A stretch of DNA of 64,000 nucleotides from a virus (taxonomy: Duplodnaviria; Caudoviricetes), in IMG/VR virus record IMGVR_UViG_2595698952_000001, positions 1 through 64,000 of that record. One strand, 5' to 3'. The translations under genes and the position numbers were made by a program. Numbering within the stretch: position 1 is the stretch's first letter; every line of letters starts with the position of its first letter. Shown in pieces: positions 1 through 64,000 of this stretch. The notes below the pieces were generated by a model. The model worked only from the letters and a program-made list of their open reading frames with translations, was not told the origin of the DNA and did no database searches.

Positions 1-231
1 AAGAACCAGCTGGATCTCGAGTATCGAACGCAATCTAACGAATTGGCAATTGAGAAAGAGAGGTTATCCCTACAGAACAAGCGAGAGGAAAATGAAATCA
101 AACAACGGGCAGAAGTCCGCAAAGACCAATATGAGGCGCGTTCGATTCATCGTAAGGACGGGTCAGAGTTCTTAAAGGCAATCCCTGCGTTTATGGCGGC
201 TGGTGTCGCAGTGATAGGGATGCTAATGTAG
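1..231 (+). CDS. 5'-truncated coiled-coil protein with C-terminal hydrophobic anchor (position of phiKZ gp122-like gene)
   Basis: Frame is open from base 1. Charged coiled-coil ends in AIPAFMAAGVAVIGMLM. Lies directly upstream of the RNAP subunit. Confidence 0.6.
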   Translation, partial: KNQLDLEYRTQSNELAIEKERLSLQNKREENEIKQRAEVRKDQYEARSIHRKDGSEFLKAIPAFMAAGVAVIGMLM

Positions 232-243
232 GGAGGCCATGCA

Positions 244-2019
244 GTGTTTAAAGATGCGATAAGAAAGATTAAGGAAGACGGTAAGATTGTCCCCTTCAAT
301 CGTGCAATCGCGGAAGGTGTCGGCTACACGCAGGCAAAAGACGGGATACATGACCGTGTGCATCAGATTCTGCGACGTGAGTTAACTCATGACCGGATTG
401 AGAACCCACGCTTACCCGAAGGTCTGTCTGTGTTGAACGTCCGCCACATGGCTCCGTTTGAATCATTTATCTACAAACTGTCCAAGTCAGACAGCAACCG
501 TGCGGGAAGAGGGCGTACAGCGCTGTCAATCGCTGCCACGGACACGTACATGGTCATGGCTACCTTCCGTATACCGGGAGACGGTCGTCCTACGTCGCGT
601 CCAATTAGCCTGCCGTTTATACGGCGTGGCGGTCTCATGAATTACTTCGGTACCACGTATCACGTTGCGCCGGTAATTCACCAACCGGGTATCTGTCGTG
701 AACATGGCGGTATTTTCATCAACTTTGACTTCACTCGTAAAGTCTCGTTGAAGTTCTGTAAGAAACCAACGAAGATTTTGGTGAATGGCATGAAGGAGGA
801 ATTGTTCCTGCCGGGTACGTCGAACTTGTTCGTCTCGAAAAACCCGATAGGTCACGATACCGACGAAAAACCATTGATGTATTGGATGTTCGGACGTTAT
901 GGCTTTAAGGAAGCCGTTAAGCGTTACACCGGTGTTGACGTTAACATCTGGCCTGCATTCAAAGTACCCGATCTCGACTTGAATAAAGTTGCGGTAATAG
1001 GTTCGGGCGAACAACAGTACAACCGTCAGATTCAATACGTCGTAACGGTGCCTGTTGACGCATTACCGAATCTCCACAACACACGTTGGGATCAGAACGA
1101 ACACTCCCTGTTGATTGCCGTCTCTGCGTTCTTTAAAGCGGCGCACTATTACGCCAGCAAGCAGAACAGCAAAGGGGGTCGTGCTCCAACCCTTCCGGCA
1201 CTGTTTACCCAGATAAACGAATTCGCGATGGATGAAGACATTGCTAACTTGAACTCTCCGGCAATTTGGAAGGAGATTCTTGGTCGCAGTATCCTCGGCA
1301 TGAAACCATCCGACATCGAACTGGGTCGTAGCATGGGCAGCCACTTTGTGGAATGCGAACGCTATGTGAACAGTACCTTCCGTGGCGAACTGATGGCAAA
1401 CGATCCGAACATCCCTGATGACATGGATATGTTTGACTTTCTCTGGTATACCACGCAGATGATGGTACGTACTCGCCTGACCAAACAAGAAGACATCCCG
1501 TCGATGTATGGCAAGCGTTTAACGGTAACCGATTATCTGCTGCTGGGACAGCGTGGCTTTACCACAACGATCTCGAAGATACGTTGGCGTCTGGGCCAGA
1601 TGGAAAACCGTACCCCGGAATCCTGCTCGAAAGCGATTCGTGATGCGCTGAACAAAGAGATTGTGCTGAATCTGGTGTTGCGTAACATCACCGGTAACGG
1701 CGGTATCAGTTTCTTTAACGCCTCCACGGAATCAATGGTATTAGCTGTCTCGACTCACGCGATTGGCCAAACGGAAACGGATGCCAAGCGTACGAAGAAA
1801 GGCGGTAAAACGGTGAACCTGAATGACCGTACGAAGCACGCTTCTGCGTCGCATCTGGAATGTGGTAACGTCTACTATATTCCCAAGTCGGCACCATTCA
1901 AGTCCAACATCCTCAACCCGTACATGAAGACGAACCTTCACTTGGTGATGGTACGTAATCCGAAGTTGGCTCCGTACATCAAGCCAACCGAAGAAGACAT
2001 TGCAAAAATCGGCCGTTAA
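244..2019 (+). CDS. Non-virion RNA polymerase beta subunit, N-terminal part (phiKZ gp123-like)
   Basis: 591 aa, GTG start after GGAGG. Motifs ISLPFIRRGGLMNYFGTTYHVAPV, SMYGKRL and HASASHLECG...NILNPY recall this family, and synteny with the portal fits. Confidence 0.75.
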   Translation: MFKDAIRKIKEDGKIVPFNRAIAEGVGYTQAKDGIHDRVHQILRRELTHDRIENPRLPEGLSVLNVRHMAPFESFIYKLSKSDSNRAGRGRTALSIAATDTYMVMATFRIPGDGRPTSRPISLPFIRRGGLMNYFGTTYHVAPVIHQPGICREHGGIFINFDFTRKVSLKFCKKPTKILVNGMKEELFLPGTSNLFVSKNPIGHDTDEKPLMYWMFGRYGFKEAVKRYTGVDVNIWPAFKVPDLDLNKVAVIGSGEQQYNRQIQYVVTVPVDALPNLHNTRWDQNEHSLLIAVSAFFKAAHYYASKQNSKGGRAPTLPALFTQINEFAMDEDIANLNSPAIWKEILGRSILGMKPSDIELGRSMGSHFVECERYVNSTFRGELMANDPNIPDDMDMFDFLWYTTQMMVRTRLTKQEDIPSMYGKRLTVTDYLLLGQRGFTTTISKIRWRLGQMENRTPESCSKAIRDALNKEIVLNLVLRNITGNGGISFFNASTESMVLAVSTHAIGQTETDAKRTKKGGKTVNLNDRTKHASASHLECGNVYYIPKSAPFKSNILNPYMKTNLHLVMVRNPKLAPYIKPTEEDIAKIGR

Positions 2020-2050
2020 CAGTTTTCCCCATTAAGGAGTATGAATTAGA

Positions 2051-3682
2051 ATGAGCATCACTATCGAAGAAGTCACTAACGTCCTGAAGCAGAACCTGTC
2101 CCGCGACAACGTGTTGGCCACGCTGAACCAGGTGATGACTGACAACGGTATGTCTCCCGATCAGGGTTTGAAGGTGGCACGCGCCGTAGGTATCTACGCA
2201 CAGGCCAAGAAGCTGAACAATCAGCAGGTTATTCAGTACATCATCGATGCGTACAAAGCCTGTGTGTATCAATCTATCGCCGCAAAAGGCAATACGTTCT
2301 CAAGCGACATCCACGGTAAGCTGATGTCGATGTGGGGTGATGTGGAGAAGATTATCCAGATCCTGCGTAACGCTAACAGCGGTGGTGGTTTAGGTGGCGG
2401 TGGAATCGGTGGGTCTGGTGGTGGCATCCGTGTCTCCGAAGGACTGACCTTGTCTGCGCCGGAAGTAGGGGTAAGTGCCCAAGCGTCTGCCGGGTTGAAA
2501 GTCGTTATGCCGCAAACCGATCTCGATTTCGGTAGCGATAATGGGCTGACTTTCGTGAACGAAGCTCCGACTCAGCAAACGCCTGTGGCCCCACAACCGG
2601 CAGTAGTCGATCCAGCAACCGCACCGCAAGCTACTATCAACTTTAATGCACCTGTTAACAACCCAATCGGTGCCGCGACTTCTAAGGGACAGAACATGAG
2701 CATGAACGATCCAGTCATTAACATTTTGCAGGAGATTGAAGTGGAAGATTACGCAGCTCACGAACTGGTAGCACCAGTCGAGAAAACCAGCGTACCAGCG
2801 AAGGAAGCGAACAGCCGCATCAAGTCTTCGCAGTATGCAGAATCGCGTGACTGGGTTAGCCCGCTGCAAAGCATCATTTCAGGTGAAGATGAAATCGTGC
2901 TGTACAAAGGGGCTGGTATTATCGTGCGTGCGCGTGACAGCTACCGTCCGTATCTGGTTGGTACCACCGAAGCCAGCGTGAATGTGATGCGTGAATTCCT
3001 GGCAACACACAACGCCGCGAAAAGCGATCTCGACGGTCTGACCGAAGTGAACGACGTAGAAAAACTGATGGATCGTGTCATGAAAACCATCAGCAAACTG
3101 CGTGGCGCTGCAAAGGCAATCCATGACTTCGCATTAGAGAAATCTGATGAGCCCGAAGTGGTGGTGTCTGAAGTTGCTCGTTTCGCCAATGCGTATCTGG
3201 CGAACCTGACCCTGCTTATCCACAACGGCATCTCGCTGGGTACTAACCACGGTACTGACGTCCCAACCGTACCGGGTATCTCGCTGGAACGTGCACCGGA
3301 CGACATCAACTGGTTTGCAAGCGACCTCTACACCCAGACTACCGGGGGTAACGGCGTAAGCGAGCACGAAGATTTCTTCCGTGACCTGTTCCTGACAGTG
3401 GCTAACTCTATCCGTAAGTTGACGCTGAAACTGGATGATAAAGGTCAGGTTGTAAATCTGGTGCAGAGCTGCATCACTGTCGTGGTACCGGGCATGTATC
3501 AATCTGTGAGCAAATATCACATGGTTGAAATGGCCTCGTTGGGTAATGCCTCTGAGCCGGTGATCGCGATTTACGAAGCACTGCAAAACGATGTACCGCA
3601 CTCGCAGGTTATCCTGCAAGTACCACAAGGTCAGTTCCTGTTGCTGAGCAACGGCGAACCAACTGCGCCGGTACGCTACTAA
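2051..3682 (+). CDS. Hypothetical phage protein with Gly-rich and Pro/Gln/Ala-rich central linker
   Basis: 543 aa ORF, AAGGAG RBS, followed by a terminator. Confidence 0.8.
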   Translation: MSITIEEVTNVLKQNLSRDNVLATLNQVMTDNGMSPDQGLKVARAVGIYAQAKKLNNQQVIQYIIDAYKACVYQSIAAKGNTFSSDIHGKLMSMWGDVEKIIQILRNANSGGGLGGGGIGGSGGGIRVSEGLTLSAPEVGVSAQASAGLKVVMPQTDLDFGSDNGLTFVNEAPTQQTPVAPQPAVVDPATAPQATINFNAPVNNPIGAATSKGQNMSMNDPVINILQEIEVEDYAAHELVAPVEKTSVPAKEANSRIKSSQYAESRDWVSPLQSIISGEDEIVLYKGAGIIVRARDSYRPYLVGTTEASVNVMREFLATHNAAKSDLDGLTEVNDVEKLMDRVMKTISKLRGAAKAIHDFALEKSDEPEVVVSEVARFANAYLANLTLLIHNGISLGTNHGTDVPTVPGISLERAPDDINWFASDLYTQTTGGNGVSEHEDFFRDLFLTVANSIRKLTLKLDDKGQVVNLVQSCITVVVPGMYQSVSKYHMVEMASLGNASEPVIAIYEALQNDVPHSQVILQVPQGQFLLLSNGEPTAPVRY

Positions 3683-3688
3683 CAGATA

Positions 3689-3719
3689 AGGGAACCTTCG
3701 GGTTCCCTCTTCTTTTTTT
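3689..3719 (+). terminator. Intrinsic terminator
   Basis: AGGGAACC-TTCG-GGTTCCCT followed by a T-run. Confidence 0.9.
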
Positions 3720-3759
3720 AAGCGCTTATTATAGAGTAGCTCTATAGTGAGGTTAGAGT

Positions 3760-4068
3760 ATGGTCAAGTTGATTGTGATAAACCTGGACTTTGATCGCAG
3801 TGTCAGATTCCGCTTTGAATTACCCGACACGAAAGCCACGGAAGCGTTCTTAGTCCACTTTCGCAAGTCAAAGACTACCATTAATCATGGGCGTCGCTGG
3901 ATTATCTATTATAACGCCCGTGAGACGCTCTTACAGGCGATTCGTGTAGGAAAGCTTACCGATGTATTGGAAAAGCTCAAAGCCTTTGAGAATGACACTC
4001 TGGCGATTGGTATCATGATTGACGAGCCAGCGAACAAACCCAAAGAGCCGACACTTGATGACGAATAA
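3760..4068 (+). CDS. Hypothetical protein
   Basis: 102 aa, GAGG RBS, flanked by terminators. Confidence 0.7.
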   Translation: MVKLIVINLDFDRSVRFRFELPDTKATEAFLVHFRKSKTTINHGRRWIIYYNARETLLQAIRVGKLTDVLEKLKAFENDTLAIGIMIDEPANKPKEPTLDDE

Positions 4069-4115
4069 AAAAAGAATACCTACTCCCGAAGGAGTAGGTA
4101 CCTTTATTTTTTTTT
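4067..4115. terminator. Bidirectional intrinsic terminator
   Basis: A-run, TACCTACTCC-CGAA-GGAGTAGGTA, T-run, between convergent genes. Confidence 0.9.
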
Positions 4116-4118
4116 GCC

Positions 4119-6842
4119 TTAGAGCGGAATATCGTCGTCGTTTTGATCGTCGGTATTCGCGTCATCGGTATTGGCATTGTCGTCCGTGTTAGCGTTGTCA
4201 TCCAACAGGGTGTTGTTATCGCTACCGTCACCGTTGTTATCGTCATCTAACCCGGTATCCGTACCGTCACCGTCCATGTTCAGATCGTCATCACCGCCAA
4301 GACCGCCATCATCTCCACCGGTGTTGTTGTCATCGAAACCACCCGCACCCGCAGCATTCTCATCGAGGTCAGCGGCTTTCGCCAGCGTTTCGATTTTACC
4401 CGTAACACGCTTCGCCAGCTGGATAAGGGTTTTGCTTCCGGCCGCCACTTCATCCGAAATCGACTTGACGTTATCTGCACGCTTCTCATCGTCGTAGATA
4501 AGGTCAAAGAAGTCATTCTCAATCCCTTGCTTACGCAGCCAGTTACGGGCGTAGTAGGTTTTAAGCATGGTCTTCAGGTCGTCTGGTGAAATACCGATAC
4601 CTTCGTTCTGCAAGCTGTTGGACATGTCGTCCGTCACAACCAAGTCAGCCAGCTTCTCGAAGAACTCCATGCGCTTATCAAACAGATCCATTTGCGAAGA
4701 AGCCGCAGAGGTGTCCGGTGGTGGCAACGTAACTTTCATGCCATTGATAAACTTCGCCAGAATCTCAGAGGTCTGTTTGGTCAAACCGTCTGTGGTGATA
4801 CCTGGGTCTGTGGTCTTCAGGTGCTCTACAATGATTTTCAGCAACGCTGATTGCAATGCAGGGGATGCCTGAATGGAGTTGGTCACGTACCGGGTCAGTG
4901 GGGTGGATAAGATTTCCTGCTTCTTGGTAATCTGCTGAGTAACCAACAGGGACTTCGAGAAAATCTGCGAGGCGAACTCGAGGTTTTCTGGAGTCAACAC
5001 CAGGTCAGGGTCAACACCGGCGATGTGACAGGTACGACGCAGTAACGTTTCATCAAACTCCGCATCCGGGGCTTTATACTCCGGGGTGGTGTCTGACTGG
5101 GTAATTTTGTGACTCGCGTAGTAGTCATTACCGGTAACGTTAAAGGCCAAGCCTGCGTTCGAGGCCATTGACCAGATGTCGTTCATGTCCCCCCACTGCG
5201 GCATCCTGCGGTTGTAGGAGTTGATGATGTCAGACTTCGCCTGGTCAACCGTTTTCTGACCGTTCATATCGTCCGGTGACAGTTCAATGTCGAACTGCAT
5301 GTGACGTGCCGAGTTCAGAATCGCGGTGTTCATGGTGGCAAACAGCAACGCCATACGCACAGACGAGATAATGAAAGAACGCTCAGTAATCGACACACCG
5401 ATACCGTCTTCATCGAAGTCGGTCGCGAAGTAGCACAGGTTGCCCGCAGGAATGTAGATAACCTGCGTGTGACGTTTCGCCAGATGACGGGCTAACATGA
5501 TACGACCAAAGGTTTCGGTCACAGTCATGCTCAGCTCAGCCCCACCCAACGCATCACCCAGTGCTTTGGTCAGCTGGTCTTCGGCAATCTCACCGTAACG
5601 GGCAGTCAGACGGGCAGCAATGTCGGGCGTAACCCGACTGCTATTACCCATGCCGATGTTTGCACGGTTGATGATACTGTCGTTCATCCCGTCGTTGTTC
5701 AGGTAGTTCATAAAGTTCGCATCGCCATACAGCGAAGAACGCGAGTTAATGAAGTTACCCATTTCATCAACGATAGCCAGATAGCCAATCGGATTTCGGA
5801 CATCATCACCGATAACCAGTGGTAGGGTCGATTCCGCAGGCAGCAGACGTTCGATGTATTCGATTTTGTTCGGGTCAGCCATGGAGATGGTTGGGACTTC
5901 CCCGTACATCTTGACCTGTGGCGTTTCCTTATATGCTTCGTTCAAATCCCCCAGGTTGACCAAGCCCTGTTTGGCAGCTTGTTCATCACGGTCTTTAAAC
6001 GCGTCTGCATCGTACTGAGAACCACCCGACGGTGTGCTCGGCTGTTCATATGCGTACTGCTCTAACTGACCGTACAGCTGCGTACGTGCGTTCTCTTGCG
6101 CGACGCGCTCGTAGGCCAGAGGTAGCATCATGATGCGGGGGTTATCGGTCAGTGTCAGGTCGAGTTTGAAATCGCTGGAGAAGCACTTATCGCCTTTACC
6201 GAAGTCCAGTGTAAAGGTTTGGGGTTTTGGACGACGGGCTTCCCCACGGGCACGGCCCAGGATACTTTCTACCCCGACCTTTGGTGCTTTCTCAGGATTG
6301 ACATCACCGAGAATACCCAGCTGTGCTTCAAAGAAGTCCGCTTGCGATTTCTTGGTGGACTCTTGTGCCACACTCGGCTTTAAGCCAAAGAGTTCGTCAA
6401 AGCCGGTGTCTGACAGAATCATCACCGGTGAGGCACCTTTGGATTTCAGCGCATCGTACATCCACTGGTACAGTTTCTTCGGCAGGTCGCGTGCTTTGTC
6501 GTGGAACTCACGTACCGGTTCCAACATTGCCACCCGTAAATCAATCGGGATATCCGCAGTGTTGTCGTAAATCAGTGTCGTGTTAATCAAATCTTTTGTG
6601 GACAGGAGTGATGACGTCGCAATGGTGACGATTATCTCCAGTTCCGGTAACGCATCGAAAATACGCTCAGCATTTTTGACTGTGCGGATGCGCGAACTCG
6701 CTATCCCGGTGAGTTCTGACCGGGTGGGTGTTACACCGCCTTCTTCACGCTTACCACGCTCTTGCGAGGCAGAGGGGCCTGTGCTTTTACGCAAGACCGC
6801 TGAAATGGCGGGGTCGCCCGTTAATTTACTATAATCGTCCAT
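4119..6842 (-). CDS. Portal protein (phiKZ gp129-like)
   Basis: 907 aa, divergent from the gp128-like gene as in phiKZ-like phages. Acidic Gly/Asp-rich C-terminal tail. AQE-S and AQE-N candidate maturation sites. Confidence 0.75.
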   Translation of the reverse strand: MDDYSKLTGDPAISAVLRKSTGPSASQERGKREEGGVTPTRSELTGIASSRIRTVKNAERIFDALPELEIIVTIATSSLLSTKDLINTTLIYDNTADIPIDLRVAMLEPVREFHDKARDLPKKLYQWMYDALKSKGASPVMILSDTGFDELFGLKPSVAQESTKKSQADFFEAQLGILGDVNPEKAPKVGVESILGRARGEARRPKPQTFTLDFGKGDKCFSSDFKLDLTLTDNPRIMMLPLAYERVAQENARTQLYGQLEQYAYEQPSTPSGGSQYDADAFKDRDEQAAKQGLVNLGDLNEAYKETPQVKMYGEVPTISMADPNKIEYIERLLPAESTLPLVIGDDVRNPIGYLAIVDEMGNFINSRSSLYGDANFMNYLNNDGMNDSIINRANIGMGNSSRVTPDIAARLTARYGEIAEDQLTKALGDALGGAELSMTVTETFGRIMLARHLAKRHTQVIYIPAGNLCYFATDFDEDGIGVSITERSFIISSVRMALLFATMNTAILNSARHMQFDIELSPDDMNGQKTVDQAKSDIINSYNRRMPQWGDMNDIWSMASNAGLAFNVTGNDYYASHKITQSDTTPEYKAPDAEFDETLLRRTCHIAGVDPDLVLTPENLEFASQIFSKSLLVTQQITKKQEILSTPLTRYVTNSIQASPALQSALLKIIVEHLKTTDPGITTDGLTKQTSEILAKFINGMKVTLPPPDTSAASSQMDLFDKRMEFFEKLADLVVTDDMSNSLQNEGIGISPDDLKTMLKTYYARNWLRKQGIENDFFDLIYDDEKRADNVKSISDEVAAGSKTLIQLAKRVTGKIETLAKAADLDENAAGAGGFDDNNTGGDDGGLGGDDDLNMDGDGTDTGLDDDNNGDGSDNNTLLDDNANTDDNANTDDANTDDQNDDDIPL

Positions 6843-6853
6843 TGGGGTCTCCG

Positions 6854-9043
6854 ATGCAGAGATTTAACATATTTCGAGATCAGGCCATCGCCCTCGCCAA
6901 ATCCTTGATTATCAAATCGGATTCGATTGCGAAGCAGATGAACCTGGCAATTACAGAGAGTGGCGGATACGTTTCCGATAACCGCGCAACGTGGCGTTAC
7001 TACCAGCACTTGGCCGGGCAACGTCACGCCATTGATAAACCGATTTATATCACGTCGTTAGACAGCGCTAACAACGAGCAGATAGAACTCACGACAGCGA
7101 ACCTGTCTCGTCATAAAAAGACCTCTAACGTTTACCGATCGAACCCCGAGTACATCGACCAGTTGATTCTCAACAATCTCGAATACGCGGTGTATATCCG
7201 TGGGGTGTTCTGGCCGGTGGATTTGGCCTACGCATTGCGCGTAGATGACTGTTCTATTCTGTATTACGACTCCGCGTTAGTGGAGTCCCAGGAGACGTCG
7301 TTAATTCCGTCTCTGGAAGCCCGTATCCGGGCACTGCATGTGCGGTACATGGCAGAAGGGTGGAAAGTCCATAACGATGCGTTCGTGCTGGCGTTCTATT
7401 CGATTCTGTTCCCGAACCTGCCGGGTATCATTATCTACCTGCGCGGGACAATGCAGCACACCACAGAAACGCACAGCTACTACGTCACGGAATTCCTGGC
7501 CTCTCACCAGGAGCTGCATGAGTTTATGCCGTACCTGACGCAGAAGCAGAAGTTTATTCTGTACCGCAACATCCGTTACTGGGAACGCAACTCAGGTAAA
7601 GAGGAAATCTTTAGCTGGCAGATTGACGCGCTCTTGACCGGATGGGGAATGCCTGCGGTGGGCTATAAAGTGGGTCAACAGATTCACGACCCGACCACCG
7701 GCAGTGACGATGACCTGTCACCGTTACCGATTGGCTACCAACAGTCACTCAACTACACCGAGAAAGATTCTGGGCGTGATTTAGACCTGGTTACCACCAC
7801 GGACATCATCCAGAAAGAAGTTGGGTTGGCTTATAACAACGCGGTATACGAACCGGAATACCAAACGGCGCTCGATACCCGACTGTCGTTGACCCAGTAT
7901 CCGAACCTGCCAACGAAACTCGTTGAGGTCACGGCCGTTGACCCCGAAGCTATCGAACGTTTTGAATTCATTCATAACCTCTTTAATGAATGGGTGCATT
8001 TGGTGGCCGAAGGGAAATACAACATCTACCACGAAATCCTTAACCCGACCAACGGGGATACTTTAAAACTGTCATCAAAAGAACTGCTCGCTCTGTTCTT
8101 GTATGCCAGCTATAAAGGTTACTCGGATGTTGCACTGGAAACCATCCCGGTGTTCAACGTATTTGGGGTGTTGATTAAACGCTGGGTACCGTTCACGGAA
8201 ATGGAGCAGCACCTTATCCCGAGCTGGGATAAACGCTTTGATGCCCTGATTAACTACTACACCGACACCCACACTGAGGTGATTGGCAGCGTAGGCTCTG
8301 CGGATGAACTCTACGATAACATCACGGAGATTATCACGCAGAAGCGCCGCCGGTGGCGTTACGGTAAGAACCGTCGCAAGTTAAAAGACCGTGCAGCGGG
8401 CGAGATGTTGTTTGCTTACCATTACCGCGACTACAAATGCGACCTGAAAATGTCGTATACCAGCTACGACCAGTTTTTCAAAACCTTCGGGTTTGATTAC
8501 ACACTGGTTTCAGCTGAGACGTGGCAGGATATCGCAACCGATGCGTTGAACGTTGCCACCAACATGGAAACCCGTGCGACTATCTCGCAGTCAGAGATTC
8601 AGCGGGCCATGGTACGGTTGATGACGAAGCTTTCTTCGTACACGGTTCACTTCGCTGCCCGTATGGGGTCTGATTCCTACGATGTGATGGACCCATTGTG
8701 TCCGATACTGGATGATATCCCCGCCAGTGGTGAAGGTACTGTTGATATCGTGGAGCCGTTGTTAGGCATCCAACGTGTCAGTCGTAACCAGTTCATGACC
8801 ACCGACACCGTTTTACCGGCCGCGCCGGTTATTAAATCGTTGGCAATTCCCCAACGCATCAAGCTTCGGATGAACGTTTACATGGGTATCCGTGTGAAAG
8901 TCAACCAAGAGGTGGTGGTCGATGTTAACCAACCGTCCGTGGATGTGATTCGCGTCCGGACGTCGTCTGATGAGTGGTCATTGAGCGAACGTGTGCCGCA
9001 AGGCGTGCTCGATGGTTTCCACCTCGACCAATTACCAAAGTGA
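6854..9043 (+). CDS. Virion structural protein (phiKZ gp128-like, probably tail/baseplate)
   Basis: Likely ATG at 6854 (MQRFNIF...). Motifs WRYYQHLAG, ITSLD, FILYRNIRYWERNSGK and LPTKLVE, plus synteny. Confidence 0.7.
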   Translation: MQRFNIFRDQAIALAKSLIIKSDSIAKQMNLAITESGGYVSDNRATWRYYQHLAGQRHAIDKPIYITSLDSANNEQIELTTANLSRHKKTSNVYRSNPEYIDQLILNNLEYAVYIRGVFWPVDLAYALRVDDCSILYYDSALVESQETSLIPSLEARIRALHVRYMAEGWKVHNDAFVLAFYSILFPNLPGIIIYLRGTMQHTTETHSYYVTEFLASHQELHEFMPYLTQKQKFILYRNIRYWERNSGKEEIFSWQIDALLTGWGMPAVGYKVGQQIHDPTTGSDDDLSPLPIGYQQSLNYTEKDSGRDLDLVTTTDIIQKEVGLAYNNAVYEPEYQTALDTRLSLTQYPNLPTKLVEVTAVDPEAIERFEFIHNLFNEWVHLVAEGKYNIYHEILNPTNGDTLKLSSKELLALFLYASYKGYSDVALETIPVFNVFGVLIKRWVPFTEMEQHLIPSWDKRFDALINYYTDTHTEVIGSVGSADELYDNITEIITQKRRRWRYGKNRRKLKDRAAGEMLFAYHYRDYKCDLKMSYTSYDQFFKTFGFDYTLVSAETWQDIATDALNVATNMETRATISQSEIQRAMVRLMTKLSSYTVHFAARMGSDSYDVMDPLCPILDDIPASGEGTVDIVEPLLGIQRVSRNQFMTTDTVLPAAPVIKSLAIPQRIKLRMNVYMGIRVKVNQEVVVDVNQPSVDVIRVRTSSDEWSLSERVPQGVLDGFHLDQLPK

Positions 9044-9050
9044 GAGGCTT

Positions 9051-9572
9051 ATGGGATACCGTATTGATTTGACCAAACCCCCCAAGCAGATTCTGGTTGA
9101 CCGTTTTAACTACGTGTTCGGTCTATCCTATACTGCGGACAATTACGACTTCCACCCGGCAGGTGCTCAGCCCCTGACCAAAGAGGAAGTCCGTAAGAAA
9201 GGGGTCGAGTCTAAAGTTGCGGCGCGCTTTAAGAACGGCATTACCGGTCACCGTGAGTTTTACTTAACCCGTGCAGACTTGTCCAAGTTCCTTGTCGGGA
9301 TTGAAGTGGAAGTGCCGAAGGGTGCGGTAGAGTGGAGCCATGAACTCGCTCCCTACGTCATCGACCAGATTGGCTTAGACCTTGAGAAGTACGACATCAT
9401 GGTTGAGCCAATCACCGATGATATGGAAACGTATCAAGCTCGACTGATGCCAAATCACCTGTCTTTTAAAGGCACCATCACTATTGTATTTGTCGACCCG
9501 ACACCACGCTTGCTGGCGAACCTCGTCACGAAGCGGGCCTTGGATGGGTTCCTCTATGGAGTATTTCTATAA
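9051..9572 (+). CDS. Virion protein of the expanded paralog family
   Basis: ATG 9051 after GAGG. Same N-terminal architecture as the 41.6-47.7 kb paralogs; ends LLANLVTKRALDGFLY. Confidence 0.65.
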   Translation: MGYRIDLTKPPKQILVDRFNYVFGLSYTADNYDFHPAGAQPLTKEEVRKKGVESKVAARFKNGITGHREFYLTRADLSKFLVGIEVEVPKGAVEWSHELAPYVIDQIGLDLEKYDIMVEPITDDMETYQARLMPNHLSFKGTITIVFVDPTPRLLANLVTKRALDGFLYGVFL

Positions 9573-10459
9573 TGGCTAACACCAAAGTTTACGATGGTAA
9601 ACTCTCGACGGTGACGTTAAACGCAATGCGTCTGGCCACTGCGCTTATCATGGGTTGTGATGTTCAGTATCCGCAGAAGTCAACGCTGAACGAATATTAC
9701 AAGCTCCAGACGGCAAAGCTGCCTGACGGCACCGAACGCCCCCACCTCCAGTACCTGTCCATCGGTAACCGTGGTCACATGGTTGACCAGTCAGATGTGG
9801 TAGCAGACGTGGTGCCGGTGGCGAAGACGCCGATTACTTCCGGGATGTTCTCCCGTGTGCCATTGGTGCTGCGTACGTTGGACAATGACCTGTCTGACGA
9901 ACAGCGCAAGCAATACGCCTTCCGTAACCGTGAAACCATCAACGGTCGCGAATACTGGGCCTATTACCTGAAACGCATTGACATGCGTGCGGTGAAAACG
10001 ACCGACCTTGATATCACCCGTGAAAACGGCGTGGAGAAAATCGAAGACTTCGTGTACACCGATACAGAGCTGAACCCGGTACCGAAAGAGCTGCCGGATT
10101 ACGATTACGACGATGACGGCACCGTGGAAATCCCGGACGGTCGTTACGTGGAATCGGGCGCTGACCTGGTGATCCCATGGACCGAATTTGACGTCCAGGA
10201 ATACATGAACGTGACCAGCATCATGCGCGGCTCCCCACGCAGTTCTATCATCTCTGAGATTGCCTTAAGCTCCGGTATTGATACCGTGGCCACCGGTAAA
10301 TCTGCAACAGGTTCAGATTTCAGCTACGATGAAGCCATCGGCGTGCAAGCGCTGTACTACATCTCGCTGTTCACTAACCTGGCACAAACCAACGATCGTC
10401 TGTCGCTGACTATCCGTGTAGGCCAGCCTGCACCGTTCTTCTTGGGGACTGCATCTTAA
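9572..10459 (+). CDS. Virion structural protein (phiKZ gp139-like)
   Basis: 295 aa. Motifs STLNE, YLSIGNRGH, PLVLR...DLS and YWAYYLKRID; lies immediately before RuvC. Confidence 0.7.
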   Translation: MANTKVYDGKLSTVTLNAMRLATALIMGCDVQYPQKSTLNEYYKLQTAKLPDGTERPHLQYLSIGNRGHMVDQSDVVADVVPVAKTPITSGMFSRVPLVLRTLDNDLSDEQRKQYAFRNRETINGREYWAYYLKRIDMRAVKTTDLDITRENGVEKIEDFVYTDTELNPVPKELPDYDYDDDGTVEIPDGRYVESGADLVIPWTEFDVQEYMNVTSIMRGSPRSSIISEIALSSGIDTVATGKSATGSDFSYDEAIGVQALYYISLFTNLAQTNDRLSLTIRVGQPAPFFLGTAS

Positions 10460-11112
10460 TGCTAATCCCTGAGCCGAGATTCCCCGACAGAATGATCAGG
10501 ATAGGTGCAGTTGACCCCGGTACCTCCCATCTTGGGATGGCGGTACTTGACTGGGAATACGGTGCTGACATCGCTGAAGTTGTTTGGGCAGACACGGCTC
10601 ACGTTACGAACTCAGCCAACTACTCTTCGTTCGCGGAAGTGGTTGGCAATCGTGACGAACGGTTAGTGGAGTTAGAGGAACGCTATCGTGAGTTCTTGCG
10701 AATTGCGCGCCCTACCTTCCACTGTACCGAAACGCCATTCATGCGTCGGTCAATGTTATCGGCGTACGAATCTGGGGTGGAATTGCAGTTAATGCTGCGT
10801 CGGACACTCTGGGAAGTCTACCCAGAAAAAATCCTCCATGGGTTCAACCCCATTATTGTGAAATCATACGTCGGTGTTGAAGCCAAGGGAACGGACAAGT
10901 CGCACATGCAAGCGGCTGTCTGTAAACTGTACGCAGACCACACCCTCGTTGATTTGTCGACGCTGGATGAACACAGCATCGATGCCGTGGCGGTGGGTAA
11001 CATCTTCGTCAGGGTCAACTTACTAAACTTAAATAGCCTGCTCCCACCGCGTGTCAAAGCGCCGAAAGGTGCAACAGGCAAACGGCGGCGAAGTCGGCGT
11101 CGGAGGAAATAG
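10459..11112 (+). CDS. ruvC: RuvC-like Holliday junction resolvase
   Basis: RNase H-fold acidic motifs IGAVDPGT, ETPF, IVKSYVG...K..M and DEHSIDAVAVG; basic C-terminal tail. Confidence 0.85.
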   Translation: MLIPEPRFPDRMIRIGAVDPGTSHLGMAVLDWEYGADIAEVVWADTAHVTNSANYSSFAEVVGNRDERLVELEERYREFLRIARPTFHCTETPFMRRSMLSAYESGVELQLMLRRTLWEVYPEKILHGFNPIIVKSYVGVEAKGTDKSHMQAAVCKLYADHTLVDLSTLDEHSIDAVAVGNIFVRVNLLNLNSLLPPRVKAPKGATGKRRRSRRRRK

Positions 11113-11114
11113 CG

Positions 11115-11693
11115 ATGTCGCAGTCTTTGCAGGAAGCCTCCACCGCAGTGTTGGACGTTCTCATTCAAGCGGGCACCAATAAGCTCAGTAAAGATGAAGC
11201 GGACAAACTGACGGCGGCTGCTACAACGGCACTCGGTGCCGGTGCCATTATCGATGTGACCAAACCCGCGAACATCATTCTCGCTACCTTACGTCCGGTG
11301 TTGCTCGACAGCATTGGTAAGATGGCCGAGGGTTTTGAAAACCGTGCGGTGGTCTCCGTTGAGGGGCTGGGTGATGAGATGGGTAAGGAAACGATGCTCA
11401 CCTTGTGGCCTAAGCTTGGCGGTGCCCAACGGATGTTAATCATCATGTTAGCACTGACCACTGTAGTTGTTTCTGGTTTCCTGGCGTACGACACCCACTT
11501 GCATTACCCGGATGACATTACCGACGTATTGCTCGTGAGTCTGCTCCCCCTTTTCGCTTTGTTTGTGTTCGCAACCTGGCCAATCAAGACCCTGGCGTAC
11601 AAATCGCTGGAAGTCGCGACCCGTGTTGTAGAAGCAAAACTTCAAAAAGGTTCGCAACAGTCGAAGCCTACCACGACTACACCTACTAAGTAA
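11115..11693 (+). CDS. Membrane protein with two predicted TM helices
   Basis: Hydrophobic segments MLIIMLALTTVVVSGFLAY and VLLVSLLPLFALFVFATWP. Confidence 0.7.
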   Translation: MSQSLQEASTAVLDVLIQAGTNKLSKDEADKLTAAATTALGAGAIIDVTKPANIILATLRPVLLDSIGKMAEGFENRAVVSVEGLGDEMGKETMLTLWPKLGGAQRMLIIMLALTTVVVSGFLAYDTHLHYPDDITDVLLVSLLPLFALFVFATWPIKTLAYKSLEVATRVVEAKLQKGSQQSKPTTTTPTK

Positions 11694-11699
11694 TTAAGC

Positions 11700-11733
11700 A
11701 CTCCTACCTTCGGGTGGGAGTCTTTCTTTTTTT
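11700..11733 (+). terminator. Intrinsic terminator
   Basis: ACTCCTACC-TTCG-GGTGGGAGT followed by a T-run. Confidence 0.85.
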
Positions 11734-11784
11734 AATTACAATTTTAGCGGTTAATGTGATAAGTCTTACCGAAGGATAATAACC

Positions 11785-12441
11785 ATGAACTTAGAGTTTC
11801 GCCGACGTTCCCTGCTTCTCCCTGTTACGGCGCTCTTGGGCAGCATCAATAACCTCTCCCGTGTCCGCTTTACCCCCGAGGACAGGAAGAACCTGGTGTT
11901 AGCTGCTATCTACGAATATCTCGGCTATGCCCACGGTACCGTCCCGCTTGACCGCATTATCGATACGCCGTACCACGAAGGCCGATTTGGCCAGGCGGTA
12001 ATGGCGGTGTTGAATCGTCAGCACGTAAAAACCGCGGGGTTAGAAGTCGAACTGAATTCACTGCACACCAAAGTCTTCCAGCAGCTGCACGAGCTGTTAT
12101 TCAATTATGGTATGCTGACCAATGATGTCGTTGACAAACGCGACAACGGCGTACCGGGGTGTTTCGACCACGGTTACACGTTAAAGCTGGTCTCACCGAA
12201 AGGCAAGACCGGGCGCAGCAACGGCGCTTGGGTATTGGTGGAATGGGTTCGTCCCACCCTCGATATGGAGGAGATGTCAGTTAACACATTCTTCCTCCGC
12301 ATTGCCAAACATCTTGCTACACGAAAACAGCCACTCGATTACTGGTTAGTGGTGTTTCGAACCACCCGTCTGGAAGCCTTTCTCCAGATAGCGAACTTCG
12401 ACATTCTGCTGACGGTACTCCGGGCAGCTGGGAGAAAGTAA
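11785..12441 (+). CDS. Hypothetical protein
   Basis: 218 aa, AAGGA RBS. Confidence 0.75.
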   Translation: MNLEFRRRSLLLPVTALLGSINNLSRVRFTPEDRKNLVLAAIYEYLGYAHGTVPLDRIIDTPYHEGRFGQAVMAVLNRQHVKTAGLEVELNSLHTKVFQQLHELLFNYGMLTNDVVDKRDNGVPGCFDHGYTLKLVSPKGKTGRSNGAWVLVEWVRPTLDMEEMSVNTFFLRIAKHLATRKQPLDYWLVVFRTTRLEAFLQIANFDILLTVLRAAGRK

Positions 12442-12442
12442 C

Positions 12443-12922
12443 ATGCACCAGATTGACGTTTCATTAGACAAAATATCCGAGAAGAACTTTCCCGGACTCA
12501 AAGCCTACCTCACCGACTTAAACTCTATCCGGGATGAACCGGTACGAGTCACGATGGCGGTTGAAGACGATATCGTTCATGGTGCAATGGTGTGGGAACC
12601 GGGCAACTTGATTTACGTGGTAGTCAGTGAACAGTCTCGCCGTCAAGGTGTGGCGTCGTTCCTGCTGAAGTACCTTATGCAGAACTCTGACCGTAAGCAC
12701 GTTGCCTGCCGAGTCCATCCGGCAAACATCGGCGGACTGGGATTCTTTTCTGCCCGAGGCTTCCAAATCGACCGTTGGTATATCGCGCAGGATAGCAAAC
12801 GCTATTTTCGTATGACGAACAGTTATAACGTTGCGTCGTACACGCCACCGGAAGAAGGCCACTTGGCTGAGTTTATCGACAACACTCCAATCTTTCTCTC
12901 GGTAGCGAATAGCGTCTACTAA
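12443..12922 (+). CDS. GNAT family acetyltransferase
   Basis: Acetyl-CoA motif VSEQSRRQGVASFLL and N...LGFFSARGF. Confidence 0.85.
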   Translation: MHQIDVSLDKISEKNFPGLKAYLTDLNSIRDEPVRVTMAVEDDIVHGAMVWEPGNLIYVVVSEQSRRQGVASFLLKYLMQNSDRKHVACRVHPANIGGLGFFSARGFQIDRWYIAQDSKRYFRMTNSYNVASYTPPEEGHLAEFIDNTPIFLSVANSVY

Positions 12923-12938
12923 CAGCGAGAGCAGCACC

Positions 12939-13415
12939 ATGTTACGTGTTGTGTATGAAACACGGAGTCTGGATGATATCCAGTCAAAAACAATACGCTG
13001 TGTAGAACGGGTGGCCGAACACGAACTGGATATTAAAACCGGTAAGCTGCGCGGTACACCTGTTAACATTCTTCAATACAGTGTTTGTAATACTTTTAAA
13101 GCAAAGACTACACCCGCAATACGGTCCAGTAAAAGAAAAAGCTTTGCCGACTTAAAACACCGGTTACAACGACACTTTCGTCGGAGTTCTTGGAAAGCCC
13201 TCGTTGAAATGGTTGTGGATGATTTCATCAAGGAACTGGAGTGGGAAGAAGTCCTCAAGGAAGCTGGCTATCCAACAAAGCCTTTTTCGTACCACTGGCA
13301 TCACTTCAAAAAACAGTACCATGAAGCCCTACGCTGGTCACCGAACACTCGGAACATGATGCAGCGCCTGGAAACCATGGACTGGCTACAGAGCTATTTA
13401 GAAGAGGATGCGTAA
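12939..13415 (+). CDS. Hypothetical protein
   Basis: 158 aa ORF within an operon. Confidence 0.7.
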   Translation: MLRVVYETRSLDDIQSKTIRCVERVAEHELDIKTGKLRGTPVNILQYSVCNTFKAKTTPAIRSSKRKSFADLKHRLQRHFRRSSWKALVEMVVDDFIKELEWEEVLKEAGYPTKPFSYHWHHFKKQYHEALRWSPNTRNMMQRLETMDWLQSYLEEDA

Positions 13416-13417
13416 AG

Positions 13418-13810
13418 ATGCGTATTGTATTAGTTGTGTTACTAGCCTTATTTTCGGCGTACGCACCAGCAAAAGCTTTTGTACCTGCGGATATTCAGCA
13501 GTTCAAACCGGCGATTCCTGGTGAGAAACCGATTGTCTTTAAAGCCGACGATGACCCGCAAATCGTTACTCGTAATGAGGAGTGGGTGGTTGTGAATTAC
13601 GGTAAATCGGATTTGTGTCCAGCCGGTGGATTCTACTTGGTTAATCTCAAGCGATCTACCTACCAGTTTGTTGATGCGGGAACGTGCTCTGCCCGAACCC
13701 GTGTAGCGATTGAAGTCGCTCCGCACAAAAACAAAAATATCAATATTCAGTTATTGACGTTTTACGTGGGAAATGACATTGCCACGCGATATCCGTTATA
13801 CGGTTACTAA
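13418..13810 (+). CDS. Secreted/periplasmic protein
   Basis: Sec signal MRIVLVVLLALFSAYAPAKA and two Cys. Confidence 0.7.
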   Translation: MRIVLVVLLALFSAYAPAKAFVPADIQQFKPAIPGEKPIVFKADDDPQIVTRNEEWVVVNYGKSDLCPAGGFYLVNLKRSTYQFVDAGTCSARTRVAIEVAPHKNKNINIQLLTFYVGNDIATRYPLYGY

Positions 13811-13818
13811 CTCACCTA

Positions 13819-13853
13819 CAGGGGGGCAACCCCCTGGTTCCTTTATTTTATTT
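13819..13853 (+). terminator. Intrinsic terminator
   Basis: CAGGGGG-GCAA-CCCCCTG followed by a T-rich tail. Confidence 0.75.
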
Positions 13854-13900
13854 GTCCCCGGTTACTATGACATTAAGCCAGCACGAGCGGGAGAACAGGA

Positions 13901-14518
13901 ATGTCGTTTGTAATAGACTTCTCACATCACCATAGCCAAACCCTCCTCGATCTAGTGAACTTTGTCAACCAGGGAACGGTCTATGTGCCACTTTCAACAG
14001 AAAACATCGCTCTGGAGAACTTGGCTCCGCCGACACGAGAAGGCCGTTGGTCAGTAAAGCTGTCCGACAAAAAGAAACCAAGCGACTATGTGGTCGTGCA
14101 GTACACCAAAATAAACCTGGACGAGTTTATTACCATTCCGGAGAAACACCTGGGGTGGTTCGATTTATCAAAGGGTAAGCCGAAGGATTTATCGGTTTGG
14201 TCGCAGCCTGCGCTCGAAGCCTTTGAAACCACTTGTGAAGATTACGGCATGGTTATTGCCAAGTCATGGGAAAACCCTTCACAGTGTCATGTTGAGTACG
14301 ATTCTGTGCTCGACCGGTACGTTCTAATCTACGAATGTGAATCGTTTGTCTACGGTCCCCGTAGTCGCTTTGTGTTGCCGTATAACTTAGGCCAAGACCT
14401 GACCACGCCAACATTAGACGGGTTGAATTATGACCTGGCAGGATTCTGGGGACGGAAACTCCAGGAACTTGTAACGATTCGACGCATGGATGGATTTAAA
14501 TACCGTGTGTTTCCATAA
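13901..14518 (+). CDS. Virion protein of the expanded paralog family
   Basis: N-terminus like the 9051 protein (IDFS...LLDLVNFVN). Two copies of the L-x8-[LM]DG[LF]xY motif at the C-terminus. Confidence 0.6.
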   Translation: MSFVIDFSHHHSQTLLDLVNFVNQGTVYVPLSTENIALENLAPPTREGRWSVKLSDKKKPSDYVVVQYTKINLDEFITIPEKHLGWFDLSKGKPKDLSVWSQPALEAFETTCEDYGMVIAKSWENPSQCHVEYDSVLDRYVLIYECESFVYGPRSRFVLPYNLGQDLTTPTLDGLNYDLAGFWGRKLQELVTIRRMDGFKYRVFP

Positions 14519-14521
14519 CCC

Positions 14522-14555
14522 ACCCTGCCTTCGGGCAGGGTTTCCCTTATTTTTT
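14522..14555 (+). terminator. Intrinsic terminator
   Basis: ACCCTGCC-TTCG-GGCAGGGT followed by a T-rich tail. Confidence 0.8.
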
Positions 14556-14587
14556 CCAAATGGAACAATGGGTATGGAGGAACGTCT

Positions 14588-15184
14588 ATGAAAGAATACA
14601 AGATTGCGGTGGTTGGGTCGCGTGAGACGCCACCGGAAGTAATGCACGAGATGTACATGGTGTTGCTGCGCGGGTTCAACATGCTCATTCGCCGCAATTA
14701 CAAGATTCTTTTTCGCAGCGGCGGGTGCTACAAAGGTCCCGACCAACTGGAGTTCCAATTTGCCCGCCAATGGGACAACACCATTGACCAGGACACAGGG
14801 CGAAAGGCAGAACGTCCTGATCAGTTTATTTGCTATCTGCCGGATGACAAAAAGCTGTGGTTGAAGAATGTCCACAAAAACGTGGAGTTCCGTGTAATCG
14901 AGCAAACCGAAGCCTACCGAGAAATCGTCAGTCGCCACCACCCTGCCCCGGATAAACTCCAGCCGTTCGCCTGGGGGTTGCATGGCCGTAACCTCAACAT
15001 TGTTATGGGCGATAATTTAGACGACCCAGTTGATGCCGTCTATTATTCTGCCGAACACGACAAACACGGCAATCCGAAAGGCGGGACAGCCATGGCCGTG
15101 AAATATGCGAAGGAGTGCGGGGTACCCTGTTTCTTCCACGCAACTGATGCTCGGGCCTGGCTGGAAAGCCTGCGTTTATTATGA
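14588..15184 (+). CDS. SLOG superfamily (DprA/Smf-like) protein
   Basis: Motifs IAVVGSRETP, RSGGC.GPD, HGRN..IV and GGTAMAVKYAKECGVP. Confidence 0.75.
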   Translation: MKEYKIAVVGSRETPPEVMHEMYMVLLRGFNMLIRRNYKILFRSGGCYKGPDQLEFQFARQWDNTIDQDTGRKAERPDQFICYLPDDKKLWLKNVHKNVEFRVIEQTEAYREIVSRHHPAPDKLQPFAWGLHGRNLNIVMGDNLDDPVDAVYYSAEHDKHGNPKGGTAMAVKYAKECGVPCFFHATDARAWLESLRLL

Positions 15185-15215
15185 CCCGAGCGCTTTGACA
15201 ACGAGGCCCTCTGTT

Positions 15216-15482
15216 ATGCAAACCACTGGATTAGCCCAACGTTTGTGGGAAGCGTTCTTTCCCCCTACCCAGCCGAAAAGAAAAGTGTCTCTTCGTCGCT
15301 GGCAAGGCACGGAAGAAGAATTCTTCGATTATCTCAACCGTAAAGGGTTCGACGCGAAAGTTGCTCCTGAAGACAACAATCCGTACGTGACCATTTACAC
15401 ATCCAAAGAAACCGGCGAGGCCATTGGGACACATGTCCGTTGGCCAGGGCGTAACCACTACTACACCATGACGGTTTCATGA
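15216..15482 (+). CDS. Small hypothetical protein
   Basis: ATG 15216 after GAGG, 88 aa. Confidence 0.6.
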   Translation: MQTTGLAQRLWEAFFPPTQPKRKVSLRRWQGTEEEFFDYLNRKGFDAKVAPEDNNPYVTIYTSKETGEAIGTHVRWPGRNHYYTMTVS

Positions 15483-15492
15483 GGGACAACTC

Positions 15493-16482
15493 ATGTCGCT
15501 TGATTTAGATTACATTACGCTGGAGGAGGACCTGGACAAGGTCCTTGCACTGGAGTCGCGTGGCGTGGGCCTAAACAACCCCGCCATTCAGTCGATTCGC
15601 AAACGTTGGTGTGTGGATACCCATGTGGCTCGCGAGTCGCGTGAACGTACCCAGACCACCTCCTCAACGCTGTATCAGATGTACCATGAAGTCGTTGGGC
15701 TTTTCAGCAACCGTTATCACGACGCTGTGCGGGTGATGACCAAGAACGCTGAGAAGATTGACGAGCATGTCGCCAAGATGGAAGGCTGGATGAAGCGTAC
15801 GTCGCATTTCACCGCCAAAGAAGTTCCATCCGCGGGGTGGTGCGCCCGTGTCTGTTACGAAGACGTACCGGACATCAAAGAGTGCATCAAACTGGCTAAC
15901 TCCGCGAACGGGTTAGAAGCTGCTGTGAAGCAGTACACTATCGTCACCAGTCAGATGGTGCTCGACCCCGGTAAAATCAAACGCAAAGTAGAAGACGGTG
16001 AACTGAAGGTCATTGGTTATTCTACCGCCGCAGCGGTACACCGTGCTTCGGGTATCCTGGGTCGCTTTGGTGAGGATGATGTGCAGGCTCGTCCAATGGC
16101 CGGGAATGTCTACGTCGTCACTTATGGGTCAGGCGATAAAGCCAAGCTGGACTTTGGGGTAGGGAATGGCGGTAACTACCGCGATACCATTGCTGCCTTA
16201 ACGGAAAGCGAATGTCGTCAGGCACTGGCCGCGGCTAAGAAGATTGCCAAGGCACTGCGTGACCGTGGGGCGAAAAACGGTATCTTTGGGTACAGCGGGA
16301 TTTACGAGGAAGTTGAGAAGATGAAAGCTCAGCTGAAAGACATGCACGGTGATGAACTGCGCGTGGCGACTCGCCGCTACAAGAACGCCTTGAAACTCGA
16401 AGATGCGTTCACTACCGCACTTGACCGTGTGGCCGATGGCCTCATCAGTTGGGTCGGTGCAACGTTGAAAGCCAACCAATAA
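15493..16482 (+). CDS. Probable head (ejection) protein with protease-cleaved propeptide
   Basis: N-terminal ALE-S and ARE-S motifs; paralog of the next gene. Confidence 0.65.
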   Translation: MSLDLDYITLEEDLDKVLALESRGVGLNNPAIQSIRKRWCVDTHVARESRERTQTTSSTLYQMYHEVVGLFSNRYHDAVRVMTKNAEKIDEHVAKMEGWMKRTSHFTAKEVPSAGWCARVCYEDVPDIKECIKLANSANGLEAAVKQYTIVTSQMVLDPGKIKRKVEDGELKVIGYSTAAAVHRASGILGRFGEDDVQARPMAGNVYVVTYGSGDKAKLDFGVGNGGNYRDTIAALTESECRQALAAAKKIAKALRDRGAKNGIFGYSGIYEEVEKMKAQLKDMHGDELRVATRRYKNALKLEDAFTTALDRVADGLISWVGATLKANQ

Positions 16483-16494
16483 CAGGAGCCGGAA

Positions 16495-17646
16495 ATGTCG
16501 ACGCTCGAATTGGATTTTGCAGTGCTCACCGATGACTGGGAGCGCTTGGTGGCGTTAGAGTCAATCGGTGTCGGGCTCGACAACCCGGCGGTACAAGCGA
16601 TTTGTCGTCGTTGGTGTATCACTGACGAAGAGTTACTCGTTGCCCGTGAATCGCGCGAGATGATGGAACGTGCCCAGGTGGTATCGGATTCCGCCGCCAA
16701 TCCCCGTCTGATTGAGAAGGTGATTATTGGTGGTGCACACCAGGCTGGACGGTTAGCCGAGAAGGGCATCCGTAAAGGTGCGAAAGCCGGTGCCCGTGGC
16801 GTGGCAAAAGTGTCAAAGAACCTGTTGTCGCGTTTTAATGCTTTCGCAGAAGATTTAGCGAAAGAACAAATCGAGTATATGAAGCACGCCGTTTCCAAAG
16901 CCACAAAGCTTGAGAAAGGAATGCAGCATCTGGCACTTGATTTAAAAGAACACAAATCCCTCGACATCCACCCGATTGAAACCGGTCGCTGGACATCGAA
17001 GGTGTGTATCGAAGATAAGGTTGATGTACACGGGTGTATCAGCTTTATCAGCCGCGGCAGCTCGTTAGAAGGGGCGGTACAAGAGTACGTGGTGAAAACC
17101 CGCGGCATTCTTGAATCGAAGAAAGTCACTGAGACCGGCAGCCTCGATAAGTTCGGGCGTTCCACGAACTGGGCGATTAAACGCTCTGCTGGGATTATGG
17201 GAATTGTCAACCCCTTCAAGAAAGTCTCTGCTCGGCCGCTGGCGGGTAACGTCGTGTTGGTTGAACACCACAACGGCGCGATTCAATACGCCGTGGCCAA
17301 TGACGGCGATTACGCTGACCATATCCCGTCCTTGTCTCATGCGGACTGTGAAGCGGCACTGAAAGCGGTACATCAAATTGTGGGTCTGCTGCGTGAGCGC
17401 GGTGTGAAACGCAAAACGGTGGGCTACACCGGCATCAGTGAAGAAGTCAATCACATGCGGCGTGAACTGAAAGGTGCCGAAGGCAAAGACATGATTGCGC
17501 TAACCAAGGCGTACAAGTCGGCAATGGCGCTGGAAGACTCCTTTACCACGGCATTAGTGCGGGTAGGCGAAGGGCTTTTGGAATACGTAAAACGTTCGCT
17601 AAAAGGGCAAGGCAGCAATGAAAGTCATTCTGATAACAAAGCCTGA
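16495..17646 (+). CDS. Probable head (ejection) protein, paralog of 15493..16482
   Basis: Shares ALES.GVGL.NPA, VARESRE, ARP.AGNV and LED.FTTAL.RV with the previous gene. Confidence 0.65.
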   Translation: MSTLELDFAVLTDDWERLVALESIGVGLDNPAVQAICRRWCITDEELLVARESREMMERAQVVSDSAANPRLIEKVIIGGAHQAGRLAEKGIRKGAKAGARGVAKVSKNLLSRFNAFAEDLAKEQIEYMKHAVSKATKLEKGMQHLALDLKEHKSLDIHPIETGRWTSKVCIEDKVDVHGCISFISRGSSLEGAVQEYVVKTRGILESKKVTETGSLDKFGRSTNWAIKRSAGIMGIVNPFKKVSARPLAGNVVLVEHHNGAIQYAVANDGDYADHIPSLSHADCEAALKAVHQIVGLLRERGVKRKTVGYTGISEEVNHMRRELKGAEGKDMIALTKAYKSAMALEDSFTTALVRVGEGLLEYVKRSLKGQGSNESHSDNKA

Positions 17647-18082
17647 TAGCAAATACGGGAAGCTTTATAGCGAAGGACTACTGGGACTACACAATGAACT
17701 CTACGACGACCAGCACGAAAAGCTCGACCAACTCAACGGCCGTCAGGGCTTTTCTCGCATTAGCGAACTCGACGAGGTTTGGGGTGTGGGGACTCTATGC
17801 GCGTGCGCTGTTGATGACCGCGATAGTCCTGTGGGCTTCATTACGTTTTCATACACCAAGCAGGGCAATCGTTTTCTCTGGGTGCACAACTTCTTTGTAC
17901 AAGAAGCCTACCGCTCCGAAGGCGTTGGCCAAACCCTGATAGATACCGTAAAGGATTACGGTAAGTCGAAAGGCTGCAAATGGATGCAACTCACTGTGCT
18001 GGACAATAACTCCCGCGCAATTGCGTTCTACGAACGTTACGGTTTCCGTACTGAATACCAGGATATGGTAAAGGAGTTGTAA
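17618..18082 (+). CDS. GNAT family acetyltransferase
   Basis: FFVQEAYRSEGVGQTLI and LTVLDNNSRAIAFYERYGF. Confidence 0.9.
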   Translation: MKVILITKPDSKYGKLYSEGLLGLHNELYDDQHEKLDQLNGRQGFSRISELDEVWGVGTLCACAVDDRDSPVGFITFSYTKQGNRFLWVHNFFVQEAYRSEGVGQTLIDTVKDYGKSKGCKWMQLTVLDNNSRAIAFYERYGFRTEYQDMVKEL

Positions 18083-18691
18083 ATGACTTCCATCCGCAGC
18101 GTGCCGCATCAACCTGGCTCGCGCTTTACATTTGCTGTAAAACGTTTCTGGGGCGGTCAACGTCCTGGCTGGAAAGTGGTACGTGTGGCGGGTGTGTTTT
18201 GGTCACTGCCTCCAGGCACACTCGATTACTTGTCGGTGGATGAGATAATGCAGTTTGCGGCGTTAGCCGATAGCAAACAGCGTTACTCGTTCAACAGTGT
18301 GGTCGAGTGTTCCTCACAGGGTAAAACCCGTGACGCGTGTAAACCCGGCATTTACTGGACAGGACAGAAAGCCTTCCAGGTCGGTATGTGTCAAGACCGT
18401 TGCATCAGCACACCGTTCCAGTGGGTTGATGGCGACGTAACGTTCACCGGCATCTTCGTGAGTTTCCCGGATGCGCCTGAACGCGACTATTATCTGGCTA
18501 CGCCGAAAGATGTGAGCATGGCCACCTTTTATAAATATCTCCTGTTCTACAAGCAACACATTGGCATCCACCCAGTGCAGGAGGATTGGTATTATCGCAA
18601 CCCTCTGCCGTATGGCCGGGACAGGAGATTAAATAGATGTTCTATGACGAACTTCGAAAGTACACCCACGCAATTAGCGCTGGAAATATAA
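18083..18691 (+). CDS. Hypothetical protein
   Basis: 202 aa, AAGGAG RBS. Confidence 0.7.
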   Translation: MTSIRSVPHQPGSRFTFAVKRFWGGQRPGWKVVRVAGVFWSLPPGTLDYLSVDEIMQFAALADSKQRYSFNSVVECSSQGKTRDACKPGIYWTGQKAFQVGMCQDRCISTPFQWVDGDVTFTGIFVSFPDAPERDYYLATPKDVSMATFYKYLLFYKQHIGIHPVQEDWYYRNPLPYGRDRRLNRCSMTNFESTPTQLALEI

Positions 18692-19008
18692 GCAAAGATA
18701 ACAATTTACAAGACGTGGTGGATGTGGTTGGGCGTTCCGACGATGTATTGTATGTGGATGTCGATGAAGCCTTTGTCGCGGAAGGGGTGAAACGTGTGCA
18801 GTTAACTGTACGGGCCAAAGCAGGTAGCTGTTCTCTCTCCTTTCGCGTCAGTGCCGAATTCTTTATTCCTTTGCGTTGTTACTTTAGTCACGATGGCGAT
18901 GTGTATCCTGCCCGCTGGAATGACAATTATCAAAAATTTGGCTACCCACTCGAAGAACACCGGCGTACGGTGTATGACTTTATGAAGTCTGTCATCGAGG
19001 GGTTCTAA
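18637..19008 (+). CDS. Hypothetical protein
   Basis: 123 aa, AGGAG RBS, overlaps the previous gene by 55 nt. Confidence 0.65.
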   Translation: MFYDELRKYTHAISAGNISKDNNLQDVVDVVGRSDDVLYVDVDEAFVAEGVKRVQLTVRAKAGSCSLSFRVSAEFFIPLRCYFSHDGDVYPARWNDNYQKFGYPLEEHRRTVYDFMKSVIEGF

Positions 19009-19019
19009 TGGGGTAAACT

Positions 19020-19622
19020 GTGATGTCTGAGATGATTCTCGATTCGCTGTTTTTGGTGACGATTACCCACATCAACAAAAACGGCAAGCCGCCGCGGAAC
19101 GTGTTTATCGAACGTCATGGGTTTATACGCCGTTATCACCTGCAAGCGGTGTTAGTTATTGCGTGTAAAGTGGCGCAGATGAAACGACCGTCGGTGGCCT
19201 GTAGTACCAATCACATTCTGATGATTCTGCAACGGGCTATCTCCGTTATCCGTCGTAAACGTCGTCGTGCTTCTTTTCGTTTTTATCCGAACTCGACCAA
19301 CAAAGTGGTAGGTGGGGATATGAGTAAAGTGGTTGACTTGCGTGAAGCGTCGTGCAACGTACGGGGTTTAGCATTAAACCGTCTGCTGGGTGTCATTAAC
19401 GAAACCGGTCGTGAACCAACTCCGCCAGAAGGACAAGCGGCGTTGGAACTGCTGCGTAATGCAGAACTGGTTATCGTGGATACCGATTTGCAATCCGCCC
19501 GGATGCAAAACTACCTGGCTCGCCAAGTGCTGTTAACCTTGTGCGTGACCGGTGAGCAAGCGTCGGAGCTGACCTTGCCAGAAGTTCCTGTGTGGGGCGA
19601 CCCACAGGTGGATCATCAGTAA
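19020..19622 (+). CDS. Hypothetical protein
   Basis: 200 aa basic protein, followed by a terminator. Confidence 0.7.
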   Translation: MMSEMILDSLFLVTITHINKNGKPPRNVFIERHGFIRRYHLQAVLVIACKVAQMKRPSVACSTNHILMILQRAISVIRRKRRRASFRFYPNSTNKVVGGDMSKVVDLREASCNVRGLALNRLLGVINETGREPTPPEGQAALELLRNAELVIVDTDLQSARMQNYLARQVLLTLCVTGEQASELTLPEVPVWGDPQVDHQ

Positions 19623-19628
19623 GCAGTA

Positions 19629-19665
19629 CCCCTCACTTCGGTGAGGGGCTACTCTATTATTTTTT
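19629..19665 (+). terminator. Intrinsic terminator
   Basis: CCCCTCAC-TTCG-GTGAGGGG followed by a T-run. Confidence 0.8.
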
Positions 19666-19686
19666 GGATAGATTTCATCTAAGCGA
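19666..19686 (+). promoter_or_regulatory. Putative phage early promoter
   Basis: GGATAGATTTCATCTAAGCGA, a variant of the recurring motif. Confidence 0.5.
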
Positions 19687-19703
19687 ACCCAACCTAAAGG
19701 AGT

Positions 19704-20408
19704 ATGAACTTGGACACGCTTATGAAAAACTTCGGGGCACGTAACATCAGCGAAGTGATGAAACATCCCAGCTACAAATTCGTTAGCCAACACGGCGATA
19801 AAGGGGCAACGCTGGCGTTGTACTATTTCCGCATTATCGACACCCCAGAGAGAATGCAAGGCTTCTTCGTCGATGTGAAAAGCGGGGCGATTCTGTTTCC
19901 GATGGGCTATCAACCGCAGTACAAAGTTGACGACCCGTATGTCTACGAAGACATCCTTTGTGAAACCTCGCGTTACTACATCGAACATTGCCGGTTGGAT
20001 GAAGATATACTCGAGGCGCTAACGCAAGGCGACCGACACAAACTGGCGAAATTGGAACCTACGCTATATGCGTTATACGACCTGGCCAACCGCGTCTACA
20101 GCAAAGCATTCAGTGTACAGATGCGCGCCATGAAGTATAAAGAGGTGTTGCAGTTTGAACGCATCCCAATGGCGATTCTCGGTAAGCAACGACAGGTGTG
20201 GGTTGAACGCGAAATCCGTTTCTACTCCCGCCGTAAACAAATCATCTACCGAATTGAATTAGGTGGCACCAAGGCACACCCGCAAACCATTCAGCTGGTA
20301 CGCAAGTTCACGCTGGAGCGCATCCCAACCTTGACAGAGTTCGTGATGCTGCCTGAGAACCTTCCCTTTATGGAACTCTATTACGCGCGCGATAATAGCG
20401 AGAAGTGA
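19704..20408 (+). CDS. Hypothetical protein (probable paralog of the next gene)
   Basis: AAAGGAG RBS. Shares EA...D..KLA.L.P and PTL..F motifs with 20497..21249. Confidence 0.75.
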   Translation: MNLDTLMKNFGARNISEVMKHPSYKFVSQHGDKGATLALYYFRIIDTPERMQGFFVDVKSGAILFPMGYQPQYKVDDPYVYEDILCETSRYYIEHCRLDEDILEALTQGDRHKLAKLEPTLYALYDLANRVYSKAFSVQMRAMKYKEVLQFERIPMAILGKQRQVWVEREIRFYSRRKQIIYRIELGGTKAHPQTIQLVRKFTLERIPTLTEFVMLPENLPFMELYYARDNSEK

Positions 20409-20496
20409 TTTTTTACGTCAGTACCAGTGTATATGCAATACCCGTAGTGAGTCGGGCAAAACTCACCAAACCTTAACTTATATAGAGAGACACATC

Positions 20497-21249
20497 ATGT
20501 TAGAAGCCAATGTATTGTTTTCCAAAGACGGCAAGAAAACCATCAGCCTTGTTGAGTCCAAATTGAAATCCCGCAATCCCGATTTTAAGCATTATAATAT
20601 CGCGATTACGGATTTAGAGACAAACGAGACGTGGCCATTTGCTACGCACTTTCAGACAAACTCAACAATCTCTGATGAGGAAAACAAAGCGCGCGCTGTA
20701 CAAGCTTACATGAACGAACTGGGCATCTTGTTCTTTAAACTGATCGCCCGAAAAGATGAAGCCCGTGAAGCATATATCGCCGATGACTGGGAAAAGCTGG
20801 CTGAACTTTGCCCACGCTATATCATCACCAAGGACTTCCTGGAACCGCTTTCCCTGCACCTGCTGGGTACCCCGTGGGTGCATCCGCCTGTGTCACATTC
20901 ACGGAAAGCCACACTGAACTTCCGTGCTAATCACAAAGGTGTGTTGTTGGTGGCAACTTGTAAGCTAGGTTGGAGTCATCGGGCAATCTGTTCTGACCAG
21001 GTTACGGTGACGTACGATTTTAGTTTGCAAAGCGGTACCGTGAATGATTTTCGCGATGTCGGGTATCTCCAACTTCGTCACCATTACCAAAACGGTAACT
21101 GGCCAACCCTTAAGCAGTTTATGACCGAGTCACGCGTAGAACGTGTGATTGATGCCTGGCTATTGTCGTACAAGAATTTTCCGGCAAGCGGCTCGTCCGT
21201 ACAAATGACGCCTGTCCCTATTTCCACCCTTGATAATAACGAGAAGTAA
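20497..21249 (+). CDS. Hypothetical protein
   Basis: 250 aa ORF. Confidence 0.75.
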   Translation: MLEANVLFSKDGKKTISLVESKLKSRNPDFKHYNIAITDLETNETWPFATHFQTNSTISDEENKARAVQAYMNELGILFFKLIARKDEAREAYIADDWEKLAELCPRYIITKDFLEPLSLHLLGTPWVHPPVSHSRKATLNFRANHKGVLLVATCKLGWSHRAICSDQVTVTYDFSLQSGTVNDFRDVGYLQLRHHYQNGNWPTLKQFMTESRVERVIDAWLLSYKNFPASGSSVQMTPVPISTLDNNEK

Positions 21250-21270
21250 GCAGTACCATTCTTCCCGCCC

Positions 21271-21300
21271 AGGAGACCTTCGGGTCTCCTTCTTTTTTTT
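21271..21300 (+). terminator. Intrinsic terminator
   Basis: AGGAGACC-TTCG-GGTCTCCT followed by a T-run. Confidence 0.9.
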
Positions 21301-21355
21301 ATACGCCCCGTCCTAATAGTGTGAACAGCAACAATAATTAACTCGGGGATTTATC

Positions 21356-21979
21356 ATGTTAAGATCGGTGTCTATCGACGCTCCAGATTTCGCGGGCAAA
21401 GACACATTGTCAAACCTTGTCGTTGGGATGTTACGTGCAGCGGGCATTAACGCTGTCATGATTAACCACCCTACCAACGTGACTGAGCCAGGCATTCGTG
21501 CCCGTAACTTGGTCGGGCAAAGTGCGGCAAAACAAAAAATTGCAGAAGCCATGTGTGAAGACTTCCACATCACCATGGATGTAAAGGTGCCGATGTACGA
21601 CGTGGTCATCTTTAACCGCTTCTGTATCTCCACGATCGCCTACCAGGGTGTCGACGGTAAAGGCGAGGTGTTCCGCTCAAAGGTCGCTGACCATCCCAAT
21701 GCCCCACAGCTGTATGTGGCCATTGATGTTGATTACGACACTGCAATGACACGCTACAAAAAGCGTTTAGCAGAACAAGGCAAGAACTGGGATGACGAAG
21801 TCTTGACCATGCGCTATTTGCAGGACGAGCGTTCGTGGAACAGTTTGCGTGACGCCTATCGTTTTGCGCACCAGATTATCACTGAGGGCGGGGACAAGTT
21901 CCCGTTGGTTAATGTGGTCTCGGATGACAATATCGCATTAACCGCCAGCCAGATTGTACAGCGCATTCTGGAAGGTTAA
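21356..21979 (+). CDS. tmk: Thymidylate (dTMP) kinase
   Basis: P-loop IDAPDFAGKDT and NRFCISTIAYQG (DRY..S..AYQ motif). Confidence 0.8.
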   Translation: MLRSVSIDAPDFAGKDTLSNLVVGMLRAAGINAVMINHPTNVTEPGIRARNLVGQSAAKQKIAEAMCEDFHITMDVKVPMYDVVIFNRFCISTIAYQGVDGKGEVFRSKVADHPNAPQLYVAIDVDYDTAMTRYKKRLAEQGKNWDDEVLTMRYLQDERSWNSLRDAYRFAHQIITEGGDKFPLVNVVSDDNIALTASQIVQRILEG

Positions 21980-21982
21980 TGT

Positions 21983-22019
21983 AACCCCTCTTGCCTACGG
22001 GTAGGAGGGGTTTTATTTT
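21983..22019 (+). terminator. Intrinsic terminator
   Basis: AACCCCTCTTGCC-TACG-GGTAGGAGGGGTT followed by a T-run. Confidence 0.8.
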
Positions 22020-22029
22020 AAATTATCTT

Positions 22030-22055
22030 AGATATATTTTACCTAGGTGAGAGTT
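22030..22055 (+). promoter_or_regulatory. Putative phage early promoter
   Basis: AGATATATTTTACCTAGGTGAGAGTT, 24/26 identical to 38278..38303 and similar to the phiKZ early TATATTAC element. Confidence 0.7.
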
Positions 22056-22100
22056 GTACATTGAACTCTTATTCGACTATTAATCTAAAGGAGTATTACC

Positions 22101-22472
22101 ATGGCCCGTTTTAAACACGAATCAATGCACATTGTAAAAATGAAATTCCTGGTACGTTTGTCTTTCATTATCAAACGTATTACCGAAGTGGACATCACCC
22201 AGAAAGAGCTGGCTGAATTCATCGGCTGCTCCGCTTCCCAAATCTCCGCCGTGAAGAATGAGCGTGAACGCGCCGTCACGGTTGAGACACTGATGCGTAT
22301 CGCGGATGCCCTCAAGCTGACGTACAGTATTGAGCTGCGTTCCTTTAACGGTAAGGTGACCGAAGCCTTCCGCCTGGAATCGGCGGTAGAATACATGAAA
22401 GAGAATCCTATCCGTGTACTGGAAACCGGTATCCGTATTCTCTCTCGTCGTCACGACGTTGTCACGCACTAA
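22101..22472 (+). CDS. XRE-family helix-turn-helix protein
   Basis: ITQKELAEFIGCSASQISAVKNE...VTVETLMRIADAL. Confidence 0.85.
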   Translation: MARFKHESMHIVKMKFLVRLSFIIKRITEVDITQKELAEFIGCSASQISAVKNERERAVTVETLMRIADALKLTYSIELRSFNGKVTEAFRLESAVEYMKENPIRVLETGIRILSRRHDVVTH

Positions 22473-22481
22473 GGAGACGGT

Positions 22482-22862
22482 ATGAACTGGCATGTCCATG
22501 GAATCACCGCCAAGGTGATGAAAGAAGACCATGACCGTTGTAAGCATTTGAAGGTCGGGCAAATGGCAACACGTTACACCGCAGAGTGTGATTTGTTCGG
22601 ACGAGAAACGTACTACGTGTGCGAACCGTGCTATGTGAAGTTGCAGGAGGAATTGAAACAGGAAGAGGTAACATGCTCGGACTGTGGCGGAAACTTCCCT
22701 CGCAAACAAACGACGATGTGGAAGTGGTACGATTTCGACCACTTGCAAGGCGATGAAGCATTGTGCATCTGTGACAATTGCTCGTCCTTGCCCCGCCATC
22801 AGAATCGGGTCGAACAAGACAAGCGTAACTACGAGGAAGAGTTCCCCGAAGTTGCCGAATAA
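22482..22862 (+). CDS. Cys-rich putative zinc-binding protein
   Basis: CEPC, CSDC and CDNC pairs; AAGGAG RBS. Confidence 0.7.
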   Translation: MNWHVHGITAKVMKEDHDRCKHLKVGQMATRYTAECDLFGRETYYVCEPCYVKLQEELKQEEVTCSDCGGNFPRKQTTMWKWYDFDHLQGDEALCICDNCSSLPRHQNRVEQDKRNYEEEFPEVAE

Positions 22863-22868
22863 GAAACT

Positions 22869-22894
22869 GGGAGCTTAGGCTCCCTTTCTTTTTT
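22869..22894 (+). terminator. Intrinsic terminator
   Basis: GGGAGC-TTAG-GCTCCC followed by a T-run. Confidence 0.8.
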
Positions 22895-23061
22895 GTCTTT
22901 TTACACGATACCCTATTGTTGTGAAAGCCTGTGTCTTTTGGACAAGGCGTAAACTATCACCTACGGCTATGCACGGCGATACGTTCTCAAGTTGACGTGG
23001 TTATCAGGGAAGTTAATAAAAACCTGCCACAGGGCTTCTGAGAGCGTTTTAGAGGGTATTA

Positions 23062-23880
23062 ATGATTAAACCAATTCTTAAGTGGATGGGTGGGAAGTCT
23101 CGTATCCTCCCTGTCCTATTACAACACCTGCCTCAACGCAACACGTTTGTGGAACCGTTCGTGGGTGCAGGTTCGGTATTCCTGAATACCGATTATGACA
23201 ATTACATTTTGGCGGATTCAAACCCTGACCTGATTGAGCTATTGTCAATTGCAAAAGACCAACCCGAAGCGTTAATCGCTGCTACCCAACCGTTGTTCGT
23301 AGACGGGAATGTACGGCGAACGTTTATGGAGCGGCGTGAGGCGTTTAACGCCGCAGGTACCGATGGGATGTCGCGAGTTGATCGTGCAGCAATGTTTTTG
23401 TACTTAATGCGCCACGGGTATAACGGGATGTGTCGTTATAACGGAAGCGGGGGCTTTAATGTGCCGTTCGGCAAATACCCCAACGGGGTGTATTATCCGC
23501 TGAATGAGATTAATGCCTGGGCGAAGAAATGCAAAGACGCTGATGTGACTTTGCTGTGTGCAGATTTCCGCACCGTACTGGAGTCGTGTCCAGACAACGC
23601 AGTTATCTACGCTGACCCGCCATATATCCCGCTGTCCGAAACAGCGAAACACGCGCAATACCACAAAAAAGAATTCTCGCAAACCGACCACCGTGTGCTT
23701 TCCCGTATGCTGTTCGCGCAGGTTGAACGGGGAAACAATGTGGTGTTGTCCAATGCAGATACTTTATTAACTCGCGAAATCTATCACGGCTTCAACTGGC
23801 ACACAGTGGAGGTCGGACGGTATATGTCCGCGGATAAATCGAAACGTAAAACGGTACCTGAATTAATCGGTGTACTGTAA
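23062..23880 (+). CDS. dam: DNA adenine methyltransferase (Dam family)
   Basis: LKWMGGK, FVEPFVGAGSVF, GMCRYN..GGFNVPFG and YADPPY. Confidence 0.95.
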   Translation: MIKPILKWMGGKSRILPVLLQHLPQRNTFVEPFVGAGSVFLNTDYDNYILADSNPDLIELLSIAKDQPEALIAATQPLFVDGNVRRTFMERREAFNAAGTDGMSRVDRAAMFLYLMRHGYNGMCRYNGSGGFNVPFGKYPNGVYYPLNEINAWAKKCKDADVTLLCADFRTVLESCPDNAVIYADPPYIPLSETAKHAQYHKKEFSQTDHRVLSRMLFAQVERGNNVVLSNADTLLTREIYHGFNWHTVEVGRYMSADKSKRKTVPELIGVL

Positions 23881-23889
23881 GGGTAAGCT

Positions 23890-24696
23890 ATGAACGTTTA
23901 TGATGTTTACGCCGATAACGATGACCAGAAATCGGTTACCTTTGCGGGCAAACTCACACGGCTGGAGAAGGTCAGGGAAAGTATTCAGGGGATGCGTCCG
24001 TTGGATGAGGACAGTCACTGGTTGGTGGTGACGAACAGCGGTACTGTGCAACTGTATTTCCGTGGCACAGTCAATGGTGGGGTGTTGTATCTGTACGAAC
24101 TGCATTCGCTGTGTGCGGAGCCGATGTTTACCGCCTGGCGGTCGTTGATGCGCCAGTTAGAAGTGAAGCACATTGATTTGTCTGTACGTCATGACGATCG
24201 TAGCCACGTTCATCTGTACGAACAGCTGGGTTTCGAGTGCGTTTCCCAACGTGTGGAAATCACCGTTACCGCAGATGCTGTCTTTGAACCAGATTCCAAC
24301 GTGGTGGGTATCGAAAACCTGAGTATTGAGCAGACAGGTGAATTGTGTACGCTGATACGTGCTCGAGCTGTCACTGACAAAGCTGCCGAAGAGTTGCTCG
24401 GCGAGTTGGCGATGGGGTTCATCAGTGGTGTCGTGCTGCTGACGGACAATCACGTTGGGGCGTGTTTGTTGTACAAAGAGTTCCCGAAGATGTTGGTCGG
24501 GGAACAATGTTTCTGTGTGATGGCCACCACTGACCCGGACTACGGTCATGTCTTTGGCCTGTGTTACGCTGGGTTAATGTTGTTGGGGCAGCGCACACAG
24601 AAGAAAATTAATCTGGGCTTTGCTGCCGATTATCACCCAACCGCACAGGAGGGCGTGGTCTATCGGCCAGTAACGCACCACTATTCGTTGCGATGA
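23890..24696 (+). CDS. Divergent GNAT-like protein
   Basis: IDLSVRHDD...HLYEQLGF resembles the GNAT C-terminal motif; acetyl-CoA motif is not evident. Confidence 0.5.
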   Translation: MNVYDVYADNDDQKSVTFAGKLTRLEKVRESIQGMRPLDEDSHWLVVTNSGTVQLYFRGTVNGGVLYLYELHSLCAEPMFTAWRSLMRQLEVKHIDLSVRHDDRSHVHLYEQLGFECVSQRVEITVTADAVFEPDSNVVGIENLSIEQTGELCTLIRARAVTDKAAEELLGELAMGFISGVVLLTDNHVGACLLYKEFPKMLVGEQCFCVMATTDPDYGHVFGLCYAGLMLLGQRTQKKINLGFAADYHPTAQEGVVYRPVTHHYSLR

Positions 24697-25523
24697 GGGC
24701 AGGCATGTTACGAATTGTAGAACGCACAGAGCATTTGTTGGATAGGGAATGGTTGGAAGACCGACACGCTTTGTTCTTTCTTGAACGTATCCGTTTAGAT
24801 GACATGAAACCACCGCGTAAGTTGTTTTATCGAATCTTTGAAGCGTTTGAGAGTGAGTCTCCGGCACCGAGTGCGGTGGTTTTGTGTTTAGACCACGGTT
24901 TCATGCTGGAGCTTATCACCATGGCTCGCGACGAGAAGGCTAAGCTGTCTTCCCTCGCCGACGACTTACTGACCGCGACGTTGCACACGTATATCGTGAC
25001 GCACACCGTGGAAGAAGGTGAGGTGTACGCCCGTATGGGGTTCCATTGTTCTACCGTGAACTACCGCATTAAGAACCCGCAACCGGAACAACCGGATGTT
25101 GACTTCCAGCCTACACTGGAAGCGGCATTTGATACCCGCGAGAAGTTTCTGGAATGGATTTCGGTCATTTACGGCCGCGAATCCATTTACGACATCATGC
25201 TCACTGGGGGTCGGTTTGTTTCGATGCGGGATGACGCAGGGCTATGTGTGACGGTTATCTCTACGTCCCCTGGCAATGAGCGTTGGGTGGTCGGCAAAGC
25301 GTTTGACGGGCAGGGCAATATTCTGCAACTGACTACCGCACGCTTTGCGGCGTTTATGAAATGTATTTTGTCCTCGTTACCGAAAGGTGAAGAGGTGGTT
25401 TATACCTACCACCAGTTTGAAGGTGGGAATGAAGCCATGTGGTTGCTGCAAAACGGTTGGCTACCGGAAAGCTTTGAATACGCCCGTTCTAAATCCCATA
25501 AAGGAGTAACTAATGCAAATTAA
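24693..25523 (+). CDS. Hypothetical protein, possibly tandem GNAT-like
   Basis: VYARMGF and NEAMWLLQNGW resemble GNAT ends; ATGA overlap with the previous gene. Confidence 0.45.
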   Translation: MRAGMLRIVERTEHLLDREWLEDRHALFFLERIRLDDMKPPRKLFYRIFEAFESESPAPSAVVLCLDHGFMLELITMARDEKAKLSSLADDLLTATLHTYIVTHTVEEGEVYARMGFHCSTVNYRIKNPQPEQPDVDFQPTLEAAFDTREKFLEWISVIYGRESIYDIMLTGGRFVSMRDDAGLCVTVISTSPGNERWVVGKAFDGQGNILQLTTARFAAFMKCILSSLPKGEEVVYTYHQFEGGNEAMWLLQNGWLPESFEYARSKSHKGVTNAN

Positions 25524-25797
25524 TCGTTCTATTGCCAAAACCAAAGAAGTGGTTTACACCGTTGTCGACGGTAACGACGAACAGTTCGCTGCGGTCATCG
25601 ATGAAGACCATGTTTTGCAGGTAGCCTACCCAGGCGAAGAAGTGACCCGTGGACACCAACGTGTCCTGGATAAACTGATTGCCAAAGTGAAAGGTCGTGA
25701 CGGGGTGAAAACCTACAATGTGCTGACTGGCTACACGCTGCAACAAGGCGAGAGCGAAATCCTGATTGTGGCCAACGGCGTATCCGAACTCGTTTAG
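25513..25797 (+). CDS. Hypothetical protein
   Basis: 94 aa, AAGGAG RBS. Confidence 0.7.
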   Translation: MQINRSIAKTKEVVYTVVDGNDEQFAAVIDEDHVLQVAYPGEEVTRGHQRVLDKLIAKVKGRDGVKTYNVLTGYTLQQGESEILIVANGVSELV

Positions 25798-25812
25798 TAT
25801 GACCCTGAAACT

Positions 25813-26313
25813 GTGTTGAGGTTTACCATGGATATGATCGAACTTGGTCAAATGGACCAGCACAACTTCGACCTGGATGTTCGTAGCCGCGAAGACTGTT
25901 CACCTGAGGTGATGATGTCGGCGTACCACGAACTGTTAACCGGCGAGCCACTGACTGACGAATACGTACACCGTTTCGAGAAAGTGCTTGCTGGCCTTAT
26001 CGGGTCGAATGCTGCCCATGTTGGCCTGCTGCATGAAATGAACTTCTCAGGCGTCGAACCACTGGATGCTGCGGCTATCTTAAAAGACGGCGCAGCCCCT
26101 GGCGACGAAGTGATGGACATGATTGCAAATATCCGCGCGCAGTTTGATGAAGCTGCTGAGAAGTACGCGGAGGAATTGGAAGGACGAGATTTAGTGGCCC
26201 CACTAGACCCGAACCCAACCGATGAACAGCGTCGTGCAGCAAAACTGACGCTCGCACGTTATATCATCGCAGCCATCCTCACCGATGACCGTGAAGAAAA
26301 CGAGCTGAGTTAA
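25813..26313 (+). CDS. Acidic hypothetical protein
   Basis: 166 aa ORF (start may be ATG 25828 after GAGG), followed by a terminator. Confidence 0.7.
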   Translation: MLRFTMDMIELGQMDQHNFDLDVRSREDCSPEVMMSAYHELLTGEPLTDEYVHRFEKVLAGLIGSNAAHVGLLHEMNFSGVEPLDAAAILKDGAAPGDEVMDMIANIRAQFDEAAEKYAEELEGRDLVAPLDPNPTDEQRRAAKLTLARYIIAAILTDDREENELS

Positions 26314-26319
26314 GGCGTG

Positions 26320-26359
26320 CCTCCTTGCCTACGGGTGAGGAGGTTCCCTTTATTTTTTT
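26320..26359 (+). terminator. Intrinsic terminator
   Basis: CCTCCTTGCC-TACG-GGTGAGGAGG followed by a T-run. Confidence 0.75.
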
Positions 26360-26412
26360 ACACTGGGCCACCTACTTATGTGAAAATCGCCCAACCTTTG
26401 AGGAAGAAATAA

Positions 26413-26748
26413 ATGTGGATTAGTTCGATTCATCGTGACCTGCCTAAAATTGTGGACTTCGGCACTTCGACAACCGGTGACCCGCACCCGGAGCCAGTCC
26501 AGATTGACGTGGGACTGGTGCGCTTTGACCGTATGGAAGAAGGCATGTTCATCGTTATCGATGACAAAGAAAACGAATTTGTGCTGTTCCACGAAGAAGT
26601 GGATACCAGCGAAATCGTTGAAGGTGTCTGGCTGGCAAGCTGGCACGACAAAACCACGGACAAGTGGATGTGGGCAACCGCAAAACAAGTCGGCGAAAAT
26701 TCCTTTGTGCTGAGTGAGAAGCATCACGTCGAGCCGATTCCTCACTGA
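26413..26748 (+). CDS. Hypothetical protein
   Basis: 111 aa, GAGGA RBS. Confidence 0.7.
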   Translation: MWISSIHRDLPKIVDFGTSTTGDPHPEPVQIDVGLVRFDRMEEGMFIVIDDKENEFVLFHEEVDTSEIVEGVWLASWHDKTTDKWMWATAKQVGENSFVLSEKHHVEPIPH

Positions 26749-26762
26749 TCGCAAATCCTTTC

Positions 26763-26783
26763 AGATAGATGTTATTCAAGGGA
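26763..26783 (+). promoter_or_regulatory. Putative phage early promoter
   Basis: AGATAGATGTTATTCAAGGGA, followed by a GGGAG...CTCCC hairpin. Confidence 0.55.
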
Positions 26784-26821
26784 GAACTTATACACTCCCT
26801 GTTAAACCTAAAGGAATACTC

Positions 26822-27442
26822 ATGAAATCAATCGCCATCCCCATGGGCACTGTTCAGTTCCCAGAGTTTTCTGGCATCCGTATTTACCTGGCCGAAGCCT
26901 TGGCAGGTGTTGCACACAAACTGGTGGAAGGTCCTTACTCCGCCATTGTTCGCAAGATGTTGGATGATGCACAGATTCCAGCAGACCAGAAAGTTTTCCT
27001 TACCATTGACGAAAAGGAACTGGCCGCCGGTCAGCCGCATCGTCGTGGTGGTGCACACATCGACGGTGTGTACGATATGTTTGCCGATGAAACCCGTATG
27101 GGCTGGGGCGGCGGTGGTGGTTGGTTAAATGGTGTTCCTGGTCGGATGCTTGACGATGCAGGCCACAAACGTTCTTACCAAAATGAGAACGGTGGCATGT
27201 TGATCGTTTCCAGCTTCCCTGCCTGTCAGGTGTGGACCGGTGAGTTAGACGGTGTGGCCGGACAAGGCGGGAGTTGCGAGCATCTGCGCGACAAGTTCGA
27301 TACTCTGGAGACGAGCGTAATGGACGCCAACCGCGTTTACAAAGCCAGCTCCATGTGTATCCACGAGTCGCTTCCTGTAACGCAGGACGTTAAACGTCAG
27401 CTGTTACGAATCACGCTGTCGGAGCAATACCAATTTCATTGA
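26822..27442 (+). CDS. 2OG-Fe(II) oxygenase-like / double-stranded beta-helix protein
   Basis: HRRGGAHIDG (HxD), distal IHES and RQLLRI; ATG 26822 after AAGGA. Confidence 0.6.
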   Translation: MKSIAIPMGTVQFPEFSGIRIYLAEALAGVAHKLVEGPYSAIVRKMLDDAQIPADQKVFLTIDEKELAAGQPHRRGGAHIDGVYDMFADETRMGWGGGGGWLNGVPGRMLDDAGHKRSYQNENGGMLIVSSFPACQVWTGELDGVAGQGGSCEHLRDKFDTLETSVMDANRVYKASSMCIHESLPVTQDVKRQLLRITLSEQYQFH

Positions 27443-27465
27443 GGTAGGCTCCAAGGAGAAATCCC

Positions 27466-27780
27466 ATGGCTAAGCAATATACCATTGTTAAACGTGAAGG
27501 TACGACGCTGCTGTACGCAGAGAAGGATGGCGACAAAGACGCCGTGGCCAAGAAACTGAACCTGCAAGGGTTCCTCTATCAGGGTCTGCGTAAAGGTCTT
27601 ACTATCGTCTTCAAAGGGTTACCTCAAGCCAAGAACCTGCGTGTTCTTCGTGCCGACGGTAACCTGAAGGCGTTGACTCCGGATGTTCCAGTTGACACCT
27701 TGCCGGTGAAAGCTGTGAAGAAGCCCGCAGCCAAAACCGCCAAAGCTCCTGTGAAGTCTCGCAGCCGGGTAACGGCATAA
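27466..27780 (+). CDS. Small basic protein with Lys/Ala/Pro-rich tail
   Basis: AAGGAG RBS; ends VKAVKKPAAKTAKAPVKSRSRVTA. Confidence 0.75.
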   Translation: MAKQYTIVKREGTTLLYAEKDGDKDAVAKKLNLQGFLYQGLRKGLTIVFKGLPQAKNLRVLRADGNLKALTPDVPVDTLPVKAVKKPAAKTAKAPVKSRSRVTA

Positions 27781-27783
27781 CCT

Positions 27784-27820
27784 AATCCCTACCCCGATAA
27801 AGGGTAGGGATTCTTTTATT
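27784..27820 (+). terminator. Intrinsic terminator
   Basis: AATCCCTACCC...GGGTAGGGATT followed by a T-rich tail. Confidence 0.8.
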
Positions 27821-27843
27821 AATTCCCTAGGGAAATAAACATC

Positions 27844-28293
27844 ATGTTTCAAAACTCAGTTGTGTCAACGACGGAATTAGTTGCGTTCAAACGGCGCACC
27901 TCCCAGGCACTTGAGGAGGAAAACCGTCTTGGTGGAATGAAGGAAGTGGTGGAAGCCTTCCTTAACTGGCCGCACGTTGCCACCCTGTGGTGTAACGAAG
28001 GGCAAACCCGTGTCGAAGGTGGAAAGCATCGCACGCGGAACCATCATTATATTTCGTTTGTGGTAACGCAGGAAGGACTGCATGACCTTGAGAACATCTA
28101 CAGTGCGTGGCAGACTCACCCGTTAAGTGAGCGTATTCAAATCACGCTTTCCAGAATGCGTTTTGGCCCAGCAGAAACCGAGACCTTCGGCGGTTGGACG
28201 TTCAAACTTAACTACCGTCCTGACCCAGAAGTTATAAAGGATGTGTGTGAGCATTGGTTAAAGATCGCCAATTTTACAGATAGCGACCATTAA
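27844..28293 (+). CDS. Hypothetical protein, TYW3-like motif (paralog of the next gene)
   Basis: L.AFK.RT..ALE and VEAFLNWPHVATLWCNEG. Confidence 0.5.
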   Translation: MFQNSVVSTTELVAFKRRTSQALEEENRLGGMKEVVEAFLNWPHVATLWCNEGQTRVEGGKHRTRNHHYISFVVTQEGLHDLENIYSAWQTHPLSERIQITLSRMRFGPAETETFGGWTFKLNYRPDPEVIKDVCEHWLKIANFTDSDH

Positions 28294-28315
28294 ATGTAAG
28301 ACCCTAAAGGAGGAT

Positions 28316-28792
28316 GTGATGAAGAAGCGTTATGGTGGTATTAGCTTATCGGATTTGAAAGCGTTTAAGCAACGTACCTTTGAAGCACTGGAAAAGAAAT
28401 GGATTGAAGCCGGTATCCGGGAAGCGTGTAAAGCCATCAATAAGCACCCTGGCGCAACTACCGTGTGGGCTTGTCAGGGACACGGCCCGTACTCAAAGAA
28501 GAAGGCTCCGAACAACTGCAACATTGTGTTTGCGGTAGCCGCTGGGTACGAGCACCTGATTGATGAGTTTATCGCTGAGTTGATGGACTCAGAGTTGCCC
28601 CCGTTATGGAATCTGGCACTGTGCCGTTTACAGTATCCCGATGCGTCGTTCCACATGTTGGAAGACACCACGTTGAAGAACACTTACAACGCCTGGCAAA
28701 TCTCCTACGGGTTCATGCACACCGAAGCGATATTGCGCGAAGTGCGTAAGACTTTCCTTTCCGCTGCTAATAAGGTATTCCGTTCAAAATGA
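28316..28792 (+). CDS. Hypothetical protein, TYW3-like motif
   Basis: IEAGIREACKAINKHPGATTVWACQGH resembles the D..I..l...IN....T.sSC.G[RH] motif. Confidence 0.5.
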   Translation: MMKKRYGGISLSDLKAFKQRTFEALEKKWIEAGIREACKAINKHPGATTVWACQGHGPYSKKKAPNNCNIVFAVAAGYEHLIDEFIAELMDSELPPLWNLALCRLQYPDASFHMLEDTTLKNTYNAWQISYGFMHTEAILREVRKTFLSAANKVFRSK

Positions 28793-29490
28793 GCAAACAA
28801 AAGAAACCCCGCAACAAAAAATATAATCCTCGCCAGGCACTGGACAACAACGCCTTGCAGGTTGCTGAGAACGCCCTGAACCGTATCACGTTCATTGGCA
28901 GCTCCATTCGACGTATGGCCCCGTATGCCGGTCGTGGGTTCCACATGACCACCACACCACGTATTCGCATGATCGCCACGGATATGCTCGTACAGGGCCT
29001 CTACGACCAGAACCGGGCATGGAAGCTCTGGGTCGCTCACTTGTCTTCCAACTCTGCTGGGGAAATTGAGGCTGAGTCAATGGTCTGTACCCTGGACGAT
29101 TACAACCTAGGTGATTTCTGCCAACACGCGGAACAAATCATTCGTGACCTGCGTCCCGAAGGTGCAGGAGAATACTTCGGTTACGCGTTTGTCGCCGCGC
29201 CTAACGAGCGCTACGAACTGGCGGAATCCGAAGACCGTCTGCTGGAAAACTTCATGCACTCTGGCCTCCTCGATAAAGAGAAACACCTCGACGAGAAAGA
29301 CCAGTTTGTCACCCGTGAACAAATGACCATTATGCTGATGTCGGACACCGGTAAGTTCGATGTGAACGTTCAGCATAAAGTCGAAGTACCGGATATGGTC
29401 TACAAGACCCGTGAAGAAACCTTATTGGAGACAGTCGATGTTCCTGAAGAGAATAAAGGCGCTGTTCAAGAAAGAGAAGACGACTACTGA
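28789..29490 (+). CDS. Hypothetical protein with basic N-terminus
   Basis: Starts MSKQKKPRNKKYNP; ATGA overlap with the previous gene. Confidence 0.75.
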   Translation: MSKQKKPRNKKYNPRQALDNNALQVAENALNRITFIGSSIRRMAPYAGRGFHMTTTPRIRMIATDMLVQGLYDQNRAWKLWVAHLSSNSAGEIEAESMVCTLDDYNLGDFCQHAEQIIRDLRPEGAGEYFGYAFVAAPNERYELAESEDRLLENFMHSGLLDKEKHLDEKDQFVTREQMTIMLMSDTGKFDVNVQHKVEVPDMVYKTREETLLETVDVPEENKGAVQEREDDY

Positions 29491-29968
29491 TTTTTCTCCC
29501 ATTGACCAAGCCATTAAGGATTTTATCCACACTGGTGCGACATGGGATGAGATTCAGCAGTTAGCCCGCCACATGAATTTCGGGTCAGTGTTTGACATGT
29601 GGCTTTACGTGGAAGACGCTGGCCTGCGCAGTGAGTTACGGGTACGTTGTGACCCGGATACCCGTAAGCGTATTGAGGATTACTGGCATCAAGAGATTTA
29701 TGGCAAACAACCGGTCACGATGATTCACGATTCCCGAACGGTAGCGTTTGAGAATCTGGAAATGCTGACCCGTTGGGTGTGGGATGCCATGATGACACGT
29801 TATCCAGCGCAGCGTCTCCAGTTCCGTGCACAGTGGGTGTCTCGTCGTCCTAACCGAGTACGTGTCGAGGTTCACTCGATGGGCGGGCATTCGCATTACG
29901 AGACGGTCGATATTGAAGGTGTGACCCGTCACCAAGCGAAGAAGTTGATGGAAAGCTACCCAGCATAA
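29438..29968 (+). CDS. Hypothetical protein
   Basis: ATG 29438 after GGAG (MFLKRIKALFKK...). Confidence 0.65.
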   Translation: MFLKRIKALFKKEKTTTDFSPIDQAIKDFIHTGATWDEIQQLARHMNFGSVFDMWLYVEDAGLRSELRVRCDPDTRKRIEDYWHQEIYGKQPVTMIHDSRTVAFENLEMLTRWVWDAMMTRYPAQRLQFRAQWVSRRPNRVRVEVHSMGGHSHYETVDIEGVTRHQAKKLMESYPA

Positions 29969-30019
29969 CTGGGAGCAGTGGTACCAAACTATTAAATCTT
30001 TAATCTAAAGGAATATGTA

Positions 30020-30481
30020 ATGGAAATCGTACGCAAAGTGGCAATTGAAGCAGACAAGGGTGGTTCAGACGCTTACTGGGTCGTGAAGGTTGCTGACCTG
30101 GATGCGTTTACGCGCAACAATGTAAAGTACGTGGGTAAACCGCGTAACCTGCTGCGTGACTTCTTCCGCCGTCCGCACACTTTCTGCGAGGTCGAGGAGC
30201 CTAACCTGGCAATCTACAACCGTCTGACACCGAAAGGGTCGGATGAGTACATCGGTCGTATCAATACGGTCGTGCAAAAGAACATCTGTGGCGCGTTGTC
30301 TAATCCGCGTGTTGCAGCTGATGGACGTTCCATTAACCTGGAACTCCGTCCGTGGGGCCCCCATGCGTCACGCCTGCGTGAGTTACTGCAAAGTGACATC
30401 ACCCCGGTCTTCGCCATGCGTGCCATGACGGATGTTGACGGTAACGTTGACAAAGTTATTACCTGGGATTTGGTTGGGTAA
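30020..30481 (+). CDS. Prohead-protease-fold paralog, catalytic His/Ser apparently lost
   Basis: RINTV...NIC, LRPWGP, FAMRA and VITWDLV match the layout of phiKZ gp175/T4 gp21 proteases. Confidence 0.6.
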   Translation: MEIVRKVAIEADKGGSDAYWVVKVADLDAFTRNNVKYVGKPRNLLRDFFRRPHTFCEVEEPNLAIYNRLTPKGSDEYIGRINTVVQKNICGALSNPRVAADGRSINLELRPWGPHASRLRELLQSDITPVFAMRAMTDVDGNVDKVITWDLVG

Positions 30482-30561
30482 TAAGGTAGTGCCCGGAGGT
30501 TCGCCTCCGGTTGTTGTACCCTATGTAGTTTGATTATAACAATTCCAATAAGGAGAAATAT

Positions 30562-30738
30562 ATGGAAAATGTGTATGTAGTAATAATGGTTTTATTCGGG
30601 TTCTGTTCTGGTTTCACTTTCGCAAGATTCTTGAGACTCAGAAAGAAACGTGACTTCACTGCTTCGGCAGGGCAACTCTTAATGGCTATCGCCTTCGCGG
30701 CAGTCTTTATCTGGGCGGCATGGCAACGTTGGATGTAA
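30562..30738 (+). CDS. Small two-TM membrane protein (58 aa, absent from the ORF track)
   Basis: TAAGGAG RBS. MENVYVVIMVLFGFCSGFTFARFLRLRKKRDFTASAGQLLMAIAFAAVFIWAAWQRWM. Confidence 0.75.
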   Translation: MENVYVVIMVLFGFCSGFTFARFLRLRKKRDFTASAGQLLMAIAFAAVFIWAAWQRWM

Positions 30739-30739
30739 C

Positions 30740-31030
30740 ATGAAACGAATAGTTCTGGTAGTTATAGGTGTCCTTGTGGCACCTATTTTTGCTCACGCGC
30801 AAGCAAACGAAGTCGTCGTGGAAATAGACCAAGAGGTCTACGAACGCGTATTTCTGGAATGCGTGAAAAGTTTTAAGGGTCCGGATGTGACGAACTTCAA
30901 TGACTTGGATGAGGCTATCCGTCAGTGTGGATCACAAGCGGGACACATCGCTATTCGAAAAGGCGAGTACAGTATTGACCAGGGAGCAGACTGGTTGAAA
31001 GCCAAACCTTACGTGAAGGAAAACAAATGA
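30740..31030 (+). CDS. Secreted small protein
   Basis: Signal peptide MKRIVLVVIGVLVAPIFAHA and two Cys. Confidence 0.7.
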   Translation: MKRIVLVVIGVLVAPIFAHAQANEVVVEIDQEVYERVFLECVKSFKGPDVTNFNDLDEAIRQCGSQAGHIAIRKGEYSIDQGADWLKAKPYVKENK

Positions 31031-32139
31031 CACGCGTTGTGACACTAACCGGTGGCGTTGATTCGTCCTGGAATCTGATGAACATGATTAACCGTGCGGG
31101 AATGAGCGAAAGCATCCGTCCGCTCTACATGGATTTCAAACAAGGTCAGGATGCGTCCTTTGCTGAGTTTGTTCTGGGTAGCGAAATCGCTCAACGGTTA
31201 CTGAAACAAAGTCAAGGTTATCAGTCTCTTTTGCAGTGGATTTCACCCCCGGACAATTTCTTTCCAGAAGTCCGTGTAACCCAGCACCACCAGTTGGGTA
31301 GTCGGTTGACCCAGCAGGGCTACACTATTTTGGGTGTGGCTTGGGTAATGAATAAAGTGTTGGGACAATCACCGGGTTCTACGGCAACGGTTGGCTGGAA
31401 TATGGCGGACACCGTAGAGGCTTCTGGTGCTCAAGCCGAATGGTCTACTGAGGACTACGGGCGGTTGAAGCGGATGTATAGCGACCTTATCTATTTCCAG
31501 GACCACGGTTATCGTGCAGCGCCTTTGCTCGCCCCCGCCTGGGAAATGGATAAGTTTGAAATGTGGTCTGCGCTTCCTGCGAACGTGCAAGAACTCATCA
31601 CGGTTGCTACGCATTATGAAATCGCTATTCGTTATATTCCGGGTGAAGAATACTTCTACATCGAAACCCAACTGCGTGGCTGTGGGAAAGCCCTCCGCTA
31701 CCAGCGTCGTGGAATTGTATTGACCCATGCCTGGCGTGTTAAGCTGGACGATGAATTTTATCGTCGCGTGTACAGTGGTAACTTCCCGGCTGAAAACTTG
31801 GGTGGTGGGCCGCGTAAGTTCTTGAAGGAGCTTAAGGATAAGCGTGACCCGTTCCGTGAACTGACAATCGGTCTCGATGACGCATCGTTGGATATACGTT
31901 CTTACAACGAGGAAGAGTGGGAGAAAGAAAAACTCGACCTTGAACTGCGTTGGGCGGCGTACAATGGCGAAGAAAGTGAAAATCTGGACGCTCCAGATGG
32001 CGAAGTGGCGAGTAGCCGAAGCGAAGGGGATTCCGGCGATCAACACAACGGTGAAGTCGGGTCTGAAACATCTGGCACCGACGTGGGACTTTCTGAGCGT
32101 GTATCAGAAGTCGGACAAGGGGCCGCAAGCGCAAGCTGA
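31027..32139 (+). CDS. QueC-like PP-loop ATP pyrophosphatase-family protein
   Basis: VVTLTGGVDSS, VGWNMAD and APAWEMDK.E; only one Cys remains in the zinc region (GCGKA). Confidence 0.6.
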   Translation: MTRVVTLTGGVDSSWNLMNMINRAGMSESIRPLYMDFKQGQDASFAEFVLGSEIAQRLLKQSQGYQSLLQWISPPDNFFPEVRVTQHHQLGSRLTQQGYTILGVAWVMNKVLGQSPGSTATVGWNMADTVEASGAQAEWSTEDYGRLKRMYSDLIYFQDHGYRAAPLLAPAWEMDKFEMWSALPANVQELITVATHYEIAIRYIPGEEYFYIETQLRGCGKALRYQRRGIVLTHAWRVKLDDEFYRRVYSGNFPAENLGGGPRKFLKELKDKRDPFRELTIGLDDASLDIRSYNEEEWEKEKLDLELRWAAYNGEESENLDAPDGEVASSRSEGDSGDQHNGEVGSETSGTDVGLSERVSEVGQGAASAS

Positions 32140-32347
32140 TTATACCCGTTTGTACAATTTGAAGTTAGACCGGTTGTTAGATGACGACGCGGAGAAGCTC
32201 GTGGAGATTCTTCGGATGGGGGAAGTGGCACTGATGTGTTATTGCCCTGCTGGCCAATTCTGCCACCGGTATTTGTTAGTCGAGAAACTGCGTGAAGTAG
32301 CTGAATGGTTCGGTTATGAATTAGAGTACGCAGGAGAGTTAACCTAA
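31964..32347 (+). CDS. DUF488-family protein
   Basis: LAPTWDFL, Y...Y...L and ALMCYCPAGQFCHRYLL. Confidence 0.75.
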   Translation: MAKKVKIWTLQMAKWRVAEAKGIPAINTTVKSGLKHLAPTWDFLSVYQKSDKGPQAQADYTRLYNLKLDRLLDDDAEKLVEILRMGEVALMCYCPAGQFCHRYLLVEKLREVAEWFGYELEYAGELT

Positions 32348-32350
32348 AGG

Positions 32351-32794
32351 ATGATGAACATGAAATTAATTATGCCCGCTAAAACTATCAAAAACTTTGA
32401 CTACAACGCAATGATGAACGTGAACTCGTTGCGCGGTATTGTGCAAAATGCTGCACGTCGTCTGGAAGCAGAAATCGTTGAGTGTGACTACGAAGAGTTT
32501 GTGAAGTATTCCTTCGTAGGTGAAGCGTACCGCATTGCACTTTACCATGCGTTGTATGCTGATGACATCAGCGATGTGAAGAACTACCTTTCGCGCTGTG
32601 TGGAAGTCTTCCAGGGCGAACGCGAAGAGATGGCCTTTGTCGATGGGGAGTTCCCGGATTATGTCCGTGCCGGATTCGATAAGCTGTTGTCCAACATCAA
32701 CAAGAAGCTGGAAGCCAACGGTGTATCCGGTGCCTATGGTAATGTGTCCCCGTCCTATTACGATAAAGATGCCAAGCAAACCCTGCTTCACTAA
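32351..32794 (+). CDS. Hypothetical protein
   Basis: 147 aa, AAAGGA RBS. Confidence 0.7.
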   Translation: MMNMKLIMPAKTIKNFDYNAMMNVNSLRGIVQNAARRLEAEIVECDYEEFVKYSFVGEAYRIALYHALYADDISDVKNYLSRCVEVFQGEREEMAFVDGEFPDYVRAGFDKLLSNINKKLEANGVSGAYGNVSPSYYDKDAKQTLLH

Positions 32795-32806
32795 GCAGTG
32801 TGTGCC

Positions 32807-32842
32807 ACCCTACTCCGTGTGGAGTAGGGTTCTTCTTTTTTT
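32807..32842 (+). terminator. Intrinsic terminator
   Basis: ACCCTACTCC-GTGT-GGAGTAGGGT followed by a T-run. Confidence 0.85.
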
Positions 32843-32857
32843 AGCCTAAAAATATTC

Positions 32858-32878
32858 AGATAGATATTATCTCAGTGA
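32858..32878 (+). promoter_or_regulatory. Putative phage early promoter
   Basis: AGATAGATATTATCTCAGTGA. Confidence 0.6.
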
Positions 32879-32937
32879 ATGTGTGAAATTTACGCATACC
32901 CCAGTCGATATGTATTGTCCCTTAAGGAGCATTTTCC

Positions 32938-33345
32938 ATGACTCAAAAAGTACAGAATAGCGGTATGTCTGGTGCCATCGGCAAGAACCTTTTTAAGGTT
33001 GCTTGTGTGGAAGTTGCAACGGATGTAGAAGGTGAAGGGGAAGTGAAACTGATGCACCGGGTGATTGACCTGGTGAACAAACACAACGAAAGTGAAGCCG
33101 ATTTCAAACTGGAAATCCTTCCTATCCCCCGCTGGCCCATTGGACAACGTACCATGATTGTCTTCGAACGTTTCATGAATTGTCTCCGCACGTTTGAAAG
33201 CGACCCAACACGTACCACCGCCGCCATGTTGGAAAGCGTATCTGTTCTGGCAGCCAACTACGATAAGCCCGTTGCCGTTGTCGGTGCTGGTCGACCAATC
33301 GGCCACAATTTTCTGACTGAACTCGTCAAACGTAACGCGCGATAA
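32938..33345 (+). CDS. Hypothetical protein
   Basis: TAAGGAG RBS. Confidence 0.75.
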   Translation: MTQKVQNSGMSGAIGKNLFKVACVEVATDVEGEGEVKLMHRVIDLVNKHNESEADFKLEILPIPRWPIGQRTMIVFERFMNCLRTFESDPTRTTAAMLESVSVLAANYDKPVAVVGAGRPIGHNFLTELVKRNAR

Positions 33346-33370
33346 CCTAACCCCCTGAAGGAGTATTACC

Positions 33371-33889
33371 GTGTCATTAACCATTAACATGAACTTCTTT
33401 ACCAAGCGAGAGCGGCAGGTACTGGAGTCCGGTGCTGCTGCCGTGTCACCTGACCTGAACATTGACCCACTTAAAGCCAAAGTCGCAGAGATGTTTCCCG
33501 TGGGTGAGTGGGACATCTGGTACTTCCGCTGCCGCAGTGTGGCGAACGCGTTAACCCAGCTGTCGAATTACCATCCATCGGCCCGTGTGGAGGACTGGAT
33601 TTGGCGTGTACCCCGCACACCGACATCGGTGATGTACGAAGGGGGTGAGAAGCAGGTTTACATCAAACCCGTGGCTAACCCGCCCCGCCTGAACGAATTC
33701 CTGGAAGTTATCTGGGACAGACCGCGTGAAGAACTGCGTGCAATTGTTAACGTTTTAAGCGCGTTGCAAATTGATGGCGTGATGGGACTTCGCATGGAAT
33801 CCCGTGATGACAAGAAGTCGTACTGGGAACTGTCGTGGACAGAACCTAAGTTCGAAAACGTCAACCTTATTTTCCTGCACCGGGGGTAG
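33371..33889 (+). CDS. Hypothetical protein
   Basis: GTG start after AAGGAG. Confidence 0.75.
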   Translation: MSLTINMNFFTKRERQVLESGAAAVSPDLNIDPLKAKVAEMFPVGEWDIWYFRCRSVANALTQLSNYHPSARVEDWIWRVPRTPTSVMYEGGEKQVYIKPVANPPRLNEFLEVIWDRPREELRAIVNVLSALQIDGVMGLRMESRDDKKSYWELSWTEPKFENVNLIFLHRG

Positions 33890-33892
33890 GGT

Positions 33893-34183
33893 ATGTTGGA
33901 TTGGTTATTGGGTCTGATTAACAAACGCCAGGCACAACTTTATAAAGAGAACCAGGAGCTGCGTAAGTACAAACAAGGCTGGGATAAGCTGGCGACTGCG
34001 GCAGTTCAGTCTCAAGCGGCGCTTGCCCTTACCGCGAAGTTTATTGCCGCTGGCCGTACGCACTCTGTTGCCGACGCACAGAAGCTCGTCGAATTAGCCG
34101 AAGAACTTGGTCTCAAAGTAGACCATGCCATTTATCATCAATTAGAAGCGGAGAAATGCAATGGAAAACGTAACAGTAACTGA
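33893..34183 (+). CDS. Small coiled-coil protein
   Basis: 96 aa with amphipathic N-terminus. Confidence 0.65.
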   Translation: MLDWLLGLINKRQAQLYKENQELRKYKQGWDKLATAAVQSQAALALTAKFIAAGRTHSVADAQKLVELAEELGLKVDHAIYHQLEAEKCNGKRNSN

Positions 34184-34571
34184 CCCGAAAGAAGAACTGG
34201 CACTGGCGCTTAAGTCGATGGAAATTCATCAGTTGCAAAGTCTCCAGCACGAAACGGCCGGACAACGTGATCACTTCATCACTGTGGCACAAGCAGCGAT
34301 TAACCTGAATAAGGTCTTGCTGCAAAAGCTGTACAATTTAGAACACGCAACCGTCCATGCCAAAGGTCTGGCTGATGCTTCGGAGAAAGTTACCGACGTC
34401 CGCCTGTTCGCGTCTAATCAGATGGAGAAAGTACAAAATGAATGGGATGTTGCCTGCAATAGTGAACGTAGTACCAACGACCCCCGCAAAGTTGGAGCGA
34501 AACCGGGACTCTTCGTCGGTGACACAACCGTCGCTGAATATACCGGCTTCAATCGGGATGGCCATCGCTAA
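34161..34571 (+). CDS. Hypothetical coiled-coil protein
   Basis: GGAG RBS, 136 aa. Confidence 0.65.
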   Translation: MENVTVTDPKEELALALKSMEIHQLQSLQHETAGQRDHFITVAQAAINLNKVLLQKLYNLEHATVHAKGLADASEKVTDVRLFASNQMEKVQNEWDVACNSERSTNDPRKVGAKPGLFVGDTTVAEYTGFNRDGHR

Positions 34572-35067
34572 CGAGTTAATGCGTCTGGGGATTACAAAGC
34601 TGGATTATATTCATCCGGCTTTGCACCCGACTGCGGATAACATGGAAGCGAAGTTCTGGTATGACCAGGCGAAGGTCATGGGTGTCAAACAGCTGGTACG
34701 CAGTTTAATCAAACTCACGTACCTGTCTGGGTTTATCGAACATCCGCTGTACCACGAACTGATGATGCTCCAGTGTGCGGAGCCGGTTACACCGGATGAA
34801 ATGGTTGAGCGGATGTACCGGGTGTTTGAGAATGCGACAGAGTGTCACTTCCCAGACATCCGTGAATGCACAGTAGAATTTAAACGGGGTAATGATTGTG
34901 GACTCTACTTCGAATGTGAACCTGTCTGGCATGTCGCCGATGGAGATTGCACAGTACCTGATGCAGGGCGGTTTATTGGCGGATACGCCGGAGAACGCGA
35001 CAAAGATAGTGATGTCGCTAATGGTCACCAAAGGGCACTACCACGAGGTCGTTTTCCTTGGGAGTGA
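34558..35067 (+). CDS. Hypothetical protein
   Basis: Probable start ATG 34558, overlapping the previous stop; start is uncertain. Confidence 0.55.
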   Translation: MAIANELMRLGITKLDYIHPALHPTADNMEAKFWYDQAKVMGVKQLVRSLIKLTYLSGFIEHPLYHELMMLQCAEPVTPDEMVERMYRVFENATECHFPDIRECTVEFKRGNDCGLYFECEPVWHVADGDCTVPDAGRFIGGYAGERDKDSDVANGHQRALPRGRFPWE

Positions 35068-35215
35068 GATTTGTGTGCGGACACATTGTCGTCGTCATGA
35101 GGCAGGTCGCGTGCCGTTAACCTTAGGGGGTGCATTGCTACTGATGTCACATGCTGACCACTATGTTAACGATTGCATGATGTGGGTTGCAAAAGGTGGA
35201 GATAATGGGTTTTAG
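34892..35215 (+). CDS. Hypothetical protein (overlaps the previous gene by 176 nt)
   Basis: GGGGT RBS, 107 aa; fills the gap to 35205. Confidence 0.5.
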   Translation: MIVDSTSNVNLSGMSPMEIAQYLMQGGLLADTPENATKIVMSLMVTKGHYHEVVFLGSEICVRTHCRRHEAGRVPLTLGGALLLMSHADHYVNDCMMWVAKGGDNGF

Positions 35216-35438
35216 AAAATGGATAACGTCGTTTGGGGCAAGTGCACGATTGCAGCACCGTATCCAAATGCTCGAACTGGAGCTAGAGGCTGCACAGCTG
35301 GCCCACAAGGGCACGCAAGACGCGTATCGTCAGGCGTTTAAAGAGATCTATGCCGAACTCCAGGACATTAAACGAGAAATACAGTGGAGCGATGTCCCTG
35401 TAGATTTCCCGTTAACCCCAGAGGTGAGCAATGGCTAA
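35205..35438 (+). CDS. Small coiled-coil protein
   Basis: GGAG RBS; starts MGFRKWITSF. Confidence 0.65.
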   Translation: MGFRKWITSFGASARLQHRIQMLELELEAAQLAHKGTQDAYRQAFKEIYAELQDIKREIQWSDVPVDFPLTPEVSNG

Positions 35439-35679
35439 ATTAGTTGCTTGGTTCAGAAACACGTTCTACACAAACTGGCGTGCTGCGGAGGATGAATTGA
35501 CTGCGACACTGGAACACGAGCGTATATTCACAATCGCAATGGTTGAATACATGCTGGAAGGTGACTTTACTCGCGAAGAAATTCTGACGGTAATGCGTCA
35601 TGGTCGCACACCACAGGATCAGGCCAAAATCGAGAAAGAGATCTTCGCCCTGAAAAATGGTAGCGTGCACAATGGCTAA
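35431..35679 (+). CDS. Small hypothetical protein
   Basis: GAGGTG RBS. Confidence 0.65.
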   Translation: MAKLVAWFRNTFYTNWRAAEDELTATLEHERIFTIAMVEYMLEGDFTREEILTVMRHGRTPQDQAKIEKEIFALKNGSVHNG

Positions 35680-36016
35680 ACGTCTCCGTATCACTTTTCT
35701 TGAAAACTCGCTTTCTATCTATCAGGGTAAAAAGCGTATCTATCACGAACCGTTTGTTCCTGTTGAATTCTTTGCAGGACGTATCACAGGTGTGGACAAA
35801 CGTACTACCCATCTACAGAAGGTGGCTTGTGGTGCGATTGCCCGTACGCTGAGAGAACGGCAACTGTGGGCACTTCATCAGTGGTGGAAGAACGCATACC
35901 GCACAGCACGCCCTGCCTGTTTGGACTGGACGCCTCGTGTTCACTTTAACCTGTTGCCTGTAATGACGAAGATTGATATCAAAGATTTAAACGAAATGCT
36001 CACGGTACGCCCGTGA
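35672..36016 (+). CDS. Basic hypothetical protein
   Basis: Overlapping start/stop with the previous gene; IYQGKKRI motif. Confidence 0.65.
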   Translation: MAKRLRITFLENSLSIYQGKKRIYHEPFVPVEFFAGRITGVDKRTTHLQKVACGAIARTLRERQLWALHQWWKNAYRTARPACLDWTPRVHFNLLPVMTKIDIKDLNEMLTVRP

Positions 36017-36035
36017 AACCAAACCCTTAAGGAGT

Positions 36036-37292
36036 ATGAAAATGTTAAAACCCCGTAAGCAAGTCCGTCTGCAAATGGTAAAAGTAGAATTGCCTCGCAG
36101 TTCTCGTGCAGACTGTGCCAACATCTACCTTGGCAAAAAGCTGATAAAGCACATTGGCCGTAAGACCTTGTACGAGGCAGGTAAGCATGTCCGCGATATC
36201 GTTGAAGATCGCAACGGCGAGAAAGGTGATTATTTCCAGTTACGCAAACCTCTGCGTGACGCTTACCGCCTGACTCAACTGGAATGGTTACTCAGTTGGG
36301 TACCTGGCCGTAACACGTTGTACATGCTGCGTAAGTTCCCACGTCCCGTAGTGACTGCGGCAATGAAGAAAGCCCAGGAAGAAGCATTCAGAGACATCCT
36401 GGATTCCTGGGATATGCCCACCATGTTAACTCGCAACGTTGAGCCGTCCCCCGACATCAGAAAGCTTTACGATCGTCTTCGTGAGAGACACGCGGGTAAA
36501 CCGATGACAGTTATTGTACCCAGCGCACCTCGGTTACCGGGCCGTTCGTCATTTGAAGCATACGTGCGCAGTGGTGCGACGTGTTCGCCTGCACATCAAC
36601 GTATGCTGGATATTCAGGCGGCGTTAAACCTGCTCGGTGTGAAGGACTTCAAAGCCCTGCGGATAAGCGATGTGGATATGTCCGGCATCGACGAGCCTGA
36701 GCGTAAGTTCCATGCTGCGTCTGTACTGGTGACACTGGGTGGTAAACCGCTTGACCGTAAAGAGAACTCGCGCTTGGCTGGCATCATCGCTAACTTCCTG
36801 ACCGAGTTCCGGCGGCAGGTCGGTGTCGAACGCATGTTGGCCTACCCGTCCACTGGCCCACAGATTCATCGTTGGTTAGCCCACATCGGTACTATCGTTC
36901 CCACGTTAGGTACATTGCCGAAGCGTGAGAACGCCATTGACTTCTTAACTGAACAGCAGTGGGGTGTGTTCGGGGTGAACTTCCACGAACTCATTAAGTC
37001 GGTTCACGTCTCCTTGTGTTTGTTGGATAAGAGCGAACGCCACGGTCGTATTGGGGCAATGGGTGACCATTTCCCAAATGGTGAGCTGGATATTTACGCT
37101 TGGCCATCCCAGCGTATTGCCGATAAAGAAATAGATATTGACAGTATGCCGTTATTGCACGTCGGTGAAGTCGATGGTGCGAAATACTTTGCGCAAGTTC
37201 TCAAAACGCGTAAAGCAGGCAAAGGTCAAGAGTTCACAATTGACTCACTCGGTGCGTTTAAAGAAGACCCTAAAGGAGAAAGTGATGCTTAA
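36036..37292 (+). CDS. Hypothetical protein
   Basis: 418 aa, TAAGGAG RBS, IYLGKKLI motif. Confidence 0.8.
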   Translation: MKMLKPRKQVRLQMVKVELPRSSRADCANIYLGKKLIKHIGRKTLYEAGKHVRDIVEDRNGEKGDYFQLRKPLRDAYRLTQLEWLLSWVPGRNTLYMLRKFPRPVVTAAMKKAQEEAFRDILDSWDMPTMLTRNVEPSPDIRKLYDRLRERHAGKPMTVIVPSAPRLPGRSSFEAYVRSGATCSPAHQRMLDIQAALNLLGVKDFKALRISDVDMSGIDEPERKFHAASVLVTLGGKPLDRKENSRLAGIIANFLTEFRRQVGVERMLAYPSTGPQIHRWLAHIGTIVPTLGTLPKRENAIDFLTEQQWGVFGVNFHELIKSVHVSLCLLDKSERHGRIGAMGDHFPNGELDIYAWPSQRIADKEIDIDSMPLLHVGEVDGAKYFAQVLKTRKAGKGQEFTIDSLGAFKEDPKGESDA

Positions 37293-38205
37293 GCCTAAGA
37301 AACGTAAGAACGGGGCGGTAATTCTGTCACCCCGTATCTGTGTGGCGGTGGGTAAGAAACTGATTGCACAGGACGGCAAGTGGGTCAGCGAAGGGTTTAG
37401 TAAATACGCTTCACTGTCCATGTGCGCAGACATGTTAAAGATGCATGGGAAGGCAGGTCGTAATCGTCGGGCACAGATGTCGAAGGTTATCCGTACGGTT
37501 GCAGGCTGGTACATGCGCTACATGAAGAAGAACTTCCCACAAGCAGCCACAACGTTTGAAGAAGGGACTTTTGTTCGCACAGAACCAACCGCGATCGGTG
37601 GTGAGCTCCCGATGCGAACTGGCACCGCGTTGCAGCCTAGACTGTATGCTTCGCTGACTAACCGCCCGGAGTCAAAACCAACCCCACCGGAAATTGAACG
37701 TATCCTTCGTTCTAAACGCCACGCAGTTAAGAGCGCACCAAATGAGAACGGTGCCCGTCTGGAAACCGTCTTCACGCATTACGAAGAAGGTGGTTACGGT
37801 GTGTTCAGTCGTTGGGTCGATGACCAAGGTCGTCCAACCAACAGCAAAGGTGAGCTGCTGAACCTGCCGGAAATCAAAGGTGTGAAACTTAAGAGCGGTG
37901 GGAACACTGAAGGTATTCCCGCCAAACTTATCGACACGCTGGATGATGAAACGATGGCCGACATTGTTAAAGAATACGGTAACGCCGCAGAACAATCGTT
38001 GCTGGATTCTATCAAACTCGGTGCACCTAACGAAGTGGATTCCAACAAGGTGAAGGATGTGTTGAAGGTCATCCTCACTCGCTATGTGCAGAAAGAGTTG
38101 AAGGTGTCTCTGCCACACAGCAAGGTTGACGTGAAGTTCCGTAGTCCGACTATGGAAGACATCGATAATCTGCGTGATGCCTTACAGGAACGTGATGGGA
38201 AATAA
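37285..38205 (+). CDS. Hypothetical protein
   Basis: ATG 37285 after AAAGGAG; VAVGKKLI motif. Confidence 0.75.
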   Translation: MLKPKKRKNGAVILSPRICVAVGKKLIAQDGKWVSEGFSKYASLSMCADMLKMHGKAGRNRRAQMSKVIRTVAGWYMRYMKKNFPQAATTFEEGTFVRTEPTAIGGELPMRTGTALQPRLYASLTNRPESKPTPPEIERILRSKRHAVKSAPNENGARLETVFTHYEEGGYGVFSRWVDDQGRPTNSKGELLNLPEIKGVKLKSGGNTEGIPAKLIDTLDDETMADIVKEYGNAAEQSLLDSIKLGAPNEVDSNKVKDVLKVILTRYVQKELKVSLPHSKVDVKFRSPTMEDIDNLRDALQERDGK

Positions 38206-38214
38206 ATAAGTGGC

Positions 38215-38250
38215 ACCCTACTCCTCCGGGAGTAGGGTATTTCTTTTTTT
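38215..38250 (+). terminator. Intrinsic terminator
   Basis: ACCCTACTCC-TCCG-GGAGTAGGGT followed by a T-run. Confidence 0.85.
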
Positions 38251-38277
38251 GTCTCAGCATTGATTAAAAATAATTTC

Positions 38278-38303
38278 AGATATATATTACTTAGGTGAGA
38301 GTT
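38278..38303 (+). promoter_or_regulatory. Putative phage early promoter
   Basis: Contains TATATTAC (phiKZ early consensus) at 38283, with an AT-rich upstream region. Confidence 0.75.
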
Positions 38304-38352
38304 AATACAAATCTCTTACTAATCGACCATTTAACCTAAAGGAATTTGAATC

Positions 38353-38709
38353 ATGACTATCGTAACTACTGGTGTTCTGAATGCGCGTCTGGCAGAAACT
38401 GTTGCAGTGATTAAAGAAACTGATGCGCTTTACAATGACCACCGTGACGGTGAGAAATACCTGAGCTATGCCGACATTAAATACTTCGGCGTAGCTTACC
38501 ATCCGGAGTTCGGTCTGTGCTTAGTCGCAGCCCATTCTCCCGTACAGTCGCTGAACCGCATCACGGTTCGCGATGGTAAAGCTTACATCACCACTTGGGA
38601 TGTAGGCGGTACTCTGCGTGCTGATTGGCACAAGGACGACATGGAAGCAGCATTGAACGCGCTCATGTCAGCGAAGTACAGCAACCTGGTTGCAATCTTC
38701 AAAGCGTAA
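38353..38709 (+). CDS. Hypothetical early protein
   Basis: AAAGGA RBS, directly downstream of the promoter motif. Confidence 0.75.
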   Translation: MTIVTTGVLNARLAETVAVIKETDALYNDHRDGEKYLSYADIKYFGVAYHPEFGLCLVAAHSPVQSLNRITVRDGKAYITTWDVGGTLRADWHKDDMEAALNALMSAKYSNLVAIFKA

Positions 38710-38772
38710 GACAACCCTTGGCCACCACACGGTGGCCTTTCTAATTCGACTATTACCATTAGGAGCATTACC

Positions 38773-39201
38773 ATGTTTACACTGAACTCTGAATTACGTG
38801 ACTTCGTTCGCAACAACCCTAACGTTGCCTCTCTCGTTATCGTCATCGCCGTTAATGGGCAGGACCCGAACGAATACGCTATTGAACAATACGAAGCGTT
38901 GCTCAAAGAAGCAAAACGTGCAGCGCTGTATGCACCACTGCCGAAGCGCGAACATTTCCCAGAAGGCGAACTGGGCGATACCATCTATCACGATATTCGT
39001 GCGCAATACTTCGTCAACCAACGCGTGTTCGATATTGAACAAGCACCACTCGAAGGTCGTACCTTCGGTGACATGATTCGCAACTGGCGCGAAGAACTGA
39101 TGAAAGATAACACTATCGCTGAACTCAGCAAATCTTTCAGCCAGACTTCACTGGACTTCGAGCAGCGTAACATCGCACTCGCTACCCATCGCGTTATCTA
39201 A
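38773..39201 (+). CDS. Hypothetical early protein
   Basis: AGGAG RBS. Confidence 0.75.
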   Translation: MFTLNSELRDFVRNNPNVASLVIVIAVNGQDPNEYAIEQYEALLKEAKRAALYAPLPKREHFPEGELGDTIYHDIRAQYFVNQRVFDIEQAPLEGRTFGDMIRNWREELMKDNTIAELSKSFSQTSLDFEQRNIALATHRVI

Positions 39202-39210
39202 GTAACACTC

Positions 39211-39230
39211 GGGAGAGCCTAGGCTCTCCC
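39211..39230. repeat. Perfect 20-bp palindrome / hairpin
   Basis: GGGAGAGCCTAGGCTCTCCC with only a weak T-tail. Confidence 0.7.
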
Positions 39231-39275
39231 TTCTCTTATACTCATCTCAAATCTAAGACAAAAAGGAAATTCACC

Positions 39276-39509
39276 ATGCGCAACTTATTCACTGCTACTA
39301 CTACTTCTGTAATCGCTACCGCTTCTGCTGGCAGCAAAACTACTTCTCGCAAACCTGACCTGCTAGACGTCCTGCTGAAACTGTCTCACACCGAGCGTGA
39401 AGCAGTCATGAAAGAACTGAAAGAAGGCAACAAAATGGTAGACAAATTAGATGTGGTCTACGGTTCTAAAGACAAGAAGGATTCTGGCGGTCTGCTGTTC
39501 ATGGCCTAA
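39276..39509 (+). CDS. Small hypothetical early protein
   Basis: 77 aa, AAGGA RBS. Confidence 0.7.
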   Translation: MRNLFTATTTSVIATASAGSKTTSRKPDLLDVLLKLSHTEREAVMKELKEGNKMVDKLDVVYGSKDKKDSGGLLFMA

Positions 39510-39515
39510 GGCTAA

Positions 39516-39608
39516 CGCGATGCGAAACTATTACTTGCGATGTTGATGTCCTGGGGAAACCTGGGGCATCACATCGTGACGTAATCATCGCGCTTTTCTT
39601 TTTTTTTT
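39516..39608 (+). other. Long bulged RNA hairpin with GAAA tetraloop followed by a long U-tract
   Basis: Nested pairings CGCGATG/CATCGCG, ATTAC/GTAAT, TGCGATGT/ACATCGTG and GATGTCCTGGG/CCTGGGGCATC. Confidence 0.7.
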
Positions 39609-39706
39609 CGTTTGCCCCTTGAGCACGATACCGTTTCATTTTGAATCTGTTCTCCTGACGGAAATTGCTATGCAATAAACCGAACCTTACTACACAGGAG
39701 AGCACC

Positions 39707-41524
39707 ATGACCACCCAAGCAATGGCCGTCATCTCATTCGATCGTTGTGCTTCCATCGGTGCATTACGTGCAACCGAACCTGCTCAGCCAGGTCAACGTA
39801 TTGATTTGAAAGAATATAGTCAGGGCACTGGCTACGGCGGAGGTTACTTCATTCACCAAGAGAATGATACGACTTCACCGGACGATGGGGGTTATTGCAT
39901 CGTGACGCCGAAAGGTGCGCGCTGGAAACGTGCGTTAAACTCTTTACATGAACTCAACGTCTGTCACTTCGGTGCAGTCGGGGGTGGTAAAGTAGATACC
40001 GCTGATGCGTTCGCGAAAATGATGGCTTGGTCTCAGGCAAACATCCCTGCTATCGGCGTACAATATCCTGCCGGTATGTTCAAGCTTTCCAAGTTTACCA
40101 ACACCAAAGAGATTGCGCGTTTCCGTGTAGCGGGTGCGCCAGTCAACAGTGACTTCGGTTATTTCAATACCACAACCCTTATCGGTGACAACACCGAAGA
40201 GGGCTTTATCCTGGATATCGTGGCACGCCGTACGTCTATCGCGCACATCAACTTCGAAGGTGCTGCTGATCCGTTCGCGGCTAATGACAAGAAAGTGGCA
40301 GGGCTGAAAGGCTTCCTGCGTAACACTTGTCCGGGCGGTCAATACGTTCGTGTTAGCAACTGGGCAAGTTCGTTTGTTGGGGGCGTGACCTTCAGTATCC
40401 TTGATGCGCTGGACACCAAGTTTGACCAGTTCTACGTTTCCAAGCACACCAACAGTTTCATCTATGGTCGTTGGTCTGGCCAGACGTGGGGCGTGTGGGA
40501 TCACGAAACTGCTATCGAGCTGTCAAACTTCAACGTGCAGAACTGTACCGGGCCGCACGTCTTTGACCTGCCGCGTGCTACACAGTCTGAAATCAACAAT
40601 GGTTGGATTGAACACACGACTAACCCTGGTAACTTGTCTGACGGCCATTGGCTTATCAGCAACTTCTCCATGGAAGGGTGTGGCCCGATGCTGATTGAGA
40701 ATGCGCGTTTAACACGCCATCACATCAACCTGCAAGCGGGGTCGAGCTGGGACAAGACTACCGGTAACTCTAGCTGGACAGGTCTGTCAGGCTACGAGAA
40801 AGGTGACCTGCAACTGGAGTGGCACGGCATTGACGTTGCCGGTTCCATGACAGCAAGCTACTACTCGCCGGAGTTTCGTCTCGACAACAACAAAGGGTCA
40901 TCACAGTGGTTCTACCTCGGGAACATCCGCACCACCGGTGTGGGTGAGAACGTGAAGATTACCCTGCAAGGTACGCGTGGTTATAACTCGGTTAAAGGCG
41001 ATGCTACGCAACACGGTGGGGCTGCACAGGCTCACGGTGCCGCAGTTATCAGCATCAAAACCGTGTCATCTAACTACGTTGACCTGGAGTGGGATGGCGA
41101 GGGTGCCTGTCCGGTGAAGAACGTCAAGTTCACGAAACCGTTCAAGAACTCCTGCCATGTCTTCGTGGAGCTGTTCGACTGGACGCGTTACGTGTCACCG
41201 TTCGTACAAGTCACCTCGAAGTCTCGCTTTGAAGCAGGGATTCCGTTTGATGTCGTCTACGATGGCCGGGCACTGACCCTGGCTGAAATCCAGGCCATTG
41301 TCGATACCCAGTCAGCTGCGGCGGGTTCAACGATTGAACTGCTGGATGGCGTGACTGGGATGTGTTTCGGTGCCAAGAACGGTATCGGTTGGAACGGGCA
41401 AGGCGACCTGCTGCTGCGCTTTGCGCTGAAAGACGGCTACCTGCCAGTGAAGATTACTGACCCGGTAACGGAGCGCGTGACGCAAGGCTACATCAAGGTC
41501 GAAACATCTATTCCGGCGAAGTAA
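39707..41524 (+). CDS. AmsF/WceF-like tailspike-fold exopolysaccharide-active protein
   Basis: Tailspike head motif GGGYF...DDGGY...GARWKR, beta-helix entry NVCHFGAVGGGK.D...AF, and WDHETAIELSNFN/NGWIEH as recalled for AmsF. Confidence 0.75.
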   Translation: MTTQAMAVISFDRCASIGALRATEPAQPGQRIDLKEYSQGTGYGGGYFIHQENDTTSPDDGGYCIVTPKGARWKRALNSLHELNVCHFGAVGGGKVDTADAFAKMMAWSQANIPAIGVQYPAGMFKLSKFTNTKEIARFRVAGAPVNSDFGYFNTTTLIGDNTEEGFILDIVARRTSIAHINFEGAADPFAANDKKVAGLKGFLRNTCPGGQYVRVSNWASSFVGGVTFSILDALDTKFDQFYVSKHTNSFIYGRWSGQTWGVWDHETAIELSNFNVQNCTGPHVFDLPRATQSEINNGWIEHTTNPGNLSDGHWLISNFSMEGCGPMLIENARLTRHHINLQAGSSWDKTTGNSSWTGLSGYEKGDLQLEWHGIDVAGSMTASYYSPEFRLDNNKGSSQWFYLGNIRTTGVGENVKITLQGTRGYNSVKGDATQHGGAAQAHGAAVISIKTVSSNYVDLEWDGEGACPVKNVKFTKPFKNSCHVFVELFDWTRYVSPFVQVTSKSRFEAGIPFDVVYDGRALTLAEIQAIVDTQSAAAGSTIELLDGVTGMCFGAKNGIGWNGQGDLLLRFALKDGYLPVKITDPVTERVTQGYIKVETSIPAK

Positions 41525-41529
41525 TACCC

Positions 41530-41566
41530 AGGGAGGCTTCGGCCTCCCTTTCCCCTTTCTTTTTTT
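41530..41566 (+). terminator. Intrinsic terminator
   Basis: AGGGAGGC-TTCG-GCCTCCCT followed by a T-rich tail. Confidence 0.85.
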
Positions 41567-41635
41567 GCCCCTTTTAATATGCTGGCAGGGGGTCATAGAC
41601 GTGACCTCAACAATCCCTTTAAACGAGTTAACGCG

Positions 41636-42433
41636 ATGTCTCTTACTTCTAAACAGAATCTGCTAAAACTCATCAACGAAGAAAACAAAATCAGCCCTCC
41701 GCTGAGTTTGGATGACGTTGATATCGGACTGCCGGAGGTGGTGTCAGTAGATGGGCGTGATTCGCAGGTAGTATTGACTTCCAAAATGCGCGGGGACGAA
41801 GGTTCCCAGGTGACTGTGGATTACCACCGTCGCCCATTAGAAGATTACCTGAAAGACGACAATGTCTTTGGTGACGAGGATGTGCACACCACGCACGACC
41901 TTATCACGGCGATTAACGAACGGTTCGGGTTGAAGTTGGTGGCTGAGGATATCGAAGATAATCCGGTTGCTGGCATCTCCCACGATGTCGTGGCGGTAAC
42001 GGATTCCCATGAGTGGCGAAGCGTTGCAACCATCGAAATCAAACCTGCCACACCCCTGGCGGATGTGATTCCAAACACGGAGCTGGACGGTCTTCTGTAT
42101 CCCGATCATCAAGACACGCAATTCGGTCAAGCGTATATCTATTCGCGTGATGTCGACTGTAGCCACATCTCACCGTTCCTGAGCAAGTTAGCAGTAGGTA
42201 TCGATGTAGATGACACAGCGTTAGCAGTTGAATTAAACAAATGTGTGCCTGAACTTTGGGTTGCTCAAGATACAGCCGCCCCGTATAACCTCCGTAATGC
42301 GAAGGTCATCTTCGATGGCATTCCTGCGGACTTACCGGGTGCTAACACGAAATACGCGTACGTGGTCTCAGTGGAACTCACTGACCTGTGCTCGAACTTC
42401 CGTGGTGCGCTGAACTTACACTTTAACAACTAA
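41636..42433 (+). CDS. Virion paralog-family protein, class I
   Basis: L..IN.EN...DLI..IN.RFGL anchor domain, LDGLLYP linker, C-terminal G.L.LHFN. Confidence 0.75.
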   Translation: MSLTSKQNLLKLINEENKISPPLSLDDVDIGLPEVVSVDGRDSQVVLTSKMRGDEGSQVTVDYHRRPLEDYLKDDNVFGDEDVHTTHDLITAINERFGLKLVAEDIEDNPVAGISHDVVAVTDSHEWRSVATIEIKPATPLADVIPNTELDGLLYPDHQDTQFGQAYIYSRDVDCSHISPFLSKLAVGIDVDDTALAVELNKCVPELWVAQDTAAPYNLRNAKVIFDGIPADLPGANTKYAYVVSVELTDLCSNFRGALNLHFNN

Positions 42434-42443
42434 GGGGGTCTGA

Positions 42444-43277
42444 GTGTCTATTTACGATAAACCCTCGCGGGAGATGTTGTTAGAGGCCATTAACAAACAG
42501 AACAATACCGCGCTCACCTGGAACCAGATTGCCTCCGGTTATCCGGAAGTGATTCAATCCGAAGGTGCGGAACGTAATACGCGCGTGCTGCTCTACGGCT
42601 TAAACGGCCAAGGGTACAAAGGTTCGGTCTCTATTGAGTACGACCGTATCGACATGCCGACGTTGTTCCGTAATCTGGTGCCGGTGATTATCACCAACCC
42701 GAAAGACAGGCTCTCGGACTTACTCCCGTTCTTAAACGAGAAGTACGGACTGTCGTTGATTGCTGATGACATTGTTGACCAGTCCGTTAAAGACCTGGGT
42801 GACAGTTGGCTACTGGATGTGGCAATCAAACCGGGCTGCTTGGCCTGGCAGGGTGGGTTTACGCTGCGCTTTGCGAAGTTTATCCCGAACCTGAAAGATG
42901 TGGTGACCGATGTTGACTTGAGCGTGATTATTGCGCCGTATACCGTGGACGTCAAACCCCACGCTGAATACGTGGCGTACGGTTACGATTGGTCAGAGTT
43001 GTCCAAATCATTCGTCACTGACTGGGCGTTTAACCGCGTCTTAACAGCAGCGGATGTTGATGCGTTGAATGAAGTGGTGCCATTGAAGTTTGCTTTTGTA
43101 AACGGAGCGACTGCGCAACCAGGGCAGATTGCTTTGTCCGGTGCACGGTTTAAGGGTGTGACTGCGGTGACCCCGAACTCCAAGTACGACGAAGACTTCG
43201 AACGGGTAGCCACCATTGACCTCGCCGCCGACAGCAACTACTCGGGCAGCCTTATCCTTCACTTCCAACCGGTATAA
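42444..43277 (+). CDS. Virion paralog-family protein, class I
   Basis: RNT...GYKG..YDR, LN.KYGL, ends GSLILHF. Confidence 0.75.
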   Translation: MSIYDKPSREMLLEAINKQNNTALTWNQIASGYPEVIQSEGAERNTRVLLYGLNGQGYKGSVSIEYDRIDMPTLFRNLVPVIITNPKDRLSDLLPFLNEKYGLSLIADDIVDQSVKDLGDSWLLDVAIKPGCLAWQGGFTLRFAKFIPNLKDVVTDVDLSVIIAPYTVDVKPHAEYVAYGYDWSELSKSFVTDWAFNRVLTAADVDALNEVVPLKFAFVNGATAQPGQIALSGARFKGVTAVTPNSKYDEDFERVATIDLAADSNYSGSLILHFQPV

Positions 43278-43286
43278 GGATAGACG

Positions 43287-44141
43287 ATGCCTATTTTAGC
43301 CACAGCTGAAAAGCTTATTCTGGCCGAGATAAACGTAGAGAACGGACTTGACCTGAAAGATAATGAAGTGTCTTTCGGCCCTCCGGCCGTTCCTACTGAA
43401 CCTGACGACGTAGCCAAAGCCAACGGGCACAACTCGATGGTGTCGGTACAAGCATTACCTATCGCGAACGCGACAGGTCGTGCCACTGTGTATTACGATC
43501 GTTTAGAGTTCAGTGACATGTTTACTGGCCTCGACGGTAATCAGCCGCTGCGTGTTCCGGCGCGTTTAGATTCGGTGTTTACCGCGCACGATATTGTCCC
43601 GCTGGTCAATCAATATTTCGGGTTGAGCCTGCGTACGTCGGATGTCGAGAACACAGAGATTAACCGCTCCTCGTGGGTGGTGGACTTTGTGGCCACAGCC
43701 GATTCACTGGGATGGTTAGGCACCATTGAAGTGCAGGTGCTGCCGGGAGATGCGTTACTGCCCAGTAACTTCGACCCGACAACGGTTGACCCGTATATCA
43801 TTCCGTACTTTAACACCAAAGTTGGCCAGGCCGCAGTCTATGGCTACCCGTGGCGGTTCGATGACTACGCCGCAGAACTGATGGCGATGGGCACCACCAC
43901 AACGGATGCCAAAAATATCCGACTGGCACAGATTCTCCAGAAGGTCACAGGTGACCTGTGGCAGGTTTACCGTAACCCGGTGAACTTTAACCTGAAAGAG
44001 AATACCTTTGTCTACAACGGTAAGAACAGCGCTTCCTTCCCGACGAACCCGTCTTACGACAACGTACTGGTGATTGAGCTGTCCTTGTACTGCCTGAACT
44101 TTGGTGGGCGTATGTACATCCATTACAACGACCCTGATTAA
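43287..44141 (+). CDS. Virion paralog-family protein, class I
   Basis: Same architecture; ends GRMYIHYN. Confidence 0.75.
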   Translation: MPILATAEKLILAEINVENGLDLKDNEVSFGPPAVPTEPDDVAKANGHNSMVSVQALPIANATGRATVYYDRLEFSDMFTGLDGNQPLRVPARLDSVFTAHDIVPLVNQYFGLSLRTSDVENTEINRSSWVVDFVATADSLGWLGTIEVQVLPGDALLPSNFDPTTVDPYIIPYFNTKVGQAAVYGYPWRFDDYAAELMAMGTTTTDAKNIRLAQILQKVTGDLWQVYRNPVNFNLKENTFVYNGKNSASFPTNPSYDNVLVIELSLYCLNFGGRMYIHYNDPD

Positions 44142-44161
44142 TCCTGCTAAAGGAAGTTAGA

Positions 44162-45058
44162 ATGAAACCTTTAAACAAAACGTCCGACCTCCTGGTTCTC
44201 GATTTCATCAATGAGAAGAACTCAGGTGCGAATCTCGAACTGACCAAAGTTATTCTGGGTACGCCTGTTGAAAACACCGGTGCGGACAAAGATGACCGTA
44301 ACACCCAGATGGATGTCAAGGCGCGTAAGAACTCCGGTTACATCGGCGATCAGGGCGTGACCTATAACCGTCTGGAAGGTGAGAAGCTGTTCCTGAACGT
44401 CACGGCTTACCTGGACGTGAAAGAACCGAAAACCACCACTGACCTGCTGAGCAAACTGAACGAGCAGTACGGTCTGAAAATCACCGAAGACGACATCGAC
44501 CCAACGGCTATCCCGGACGGCACTAACCCGCCAGTAACCAACCCGGAAGATCCAGACCCGGCCCCGGTTGATCACCTGGTGACCTTCAAAACCGATTGCT
44601 ACGCCTACCTCGGCGCTATCCCGGTGAAAATCGGTGCTAAGCCACAGGTCGGTGAGCGTCTGAGCCTGGTCATCACCCAAACTCAGCTGGATGGCCTGGT
44701 ATACCCAGACACCCCGATTGAGAACAAAGGTCAAGGCTACATCTACTCCTACGGTGTGGACTGTTCTGCCATTGCTGCGTTCCTGGATGTGCAGGCAACC
44801 GGCGTGATGGCGAACGACACGGCGTTTGCCGTCGAGCTGAACAAAGTGGTTCCAGAGCTGTGGGTTGCGGAAGATGCCTCTAAGGATTACAACCTGAAAG
44901 GCGCAAACGTAACCTACGTTGGCCTGACTGCGGACGACGGTACGGGCAAACCTGTTGAAGGCGCGAACACCGCTTACAACAAAGTGATGCTGCTGGAGCT
45001 GGACGACACCAAGTGCTCTAACTTCACCGGTACCATGTTCCTGCACTTCAACGCCTAA
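44162..45058 (+). CDS. Virion paralog-family protein, class I
   Basis: LDGLVYP linker; C-domain closest to 41636..42433 (AVELNK.VPELWVA). Confidence 0.75.
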   Translation: MKPLNKTSDLLVLDFINEKNSGANLELTKVILGTPVENTGADKDDRNTQMDVKARKNSGYIGDQGVTYNRLEGEKLFLNVTAYLDVKEPKTTTDLLSKLNEQYGLKITEDDIDPTAIPDGTNPPVTNPEDPDPAPVDHLVTFKTDCYAYLGAIPVKIGAKPQVGERLSLVITQTQLDGLVYPDTPIENKGQGYIYSYGVDCSAIAAFLDVQATGVMANDTAFAVELNKVVPELWVAEDASKDYNLKGANVTYVGLTADDGTGKPVEGANTAYNKVMLLELDDTKCSNFTGTMFLHFNA

Positions 45059-45064
45059 TGGCAC

Positions 45065-45107
45065 GCTAGGGGGAGGCTATCCTCCTCCTAGCACTGCTTT
45101 CTTTTTT
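45065..45107 (+). terminator. Intrinsic terminator
   Basis: GCTAGGGGGAGG-CTAT-CCTCCTCCTAGC (one mismatch) followed by a T-rich tail. Confidence 0.7.
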
Positions 45108-45126
45108 CTGTGCCGAGGAGGCTGCT

Positions 45127-45963
45127 ATGGCGATTTATAGTCAGTCTCAGCGACAGTATCTCTTTGATGCAATCAACGCGGAGAACCCTGGCGCGATTAT
45201 GCCCATGGGGTTGAACAACGCGATTATCGGGAAACCGAAAGTGATTCCAACAACAGAGACTGGAGCCAATACCGAGATTGTCATTCGTGGCCGTCAAGGG
45301 CGGGGCTACGCAGGCGGACAAACTTTCCGCTACAAGCGTTTGTCGCTGAACGACTTATTTAAGAACCTGGTTGCGACGGTGACTTCACCGCAGGCGTATG
45401 GCTGGCTGAACAACGATGCGAAGAAACTCGCGTTTGTCCAAAACGTCAACGCGCGCTATGGTCTTAATCTGGAAGCCATTGATATTCCAGATGTGTACGT
45501 ATACCTCAACAACAAGAACACGGTCAACGTGTTAGCAACCTGTGTCCAGTACACCGGTGGGATTACCTTTAACTCGGTTAGAGGGAAGAACTCGCTGGAA
45601 GAAGCAATTCTGGATGATGTGTTGAAGGTACTGAATCACCCTATTGACGTCGACGACCAAAAGCTCTGCGGAACGATGCTGGGTTATAGCGTGGACTTTA
45701 CAGACGAGCCGCAAATTATGCAGGCGTTTGTGAATGGGCGTATGGACGTGGGGGCGAACTTTACTTCGGGGGCCAGTGATAACCTGGTGACACTGATGGT
45801 CAGTCGTGGGTTACCGTCGTTTGATTTTACCGGTGCCACGATTAAGCGTGTGAAGACCACCGCGGAACCACGGGCCAACACAATGTACGATAACGTGCTG
45901 GTTATCACGAACGTTAACGATCCTCACGTCGGTGGCGATTGGCTGCTGCACTACAACGATTAG
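45127..45963 (+). CDS. Virion paralog-family protein, class I
   Basis: Same architecture; ends GDWLLHYN. Confidence 0.75.
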   Translation: MAIYSQSQRQYLFDAINAENPGAIMPMGLNNAIIGKPKVIPTTETGANTEIVIRGRQGRGYAGGQTFRYKRLSLNDLFKNLVATVTSPQAYGWLNNDAKKLAFVQNVNARYGLNLEAIDIPDVYVYLNNKNTVNVLATCVQYTGGITFNSVRGKNSLEEAILDDVLKVLNHPIDVDDQKLCGTMLGYSVDFTDEPQIMQAFVNGRMDVGANFTSGASDNLVTLMVSRGLPSFDFTGATIKRVKTTAEPRANTMYDNVLVITNVNDPHVGGDWLLHYND

Positions 45964-45974
45964 GAATAAAACGA

Positions 45975-46862
45975 ATGGCAATCTATCAACCTTCGAAGGA
46001 CGTCATTCTGGCCGCCATCAATGCACAGAACTCCATCGCGGTTAAAGCGACAGACATTGTGTACAGTGCGCCGAAAGACATTCGTGGTACTGATAAAGGT
46101 AACACGACCAAAAAGAACACCCAGGTTAAAGTCACCGCCGACGGCGTTGTGGGGTCAACCTGGTCGGGCAAAAAGAACGTGTTTTACGACCGTCTCCAGA
46201 TTCAGGACTTGGTGGTGCTGATTGGTGACACGCTCTACATCGGACCGTCAAACAACCATCTTCAGGAAGCTATCCCTGCCCTGAACCTGCGTTATGGTTT
46301 TGTGTTTGAAGCGGGTGATTTGCAAGAAGCAGAAATCCTGTGGAACGAAGACAAAACGGCGGGCACGGTAAAAGTGAAAGCAGTTGAGACTTCACTGGGC
46401 TGGATTGGTGAGTACAACTTTAAAGTGGCGAAAGGTGACGAATCCCTGCCGTCGAAAGTGTCAACCAACACCCTGTCCGGTCTGAAATACCCGAATGGTC
46501 AGATGGGTTCCGAGACGGTCGCAGCCACCATTGCGCAGGTTTACTCGTACCCGTTCAACTTCACCGTGTACCACGACCTGTTCAAATCATTCACACCGGG
46601 TGTGTTGACGGGCGATGCCCTGACCAACTTCGTCAACGCGATGAAGGTCATCACTGGCGGATCGTGGGTTACCACCAACAACGCCACCTGGGGTCTGTCT
46701 GGTGCAGAAGTTACGTTCGTGGGCGACAACGACGCAGTTACCATGCCAACCAACAGCAAGTACAGCTTCGTGCTGGCGGTGAAACTGCCTGCGTCGCTGA
46801 CGGCGATGGTCGGTACGATGTACCTGCAATTCAACAAACCAGAAGACCCGAACGAGGTGTAA
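45975..46862 (+). CDS. Virion paralog-family protein, class I
   Basis: LSGLKYP linker; ends GTMYLQFN. Confidence 0.75.
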   Translation: MAIYQPSKDVILAAINAQNSIAVKATDIVYSAPKDIRGTDKGNTTKKNTQVKVTADGVVGSTWSGKKNVFYDRLQIQDLVVLIGDTLYIGPSNNHLQEAIPALNLRYGFVFEAGDLQEAEILWNEDKTAGTVKVKAVETSLGWIGEYNFKVAKGDESLPSKVSTNTLSGLKYPNGQMGSETVAATIAQVYSYPFNFTVYHDLFKSFTPGVLTGDALTNFVNAMKVITGGSWVTTNNATWGLSGAEVTFVGDNDAVTMPTNSKYSFVLAVKLPASLTAMVGTMYLQFNKPEDPNEV

Positions 46863-46865
46863 TGT

Positions 46866-47711
46866 ATGGGACTCAACTACAGTAAGCCTTCTGACTTGCT
46901 GGTCTTCGATCTGTTAAACCGGGACAACCCCGGTTTACCGATTCCGGTGGATGCGAATAACGTCATCATCGAGAAGATTACGCAAGTGACGCCAGGCCCG
47001 GCCAATAACAACCGCAACACCCAGGCACGGTTACGTGGGGTACAGGGAATGGGGTTCCGCGATTCCCTGACCTTGTACTACGACCGTATCAGTTTGGCAC
47101 GGCTTATCCCTTGGTGGAGCTACGGTACAACTACACGTACCGCGTGCGGTATTACCAACTTCACAGCAGCGAACCTGCACGAACTCCTGCCATCCATTCT
47201 GGATACGTACGGTATTAACCTGCAACCCAAAGATGTGACCAATCAAAACTTTAGTGGTGTAGGCCAACCGAACTATAACTTCACCTACGCTTGTAATGCG
47301 TTGGCGACTTCGCCTGCGTATTTCAGCGGTTTCACCGGTTACCTGATGCGTGGTCTGCCGGTGCTGGATACGTCGATTACGATTGACACCTTGAACGTCA
47401 TGAAGCACCCGATTGGCATTGACACCAATCAGATGTGTGTGGACTTGATGACCTGGGGTATCGATTTCACGGCGTACAAGAACCTGCTGACGGTCACGTC
47501 GGGCGGTCTGCCAAACTGGGCAGGTCTACGTAACCTGTTGGACAGCCTGGGTGTGCCGAACTACGCTGCACCGATGAGTTCCAACACGGTGCAAGACGTC
47601 GCCACCACGGGGAACCAGTGGGCGAACAAAGACTACGACCGCGTGGTGATTCAAACCGGTATCGATGAGACCGGAGCGAAGGGTGTAGCCTACTATCACT
47701 ACAACAACTAA
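46866..47711 (+). CDS. Virion paralog-family protein, class I
   Basis: Same architecture; ends GVAYYHYN. Confidence 0.75.
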   Translation: MGLNYSKPSDLLVFDLLNRDNPGLPIPVDANNVIIEKITQVTPGPANNNRNTQARLRGVQGMGFRDSLTLYYDRISLARLIPWWSYGTTTRTACGITNFTAANLHELLPSILDTYGINLQPKDVTNQNFSGVGQPNYNFTYACNALATSPAYFSGFTGYLMRGLPVLDTSITIDTLNVMKHPIGIDTNQMCVDLMTWGIDFTAYKNLLTVTSGGLPNWAGLRNLLDSLGVPNYAAPMSSNTVQDVATTGNQWANKDYDRVVIQTGIDETGAKGVAYYHYNN

Positions 47712-47714
47712 ACC

Positions 47715-47740
47715 AAGGGCCTGCGGGCCCTTTCTTTTTT
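47715..47740 (+). terminator. Intrinsic terminator separating class I genes from the triplicated cassettes
   Basis: AAGGGCC-TGCG-GGCCCTT followed by a T-run. Confidence 0.8.
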
Positions 47741-47765
47741 GTCGTAGGTGGGCTTAGGAGTCACT

Positions 47766-49184
47766 ATGCAATTCTATTCCAGTGCTGCGTTACAACTGAT
47801 ATACGACCAGGTGAACCGAGACAACCCGGATTTACCGGTAAAGCTTACCCAGGACGTCGCGGCACTCAAGAGTGGGCCGACGGCTAACTCTGCCAATGGG
47901 CGCAATACCCGTGCGGTATTTGTTGCCTATCCCGGTAAAGGGTACCGTGGTGAAATCACACTCTATTACGACCGTGTTAACTTAGGACAAATCTTTACCA
48001 CGACACTCCGCCCGCTTATCAGCCTGCCTACGACAGTGAAGACGTTAGCAGATGCGTTGCCGTATTTGAACGACTTGCTCGGGCTCAGTCTGACCGTTGA
48101 GGATTTACAATCCCCCACGATGGCCCTGGCTCCGGATACCACCGTTAAGAATACCCAGGCGGCGATTGTCTCCACATCACCAGCGTTTCAGGGTGGGGTG
48201 AATTTCTCGTACCAGGCAGAAGGGCTTGGCTATTACCCGAATTCAGGCCCAGGGCCAAAGACGCTCCGCGCGGGCAATACCTTGATGGGGTATTTCGGCA
48301 AGGTGGACGCGTCTGAACTGTATACGCACGCAGAGCTGTATAACCTGACACTGAAAGGTACACCGGCGACGCTGTATGCAGGAACCGAAGGGTGGTACAA
48401 GTTCTTTTATCAAGGCGGGATTATTTATCTACCGGTAACGCCACTCGCGTATAACGTTAACTGGTCTATCATCTATAACGCGGGGATAGCGTACGGTATC
48501 GAGGGTGTCGGCGCATACCCAACCGTCACACCGGTCAACCAGTCGAAGATTCTGACGAAGTCACTGCCTGAGGGCAAGTTCTATCTGCGTCCACGTTTAC
48601 CGACAGCCAGTGTGAAGGACCCGATGACCGCAACCACCGGCACACTGCCAATTGCAGAGTACGTCGGCAGTATCCTCGAGTTAATGTTGAAAGTGCGAGA
48701 CGGGACGTGGGAATCTAACACCGAAGGTCGGTGGAATGACTGGGCAGTGTTCCTGAACAGCATCGCCGGGACAACCGGTAGTTTTAAACTGGTGGTACCG
48801 CTGTCAAAGAACGGTACCAACGTCGTCAAAACCAATACCGCTACCGCTTGGTACTGGTGGCCGGTGTTAGAGTTGGTGGATACCAATACCACGTTATTGA
48901 AACTGGAAGACCTGACCGGAAAACTGGAAACCTCCTTTACCCCGATTGTGGCCAGCCGTGAACAGAAGTTCGCGTTAGCGCCTGCGGTGTTCAGTGGGCC
49001 GAAGACCACGTTGTTCCAGCCGGTTGTCACGACGCCAGAGAATAGCTTGGCTATTGCTCCACCGATTCCGCTGTTACCGAAGACTGTTGATTTCCGTCCG
49101 GTCGTTGCAACGGGCAGTCAGGTAGATGCACCAACCAAAATCAATCTTTCCTCCCTCAATGGCGAATTGAGCGGGTTTAATTAG
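47766..49184 (+). CDS. Virion paralog class II (anchor domain + GPG domain + repeat tail), cassette 1
   Basis: YDR anchor domain, SGPGPK.L..G...GYFG, WWPVLEL, ends NGELSGFN. Confidence 0.75.
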   Translation: MQFYSSAALQLIYDQVNRDNPDLPVKLTQDVAALKSGPTANSANGRNTRAVFVAYPGKGYRGEITLYYDRVNLGQIFTTTLRPLISLPTTVKTLADALPYLNDLLGLSLTVEDLQSPTMALAPDTTVKNTQAAIVSTSPAFQGGVNFSYQAEGLGYYPNSGPGPKTLRAGNTLMGYFGKVDASELYTHAELYNLTLKGTPATLYAGTEGWYKFFYQGGIIYLPVTPLAYNVNWSIIYNAGIAYGIEGVGAYPTVTPVNQSKILTKSLPEGKFYLRPRLPTASVKDPMTATTGTLPIAEYVGSILELMLKVRDGTWESNTEGRWNDWAVFLNSIAGTTGSFKLVVPLSKNGTNVVKTNTATAWYWWPVLELVDTNTTLLKLEDLTGKLETSFTPIVASREQKFALAPAVFSGPKTTLFQPVVTTPENSLAIAPPIPLLPKTVDFRPVVATGSQVDAPTKINLSSLNGELSGFN

Positions 49185-49196
49185 AGGTAAGACGCC

Positions 49197-50186
49197 ATGG
49201 CATTTATATTGCGCTGGACGAACCCAAACGCAATGAGCACGGTGATTAACATTTACCGTGACACCAAAGACATCCTCACCAGTGCCTTGCCTGCACCGAT
49301 TGCCACGTTAAGTAATGGCGAAACCGAATGGCGCGACACTACCGCACTGGGCGGGAAAACCTACTACTACCTGATGACCGTTACCGCTAACGGTAAAACC
49401 GTCGCTGGCCCTTCCACCCCGTATACCGTCGCGGTGAAACGCGGTATTGGTCCGAGTACCTTTATCCACGGGGACGACAAGCTGGGCTTTATGGGGGTGG
49501 TGCCGTACGAAGAACGTTTCGACGTTAACCAACTTCCTGCAACCTTCCTGTCCATGTTCCCAAACGCGTTCACCGATCGTCCTGTGTTGTTGAAGTTCAG
49601 CTACTACGGGAAGATTATTTACGTCCCGGAATTCTCTCCCTCTATTGGGTTTGCCAGTTGGGCAGCACTTTACACCAACGGGTTAATCTACGGACGTGAT
49701 GACAATGGCCCGGATGGGGGTTGGGGAACACTGACACCTACGAAGCAGGATGCCAAAGTTGTCCATAAAGGTGACATTTACCGGATGCGCGTACCACGGG
49801 GTATCGTGGGGCAGAACACACCAGAGGTATTAGCCTTTAATAACGATTTCCAGTTGAAAGACCATGACGCGGTTGACCTTGGTAACAACGAGTTCAACGA
49901 CTTGATGTACGCCATGGTACTGGACTTCCCAGTAAAGCAGCGTGCCATTAATGCCCACGTATACAGCTCAACGTATCTCGGTGCGGGTGGTGTAGTTAGC
50001 GCTAACCCGAATTTGAACGGTGGTACGGTGTGTATGGAGCACGACAGTGCAAGTGAGCGAGTGTTACATCGCGGACATTATATTACCGCAACGAACCAAT
50101 CGCAGCTCAGTCTAATGCAGCGTATCAACTACGTGACTCCGCAGCAGGCTGGCCGTTATCTTCCCATCTTTGAACTGGTAGAATAG
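49197..50186 (+). CDS. Virion paralog class IIIa (FN3-like + GPG domain), cassette 1
   Basis: LRWTNPN..INIYR..ETEWRD..YYY. Confidence 0.75.
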   Translation: MAFILRWTNPNAMSTVINIYRDTKDILTSALPAPIATLSNGETEWRDTTALGGKTYYYLMTVTANGKTVAGPSTPYTVAVKRGIGPSTFIHGDDKLGFMGVVPYEERFDVNQLPATFLSMFPNAFTDRPVLLKFSYYGKIIYVPEFSPSIGFASWAALYTNGLIYGRDDNGPDGGWGTLTPTKQDAKVVHKGDIYRMRVPRGIVGQNTPEVLAFNNDFQLKDHDAVDLGNNEFNDLMYAMVLDFPVKQRAINAHVYSSTYLGAGGVVSANPNLNGGTVCMEHDSASERVLHRGHYITATNQSQLSLMQRINYVTPQQAGRYLPIFELVE

Positions 50187-50194
50187 GAGCAGTT

Positions 50195-51124
50195 ATGACC
50201 ATTCGTTTAAGCTGGGTTTCACAGGCCAGCAAAAACCTGACTGCTATCGAAATCTATCGTAAAGTTGGGTATGCAGCCACACTCGACGTGAATGCTCCTG
50301 GGACGCCGTATAAGACACTTTCTCCAACAGCCACAGAGTTTATCGAGAATGTGTCTGACGTGACGGAGAAGACCATCTACAGCTACTGGGTAGCAGGTGT
50401 GAAAGATACTGAACGTTTGTTCGGCGCACGGATCGTGCAAGGGTTCTTTTTGGATACTGGGCCAGGCCCACAAACCATTCTCCGTGGAGATTGGTACTGT
50501 GGTTACTTTGGACCGGTTTCTGCTGCGGACTTCTTTACGACCGCTGAAATAAAATCCCTGCTGCCTACAACGCAGGCAGCGATGTTCAGCAACGAACCAG
50601 GAACATGGCACAAGTTTATCTACCTGGGTAGGATTGTGTTCATACCGGCTTCGCAACATACCCAAGCCATTTTTTCTAACGCATACACCCGTGGAATGGC
50701 TTACGGTACCGATGACAACGGTACTATCGTCCCCACAGGCCAAACGGCAACGAAACAAGATGCCCGTATCGCGAAGAATGGCCGCACGTACCGTATTCGT
50801 TTACCTCGAGCTGATGCATACGACACTAAACTCGATGTTACCAACGGTGAGTGGTTCTCGACCATGGGTCGAATGTTTAACAACGCCAACGATTACTCGA
50901 AGGTGGTGGATGCGAATGGGGTAGGGCGTGGAAAATTTGGTGGGTTGGCATTGCTGGGCAATACCGCCAACCAAACCGATCCTGGTGCACAATGTTTAAT
51001 GCCGATGTATAGCGCCGGGACCGTGTTCTTTGCTTACGGTTACCGACCAGATTCGTGGACCACCACCTCATCGCTGAGTACGAACATCGGTATGAGTTTT
51101 GTGTTTGAATTAATCCTCCCGTAA
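50195..51124 (+). CDS. Virion paralog class IIIb (FN3-like + GPG domain), cassette 1
   Basis: IRLSW..Q...AIEIYR and GPGP..ILRGDW. Confidence 0.75.
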   Translation: MTIRLSWVSQASKNLTAIEIYRKVGYAATLDVNAPGTPYKTLSPTATEFIENVSDVTEKTIYSYWVAGVKDTERLFGARIVQGFFLDTGPGPQTILRGDWYCGYFGPVSAADFFTTAEIKSLLPTTQAAMFSNEPGTWHKFIYLGRIVFIPASQHTQAIFSNAYTRGMAYGTDDNGTIVPTGQTATKQDARIAKNGRTYRIRLPRADAYDTKLDVTNGEWFSTMGRMFNNANDYSKVVDANGVGRGKFGGLALLGNTANQTDPGAQCLMPMYSAGTVFFAYGYRPDSWTTTSSLSTNIGMSFVFELILP

Positions 51125-51136
51125 TGGAGAACCACC

Positions 51137-52537
51137 ATGGGGTTTTACAGTGATACGTCGTTGGCACTGTTGTGTCAACAGATTCTCCGTGATAACCCCG
51201 GATTACCTTACCCGCTGACGAAAGACAATGTGCTTATCTTAAGCGGGCCTTTAACTTCCGGTTTAGGGACGAGTGGGCGTAACAGCCGCATTACCTTAAA
51301 CGGGAAGTTAGGGTCGGGTTTTTCTGGGCGTAAGGAGTTCTTTTACGATCGCCTGAAAATGGAATCCATTTATACCAGCCTGCTATCGACGCTGGTACTG
51401 ACGATGCCAAATGGCGTAGCGACCAATGCAGACTTGCTCCCCACTATCAACGATGCGTTGGGATTAGGGTTAGCGTCAACAGACTTAGCTGCCCCCAGTA
51501 CCACGTTAGGGTTAGGCCGTACACCAACCACTGCAACGCTGGCATTGGCCACTAACTGTCCGTGTTTTACTGGCACCCTCACCGTGCAGTGGCAACGCGG
51601 CAGTACCGCGATTTATCCCGATTCGGGCCCTGGCAGTAAAGTGATGTTGATGGGTGACTTGAACGAAGGTTACTTCGGGATGGTGACACAACAGGAACTG
51701 GCAAAAGGGGTGGATGTCTATGCTGCATTTGCTGAGGGGAAATCCTTAGGCACAGCAGGTGGGGTCGATACCGCAGATATGTTCTGGCTGAAGTTTGCGT
51801 TAGACGGCAAGATTTGTTATTTCCCGTCACGCAACATCGGTGCAAACATCACCTGGAATACCCTGGCTAATAACGGGGCAGCCCGCGGAGATGCCAAATA
51901 CCCGATAACCTTCGAAGCAGGTGATGGCAGTACCGTCTTTGCACAACTTCGCCTACCCAACATCAGCACCACCGAAGTTGTTAATCCGAGTCGTGGCGAT
52001 CCTACGTCCGACCCAGTGCGGTTGTTCAACAAAGTCCACAAACAGACATACGGCACCGGTGTCTGGGACGAACTCACCACCATTAACATGGCTGAGGTGT
52101 TCTGGTGGTTAAACCGATATGCGGCATCCAGTGGTAACTCGGCTGTTATCAGTCAGTTTAACATCGCCTCTGTTAACGCCAATGCCATTGTCAATACACA
52201 CAACTGGCGACCCATGCTGGTGTTGGTGGATGGGGAATTGGTACTGGTTCCTCTTCGGAATGTGCAGGGTGAACGCTATTCGGTGTTATCCGCGCCGGGA
52301 CTAACCTACGATCGTACTCCTGACCCGAAACAACTTACGCGTGTGCGGGATGTGAATGGTACGCTGGATAACCCGGTTAGGAAGCCTTGGTTGAACCCAG
52401 TGGGCAGTGCGCCATTAACGGCAGTGCATAACCTCGCCATTGTTCGCGGGTTAAAGCCTATCCATCCGCAAGTAAGTGTGACCATCAACACCAAGATTAA
52501 TCTGGCCACGGCCAACGGTGAATTAACCGGTTTCTAA
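51137..52537 (+). CDS. Virion paralog class II, cassette 2
   Basis: SGPLT.GLGTSGRN, KEFFYDRL, ends NGELTGF. Confidence 0.75.
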   Translation: MGFYSDTSLALLCQQILRDNPGLPYPLTKDNVLILSGPLTSGLGTSGRNSRITLNGKLGSGFSGRKEFFYDRLKMESIYTSLLSTLVLTMPNGVATNADLLPTINDALGLGLASTDLAAPSTTLGLGRTPTTATLALATNCPCFTGTLTVQWQRGSTAIYPDSGPGSKVMLMGDLNEGYFGMVTQQELAKGVDVYAAFAEGKSLGTAGGVDTADMFWLKFALDGKICYFPSRNIGANITWNTLANNGAARGDAKYPITFEAGDGSTVFAQLRLPNISTTEVVNPSRGDPTSDPVRLFNKVHKQTYGTGVWDELTTINMAEVFWWLNRYAASSGNSAVISQFNIASVNANAIVNTHNWRPMLVLVDGELVLVPLRNVQGERYSVLSAPGLTYDRTPDPKQLTRVRDVNGTLDNPVRKPWLNPVGSAPLTAVHNLAIVRGLKPIHPQVSVTINTKINLATANGELTGF

Positions 52538-52549
52538 AAGGGCAAGTAT

Positions 52550-53587
52550 ATGTCTTTAAAACTCTCGTGGAACAACCCCAACGTTGTTCCTACCCGTGTC
52601 CGGATTTATCGGAAAGACACGGATTTCGATTCCAGCACGTTGCCCGCACCGTTAGTGGAACTGACGAACGGTGAAACCACCTGGATTGACCCGACCGCCG
52701 TTGATGGTAACAGTTACTATTACGTTCTCGGGTCAAAGACCGACACGGATGAGGTCTTCACTGCCAGCCAAAAGATTCTGGTGGCAGATAACCGGGGCGT
52801 CGGGTCGAGCACCATTCTGCACGGTGATGCATCGCTGGGTTACATGGACTCGATTCTGTCTGTGGATTTTGTTAACTCGTCAACCATTCTGGCAGCTGCC
52901 CTTAATGCGTCCGGTTTACCGGTTGCGCTGGTACAGCCGACATGGCACAAGTTCATTCGCAACAACAAAATCATCTATGTTCCTGACCAGCAATTCGGGA
53001 CGGCCTCTTTCCCGAATCTGTACCGTGCCGGGTTTGTCTACGGTACGGACTCTGTGGGGCCAGAAGGTTACCCAACAGCTGGTCTGGCAGCACCCGTAAA
53101 CCAGTTACGGATTATCGAGTTCAAAGGCCAGAAGTACAAAATCCGCCTGATGCGGGGCTGGAGTGACGGGGTGATTACTGACGTTAACAACTGGGCCAGC
53201 ACCGGTCAAAGCAACATGGATTTGGTGCCGGAGGCGCAGAACAACGAGTACAGTGACCTTATCTACTCACTGGCAAAATTCGTACCGTTAAAACAACGTA
53301 CGCCGAACTGGCTTAATCTGTCGGTTGACCCGTGGCTGGGCGCACCTTTGTCATCTTACGACAGTGCCACCATCAACAGCTGGCGTGCCACGTTCCGTGT
53401 TCTGTGTCAAGAACGGCGGGCAAACGGGAACATTTTTACGCGCAGTATGCGTGAGTGTACGCTGAACCAAAACCAGGGTAGCCCGAACTCGAAAGCGAAC
53501 TTGACGTACGTGTTTTTGGGCGATGTTAACCAGGCCACTATTTGGATTCCGGTACTGGAACTCGTTGAACAAACCGCCACACTGTAA
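52550..53587 (+). CDS. Virion paralog class IIIa, cassette 2
   Basis: LSWNNPN, PTWHKF and WIPVLEL. Confidence 0.75.
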   Translation: MSLKLSWNNPNVVPTRVRIYRKDTDFDSSTLPAPLVELTNGETTWIDPTAVDGNSYYYVLGSKTDTDEVFTASQKILVADNRGVGSSTILHGDASLGYMDSILSVDFVNSSTILAAALNASGLPVALVQPTWHKFIRNNKIIYVPDQQFGTASFPNLYRAGFVYGTDSVGPEGYPTAGLAAPVNQLRIIEFKGQKYKIRLMRGWSDGVITDVNNWASTGQSNMDLVPEAQNNEYSDLIYSLAKFVPLKQRTPNWLNLSVDPWLGAPLSSYDSATINSWRATFRVLCQERRANGNIFTRSMRECTLNQNQGSPNSKANLTYVFLGDVNQATIWIPVLELVEQTATL

Positions 53588-53598
53588 GGGAGGCTGGC

Positions 53599-54483
53599 AT
53601 GGGTATTAAACTCAAGTGGGACGATCAGTCGGCCCAGAATCTGGACGGGATTGAAATCTACCGTTCAGCCACAAAGATTGACAGCAACAATCCCGGTGCC
53701 CCACTGGCCACGATTGCCGGTAGCGCAACAGCGTACGAAGACAACAGTGTTCTGAACAAGTCACTGTATTACTATCGTATCCTGGCGAAGAAAGGCACGG
53801 ACAAAGCCTGGTCAGAAAATATCCTGGCCGGGTATTTCGCAGAAACGGGGCCGGGTAACCCAACGCCATTACGTGGCGATTGGAATGCTGGGCTGATGGA
53901 CACTGTGCTGCCGCAGGATCTTATCACCAATGCGGCACTACGGGCGAAGGTGCCATCGTTGGCAGCACTCAGTGGCGCTGCGGAACCTGGTGCTTGGTAT
54001 AAGTTCTGTTATAAAGGGACCGTGTTCTTCTGCCCCAGCGCATCCATCGTTACCGCGAGTTGGTCACAGTTATATTCGGCTGGTTTGGTCTACGGGACAG
54101 ACGATGTGGGTGTGTCACCTTCCGGGCCAACAGGGACTGTCAAACAACGGACAGTGGTGAACATCAACGGGCTGAACTATATTCTGCGGTTACCACGCAT
54201 GTCGACCTTGCCGTTAAACCAGTACGTGGTTAATCAGGCTGACACGCTAGGCAGTGAGTGGCGCGACACCGTTGCGCGTTTAGTTGCAGACGGGGTAGAC
54301 ACTTCACCGGGAAGCCGGACTCGCCTGTTTGATTTGGGTTCCTTCGCAAATGCGTTGGGGCCACACCTCAATACCAACGTTAACGTGGCAGGGGTGACCT
54401 CTACAAAACCTGAGACATTGGTTGCTTACAACAGCGGTGCTTCGGTTGCGCAAACTTTGGTGTTAGAACTCATCATGCCTTAA
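53599..54483 (+). CDS. Virion paralog class IIIb, cassette 2
   Basis: MGIKLKWDDQ and LRGDW. Confidence 0.75.
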   Translation: MGIKLKWDDQSAQNLDGIEIYRSATKIDSNNPGAPLATIAGSATAYEDNSVLNKSLYYYRILAKKGTDKAWSENILAGYFAETGPGNPTPLRGDWNAGLMDTVLPQDLITNAALRAKVPSLAALSGAAEPGAWYKFCYKGTVFFCPSASIVTASWSQLYSAGLVYGTDDVGVSPSGPTGTVKQRTVVNINGLNYILRLPRMSTLPLNQYVVNQADTLGSEWRDTVARLVADGVDTSPGSRTRLFDLGSFANALGPHLNTNVNVAGVTSTKPETLVAYNSGASVAQTLVLELIMP

Positions 54484-54493
54484 TGGAGGGGTT

Positions 54494-56017
54494 ATGGGGC
54501 TTTATAACAAGACGTCCCTCGAACTGTTGTGCCAACAAATCGAACGGGACAATCCCGCAACCGCGGGTCAACTTGACGCGGCGTCGATACTGGTGCTCAG
54601 CGGGCCCTTAACCACTGGTCTTGGAACAAGCGGGCGCAATGCCCGCATTATCCTGAACGGTCGTTTAGGAAATGGTTTTATCGGAAAGAAGGAATTCTTT
54701 TACGACCGTTTAAACATTGGACAAATGTTCAAAGGCATCACAGTGGTGTTTCAGGCAGAGGGGTCGTCTAAGACGTACGCCGATTTACTGCCCGCGCTGA
54801 ATGCGCAATATGGATTGGGGTTAGCGGCGGCAGACATTGCCAACGCCACCACCAAACTCCCTTATGGCTACGCGCCAACACAGCTCACGTTAACCATCGC
54901 TGCAACGTCCCTGGCGTATACGGGTACGTTGTCAGTGACCTGGTCACGGAAACCGGTGGGTGTCTTCCCGGAATCTGGCCCAGGTTCGAAGGTCATGCTT
55001 ATCGGGGACATGAATGAGGGCTATTTCGGGGTTGTGACCGAAGCCGAGTTGTTCAGCCCAGTGGAAGTCCTCAGTCAACTGAACGAAGGGCGTACTGAGC
55101 CTTACGGGACGTTACAGGCCATGCCAACCAGTCGGTTTTGGTATAAGTTCGCACGCGATGGGAAAATCTTCTATCTCGCGAACTACAACCAAATCAGTAT
55201 TCGCTGGCAGGAGTTGTACCGCTTGGGGGGTATCTACGAAACGGATACGCCAGACAATAAACAGTTCCCGCCCGATGGGGTGCTGTCTCGTCAAAAGAGC
55301 GTGTTGAAGAAGAAGGAAAATGGGCGCGATTGGTATCTCTCTCCAACCGCACCGAAACTCGCGGGGAGTGACCCGTGGGAGTACGCCGGAGTAAACCAAA
55401 CCCCTGACCCAGGTGGGGACGTTGCGAGACTGTTTGCAAAGGTTGTACCATCGGGTGGTTTCGCCACCGGGGAATGGGATGGTCAAATCATCAATGCTGA
55501 CGGGTTCTGGATGTCCACGACATCACAAACCTCGCCTGCAAATGCATACGGCAGTAGCATGATCGGTGCCAACCAGGGTCAGTACAATAAAACCAACTTT
55601 GTTGGGGGCTGGCGACCGTTCCTGGAACTGGTTGATGTAACCAAAATCGCATTAGGCTTGAACCCGTTCAGTGGGGTACCGGAAGGGGTGTTAAGAAAAC
55701 CTCTGGTCTCCATCAGTCCAGAAGTGACGGATGTGTTGTTAACCCTGAGTGATGTGAAGTGGGAACAAAACGGGGCATTGCGCATTCCGTTAGTGTCGCA
55801 GACATTGCAACCGTTACAAATGACCACGTATTTTGGCTGGACGCGGTTACTTCGTCCGGCTCTCGTGACGGTAAAGCATGAGCCGATACGTAACGTCAAC
55901 CAGGTAGGGTGGACTCGCCCTCTCCGGCGACCTGTCGCGGCACTGACCGTGGACTACAAGGAATCAACAGCCTTTAACTTAGCCAACGCCAACGGTGAGC
56001 TAAACGGCTTTAAATAA
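54494..56017 (+). CDS. Virion paralog class II, cassette 3
   Basis: SGPLT.GLGTSGRN, WRPFLEL, ends NGELNGFK. Confidence 0.75.
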   Translation: MGLYNKTSLELLCQQIERDNPATAGQLDAASILVLSGPLTTGLGTSGRNARIILNGRLGNGFIGKKEFFYDRLNIGQMFKGITVVFQAEGSSKTYADLLPALNAQYGLGLAAADIANATTKLPYGYAPTQLTLTIAATSLAYTGTLSVTWSRKPVGVFPESGPGSKVMLIGDMNEGYFGVVTEAELFSPVEVLSQLNEGRTEPYGTLQAMPTSRFWYKFARDGKIFYLANYNQISIRWQELYRLGGIYETDTPDNKQFPPDGVLSRQKSVLKKKENGRDWYLSPTAPKLAGSDPWEYAGVNQTPDPGGDVARLFAKVVPSGGFATGEWDGQIINADGFWMSTTSQTSPANAYGSSMIGANQGQYNKTNFVGGWRPFLELVDVTKIALGLNPFSGVPEGVLRKPLVSISPEVTDVLLTLSDVKWEQNGALRIPLVSQTLQPLQMTTYFGWTRLLRPALVTVKHEPIRNVNQVGWTRPLRRPVAALTVDYKESTAFNLANANGELNGFK

Positions 56018-56028
56018 CAGGTGGAAAC

Positions 56029-57012
56029 ATGGCACTTAAACTTCTCTGGAAGAATCCCAATACCGTTGCAACCACGATTGACATTTACCGCGGTGACACG
56101 TCGAACGTTAGCTTAACCACGCCACTGAAAACCGTGGATGGTGCGGAGACGTCGTGGATTGACACCACGGCATTGTTTGGGAAAACGTACTATTACGTCT
56201 GGGCAGTAAACTCGGCAGTTGACCGGGTCGTGTCTCGTCCGCAGAAAATCGAAGTCTCTGACCGTCGTGGGCCAGGGTCGAACTTGTTGCGTCACGGTGA
56301 TGAGAACTACGGTTACTACGGTGCGGTGTCAGCGGCGGACTTCGTTAACAGCACCACGCTGTATAACGCAGCGAAAAACACCTCCGGTTTACCGACTACC
56401 GTTATCTACCCGACGTGGCACAAATTTGCCCGTAAAGGGAAAGTCGTCTTTGTGCCCAACCAGTGGTTCGGGGATGTTACCTGGCAGAGTCTGTATGACG
56501 CGGGTCTGGTCTACGGGACAGATGATGTTGGCGGAGCCAATCCGGCAGGCACCGTTAACCAGTTGACCACTTTTGATTTCAACGGTGAAACGTTCCTGAT
56601 TCGTTTGATGAAAGGAATGCCAGAGGGTCTCGTGTGGGACGGGTCAAACTTTAACCCGAATACCTTCGCCCCGATGAAAGACGTCTACGCCGAATACGAG
56701 GACTTCCTCTACCCGTTGTGTAAAGACGCGCCGTTACGCCAAAGAATGGTCTCGGTTGATACACTCGACGGCAGGGCCTGGATACCAGGGGCAGCCTACA
56801 ACAACCGTGTCAACTATGGGGTGATTTGTCAGGAAGCCCTGGCCAACGTGTTGGTACGTGGTACGCCGAACTACAACAACGACCCGTCAACACGCAGTTC
56901 CATGGAATCCACGATTGCCCGCAGTCGTACCGCCGGGACACCGTGGGTACCGGTTGTCGAATACGTGGGTCGTGTAGGTGAGACCTTTACCCTGCCGAAG
57001 ACGGCCAAGTAA
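56029..57012 (+). CDS. Virion paralog class IIIa, cassette 3
   Basis: LLWKNPN, PTWHKF and WVPVVEY. Confidence 0.75.
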   Translation: MALKLLWKNPNTVATTIDIYRGDTSNVSLTTPLKTVDGAETSWIDTTALFGKTYYYVWAVNSAVDRVVSRPQKIEVSDRRGPGSNLLRHGDENYGYYGAVSAADFVNSTTLYNAAKNTSGLPTTVIYPTWHKFARKGKVVFVPNQWFGDVTWQSLYDAGLVYGTDDVGGANPAGTVNQLTTFDFNGETFLIRLMKGMPEGLVWDGSNFNPNTFAPMKDVYAEYEDFLYPLCKDAPLRQRMVSVDTLDGRAWIPGAAYNNRVNYGVICQEALANVLVRGTPNYNNDPSTRSSMESTIARSRTAGTPWVPVVEYVGRVGETFTLPKTAK

Positions 57013-57022
57013 GGAGTAGAAC

Positions 57023-57919
57023 GTGGGTATTAAAATTAACTGGGACGACCAGACTGACCAGGCACTGGATGCAGTAGAAGTGTATCGGAGCACCTCACCT
57101 ATTGATGAGAATGCACCTGGAACCCCTATTGCGACTTTACCGGGCACGGCACGAGAGTACGAAGACACCGGCGTGAAGAACGGTAACACGTACTACTACC
57201 GTGTGGCAGTGGTGAAAGGCGCTAATCGCTCTTTCGGTACTCAACAGACCGCAGGGTACTACTCTAACCTCGGGCCCGGTCCGAAGAAGATTCTGCGGGG
57301 CGATTGGATAGCTGGGTATTTCGGTGAGATGCTGAATGCAGACTGGGTGTTGCCGTTGGATGTGGCGAACAAAATTACCGCAGCCCTGAAATCCACCGTT
57401 GGGATTAACTACATCACCTCGTCTGACCGTTGGCACAAGTTTATCTATAAAGGTAAAGTGTTGTTCGTGCCATCTACCCGACTGATGTACTCGACGTATG
57501 CAAACGCGTACAACGCCGGGTTCTTGTTCGGTGAAGACGGCGTTGGCCAACTGCCGACGGGGCCTGCGGGGAACGTTAATCAGAAAACGGTTATCGAGAT
57601 TGGTGGGTATCAGTTCCTGGTACGCCCTATCCGCATGTCGGACAAACCAACTTCGCAGTACCTGACCGCACAAGCGGACTTTGTGGAAAGCGAATGGAAG
57701 AAGACGTTTGCCCGTTTGCGTATCGATGCGAACGCACAAACCGACCCAACCATCTTTGCCCGGTTCAGCGACTACACCACCATCGACTGGTGCGGCGGCC
57801 CACACCAGGCAAGCGCAACGACGTGTGCAACTGCGGTTAACGGCAACCCGGAGAATCTCGGTACCACGGCGAACACCAGTAACATCAACTGGTGTATTGC
57901 ATTGGAATTGATTCCGTAA
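57023..57919 (+). CDS. Virion paralog class IIIb, cassette 3
   Basis: GTG start; MGIKINWDDQ and LRGDW. Confidence 0.75.
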   Translation: MGIKINWDDQTDQALDAVEVYRSTSPIDENAPGTPIATLPGTAREYEDTGVKNGNTYYYRVAVVKGANRSFGTQQTAGYYSNLGPGPKKILRGDWIAGYFGEMLNADWVLPLDVANKITAALKSTVGINYITSSDRWHKFIYKGKVLFVPSTRLMYSTYANAYNAGFLFGEDGVGQLPTGPAGNVNQKTVIEIGGYQFLVRPIRMSDKPTSQYLTAQADFVESEWKKTFARLRIDANAQTDPTIFARFSDYTTIDWCGGPHQASATTCATAVNGNPENLGTTANTSNINWCIALELIP

Positions 57920-57923
57920 GCCT

Positions 57924-57962
57924 TACCCTCTCGCCTTCGGGTGGGAGGGTATTTCTTTTTTA
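57924..57962 (+). terminator. Intrinsic terminator
   Basis: TACCCTCTCGCC-TTCG-GGTGGGAGGGTA followed by a T-run. Confidence 0.8.
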
Positions 57963-58008
57963 CGCGTATGGTATGAACCATTGTTGTTAATGCTATAAGG
58001 AGGCCATT

Positions 58009-58608
58009 GTGGCTGCTGTTGCTCGTTTTAGTAAAGAAGGTATCATCCGTGCGAAGACTGCGATTGAAGCAGGCTACGTGAACAATCCCAACGACCTGGG
58101 CGGGGAAACCAACCACGGGATTACCATTGCAACTGCGCGTGAATTTGGCTATACCGGAAACATGCGTGACCTGACTGTTGAACAAGCGTTGGTCATCTAC
58201 GACAAAGGTTGGTGGCAGCGTATGCGCCTTGACCAGATTCTGGCCATGAACGTAATGCTGGCTGACCGCCTGTTCGACTTCGGTATTAACGCCGGTCGTG
58301 CAAACGCCATCAAATCCTTGCAGCGTGTGCTGAACGTGTTAAACCGTCAAGGTAAACTGTACAGCGACATTGATGCGGATGGTGGTATCGGGACGTTGAC
58401 TCTGACGGCACTGGCAGGCTTTATCAAAGCCCGTGGTGCAGAGGGTCTGAACCGTCTGATGTTTGCCCTGACCTGTCACCAGGTGGCGTACTACACGGAA
58501 ATCAGTGAGAAGCGTGTACAGAACGAAGAGTTCACGTACGGCTGGTACGACCGTGTGTACAAAGAGATGCCGGACTACGTTGTCCAGCTGGGAATGTGCT
58601 CAAAATGA
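58009..58608 (+). CDS. Endolysin, glycoside hydrolase family 108 with C-terminal peptidoglycan-binding domain
   Basis: EAGYVNNPNDLGGETNHGIT, LFDFGINAG, LQRVLN, DGGIG..TL and F..GW..RV. Confidence 0.9.
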   Translation: MAAVARFSKEGIIRAKTAIEAGYVNNPNDLGGETNHGITIATAREFGYTGNMRDLTVEQALVIYDKGWWQRMRLDQILAMNVMLADRLFDFGINAGRANAIKSLQRVLNVLNRQGKLYSDIDADGGIGTLTLTALAGFIKARGAEGLNRLMFALTCHQVAYYTEISEKRVQNEEFTYGWYDRVYKEMPDYVVQLGMCSK

Positions 58609-58712
58609 AATCCAACTGGTTCATCACGTTAATGCGTGCGGTCGGACGTGCTCTGTTAGCGGCAATGCGGAGAAAACGTCATGACAAACCCGAAAGCGGA
58701 TTCAAAGCCTGA
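58605..58712 (+). CDS. 35-aa cationic amphipathic peptide (absent from the ORF track)
   Basis: ATGA overlap with the endolysin stop. MKSNWFITLMRAVGRALLAAMRRKRHDKPESGFKA. Confidence 0.55.
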   Translation: MKSNWFITLMRAVGRALLAAMRRKRHDKPESGFKA

Positions 58713-58767
58713 CGCAGGCTTCTTCAAACTGTTACGGGCCATCTTTCTGCGAAGAGTGGTCGAGTAG
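58681..58767 (+). CDS. 28-aa peptide with amphipathic cationic C-terminal half (absent from the ORF track)
   Basis: GGAG RBS. MTNPKADSKPDAGFFKLLRAIFLRRVVE. Confidence 0.5.
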   Translation: MTNPKADSKPDAGFFKLLRAIFLRRVVE

Positions 58768-58775
58768 GCACACCC

Positions 58776-59417
58776 ATGGAAAAGCTCAACTATAAGCTGT
58801 TAGAGAAGCCGTGGTTCGTTCTCACGGAAGATTTCCACTTCGTCTTTACCTTACGGTCGCTTTACCGTGAAGTCGGTGGAATGGATGAGATGGTGAAATT
58901 GTCAGGCGTGTTGCCCGACAAAGAACTGTTTGTGACTGCACCCAAAGGTTTCGTAACCGACATGGCCAGTATCCCTGAACCGCTCCAACCTATCCTGCAT
59001 CCGGATGGGCCGTGGGCGGCAGCAGCCTGTGTCCATGACCTGTTCTACCAGAAGTGTTCCAGCGTGGGGGTTTATCCAACCGGTGATGCGGGCGATCTCT
59101 CTCGTGCGGTGGATAAACGGTTCGCGGACATTATGTTCCTGCGGATTATGGAAGCGCTCGGGGTTGACCCGTTTATTCGCAAGTCGTTTTACGAAGCGGT
59201 TCACCAGTTTGGTTGGCCGTCATACGTGGACAACAACGCGAAAGTTCAATACAGCCACCCGGTGGAGAAAACCCTGACGTATAATCGCAACTACCTGTTC
59301 ATTCGTGAGCAGTGTGAAGTGGCGATTCCGGAACACGAGCGGGTAGACCTCACCACAGGACATTCCGTCAATGTGAAGTATTTGAACATTAAACGGGCTT
59401 TCCTGAGCCTCGATTAA
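58776..59417 (+). CDS. DUF1353 domain protein
   Basis: PKGFVTDMASIP, AACVHDLFY, AD.MF..IM and YEAVHQFG. Confidence 0.85.
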   Translation: MEKLNYKLLEKPWFVLTEDFHFVFTLRSLYREVGGMDEMVKLSGVLPDKELFVTAPKGFVTDMASIPEPLQPILHPDGPWAAAACVHDLFYQKCSSVGVYPTGDAGDLSRAVDKRFADIMFLRIMEALGVDPFIRKSFYEAVHQFGWPSYVDNNAKVQYSHPVEKTLTYNRNYLFIREQCEVAIPEHERVDLTTGHSVNVKYLNIKRAFLSLD

Positions 59418-59490
59418 TTCGTAAGGTCATTTATCGTCTTACGGATTAAAAGCGCTTAGAACGCTTCCTAGGCGCTTGTAGGGGGCAAAT

Positions 59491-59540
59491 AAAGAAAGAA
59501 TTACCCACTCCTTTGCGGGAGTGGGTAATCTCTTTTATTT
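59491..59540. terminator. Bidirectional intrinsic terminator
   Basis: ATTACCCACTCC...GGAGTGGGTAAT with flanking A- and T-runs. Confidence 0.85.
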
Positions 59541-60050
59541 CGCGTCGACTTTGTCTGTCGTTTCGCTTGGAGACGGGGTAATTAACACGGGTACCGATGG
59601 CTGGTCGAGGGGCCCGATGATACAACGGAAGAAGGTCATGCCGGAACCGCTGCCCGTCAGTGGGCTGACAGTTGAATAATCAAACGACGGTGAGCCTGTC
59701 AGTAATCCGTTGGTACGGTAAAAGCGTTTCCCCGACTTGGTATCGATGTTCCCGTCAATCTTACCGGTGGCATCTTTATACAACTGCGGTGCTTCTAACT
59801 TACCACCGTCCCAGGTCGCTACCCAATTCGCCCCTACATCCATAACCGTAACGGCACGAGGGAAAACAGCGATGCTGGAAGCAACGGGTCGGTAATCAAC
59901 AAATTCCGTCTCCACACCCGTACAGGTGTAGATGACCATATCGTGATTAGTGACAGGGACAGTGGAGAACTGTCCTTTATCATCTGCGTTCATGGCACAA
60001 CCTGAAAGCAACATGATAAACGCGAGCACGCACAACAAGTGCTTGGTCAT
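59535..60050 (-). CDS. Lipoprotein
   Basis: Signal peptide with lipobox LLSG-C. Confidence 0.8.
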   Translation of the reverse strand: MTKHLLCVLAFIMLLSGCAMNADDKGQFSTVPVTNHDMVIYTCTGVETEFVDYRPVASSIAVFPRAVTVMDVGANWVATWDGGKLEAPQLYKDATGKIDGNIDTKSGKRFYRTNGLLTGSPSFDYSTVSPLTGSGSGMTFFRCIIGPLDQPSVPVLITPSPSETTDKVDAK

Positions 60051-60184
60051 GATGAGGTTCCTGTTCGGTGAAGGTTAGTTTTATTCCAGACGAGATTAAC
60101 AATCGTCATATAAACCTAATAATAGCGTGAATTTTTATTGCTTTTTATATGCACCCCAACAGCCTGTTGTAAGAGGAACTACCC

Positions 60185-60709
60185 ATGGCAAAAACAGCAC
60201 GAGCGCAATTTATTGCGATGTTCAACGCGGATAACACTGGTCTGGCGCAAGCACTGGTCGAAGCAGATGTTACCTTTGGCGCAGTGGCCGAATATGACCC
60301 TGCCGATGAGGCCGATACCCGCAACTCCAAAGTGACGCTGACTGCCGTTGCAGAAAGCACGCACTTTACCGGGGAAAAGGAATTCCACTTCACCCGTCTG
60401 GCTGCAAACATCGTTGGTGCGAAAGCAGTTACCGATGACCAGGCCGACTGGGACACCGATGCCGAAGTCCTGGCATTCCTGAATGCTGACGTTATCTCCG
60501 CTGGTAAAGCGGATGATGCGTTTGCACTCAGCGAGCTGGACATTGTTCGTACCGATGGTGCGGATGATGCGAAAGTGATTACCGTCACTATCAAAGCCGG
60601 TCACCTGAAGTTCCTGCCAGGCGATGTGGCAGTCTACACCATTACGCAAGAGATCACTAAAACTGACCTCTCTACCACAAATGGTGAGCTCAACGGTTTC
60701 ACAGCTTAA
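60185..60709 (+). CDS. Virion paralog-family protein (anchor domain only)
   Basis: VTFG, RNSKVTLTA..FTG.KEFHFTRL, ends DLSTTNGELNGF. Confidence 0.75.
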   Translation: MAKTARAQFIAMFNADNTGLAQALVEADVTFGAVAEYDPADEADTRNSKVTLTAVAESTHFTGEKEFHFTRLAANIVGAKAVTDDQADWDTDAEVLAFLNADVISAGKADDAFALSELDIVRTDGADDAKVITVTIKAGHLKFLPGDVAVYTITQEITKTDLSTTNGELNGFTA

Positions 60710-60732
60710 TAAGCTACTAAAACCGCTATTCA

Positions 60733-60765
60733 CGGGAGACCATTAGGTCTCCCGCTTTTTATTTT
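60733..60765 (+). terminator. Intrinsic terminator
   Basis: CGGGAGACC-ATTA-GGTCTCCCG followed by a T-run. Confidence 0.85.
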
Positions 60766-60791
60766 GTTTACTTTAACGGAGTGAAGTAAGT

Positions 60792-61298
60792 ATGGCTAAG
60801 TCGTTGCAAGAACTGTTTGTCGATATGATCAACGAAGTCAATCCAGATTTAGGGTTAACGCTCAGTGACGTCACATTCGGTGCGCCTTCCGAATACACCC
60901 CTGCGGATTCAGGGGACACCCGTAATACCGTGTTGACCTTAGTGGCAAAAGATGACAGCCCGAATTTCAAGGGCAGTAAAGATTACCACTTCTTCCGCTT
61001 CAATTTCACTAACCCTGGCGGTGTCACTACCCCAACATTAACCACCGGGGATTTGATTGGGAACTGGCAGGACGATGCAAAGGTCTTGATGGTCATGAAC
61101 ATGATGCTGCCGAATTACAAACTGACAGCAGAAGAGATTGGCATCGAACGCGTGACCGTGGATGCCACCACGTTAGATGTACGCATCACCATCGACCCGA
61201 ATCATTTAAAGTGGCACGGGACATTTGTGACACGCGTAATCGACGAAGGGAAAACCAACCTGCAATGGTTGAATCCCGAGTTGAGCGGGTTCAAATAA
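60792..61298 (+). CDS. Virion paralog-family protein (anchor domain only)
   Basis: Paralog of 60185..60709; ends NLQWLNPELSGFK. Confidence 0.75.
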   Translation: MAKSLQELFVDMINEVNPDLGLTLSDVTFGAPSEYTPADSGDTRNTVLTLVAKDDSPNFKGSKDYHFFRFNFTNPGGVTTPTLTTGDLIGNWQDDAKVLMVMNMMLPNYKLTAEEIGIERVTVDATTLDVRITIDPNHLKWHGTFVTRVIDEGKTNLQWLNPELSGFK

Positions 61299-61348
61299 AA
61301 AGAAAGCGACCTACTACCTTTACGGGTAGTAGGTCTGCTTATTTTATT
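61297..61348. terminator. Bidirectional intrinsic terminator
   Basis: GACCTACTACC...GGTAGTAGGTC between convergent genes. Confidence 0.85.
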
Positions 61349-61351
61349 CGC

Positions 61352-62020
61352 TTACAACAAGCCTTCTTCGGTCGCCACGGATTTGATACCCGTGAAGTCC
61401 TGTGCTTCAGCCAGTGTACGAATCGTACGCTTGAGTTCCGTCATCGCTGCGTGCAGCTGCGCATCACGTTCCACGATGGCTGCCAGCACCGCTTTACACG
61501 CTGCAACGTCGAACGGATGTTCTTCACTGCCTAAGCGGTTGTTCTGCGCATCCAGCCAATACCCCGGTGAGGTATCGGATTGAACGTACGAGGCCAGCGA
61601 CGCACGAGACTTCTCATCGGCTTGCAGCAGGATGCCCTGGAATTCGATGTTCTCGTGACGCTGAGTTTCGTAGCGTTCCGCGATACGGGTATAGATAGGC
61701 TGAATCTCTTGGTAGAGATAGTTTACCGTCGAGGTCAAGCCTTTGCGGATTTCGTCCAGCGGCAGCTCTAACACGGTTTCGATAAACTCTTTCGCCTTAC
61801 GCAGCGTGAACTGGGCTTCCGGTTCACTGAGGTCGTACTCACGCAGCTTTTTGACAGCCGCTTTATCCGATACCCCGTTCAACAGATGATAATGCAGCAG
61901 GGTACAGTACCCCTGCTTGGTCTCATCGTCTTTCGCCAGAATGGTCATGTAATTACCGTGGCGGTCAATCGGGTTACCGAATTCGAAGTAACGGGCCTTT
62001 ATCTCGTCATTACTAAGCAT
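61352..62020 (-). CDS. DUF4376-domain protein (family often found next to tail-fibre genes)
   Basis: C-terminal IEFQG..LQADEKSR..L...YWLDAQNN...LHAA...LK..I. Confidence 0.65.
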   Translation of the reverse strand: MLSNDEIKARYFEFGNPIDRHGNYMTILAKDDETKQGYCTLLHYHLLNGVSDKAAVKKLREYDLSEPEAQFTLRKAKEFIETVLELPLDEIRKGLTSTVNYLYQEIQPIYTRIAERYETQRHENIEFQGILLQADEKSRASLASYVQSDTSPGYWLDAQNNRLGSEEHPFDVAACKAVLAAIVERDAQLHAAMTELKRTIRTLAEAQDFTGIKSVATEEGLL

Positions 62021-62589
62021 TCAGATTCTCCTGCTAACCCGAGGTCCATCAGCAGGCCGAAGTCAACCATCTGGAAGTGTTCGGATAATTCCTCACCCCA
62101 GATAAATTTCATCTTCTCTGCTAAGTCCCCGTTCTGTTCCTGGAAGATAAAGATTTGGTGCATTTCCTCACCAAACGAGTCGAACTGATGGTTAGAACGC
62201 AGCGCGCGTACGCGCACACCGATCAAATCCGCAGCTTCCGGATTCTCCGGGTCGGCCCAGTTTAATGCCAGGCCAATCAGGTTATCGGTATCCAGGTTCT
62301 GCGTAGAGCGACGCAGGATTTCGATTTTGTGGCGCGGGAATTCCGCAACACGCTGTTCGAAGCCCGGATTACGGATGGCCACCTGCTCCACAGAGTTGTG
62401 TGTTTTCTCAACCCCGTCCAGCGGCAGAATGACGTTCAGTCCGAAGCGCACACACAGACGACGAATCTCATCAGTAAACGTGTCCGGTTCCACAATCGCG
62501 TGGATGTTGTACATGCCGTGCTTTTGCATAAACGCGGCAACAAGGTGAAGATTACGCTTCGTAAAATTGTGTATCAGCAACGACTTCAT
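61999..62589 (-). CDS. Hypothetical protein in the radical SAM operon
   Basis: 196 aa, AGGAG RBS, overlaps both neighbours. Confidence 0.7.
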   Translation of the reverse strand: MKSLLIHNFTKRNLHLVAAFMQKHGMYNIHAIVEPDTFTDEIRRLCVRFGLNVILPLDGVEKTHNSVEQVAIRNPGFEQRVAEFPRHKIEILRRSTQNLDTDNLIGLALNWADPENPEAADLIGVRVRALRSNHQFDSFGEEMHQIFIFQEQNGDLAEKMKFIWGEELSEHFQMVDFGLLMDLGLAGESECLVMTR

Positions 62590-63895
62590 TCGCTGGTGCT
62601 CCTAATTGGTTTTTCTTCTCGGCTGCTAATTTGCGATCGCGCACACAAGACACACAGTAGCACTGGGTCTTATCGTTCAGATCGGTATAACGGGTAGTAC
62701 CGGTTTTCTGGTAGAAGTATTCTGCTACCAACAGTTTGGCGGTAGTCCAGCCACACTGACGACGCTCAGCGTGATACGCTTTACGGTCTTCCATTTCCCC
62801 GTCACCGTTCTCGTATGATGCCGCGGCACAACTACCACACGCGTGCTTCATCGGACAACCCAGGCACGTTTCTGGATAGTTGGTGTACTGCGTTTGAATT
62901 TCGTTCAACAGCTTATTGTCATCGATATTGACAATCTCACGGCCACGCAGTTCTGCGATAGCCTGACGTGTCGTTACCGTGGACATAAAGCGGTTACAGC
63001 CGTAAATCTTGCGGTCGAAGCCCAGGCAGGTCATGTGGGTTACGGTACCGCAGAACGGACGCACACGCTCCGGGTTCAGACGCGTTGCTTCGTCGTCCAG
63101 GAGCTTCTGACGCCAATCCGGGTCCCAGGTTGCCATGAAGTCCAGGCCATCCGGGAAGATGTGGGTCAGGCGGTTACGTGGGTCTTTCTCAAACCCTTTG
63201 TCGAACCAGTAGTCAATCACGTCCATCATCTGCAACGCAATCGACATTGCCATGGTGCGCGGCAGAATGTCTTCGTACGTGACGTTACCGGAAATGGTAC
63301 CGCCGCCGGTGACGTCCATCAGGTGCTTCATGGACTCGGCGTATTTCGGCAGGGTCTCAGAGGTAAAGGTGGCTTTGATACCCAGTTCCAGGATACCGAC
63401 CGATTTCAGGTAGTTGTAACCACGCATCGCTTTTTCGTACGACCCTTCACGGGTAGTCGTAAAGATACGATAACGGTCATGCACTTCCGGCAGACCATCG
63501 ATAGACACGCCGATGGACAGTTTGTCACGCCAGCGTTCGATAATCTCGCGGTTCAGCGGCTTGTCGAATAACGTGCCGTTCGTCGAGATGGAGAAGATAA
63601 CGTCACGGTTATCACGCTTCGCCAGTTCTTCGGCCGTTTCAAATACGGCTTTCAGAATCTTCGGCTGCATCATGGGTTCACCACCGATGATATCGATGAT
63701 AACTTCCACGTTCTTCAAATGACGGTCACGGTCGAAACACGCATGAATGAAGTCCACTGCATCATCGGCTTTATTGTTACGCGGGTATTTACGCTCGTAG
63801 CAATATTCACAGTCGAGGTTACAGGAGAGGTTGGTCACCACCTGATAGGTTTTGGTGATTTTGGGCTCTTGGGCCGGTGCTTTGGTATCACGCAT
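62552..63895 (-). CDS. Radical SAM/SPASM-domain protein, peptide-maturase-like
   Basis: CNLDCEYC (CxxxCxxC), IGGEP, STNG and SIDG; SPASM Cys in FCG...IYGCNRF and CLGCPMKHACGSC...C. Confidence 0.9.
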   Translation of the reverse strand: MRDTKAPAQEPKITKTYQVVTNLSCNLDCEYCYERKYPRNNKADDAVDFIHACFDRDRHLKNVEVIIDIIGGEPMMQPKILKAVFETAEELAKRDNRDVIFSISTNGTLFDKPLNREIIERWRDKLSIGVSIDGLPEVHDRYRIFTTTREGSYEKAMRGYNYLKSVGILELGIKATFTSETLPKYAESMKHLMDVTGGGTISGNVTYEDILPRTMAMSIALQMMDVIDYWFDKGFEKDPRNRLTHIFPDGLDFMATWDPDWRQKLLDDEATRLNPERVRPFCGTVTHMTCLGFDRKIYGCNRFMSTVTTRQAIAELRGREIVNIDDNKLLNEIQTQYTNYPETCLGCPMKHACGSCAAASYENGDGEMEDRKAYHAERRQCGWTTAKLLVAEYFYQKTGTTRYTDLNDKTQCYCVSCVRDRKLAAEKKNQLGAPANEVVADTQFYEA

Positions 63896-64000
63896 TGCGA
63901 TTTAACCCCGCTTGTATTACACGATTCATGTACTGGTAAGCGTCATAGCCAATGACTTCGGCCAGACGGTTACAGCCCGAGTTCAACACATCTATGGCAT
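63888..64000 (-). CDS. C-terminal end of the upstream operon gene (partial)
   Basis: Open frame ...AIDVLNSGCNRLAEVIGYDAYQYMNRVIQAGLNRNA*, whose stop overlaps the radical SAM start. Confidence 0.6.
   Translation of the reverse strand, partial: AIDVLNSGCNRLAEVIGYDAYQYMNRVIQAGLNRNA

What the first reader, a model, noticed from the sequence alone, without database searches (positions are those of the whole stretch)
47766..57919. Triplicated three-gene adhesin cassette, possibly assembled by donor-strand complementation of FN3-like domains
Seen: nine genes in strict II-IIIa-IIIb order, three times, with no internal terminator. All six class III proteins begin at what looks like the Trp-bearing B strand of an FN3/Ig-like domain (MAFILRW, MTIRLSW, MSLKLSW, MGIKLKW, MALKLLW, MGIKINW), followed by IYR, T.[WY].D and YYY, so the usual first strand appears absent. 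Each class II protein ends in 3-4 degenerate ~25-30 aa repeats, many of which begin like an FN3 A strand (VPLRNVQG, TRVRDVNG, TAVHNLAIV, LKLEDLTG, TLSDVKWE, PIRNVNQV). Established: FN3 domains start with a P-x-NL-x-V-type A strand, and chaperone-usher pili polymerise by donating a missing strand. Inference: class II is a scaffold whose tail repeats complete the class III folds, giving a branched multi-head receptor-binding module in three variants. The paralog expansion is known in SPN3US-like phages, but I do not recall this assembly logic being described.
Basis: partly seen in the sequence, partly recalled or inferred. Interest (0 to 1): 0.85.

Follow-up and report, generated by a model that had tools for sequence, protein, structure and literature searches.

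The report
Triplicated jumbo-phage virion module, strand-less FN3
Nine genes of an Erwinia jumbo phage are three copies of a conserved three-gene set of virion proteins, two of which carry a fibronectin-type domain that really lacks its first strand; whether the third protein's floppy tail supplies that strand could not be tested.

Summary
The nine genes are real and ordered II-IIIa-IIIb three times. Two strong terminator-like hairpins bracket them. They match SPN3US gp145-153 ("paralog family B"), which proteomics of tailless mutants places in the head, not on tail fibres.

Class III is an FN3 domain plus a roughly 220-aa core with a probable C-type-lectin-like fold. The FN3 domain lacks strand A by Pfam, PDB profile, AlphaFold2 and fold search. 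In 131 of 132 FN3+core representatives it starts at residue 1-3.

Class II is the N-half of DUF7941, the same core, and a 101-127-aa tail that AlphaFold2 leaves disordered. Tail repeats are significant in II-1 and II-3 but not II-2. They do not resemble FN3 A strands more than shuffled tails do.

In all 17 cassettes of 10 relatives examined, one tailed protein precedes two or three tail-less class III genes. Trees show that cassettes duplicated as units. Metagenomic fusions join cores with 13-15-aa linkers; the all-core ones carry neither FN3 nor a repeat tail.

This fits a hetero-complex in which the tail and the open FN3 domains are connectors. The donor-strand idea therefore stays open (about 0.2-0.3), and the tail-fibre adhesin reading is disfavoured.

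The parts
47715..47732 (+). terminator-like hairpin closing the upstream class I genes
   Evidence: 7-pair stem with 5 G-C pairs followed by a T run. It lies between the class I stop (47711) and the II-1 start.
47766..49184 (+). II-1: DUF7941 N-half + lectin-like core + repeat tail
   Evidence: Pfam DUF7941 E 6.9e-29 over residues 1-150; phrog_3589 E 4.5e-165; core HMM E 5e-36.
48879..49181 (+). II-1 tail, 101 aa after the core's last strand, ending in an NGELxGF-type motif
   Evidence: Boundary. Internal repeats: maximum 40 against shuffles 19.5+-3.7, reached by 0 of 500.
49197..50186 (+). IIIa-1: A-less FN3 (about residues 1-78) + core
   Evidence: fn3 HMM 1e-27 and core HMM 2e-60; phrog_1062 E 8.2e-53.
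50195..51124 (+). IIIb-1: A-less FN3 (about residues 1-85) + core
   Evidence: fn3 HMM 4e-20 and core HMM 1e-54; phrog_1062 E 1.9e-59.
51137..52537 (+). II-2: DUF7941 N-half + core + tail
   Evidence: Pfam DUF7941 E 1.1e-21; phrog_3589 E 2e-163.
52229..52534 (+). II-2 tail, 102 aa, ending in an NGELxGF-type motif
   Evidence: Boundary. Internal repeats are not significant: 0.776 of 500 shuffles reach the maximum.
52550..53587 (+). IIIa-2: A-less FN3 + core
   Evidence: fn3 HMM 5e-30 and core HMM 1e-61.
53599..54483 (+). IIIb-2: A-less FN3 + core
   Evidence: fn3 HMM 5e-30 and core HMM 1e-52.
54494..56017 (+). II-3: DUF7941 N-half + core + tail (folded here)
   Evidence: AlphaFold2 model m133d2f85611c: residues 1-390 mostly pLDDT 80-95 by block (the first and last blocks about 70), tail about 40. 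N-domain residues 5-152 match phiKZ gp127 (9xqd_0) at Z 8.8. Core residues 154-380 match C-type-lectin-like folds at Z 4-6.2.
55634..56014 (+). II-3 tail, 127 aa, disordered in the monomer model
   Evidence: pLDDT below 50 for residues 396-493. Repeats: maximum 33 against 18.9+-3.5, reached by 3 of 500 shuffles.
56029..57012 (+). IIIa-3: A-less FN3 + core
   Evidence: fn3 HMM 2e-25 and core HMM 2e-63. tblastn finds relatives in 109 phage records.
57023..57919 (+). IIIb-3 (GTG start): A-less FN3 (residues 1-81) + core (folded here)
   Evidence: AlphaFold2 model mff20677483e6, pLDDT 95.6, pTM 0.90. FN3 match at Z about 9 over residues 1-81. Pfam fn3 aligns from profile position 16.
57924..57951 (+). 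terminator-like hairpin closing the nine-gene block
   Evidence: 12-pair stem with 7 G-C pairs and a T-rich tail, 5 nt after the IIIb-3 stop.
41579..47711 (+). seven class I genes (DUF7941 family, about 277-298 aa with the likely starts), same paralog family, upstream
   Evidence: n7941 HMM hits in all seven. They are collinear with Asesino gp155-161 and SPN3US gp138-144.
60185..61298 (+). two short DUF7941-N-like proteins (60185-60709, 60792-61298) ending in the same C-terminal motif as class II
   Evidence: ORFs and motif scan. The n7941 HMM hits the first (1e-4) and the Asesino counterparts of both.

Best explanation
The block holds three diverged copies of a conserved jumbo-phage virion module, equivalent to SPN3US paralog family B gp145-153.

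Each copy encodes one 'stalked' protein and two 'stalk-less' proteins:
- Class II (stalked) has the N-half of DUF7941, a core of about 220 aa that is probably C-type-lectin-like, and a 101-127-aa tail. The tail is disordered on its own, is mostly made of degenerate repeats, and ends in an NGELxGF-type motif.
- Classes IIIa and IIIb (stalk-less) have an FN3 domain that starts at Met1 with strand B, so it lacks strand A, followed by the same core.

I propose that the products of one cassette form a hetero-oligomer on the virion surface. Going by SPN3US proteomics it would sit on the head or neck. The class II tail and the open-edged FN3 domains would be the non-covalent connectors, and the fast-diverging cores would be the binding heads. 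Three cassettes would give three variants.

Shown: the genes, the domains, the missing strand, the disordered tail, the conserved order of one stalked then 2-3 stalk-less genes, and duplication as units.

Inferred: the complex itself, strand donation by the tail, the ligand, and the exact place in the virion.
For: Genes and family:
- establish the genes and families.
- Gene order is the same in Asesino gp162-170 and SPN3US gp145-153.

FN3 without strand A:
- Searches support it.
- Of the 150 best representatives of the profile search, 132 are FN3+core. In 131 of these the FN3 starts at residue 1-3.

Tail and core:
- The tail is disordered alone.
- The core matches C-type-lectin-like chains over 94-114 residues at Z 4.5-6.2.

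Conserved order:
- I chose 10 of the 109 records with hits. In them, 17 of 17 cassettes have one tailed core protein followed by tail-less FN3+core genes: two in 12 cassettes and three in 5.
- This holds even where the tailed protein has no DUF7941 domain.

Duplication as units:
- IIIa and IIIb form two old clades. The main cassette groups recur in the IIIa, IIIb and class II trees.

Fusions (two kinds):
- All-core proteins: P0051 (3 cores), P0168 (2 cores, followed by a 229-aa Gly-rich C-terminal extension) and P0040 (4 cores) join cores by 13-aa linkers and have neither an FN3 nor a repeat tail.
- P0056 keeps the A-less FN3 at its N-terminus and joins 2 cores by a 15-aa linker.

Divergence and expression:
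- Cassettes 2 and 3 are the most diverged genes of the neighbourhood against Asesino: 52-75% identity, compared with 82-95% for class I.
- Terminator-like hairpins bracket the nine genes as one block.

Head location:
- PMC5694885 and PMC5105663 (passages read) and PMC10052503 (section 3.2 read whole).
Against: - No binding test of any kind was run.
- The tails do not resemble FN3 A strands more than shuffled tails do.
- Repeat counts (about 3-6) do not match partner counts (2-3), and II-2 has no significant repeats.
- AlphaFold2 folds IIIb-3 with pLDDT 95 at its N-terminus without any partner, so the domain may be stable as it is.
- CR5 pairs a type-3 class II with type-2 IIIa and IIIb, which argues against strict cognate pairing.
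- The only solved relative of the DUF7941 domain, phiKZ gp127, is modelled in the baseplate periphery (PMC13250141 section on the outer periphery read). In Noxifer and PhiEaH1 the cassette lies beside tail-fibre genes. The head location is therefore not secure for this phage.
- The lectin-like assignment rests on middling Z scores from a model of 507 residues.
- The per-protein SPN3US data for gp145-153 are in supplementary tables that I could not see.
Confidence: 0.45

Rival explanations
1. Each tail repeat of class II supplies the missing strand A to a class III FN3 domain (donor-strand complementation). This builds a branched, multi-headed receptor-binding module on virion fibres, in three variants.
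For: - Strand A is missing, and strictly so across the family.
- The tail is disordered alone.
- Tailed and strand-less genes are always adjacent.
- The all-core fusions have neither an FN3 nor a repeat tail.
Against: - The tails show no A-strand likeness.
- The number of repeats does not fit the number of partners, and II-2 lacks significant repeats.
- SPN3US family B is found in tailless heads (PMC5694885 and PMC5105663, passages read; PMC10052503, section 3.2), so a tail-fibre receptor-binding role is unlikely.
- Docking was not tested.
Confidence: 0.2
2. The class II tail is a capsid anchor. Its extended repeats pair by beta-augmentation with major capsid protein subunits of neighbouring capsomers, as the arms of phiKZ gp93 and gp162 do. 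Class III proteins attach on their own, for example by pairing their open strand-B edge with a capsid protein strand.
For: - SPN3US places the family in the head (papers as above).
- phiKZ gp93 and gp162 arms form beta-strand contacts with the capsid protein, and gp162 has two like halves (PMC11297242, section on fiber-like proteins read).
- The same C-terminal motif ends two short DUF7941 proteins that have no repeats, which suggests a shared docking site other than class III.
- Repeat number is unrelated to the number of class III genes.
Against: - This does not explain why tail-less class III genes always follow a tailed one.
- It does not explain why the all-core fusions lack both a repeat tail and an FN3.
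- The tails are not conserved between genera, whereas the capsid protein is.
- No test was run.
Confidence: 0.25
3. The proteins are scaffold or platform parts of the baseplate periphery, as phiKZ gp127 is. Their detection in SPN3US heads would then not carry over to this phage.
For: - The class II N-domain matches phiKZ gp127 by Pfam (gp127 E 7.8e-29 to DUF7941) and by fold (Z 8.8 over 133 residues).
- The matched chain is confirmed as gp127.
- gp127 sits in the baseplate outer periphery (PMC13250141, section read).
- Tail-fibre and sheath-like genes lie beside the cassette in Noxifer and PhiEaH1.
Against: - SPN3US is far closer (30-50% identity, same gene order). Two tailless mutants there retain the family, while fibre proteins drop more than 10-fold (PMC10052503, section 3.2).
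- gp127 was placed by docking a predicted model into a 4.4-4.7 A map.
- Only the N-domain is shared with gp127.
- phiKZ gp83, the relative of the core, is annotated as a head protein.
Confidence: 0.12
4. The tail is a homotrimerisation stalk. Three class II chains would form a beta-spiral or beta-helix shaft from the repeats, which is why a monomer prediction is disordered. Class III proteins would be independent paralogs with no physical link to class II.
For: - The repeats of about 25 aa have conserved Gly and Pro positions and low monomer confidence. This resembles what is known of trimeric fibre shafts (from my own knowledge, not tested).
Against: - The conserved adjacency and co-duplication with class III are left unexplained.
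- The tails are short and poorly conserved.
- No homo-oligomer prediction was run.
Confidence: 0.08

Closest known systems
SPN3US paralog family B (gp83, gp138-154, gp161, gp237), especially gp145-153
   Same: Same gene block: seven class I genes, then three times II-IIIa-IIIb. Same PHROGs and Pfam family. Identity is 30-50%.
   Different: The three cassettes are not one-to-one orthologs. Only cassette 1 is shared. SPN3US cassettes 2 and 3 and the window's cassettes 2 and 3 arose separately. The passages and sections I read give the family no domain analysis or function.
Donor-strand complementation in chaperone-usher pili
   Same: An Ig-like fold encoded without one edge strand, plus a neighbouring gene product with an unstructured peptide that could fill it.
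   Different: Here the missing strand is the N-terminal strand A, not the C-terminal strand G. No chaperone or usher is present. The would-be donor is a repeat tail on a different protein class, not an N-terminal extension of the next subunit. Binding has not been shown.
Type V pili (FimA/Mfa1) strand exchange (from my own knowledge, no call)
   Same: A groove left by an absent N-terminal strand is filled by C-terminal strands of another subunit. This is the same geometry the hypothesis needs.
   Different: In type V pili the N-terminal strand is removed by a protease after export. Here it is never encoded. There is no polymerising filament and no evidence of exchange.
phiKZ gp127 (DUF7941; PDB 9xqd chain 0)
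   Same: Homologous to the class II N-domain and to class I proteins.
   Different: gp127 has no lectin-like core, tail or FN3 partner. It is modelled in the baseplate periphery, whereas the SPN3US relatives are head proteins.
phiKZ gp93 and gp162 (paralog family A) capsid-binding arms
   Same: Paralogous jumbo-phage head proteins whose extended, partly repeated arms bind by beta-strand pairing (PMC11297242, section read).
   Different: Unrelated sequences. Their arms bind the capsid protein on the inner surface. Their globular parts are cleaved or disordered.
Intimin/invasin-type adhesins and T4 Hoc (Ig/FN3-like domains, with a C-type-lectin-like tip in intimin and invasin)
   Same: An FN3/Ig-like module followed by a lectin-like domain. 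Invasin and InvE are among the fold matches of the core (Z 2.8-4.9).
   Different: There is no sequence relation. The matches are weak. The module here is split over three proteins, and its FN3 is incomplete.

Membership tests
SPN3US paralog family B / DUF7941 (PF25613) / phrog_3589 and phrog_1062 | Significant match to the family profiles | tested here: met
   Class II matches DUF7941 at E 1e-21 to 7e-29, above the cut-off. phrog_3589 E is down to 8e-190 and phrog_1062 is 8e-53 to 2e-66 for all six class III proteins.
SPN3US paralog family B / DUF7941 (PF25613) / phrog_3589 and phrog_1062 | Collinear gene block: class I genes, then II-IIIa-IIIb cassettes | tested here: met
   SPN3US gp138-153 and Asesino gp155-170 have the same order.
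SPN3US paralog family B / DUF7941 (PF25613) / phrog_3589 and phrog_1062 | Virion (head) protein by mass spectrometry | not testable with these tools
   Known only for SPN3US (papers read as stated). The Asesino record labels class I and II 'virion structural protein' and class III 'putative'.
Fibronectin type III domain (PF00041 fold) | Beta-sandwich with the Trp of strand B, the Tyr-Arg of strand C and the Tyr run of strand F | tested here: met
   W7, Y21/R22 and Y57/Y59 are nearly invariant in 134 sequences. Fold match Z about 9, rmsd about 2 A, 71-78 residues.
Fibronectin type III domain (PF00041 fold) | Seven strands including the N-terminal strand A | tested here: not met
   The protein starts at profile position 16. 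Single-domain FN3 targets align from about residue 11-20. Complete homologous FN3 domains carry about 12-14 more residues before the position of Met1.
Fibronectin type III domain (PF00041 fold) | Pfam gathering score | tested here: not met
   The best score is 13.5 bits against a cut-off of 25, and only for IIIb-3.
Donor-strand complementation systems | Ig-like fold encoded with one strand missing | tested here: met
   Strand A is absent, as shown in the FN3 rows above. In 131 of 132 FN3+core representatives the FN3 starts at residue 1-3.
Donor-strand complementation systems | A donor peptide that occupies the empty strand position | not tested
By sequence the tails are not A-strand-like.
Donor-strand complementation systems | Dedicated chaperone and usher | not tested
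   None is evident among the annotated neighbours, but I made no profile search for them.
C-type-lectin-like fold (core domain) | Fold match covering most of a lectin-like domain | tested here: inconclusive
   Lcl C-domain Z 6.2 (114 of 131 residues), CD94 Z 5.4, snake-venom lectins Z 4.6-5.3, InvE Z 4.9. The Z values are middling and come from the 507-residue class II model. No Foldseek hit reached E <= 1e-3 and there is no Pfam match.
Phage tail fibre / receptor-binding protein | Located on the tail or baseplate | not testable with these tools
   Published SPN3US data place the family in tailless heads. phiKZ gp127 points the other way (PMC13250141).

The most novel reading that the evidence does not exclude
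Jumbo phages of the phiKZ-like group build multivalent lectin-like arrays on their virions from split subunits. A disordered repeat tail on one paralog completes, in trans, the FN3 domains of the two or three paralogs encoded after it, whose first strand is never encoded. This would be donor-strand complementation of an N-terminal strand, without chaperone or usher. Whole cassettes are duplicated to make variants.
Probability: 0.2. Interest if true: 0.8.

Novelty: new variant of a known kind. Interest (0 to 1): 0.55.

Why it matters
Paralog family B is the largest paralog family reported in a single phage genome (20-21 members in SPN3US). Its function is unknown, and none of its members appears in the phiKZ capsid structure; the only family relative in a solved structure is gp127, in the phiKZ baseplate atlas.

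This analysis gives the family a domain grammar:
- the DUF7941 N-half;
- a core that is probably lectin-like;
- an FN3 domain that always lacks strand A;
- a disordered repeat tail.

It also gives a conserved rule: one tailed gene, then two or three tail-less genes. That turns an unannotated block into a concrete assembly hypothesis that can be tested cheaply.

If the tail-FN3 link holds, it would be a new form of strand complementation in viruses. It would also explain how many low-copy paralogs are mounted on a T=27 head. If it fails, the strictly conserved strand-less FN3 domain still needs an explanation.

Tried and rejected
- Complex prediction of the II-3 tail with IIIa-3 and IIIb-3 was asked for once.
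- phiKZ gp26 and gp27 as relatives were rejected: different PHROGs and hhalign probability 0.1.
- A PDB sequence search with the class II profile gave no hit at E <= 1.
- Foldseek against the PDB gave nothing at E <= 1e-3 for either model.
- The wide VIA search of the class III model was filled by FN3 rows, so its core was barely tested there.
- A search for longer fused relatives of IIIb-3 found only cellular FN3 arrays: 9 hits, none with the core. This is weak evidence that FN3+core is never internal.
- The Atlas search on the core gave only unnamed viral clusters. DUF6273 at 0.82 is a lead only.
- Context of the three-core fusion P0051: no locus in viral contigs or metagenome contigs. tblastn against isolated phages found only single cores.
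- Read-through or frameshift fusion of class II to IIIa was rejected. In-frame stops and at most 10 open codons lie upstream, and the II-3 to IIIa-3 junction is out of frame.
- The A-strand-likeness test on the tails was negative.
- Literature: a search for 'donor strand' + bacteriophage + 'fibronectin type III' gave one unrelated review. A search for SPN3US with gp145-148 gave nothing on these proteins. A search for an SPN3US atomic capsid model gave none.

Full report
**What is there**

The window comes from a 243,050-bp virus record. It is close to Erwinia phage Stratton: II-3 is 96% identical to its protein. It is also related to Asesino, with 77.7% nucleotide identity over half of the block.

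Nine + strand genes lie at the stated coordinates, separated by 8-12 nt. Each is preceded by a Shine-Dalgarno-like motif. Strong terminator-like hairpins lie at 47715-47732 and 57924-57951, just outside the block. Inside there are only weak intragenic hairpins. The nine genes therefore look like one transcription unit, set apart from the seven class I genes upstream.

**Domains**

- Class II residues 1-150 match the first half of Pfam DUF7941 (E 1e-21 to 7e-29). Class I proteins are DUF7941-family proteins of about 277-298 aa.
- Classes II and III share a core of about 220 aa that ends in a conserved 'LELV'-type strand.
- Class III has an N-terminal domain of about 80 aa.
- Class II alone carries 101-127 further residues after the core.

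**The FN3 domain without strand A**

Several independent lines agree.

- Pfam fn3 aligns IIIb-3 residues 3-70 to profile positions 16-78 of 84, below the cut-off.
- A profile of the six class III proteins hits FN3 domains in the PDB. In 4u49, query 5-73 aligns with chain 37-103.
- I folded IIIb-3 (1 of the 6 class III proteins) with a 134-sequence alignment. It reached pLDDT 95.6 and pTM 0.90, with strands at 3-6, 17-23, 37-40, 45-48, 55-65, 68-71 and 75-79.
- Residues 1-81 match FN3 structures at Z about 9 and rmsd about 2 A over 71-78 residues. Where a row is a single FN3 domain, the target alignment starts at about residue 11-20.
- The best Foldseek hit is an engineered FN3 whose A strand is swapped out, at E 2.2e-3, just outside the tool's 0.001 line.
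- Complete FN3 domains homologous to this one (211 domains in 10 long proteins) carry a Pro-rich A-strand segment of about 12-14 residues just before the position of class III Met1.
- No upstream start is possible: at most 10 codons are open.

The trait belongs to the whole family. Of the 150 best representatives of a profile search over 1.84 billion proteins, 132 are FN3+core. In 131 of these the FN3 starts at residue 1-3. The exception has five extra residues and an internal Met. Of the other 18, 8 hold cores only and 10 are cellular FN3 arrays.

**Class II**

I folded II-3 (1 of the 3 class II proteins) with 53 sequences. Residues 1-390 are folded, mostly at pLDDT 80-95 by block (the first and last blocks are about 70). 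Residues 396-493 are below 50.

- The N-domain (residues 5-152) matches PDB 9xqd chain 0 at Z 8.8 over 133 residues. That chain is phiKZ gp127, which is itself a DUF7941 protein.
- The core (residues 154-380) matches C-type-lectin-like chains at Z 4.5-6.2: the Lcl C-domain, CD94, snake-venom lectins and InvE, plus FGE-like PvdO. It covers most of each target. I take this as a probable fold, not a secure one.

**Tails**

Internal repeats are significant in II-1 (0 of 500 shuffles reach the maximum) and in II-3 (3 of 500). They are not significant in II-2 (0.776 of shuffles). They are also seen in SPN3US gp148, SPN3US gp151 and Noxifer gp136.

The first unit after the core resembles the conserved C-terminal NGELxGF-type motif. 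That motif also ends two short DUF7941-like proteins at 60185-61298.

Against the A-strand profile the tails score like their shuffles: 0.373, 0.446 and 0.639 of 1000 shuffles reach the observed maximum.

**Relatives**

tblastn finds class III relatives in 109 phage records, all jumbo phages of the phiKZ-like group. I mapped domains in 10 of them, chosen to span genera. The counts below are cassettes per phage, with the number of tail-less genes per cassette in brackets.

| Phage | Cassettes (tail-less genes each) |
|---|---|
| Asesino | 3 (two) |
| SPN3US | 3 (two) |
| EarlPhillipIV | 2 (two) |
| CR5 | 1 (two) |
| PhiEaH1 | 2 (two) |
| RSL2 | 1 (two) |
| Noxifer | 1 (three) |
| PhiPA3 | 1 (three) |
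| SNUABM_37 | 1 (three) |
| RisingSun | 2 (three) |

In all 17 cassettes one tailed core protein comes first, followed by two (12 cassettes) or three (5 cassettes) tail-less FN3+core genes. RisingSun also has one lone class III-like gene ahead of its first tailed gene.

In five of the genera the tailed protein has no DUF7941 domain. The constant pairing is therefore 'tail' with 'strand-less FN3'. The tails themselves are not conserved between genera.

**History**

I built a tree of 36 class III proteins from 9 genomes, leaving out RisingSun and SNUABM_37. It splits into an a-type and a b-type clade, with support 98/96 and 93/87 for the main sets. The deepest fork is weak, and RSL2 sits crosswise on long branches.

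Within both clades, and in the class II tree (12 rows from 5 genomes), two groups recur:
- window cassette 1 groups with Asesino cassette 1 and all three SPN3US cassettes;
- window cassettes 2 and 3 group with those of Asesino, EarlPhillipIV and CR5.

Cassettes were thus copied as whole units, and the two 'triplications' are not the same events. CR5 combines a type-3 class II with type-2 IIIa and IIIb.

**Fusions**

Among the representatives there are two kinds of fused protein.
- All-core proteins have neither an FN3 nor a repeat tail and join their cores by 13-aa linkers. P0051 has three cores, P0168 has two cores followed by a 229-aa Gly-rich C-terminal extension, and P0040 has four.
- P0056 keeps the A-less FN3 at its N-terminus and joins two cores by a 15-aa linker.

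P0051 starts with the same short N-terminal peptide as the DUF7941-less tailed proteins. Where cores are joined covalently without any FN3, there is also no repeat tail. That is what one expects if the two together are the non-covalent joint. It is indirect evidence from a few metagenomic proteins whose context I could not fetch.

**Place in the virion**

SPN3US has the same block, gp138-154. Its authors call it paralog family B and report it as head proteins, because it is present in tailless mutant particles (PMC5105663 and PMC5694885, passages read). In the later study, 53 head proteins were defined by their ratios in 255(am107) heads, while fibre proteins fell more than 10-fold. A table there counts 21 family B proteins among 55 head proteins, and gp237 was moved to the tail (PMC10052503, section 3.2 read whole; other passages). 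The per-protein values are in supplements I could not see.

Against this:
- phiKZ gp127 is modelled in the baseplate outer periphery, from a predicted model docked into a 4.4-4.7 A map (PMC13250141, sections read).
- In Noxifer and PhiEaH1 the cassette follows tail-fibre genes.
- phiKZ gp83, the only phiKZ relative of the core, has a Kelch propeller, is annotated as a head protein, and appears in neither cryo-EM paper.

I weight the close relative more, but the point is open.

**Reading**

The evidence best fits a hetero-oligomer of one class II with its IIIa and IIIb. It would be mounted on the virion surface with variable lectin-like heads. Cassettes 2 and 3 are the most diverged genes of the neighbourhood against Asesino: 52-75% identity, compared with 82-95% for class I and 95% for the endolysin.

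That the tail supplies strand A is attractive and unrefuted, but untested. It is weakened by the sequence test and by the repeat counts. A capsid-anchor role of the tail, as for the arms of phiKZ gp93 and gp162 (PMC11297242, section read), is an equally live rival, and the two could coexist.

The searches found nothing in print on this assembly logic.

Noticed in passing
window 60185-60709 and 60792-61298 (+): Two proteins of about 170 aa resemble the DUF7941 N-half. They end in the same NGELxGF-type C-terminal motif as the three class II proteins. CR5_144 (722 aa) and small CR5 and EarlPhillipIV proteins end alike. The motif may be a shared docking peptide.
   Followed up: partly
window 59535-60050 (-): A 171-aa ORF has an N-terminal signal peptide and a lipobox-like LSGC. 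It lies beside the endolysin gene (58009-58608) and is 88% identical to Asesino gp174. It is possibly a lipoprotein of the lysis or exclusion kind.
   Followed up: no
window 39665-41524 (+): A 619-aa ORF is 78% identical to Asesino gp154, which is annotated as an EPS depolymerase. It lies directly upstream of the seven class I genes.
   Followed up: no
window 51137-57919 compared with L001 (Asesino): Cassettes 2 and 3 are the most diverged genes of the neighbourhood: 52-75% aa identity, compared with 82-95% for class I, 95% for the endolysin and 97.5% for a radical SAM protein.
   Followed up: partly
L013 (CR5) 7462-10935: The single CR5 cassette is a chimera by the trees. Its class II groups with type 3, and its IIIa and IIIb group with type 2.
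   Followed up: partly
L006 (phiKZ) 4348-5862 (-), gp83: The only phiKZ relative of the shared core is gp83. A core-like N-terminal part is followed by a Kelch beta-propeller (PDB Kelch hits down to E 1.6e-19). It is annotated as a head protein and is absent from both phiKZ cryo-EM models.
   Followed up: partly
L012 (Noxifer), L015, L016, L017, L019: first gene of each cassette: Tailed core proteins that lack DUF7941 share a short N-terminal peptide of the type M-L-E-x-L-L..G.K. The same peptide opens the fused multi-core proteins P0051 and P0168.
   Followed up: no
own genome 104056-104526 (+), outside the window: This 156-aa ORF holds the best match in the genome to the canonical FN3 A-strand profile (score 18.6). 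It may be a complete FN3 domain.
   Followed up: no
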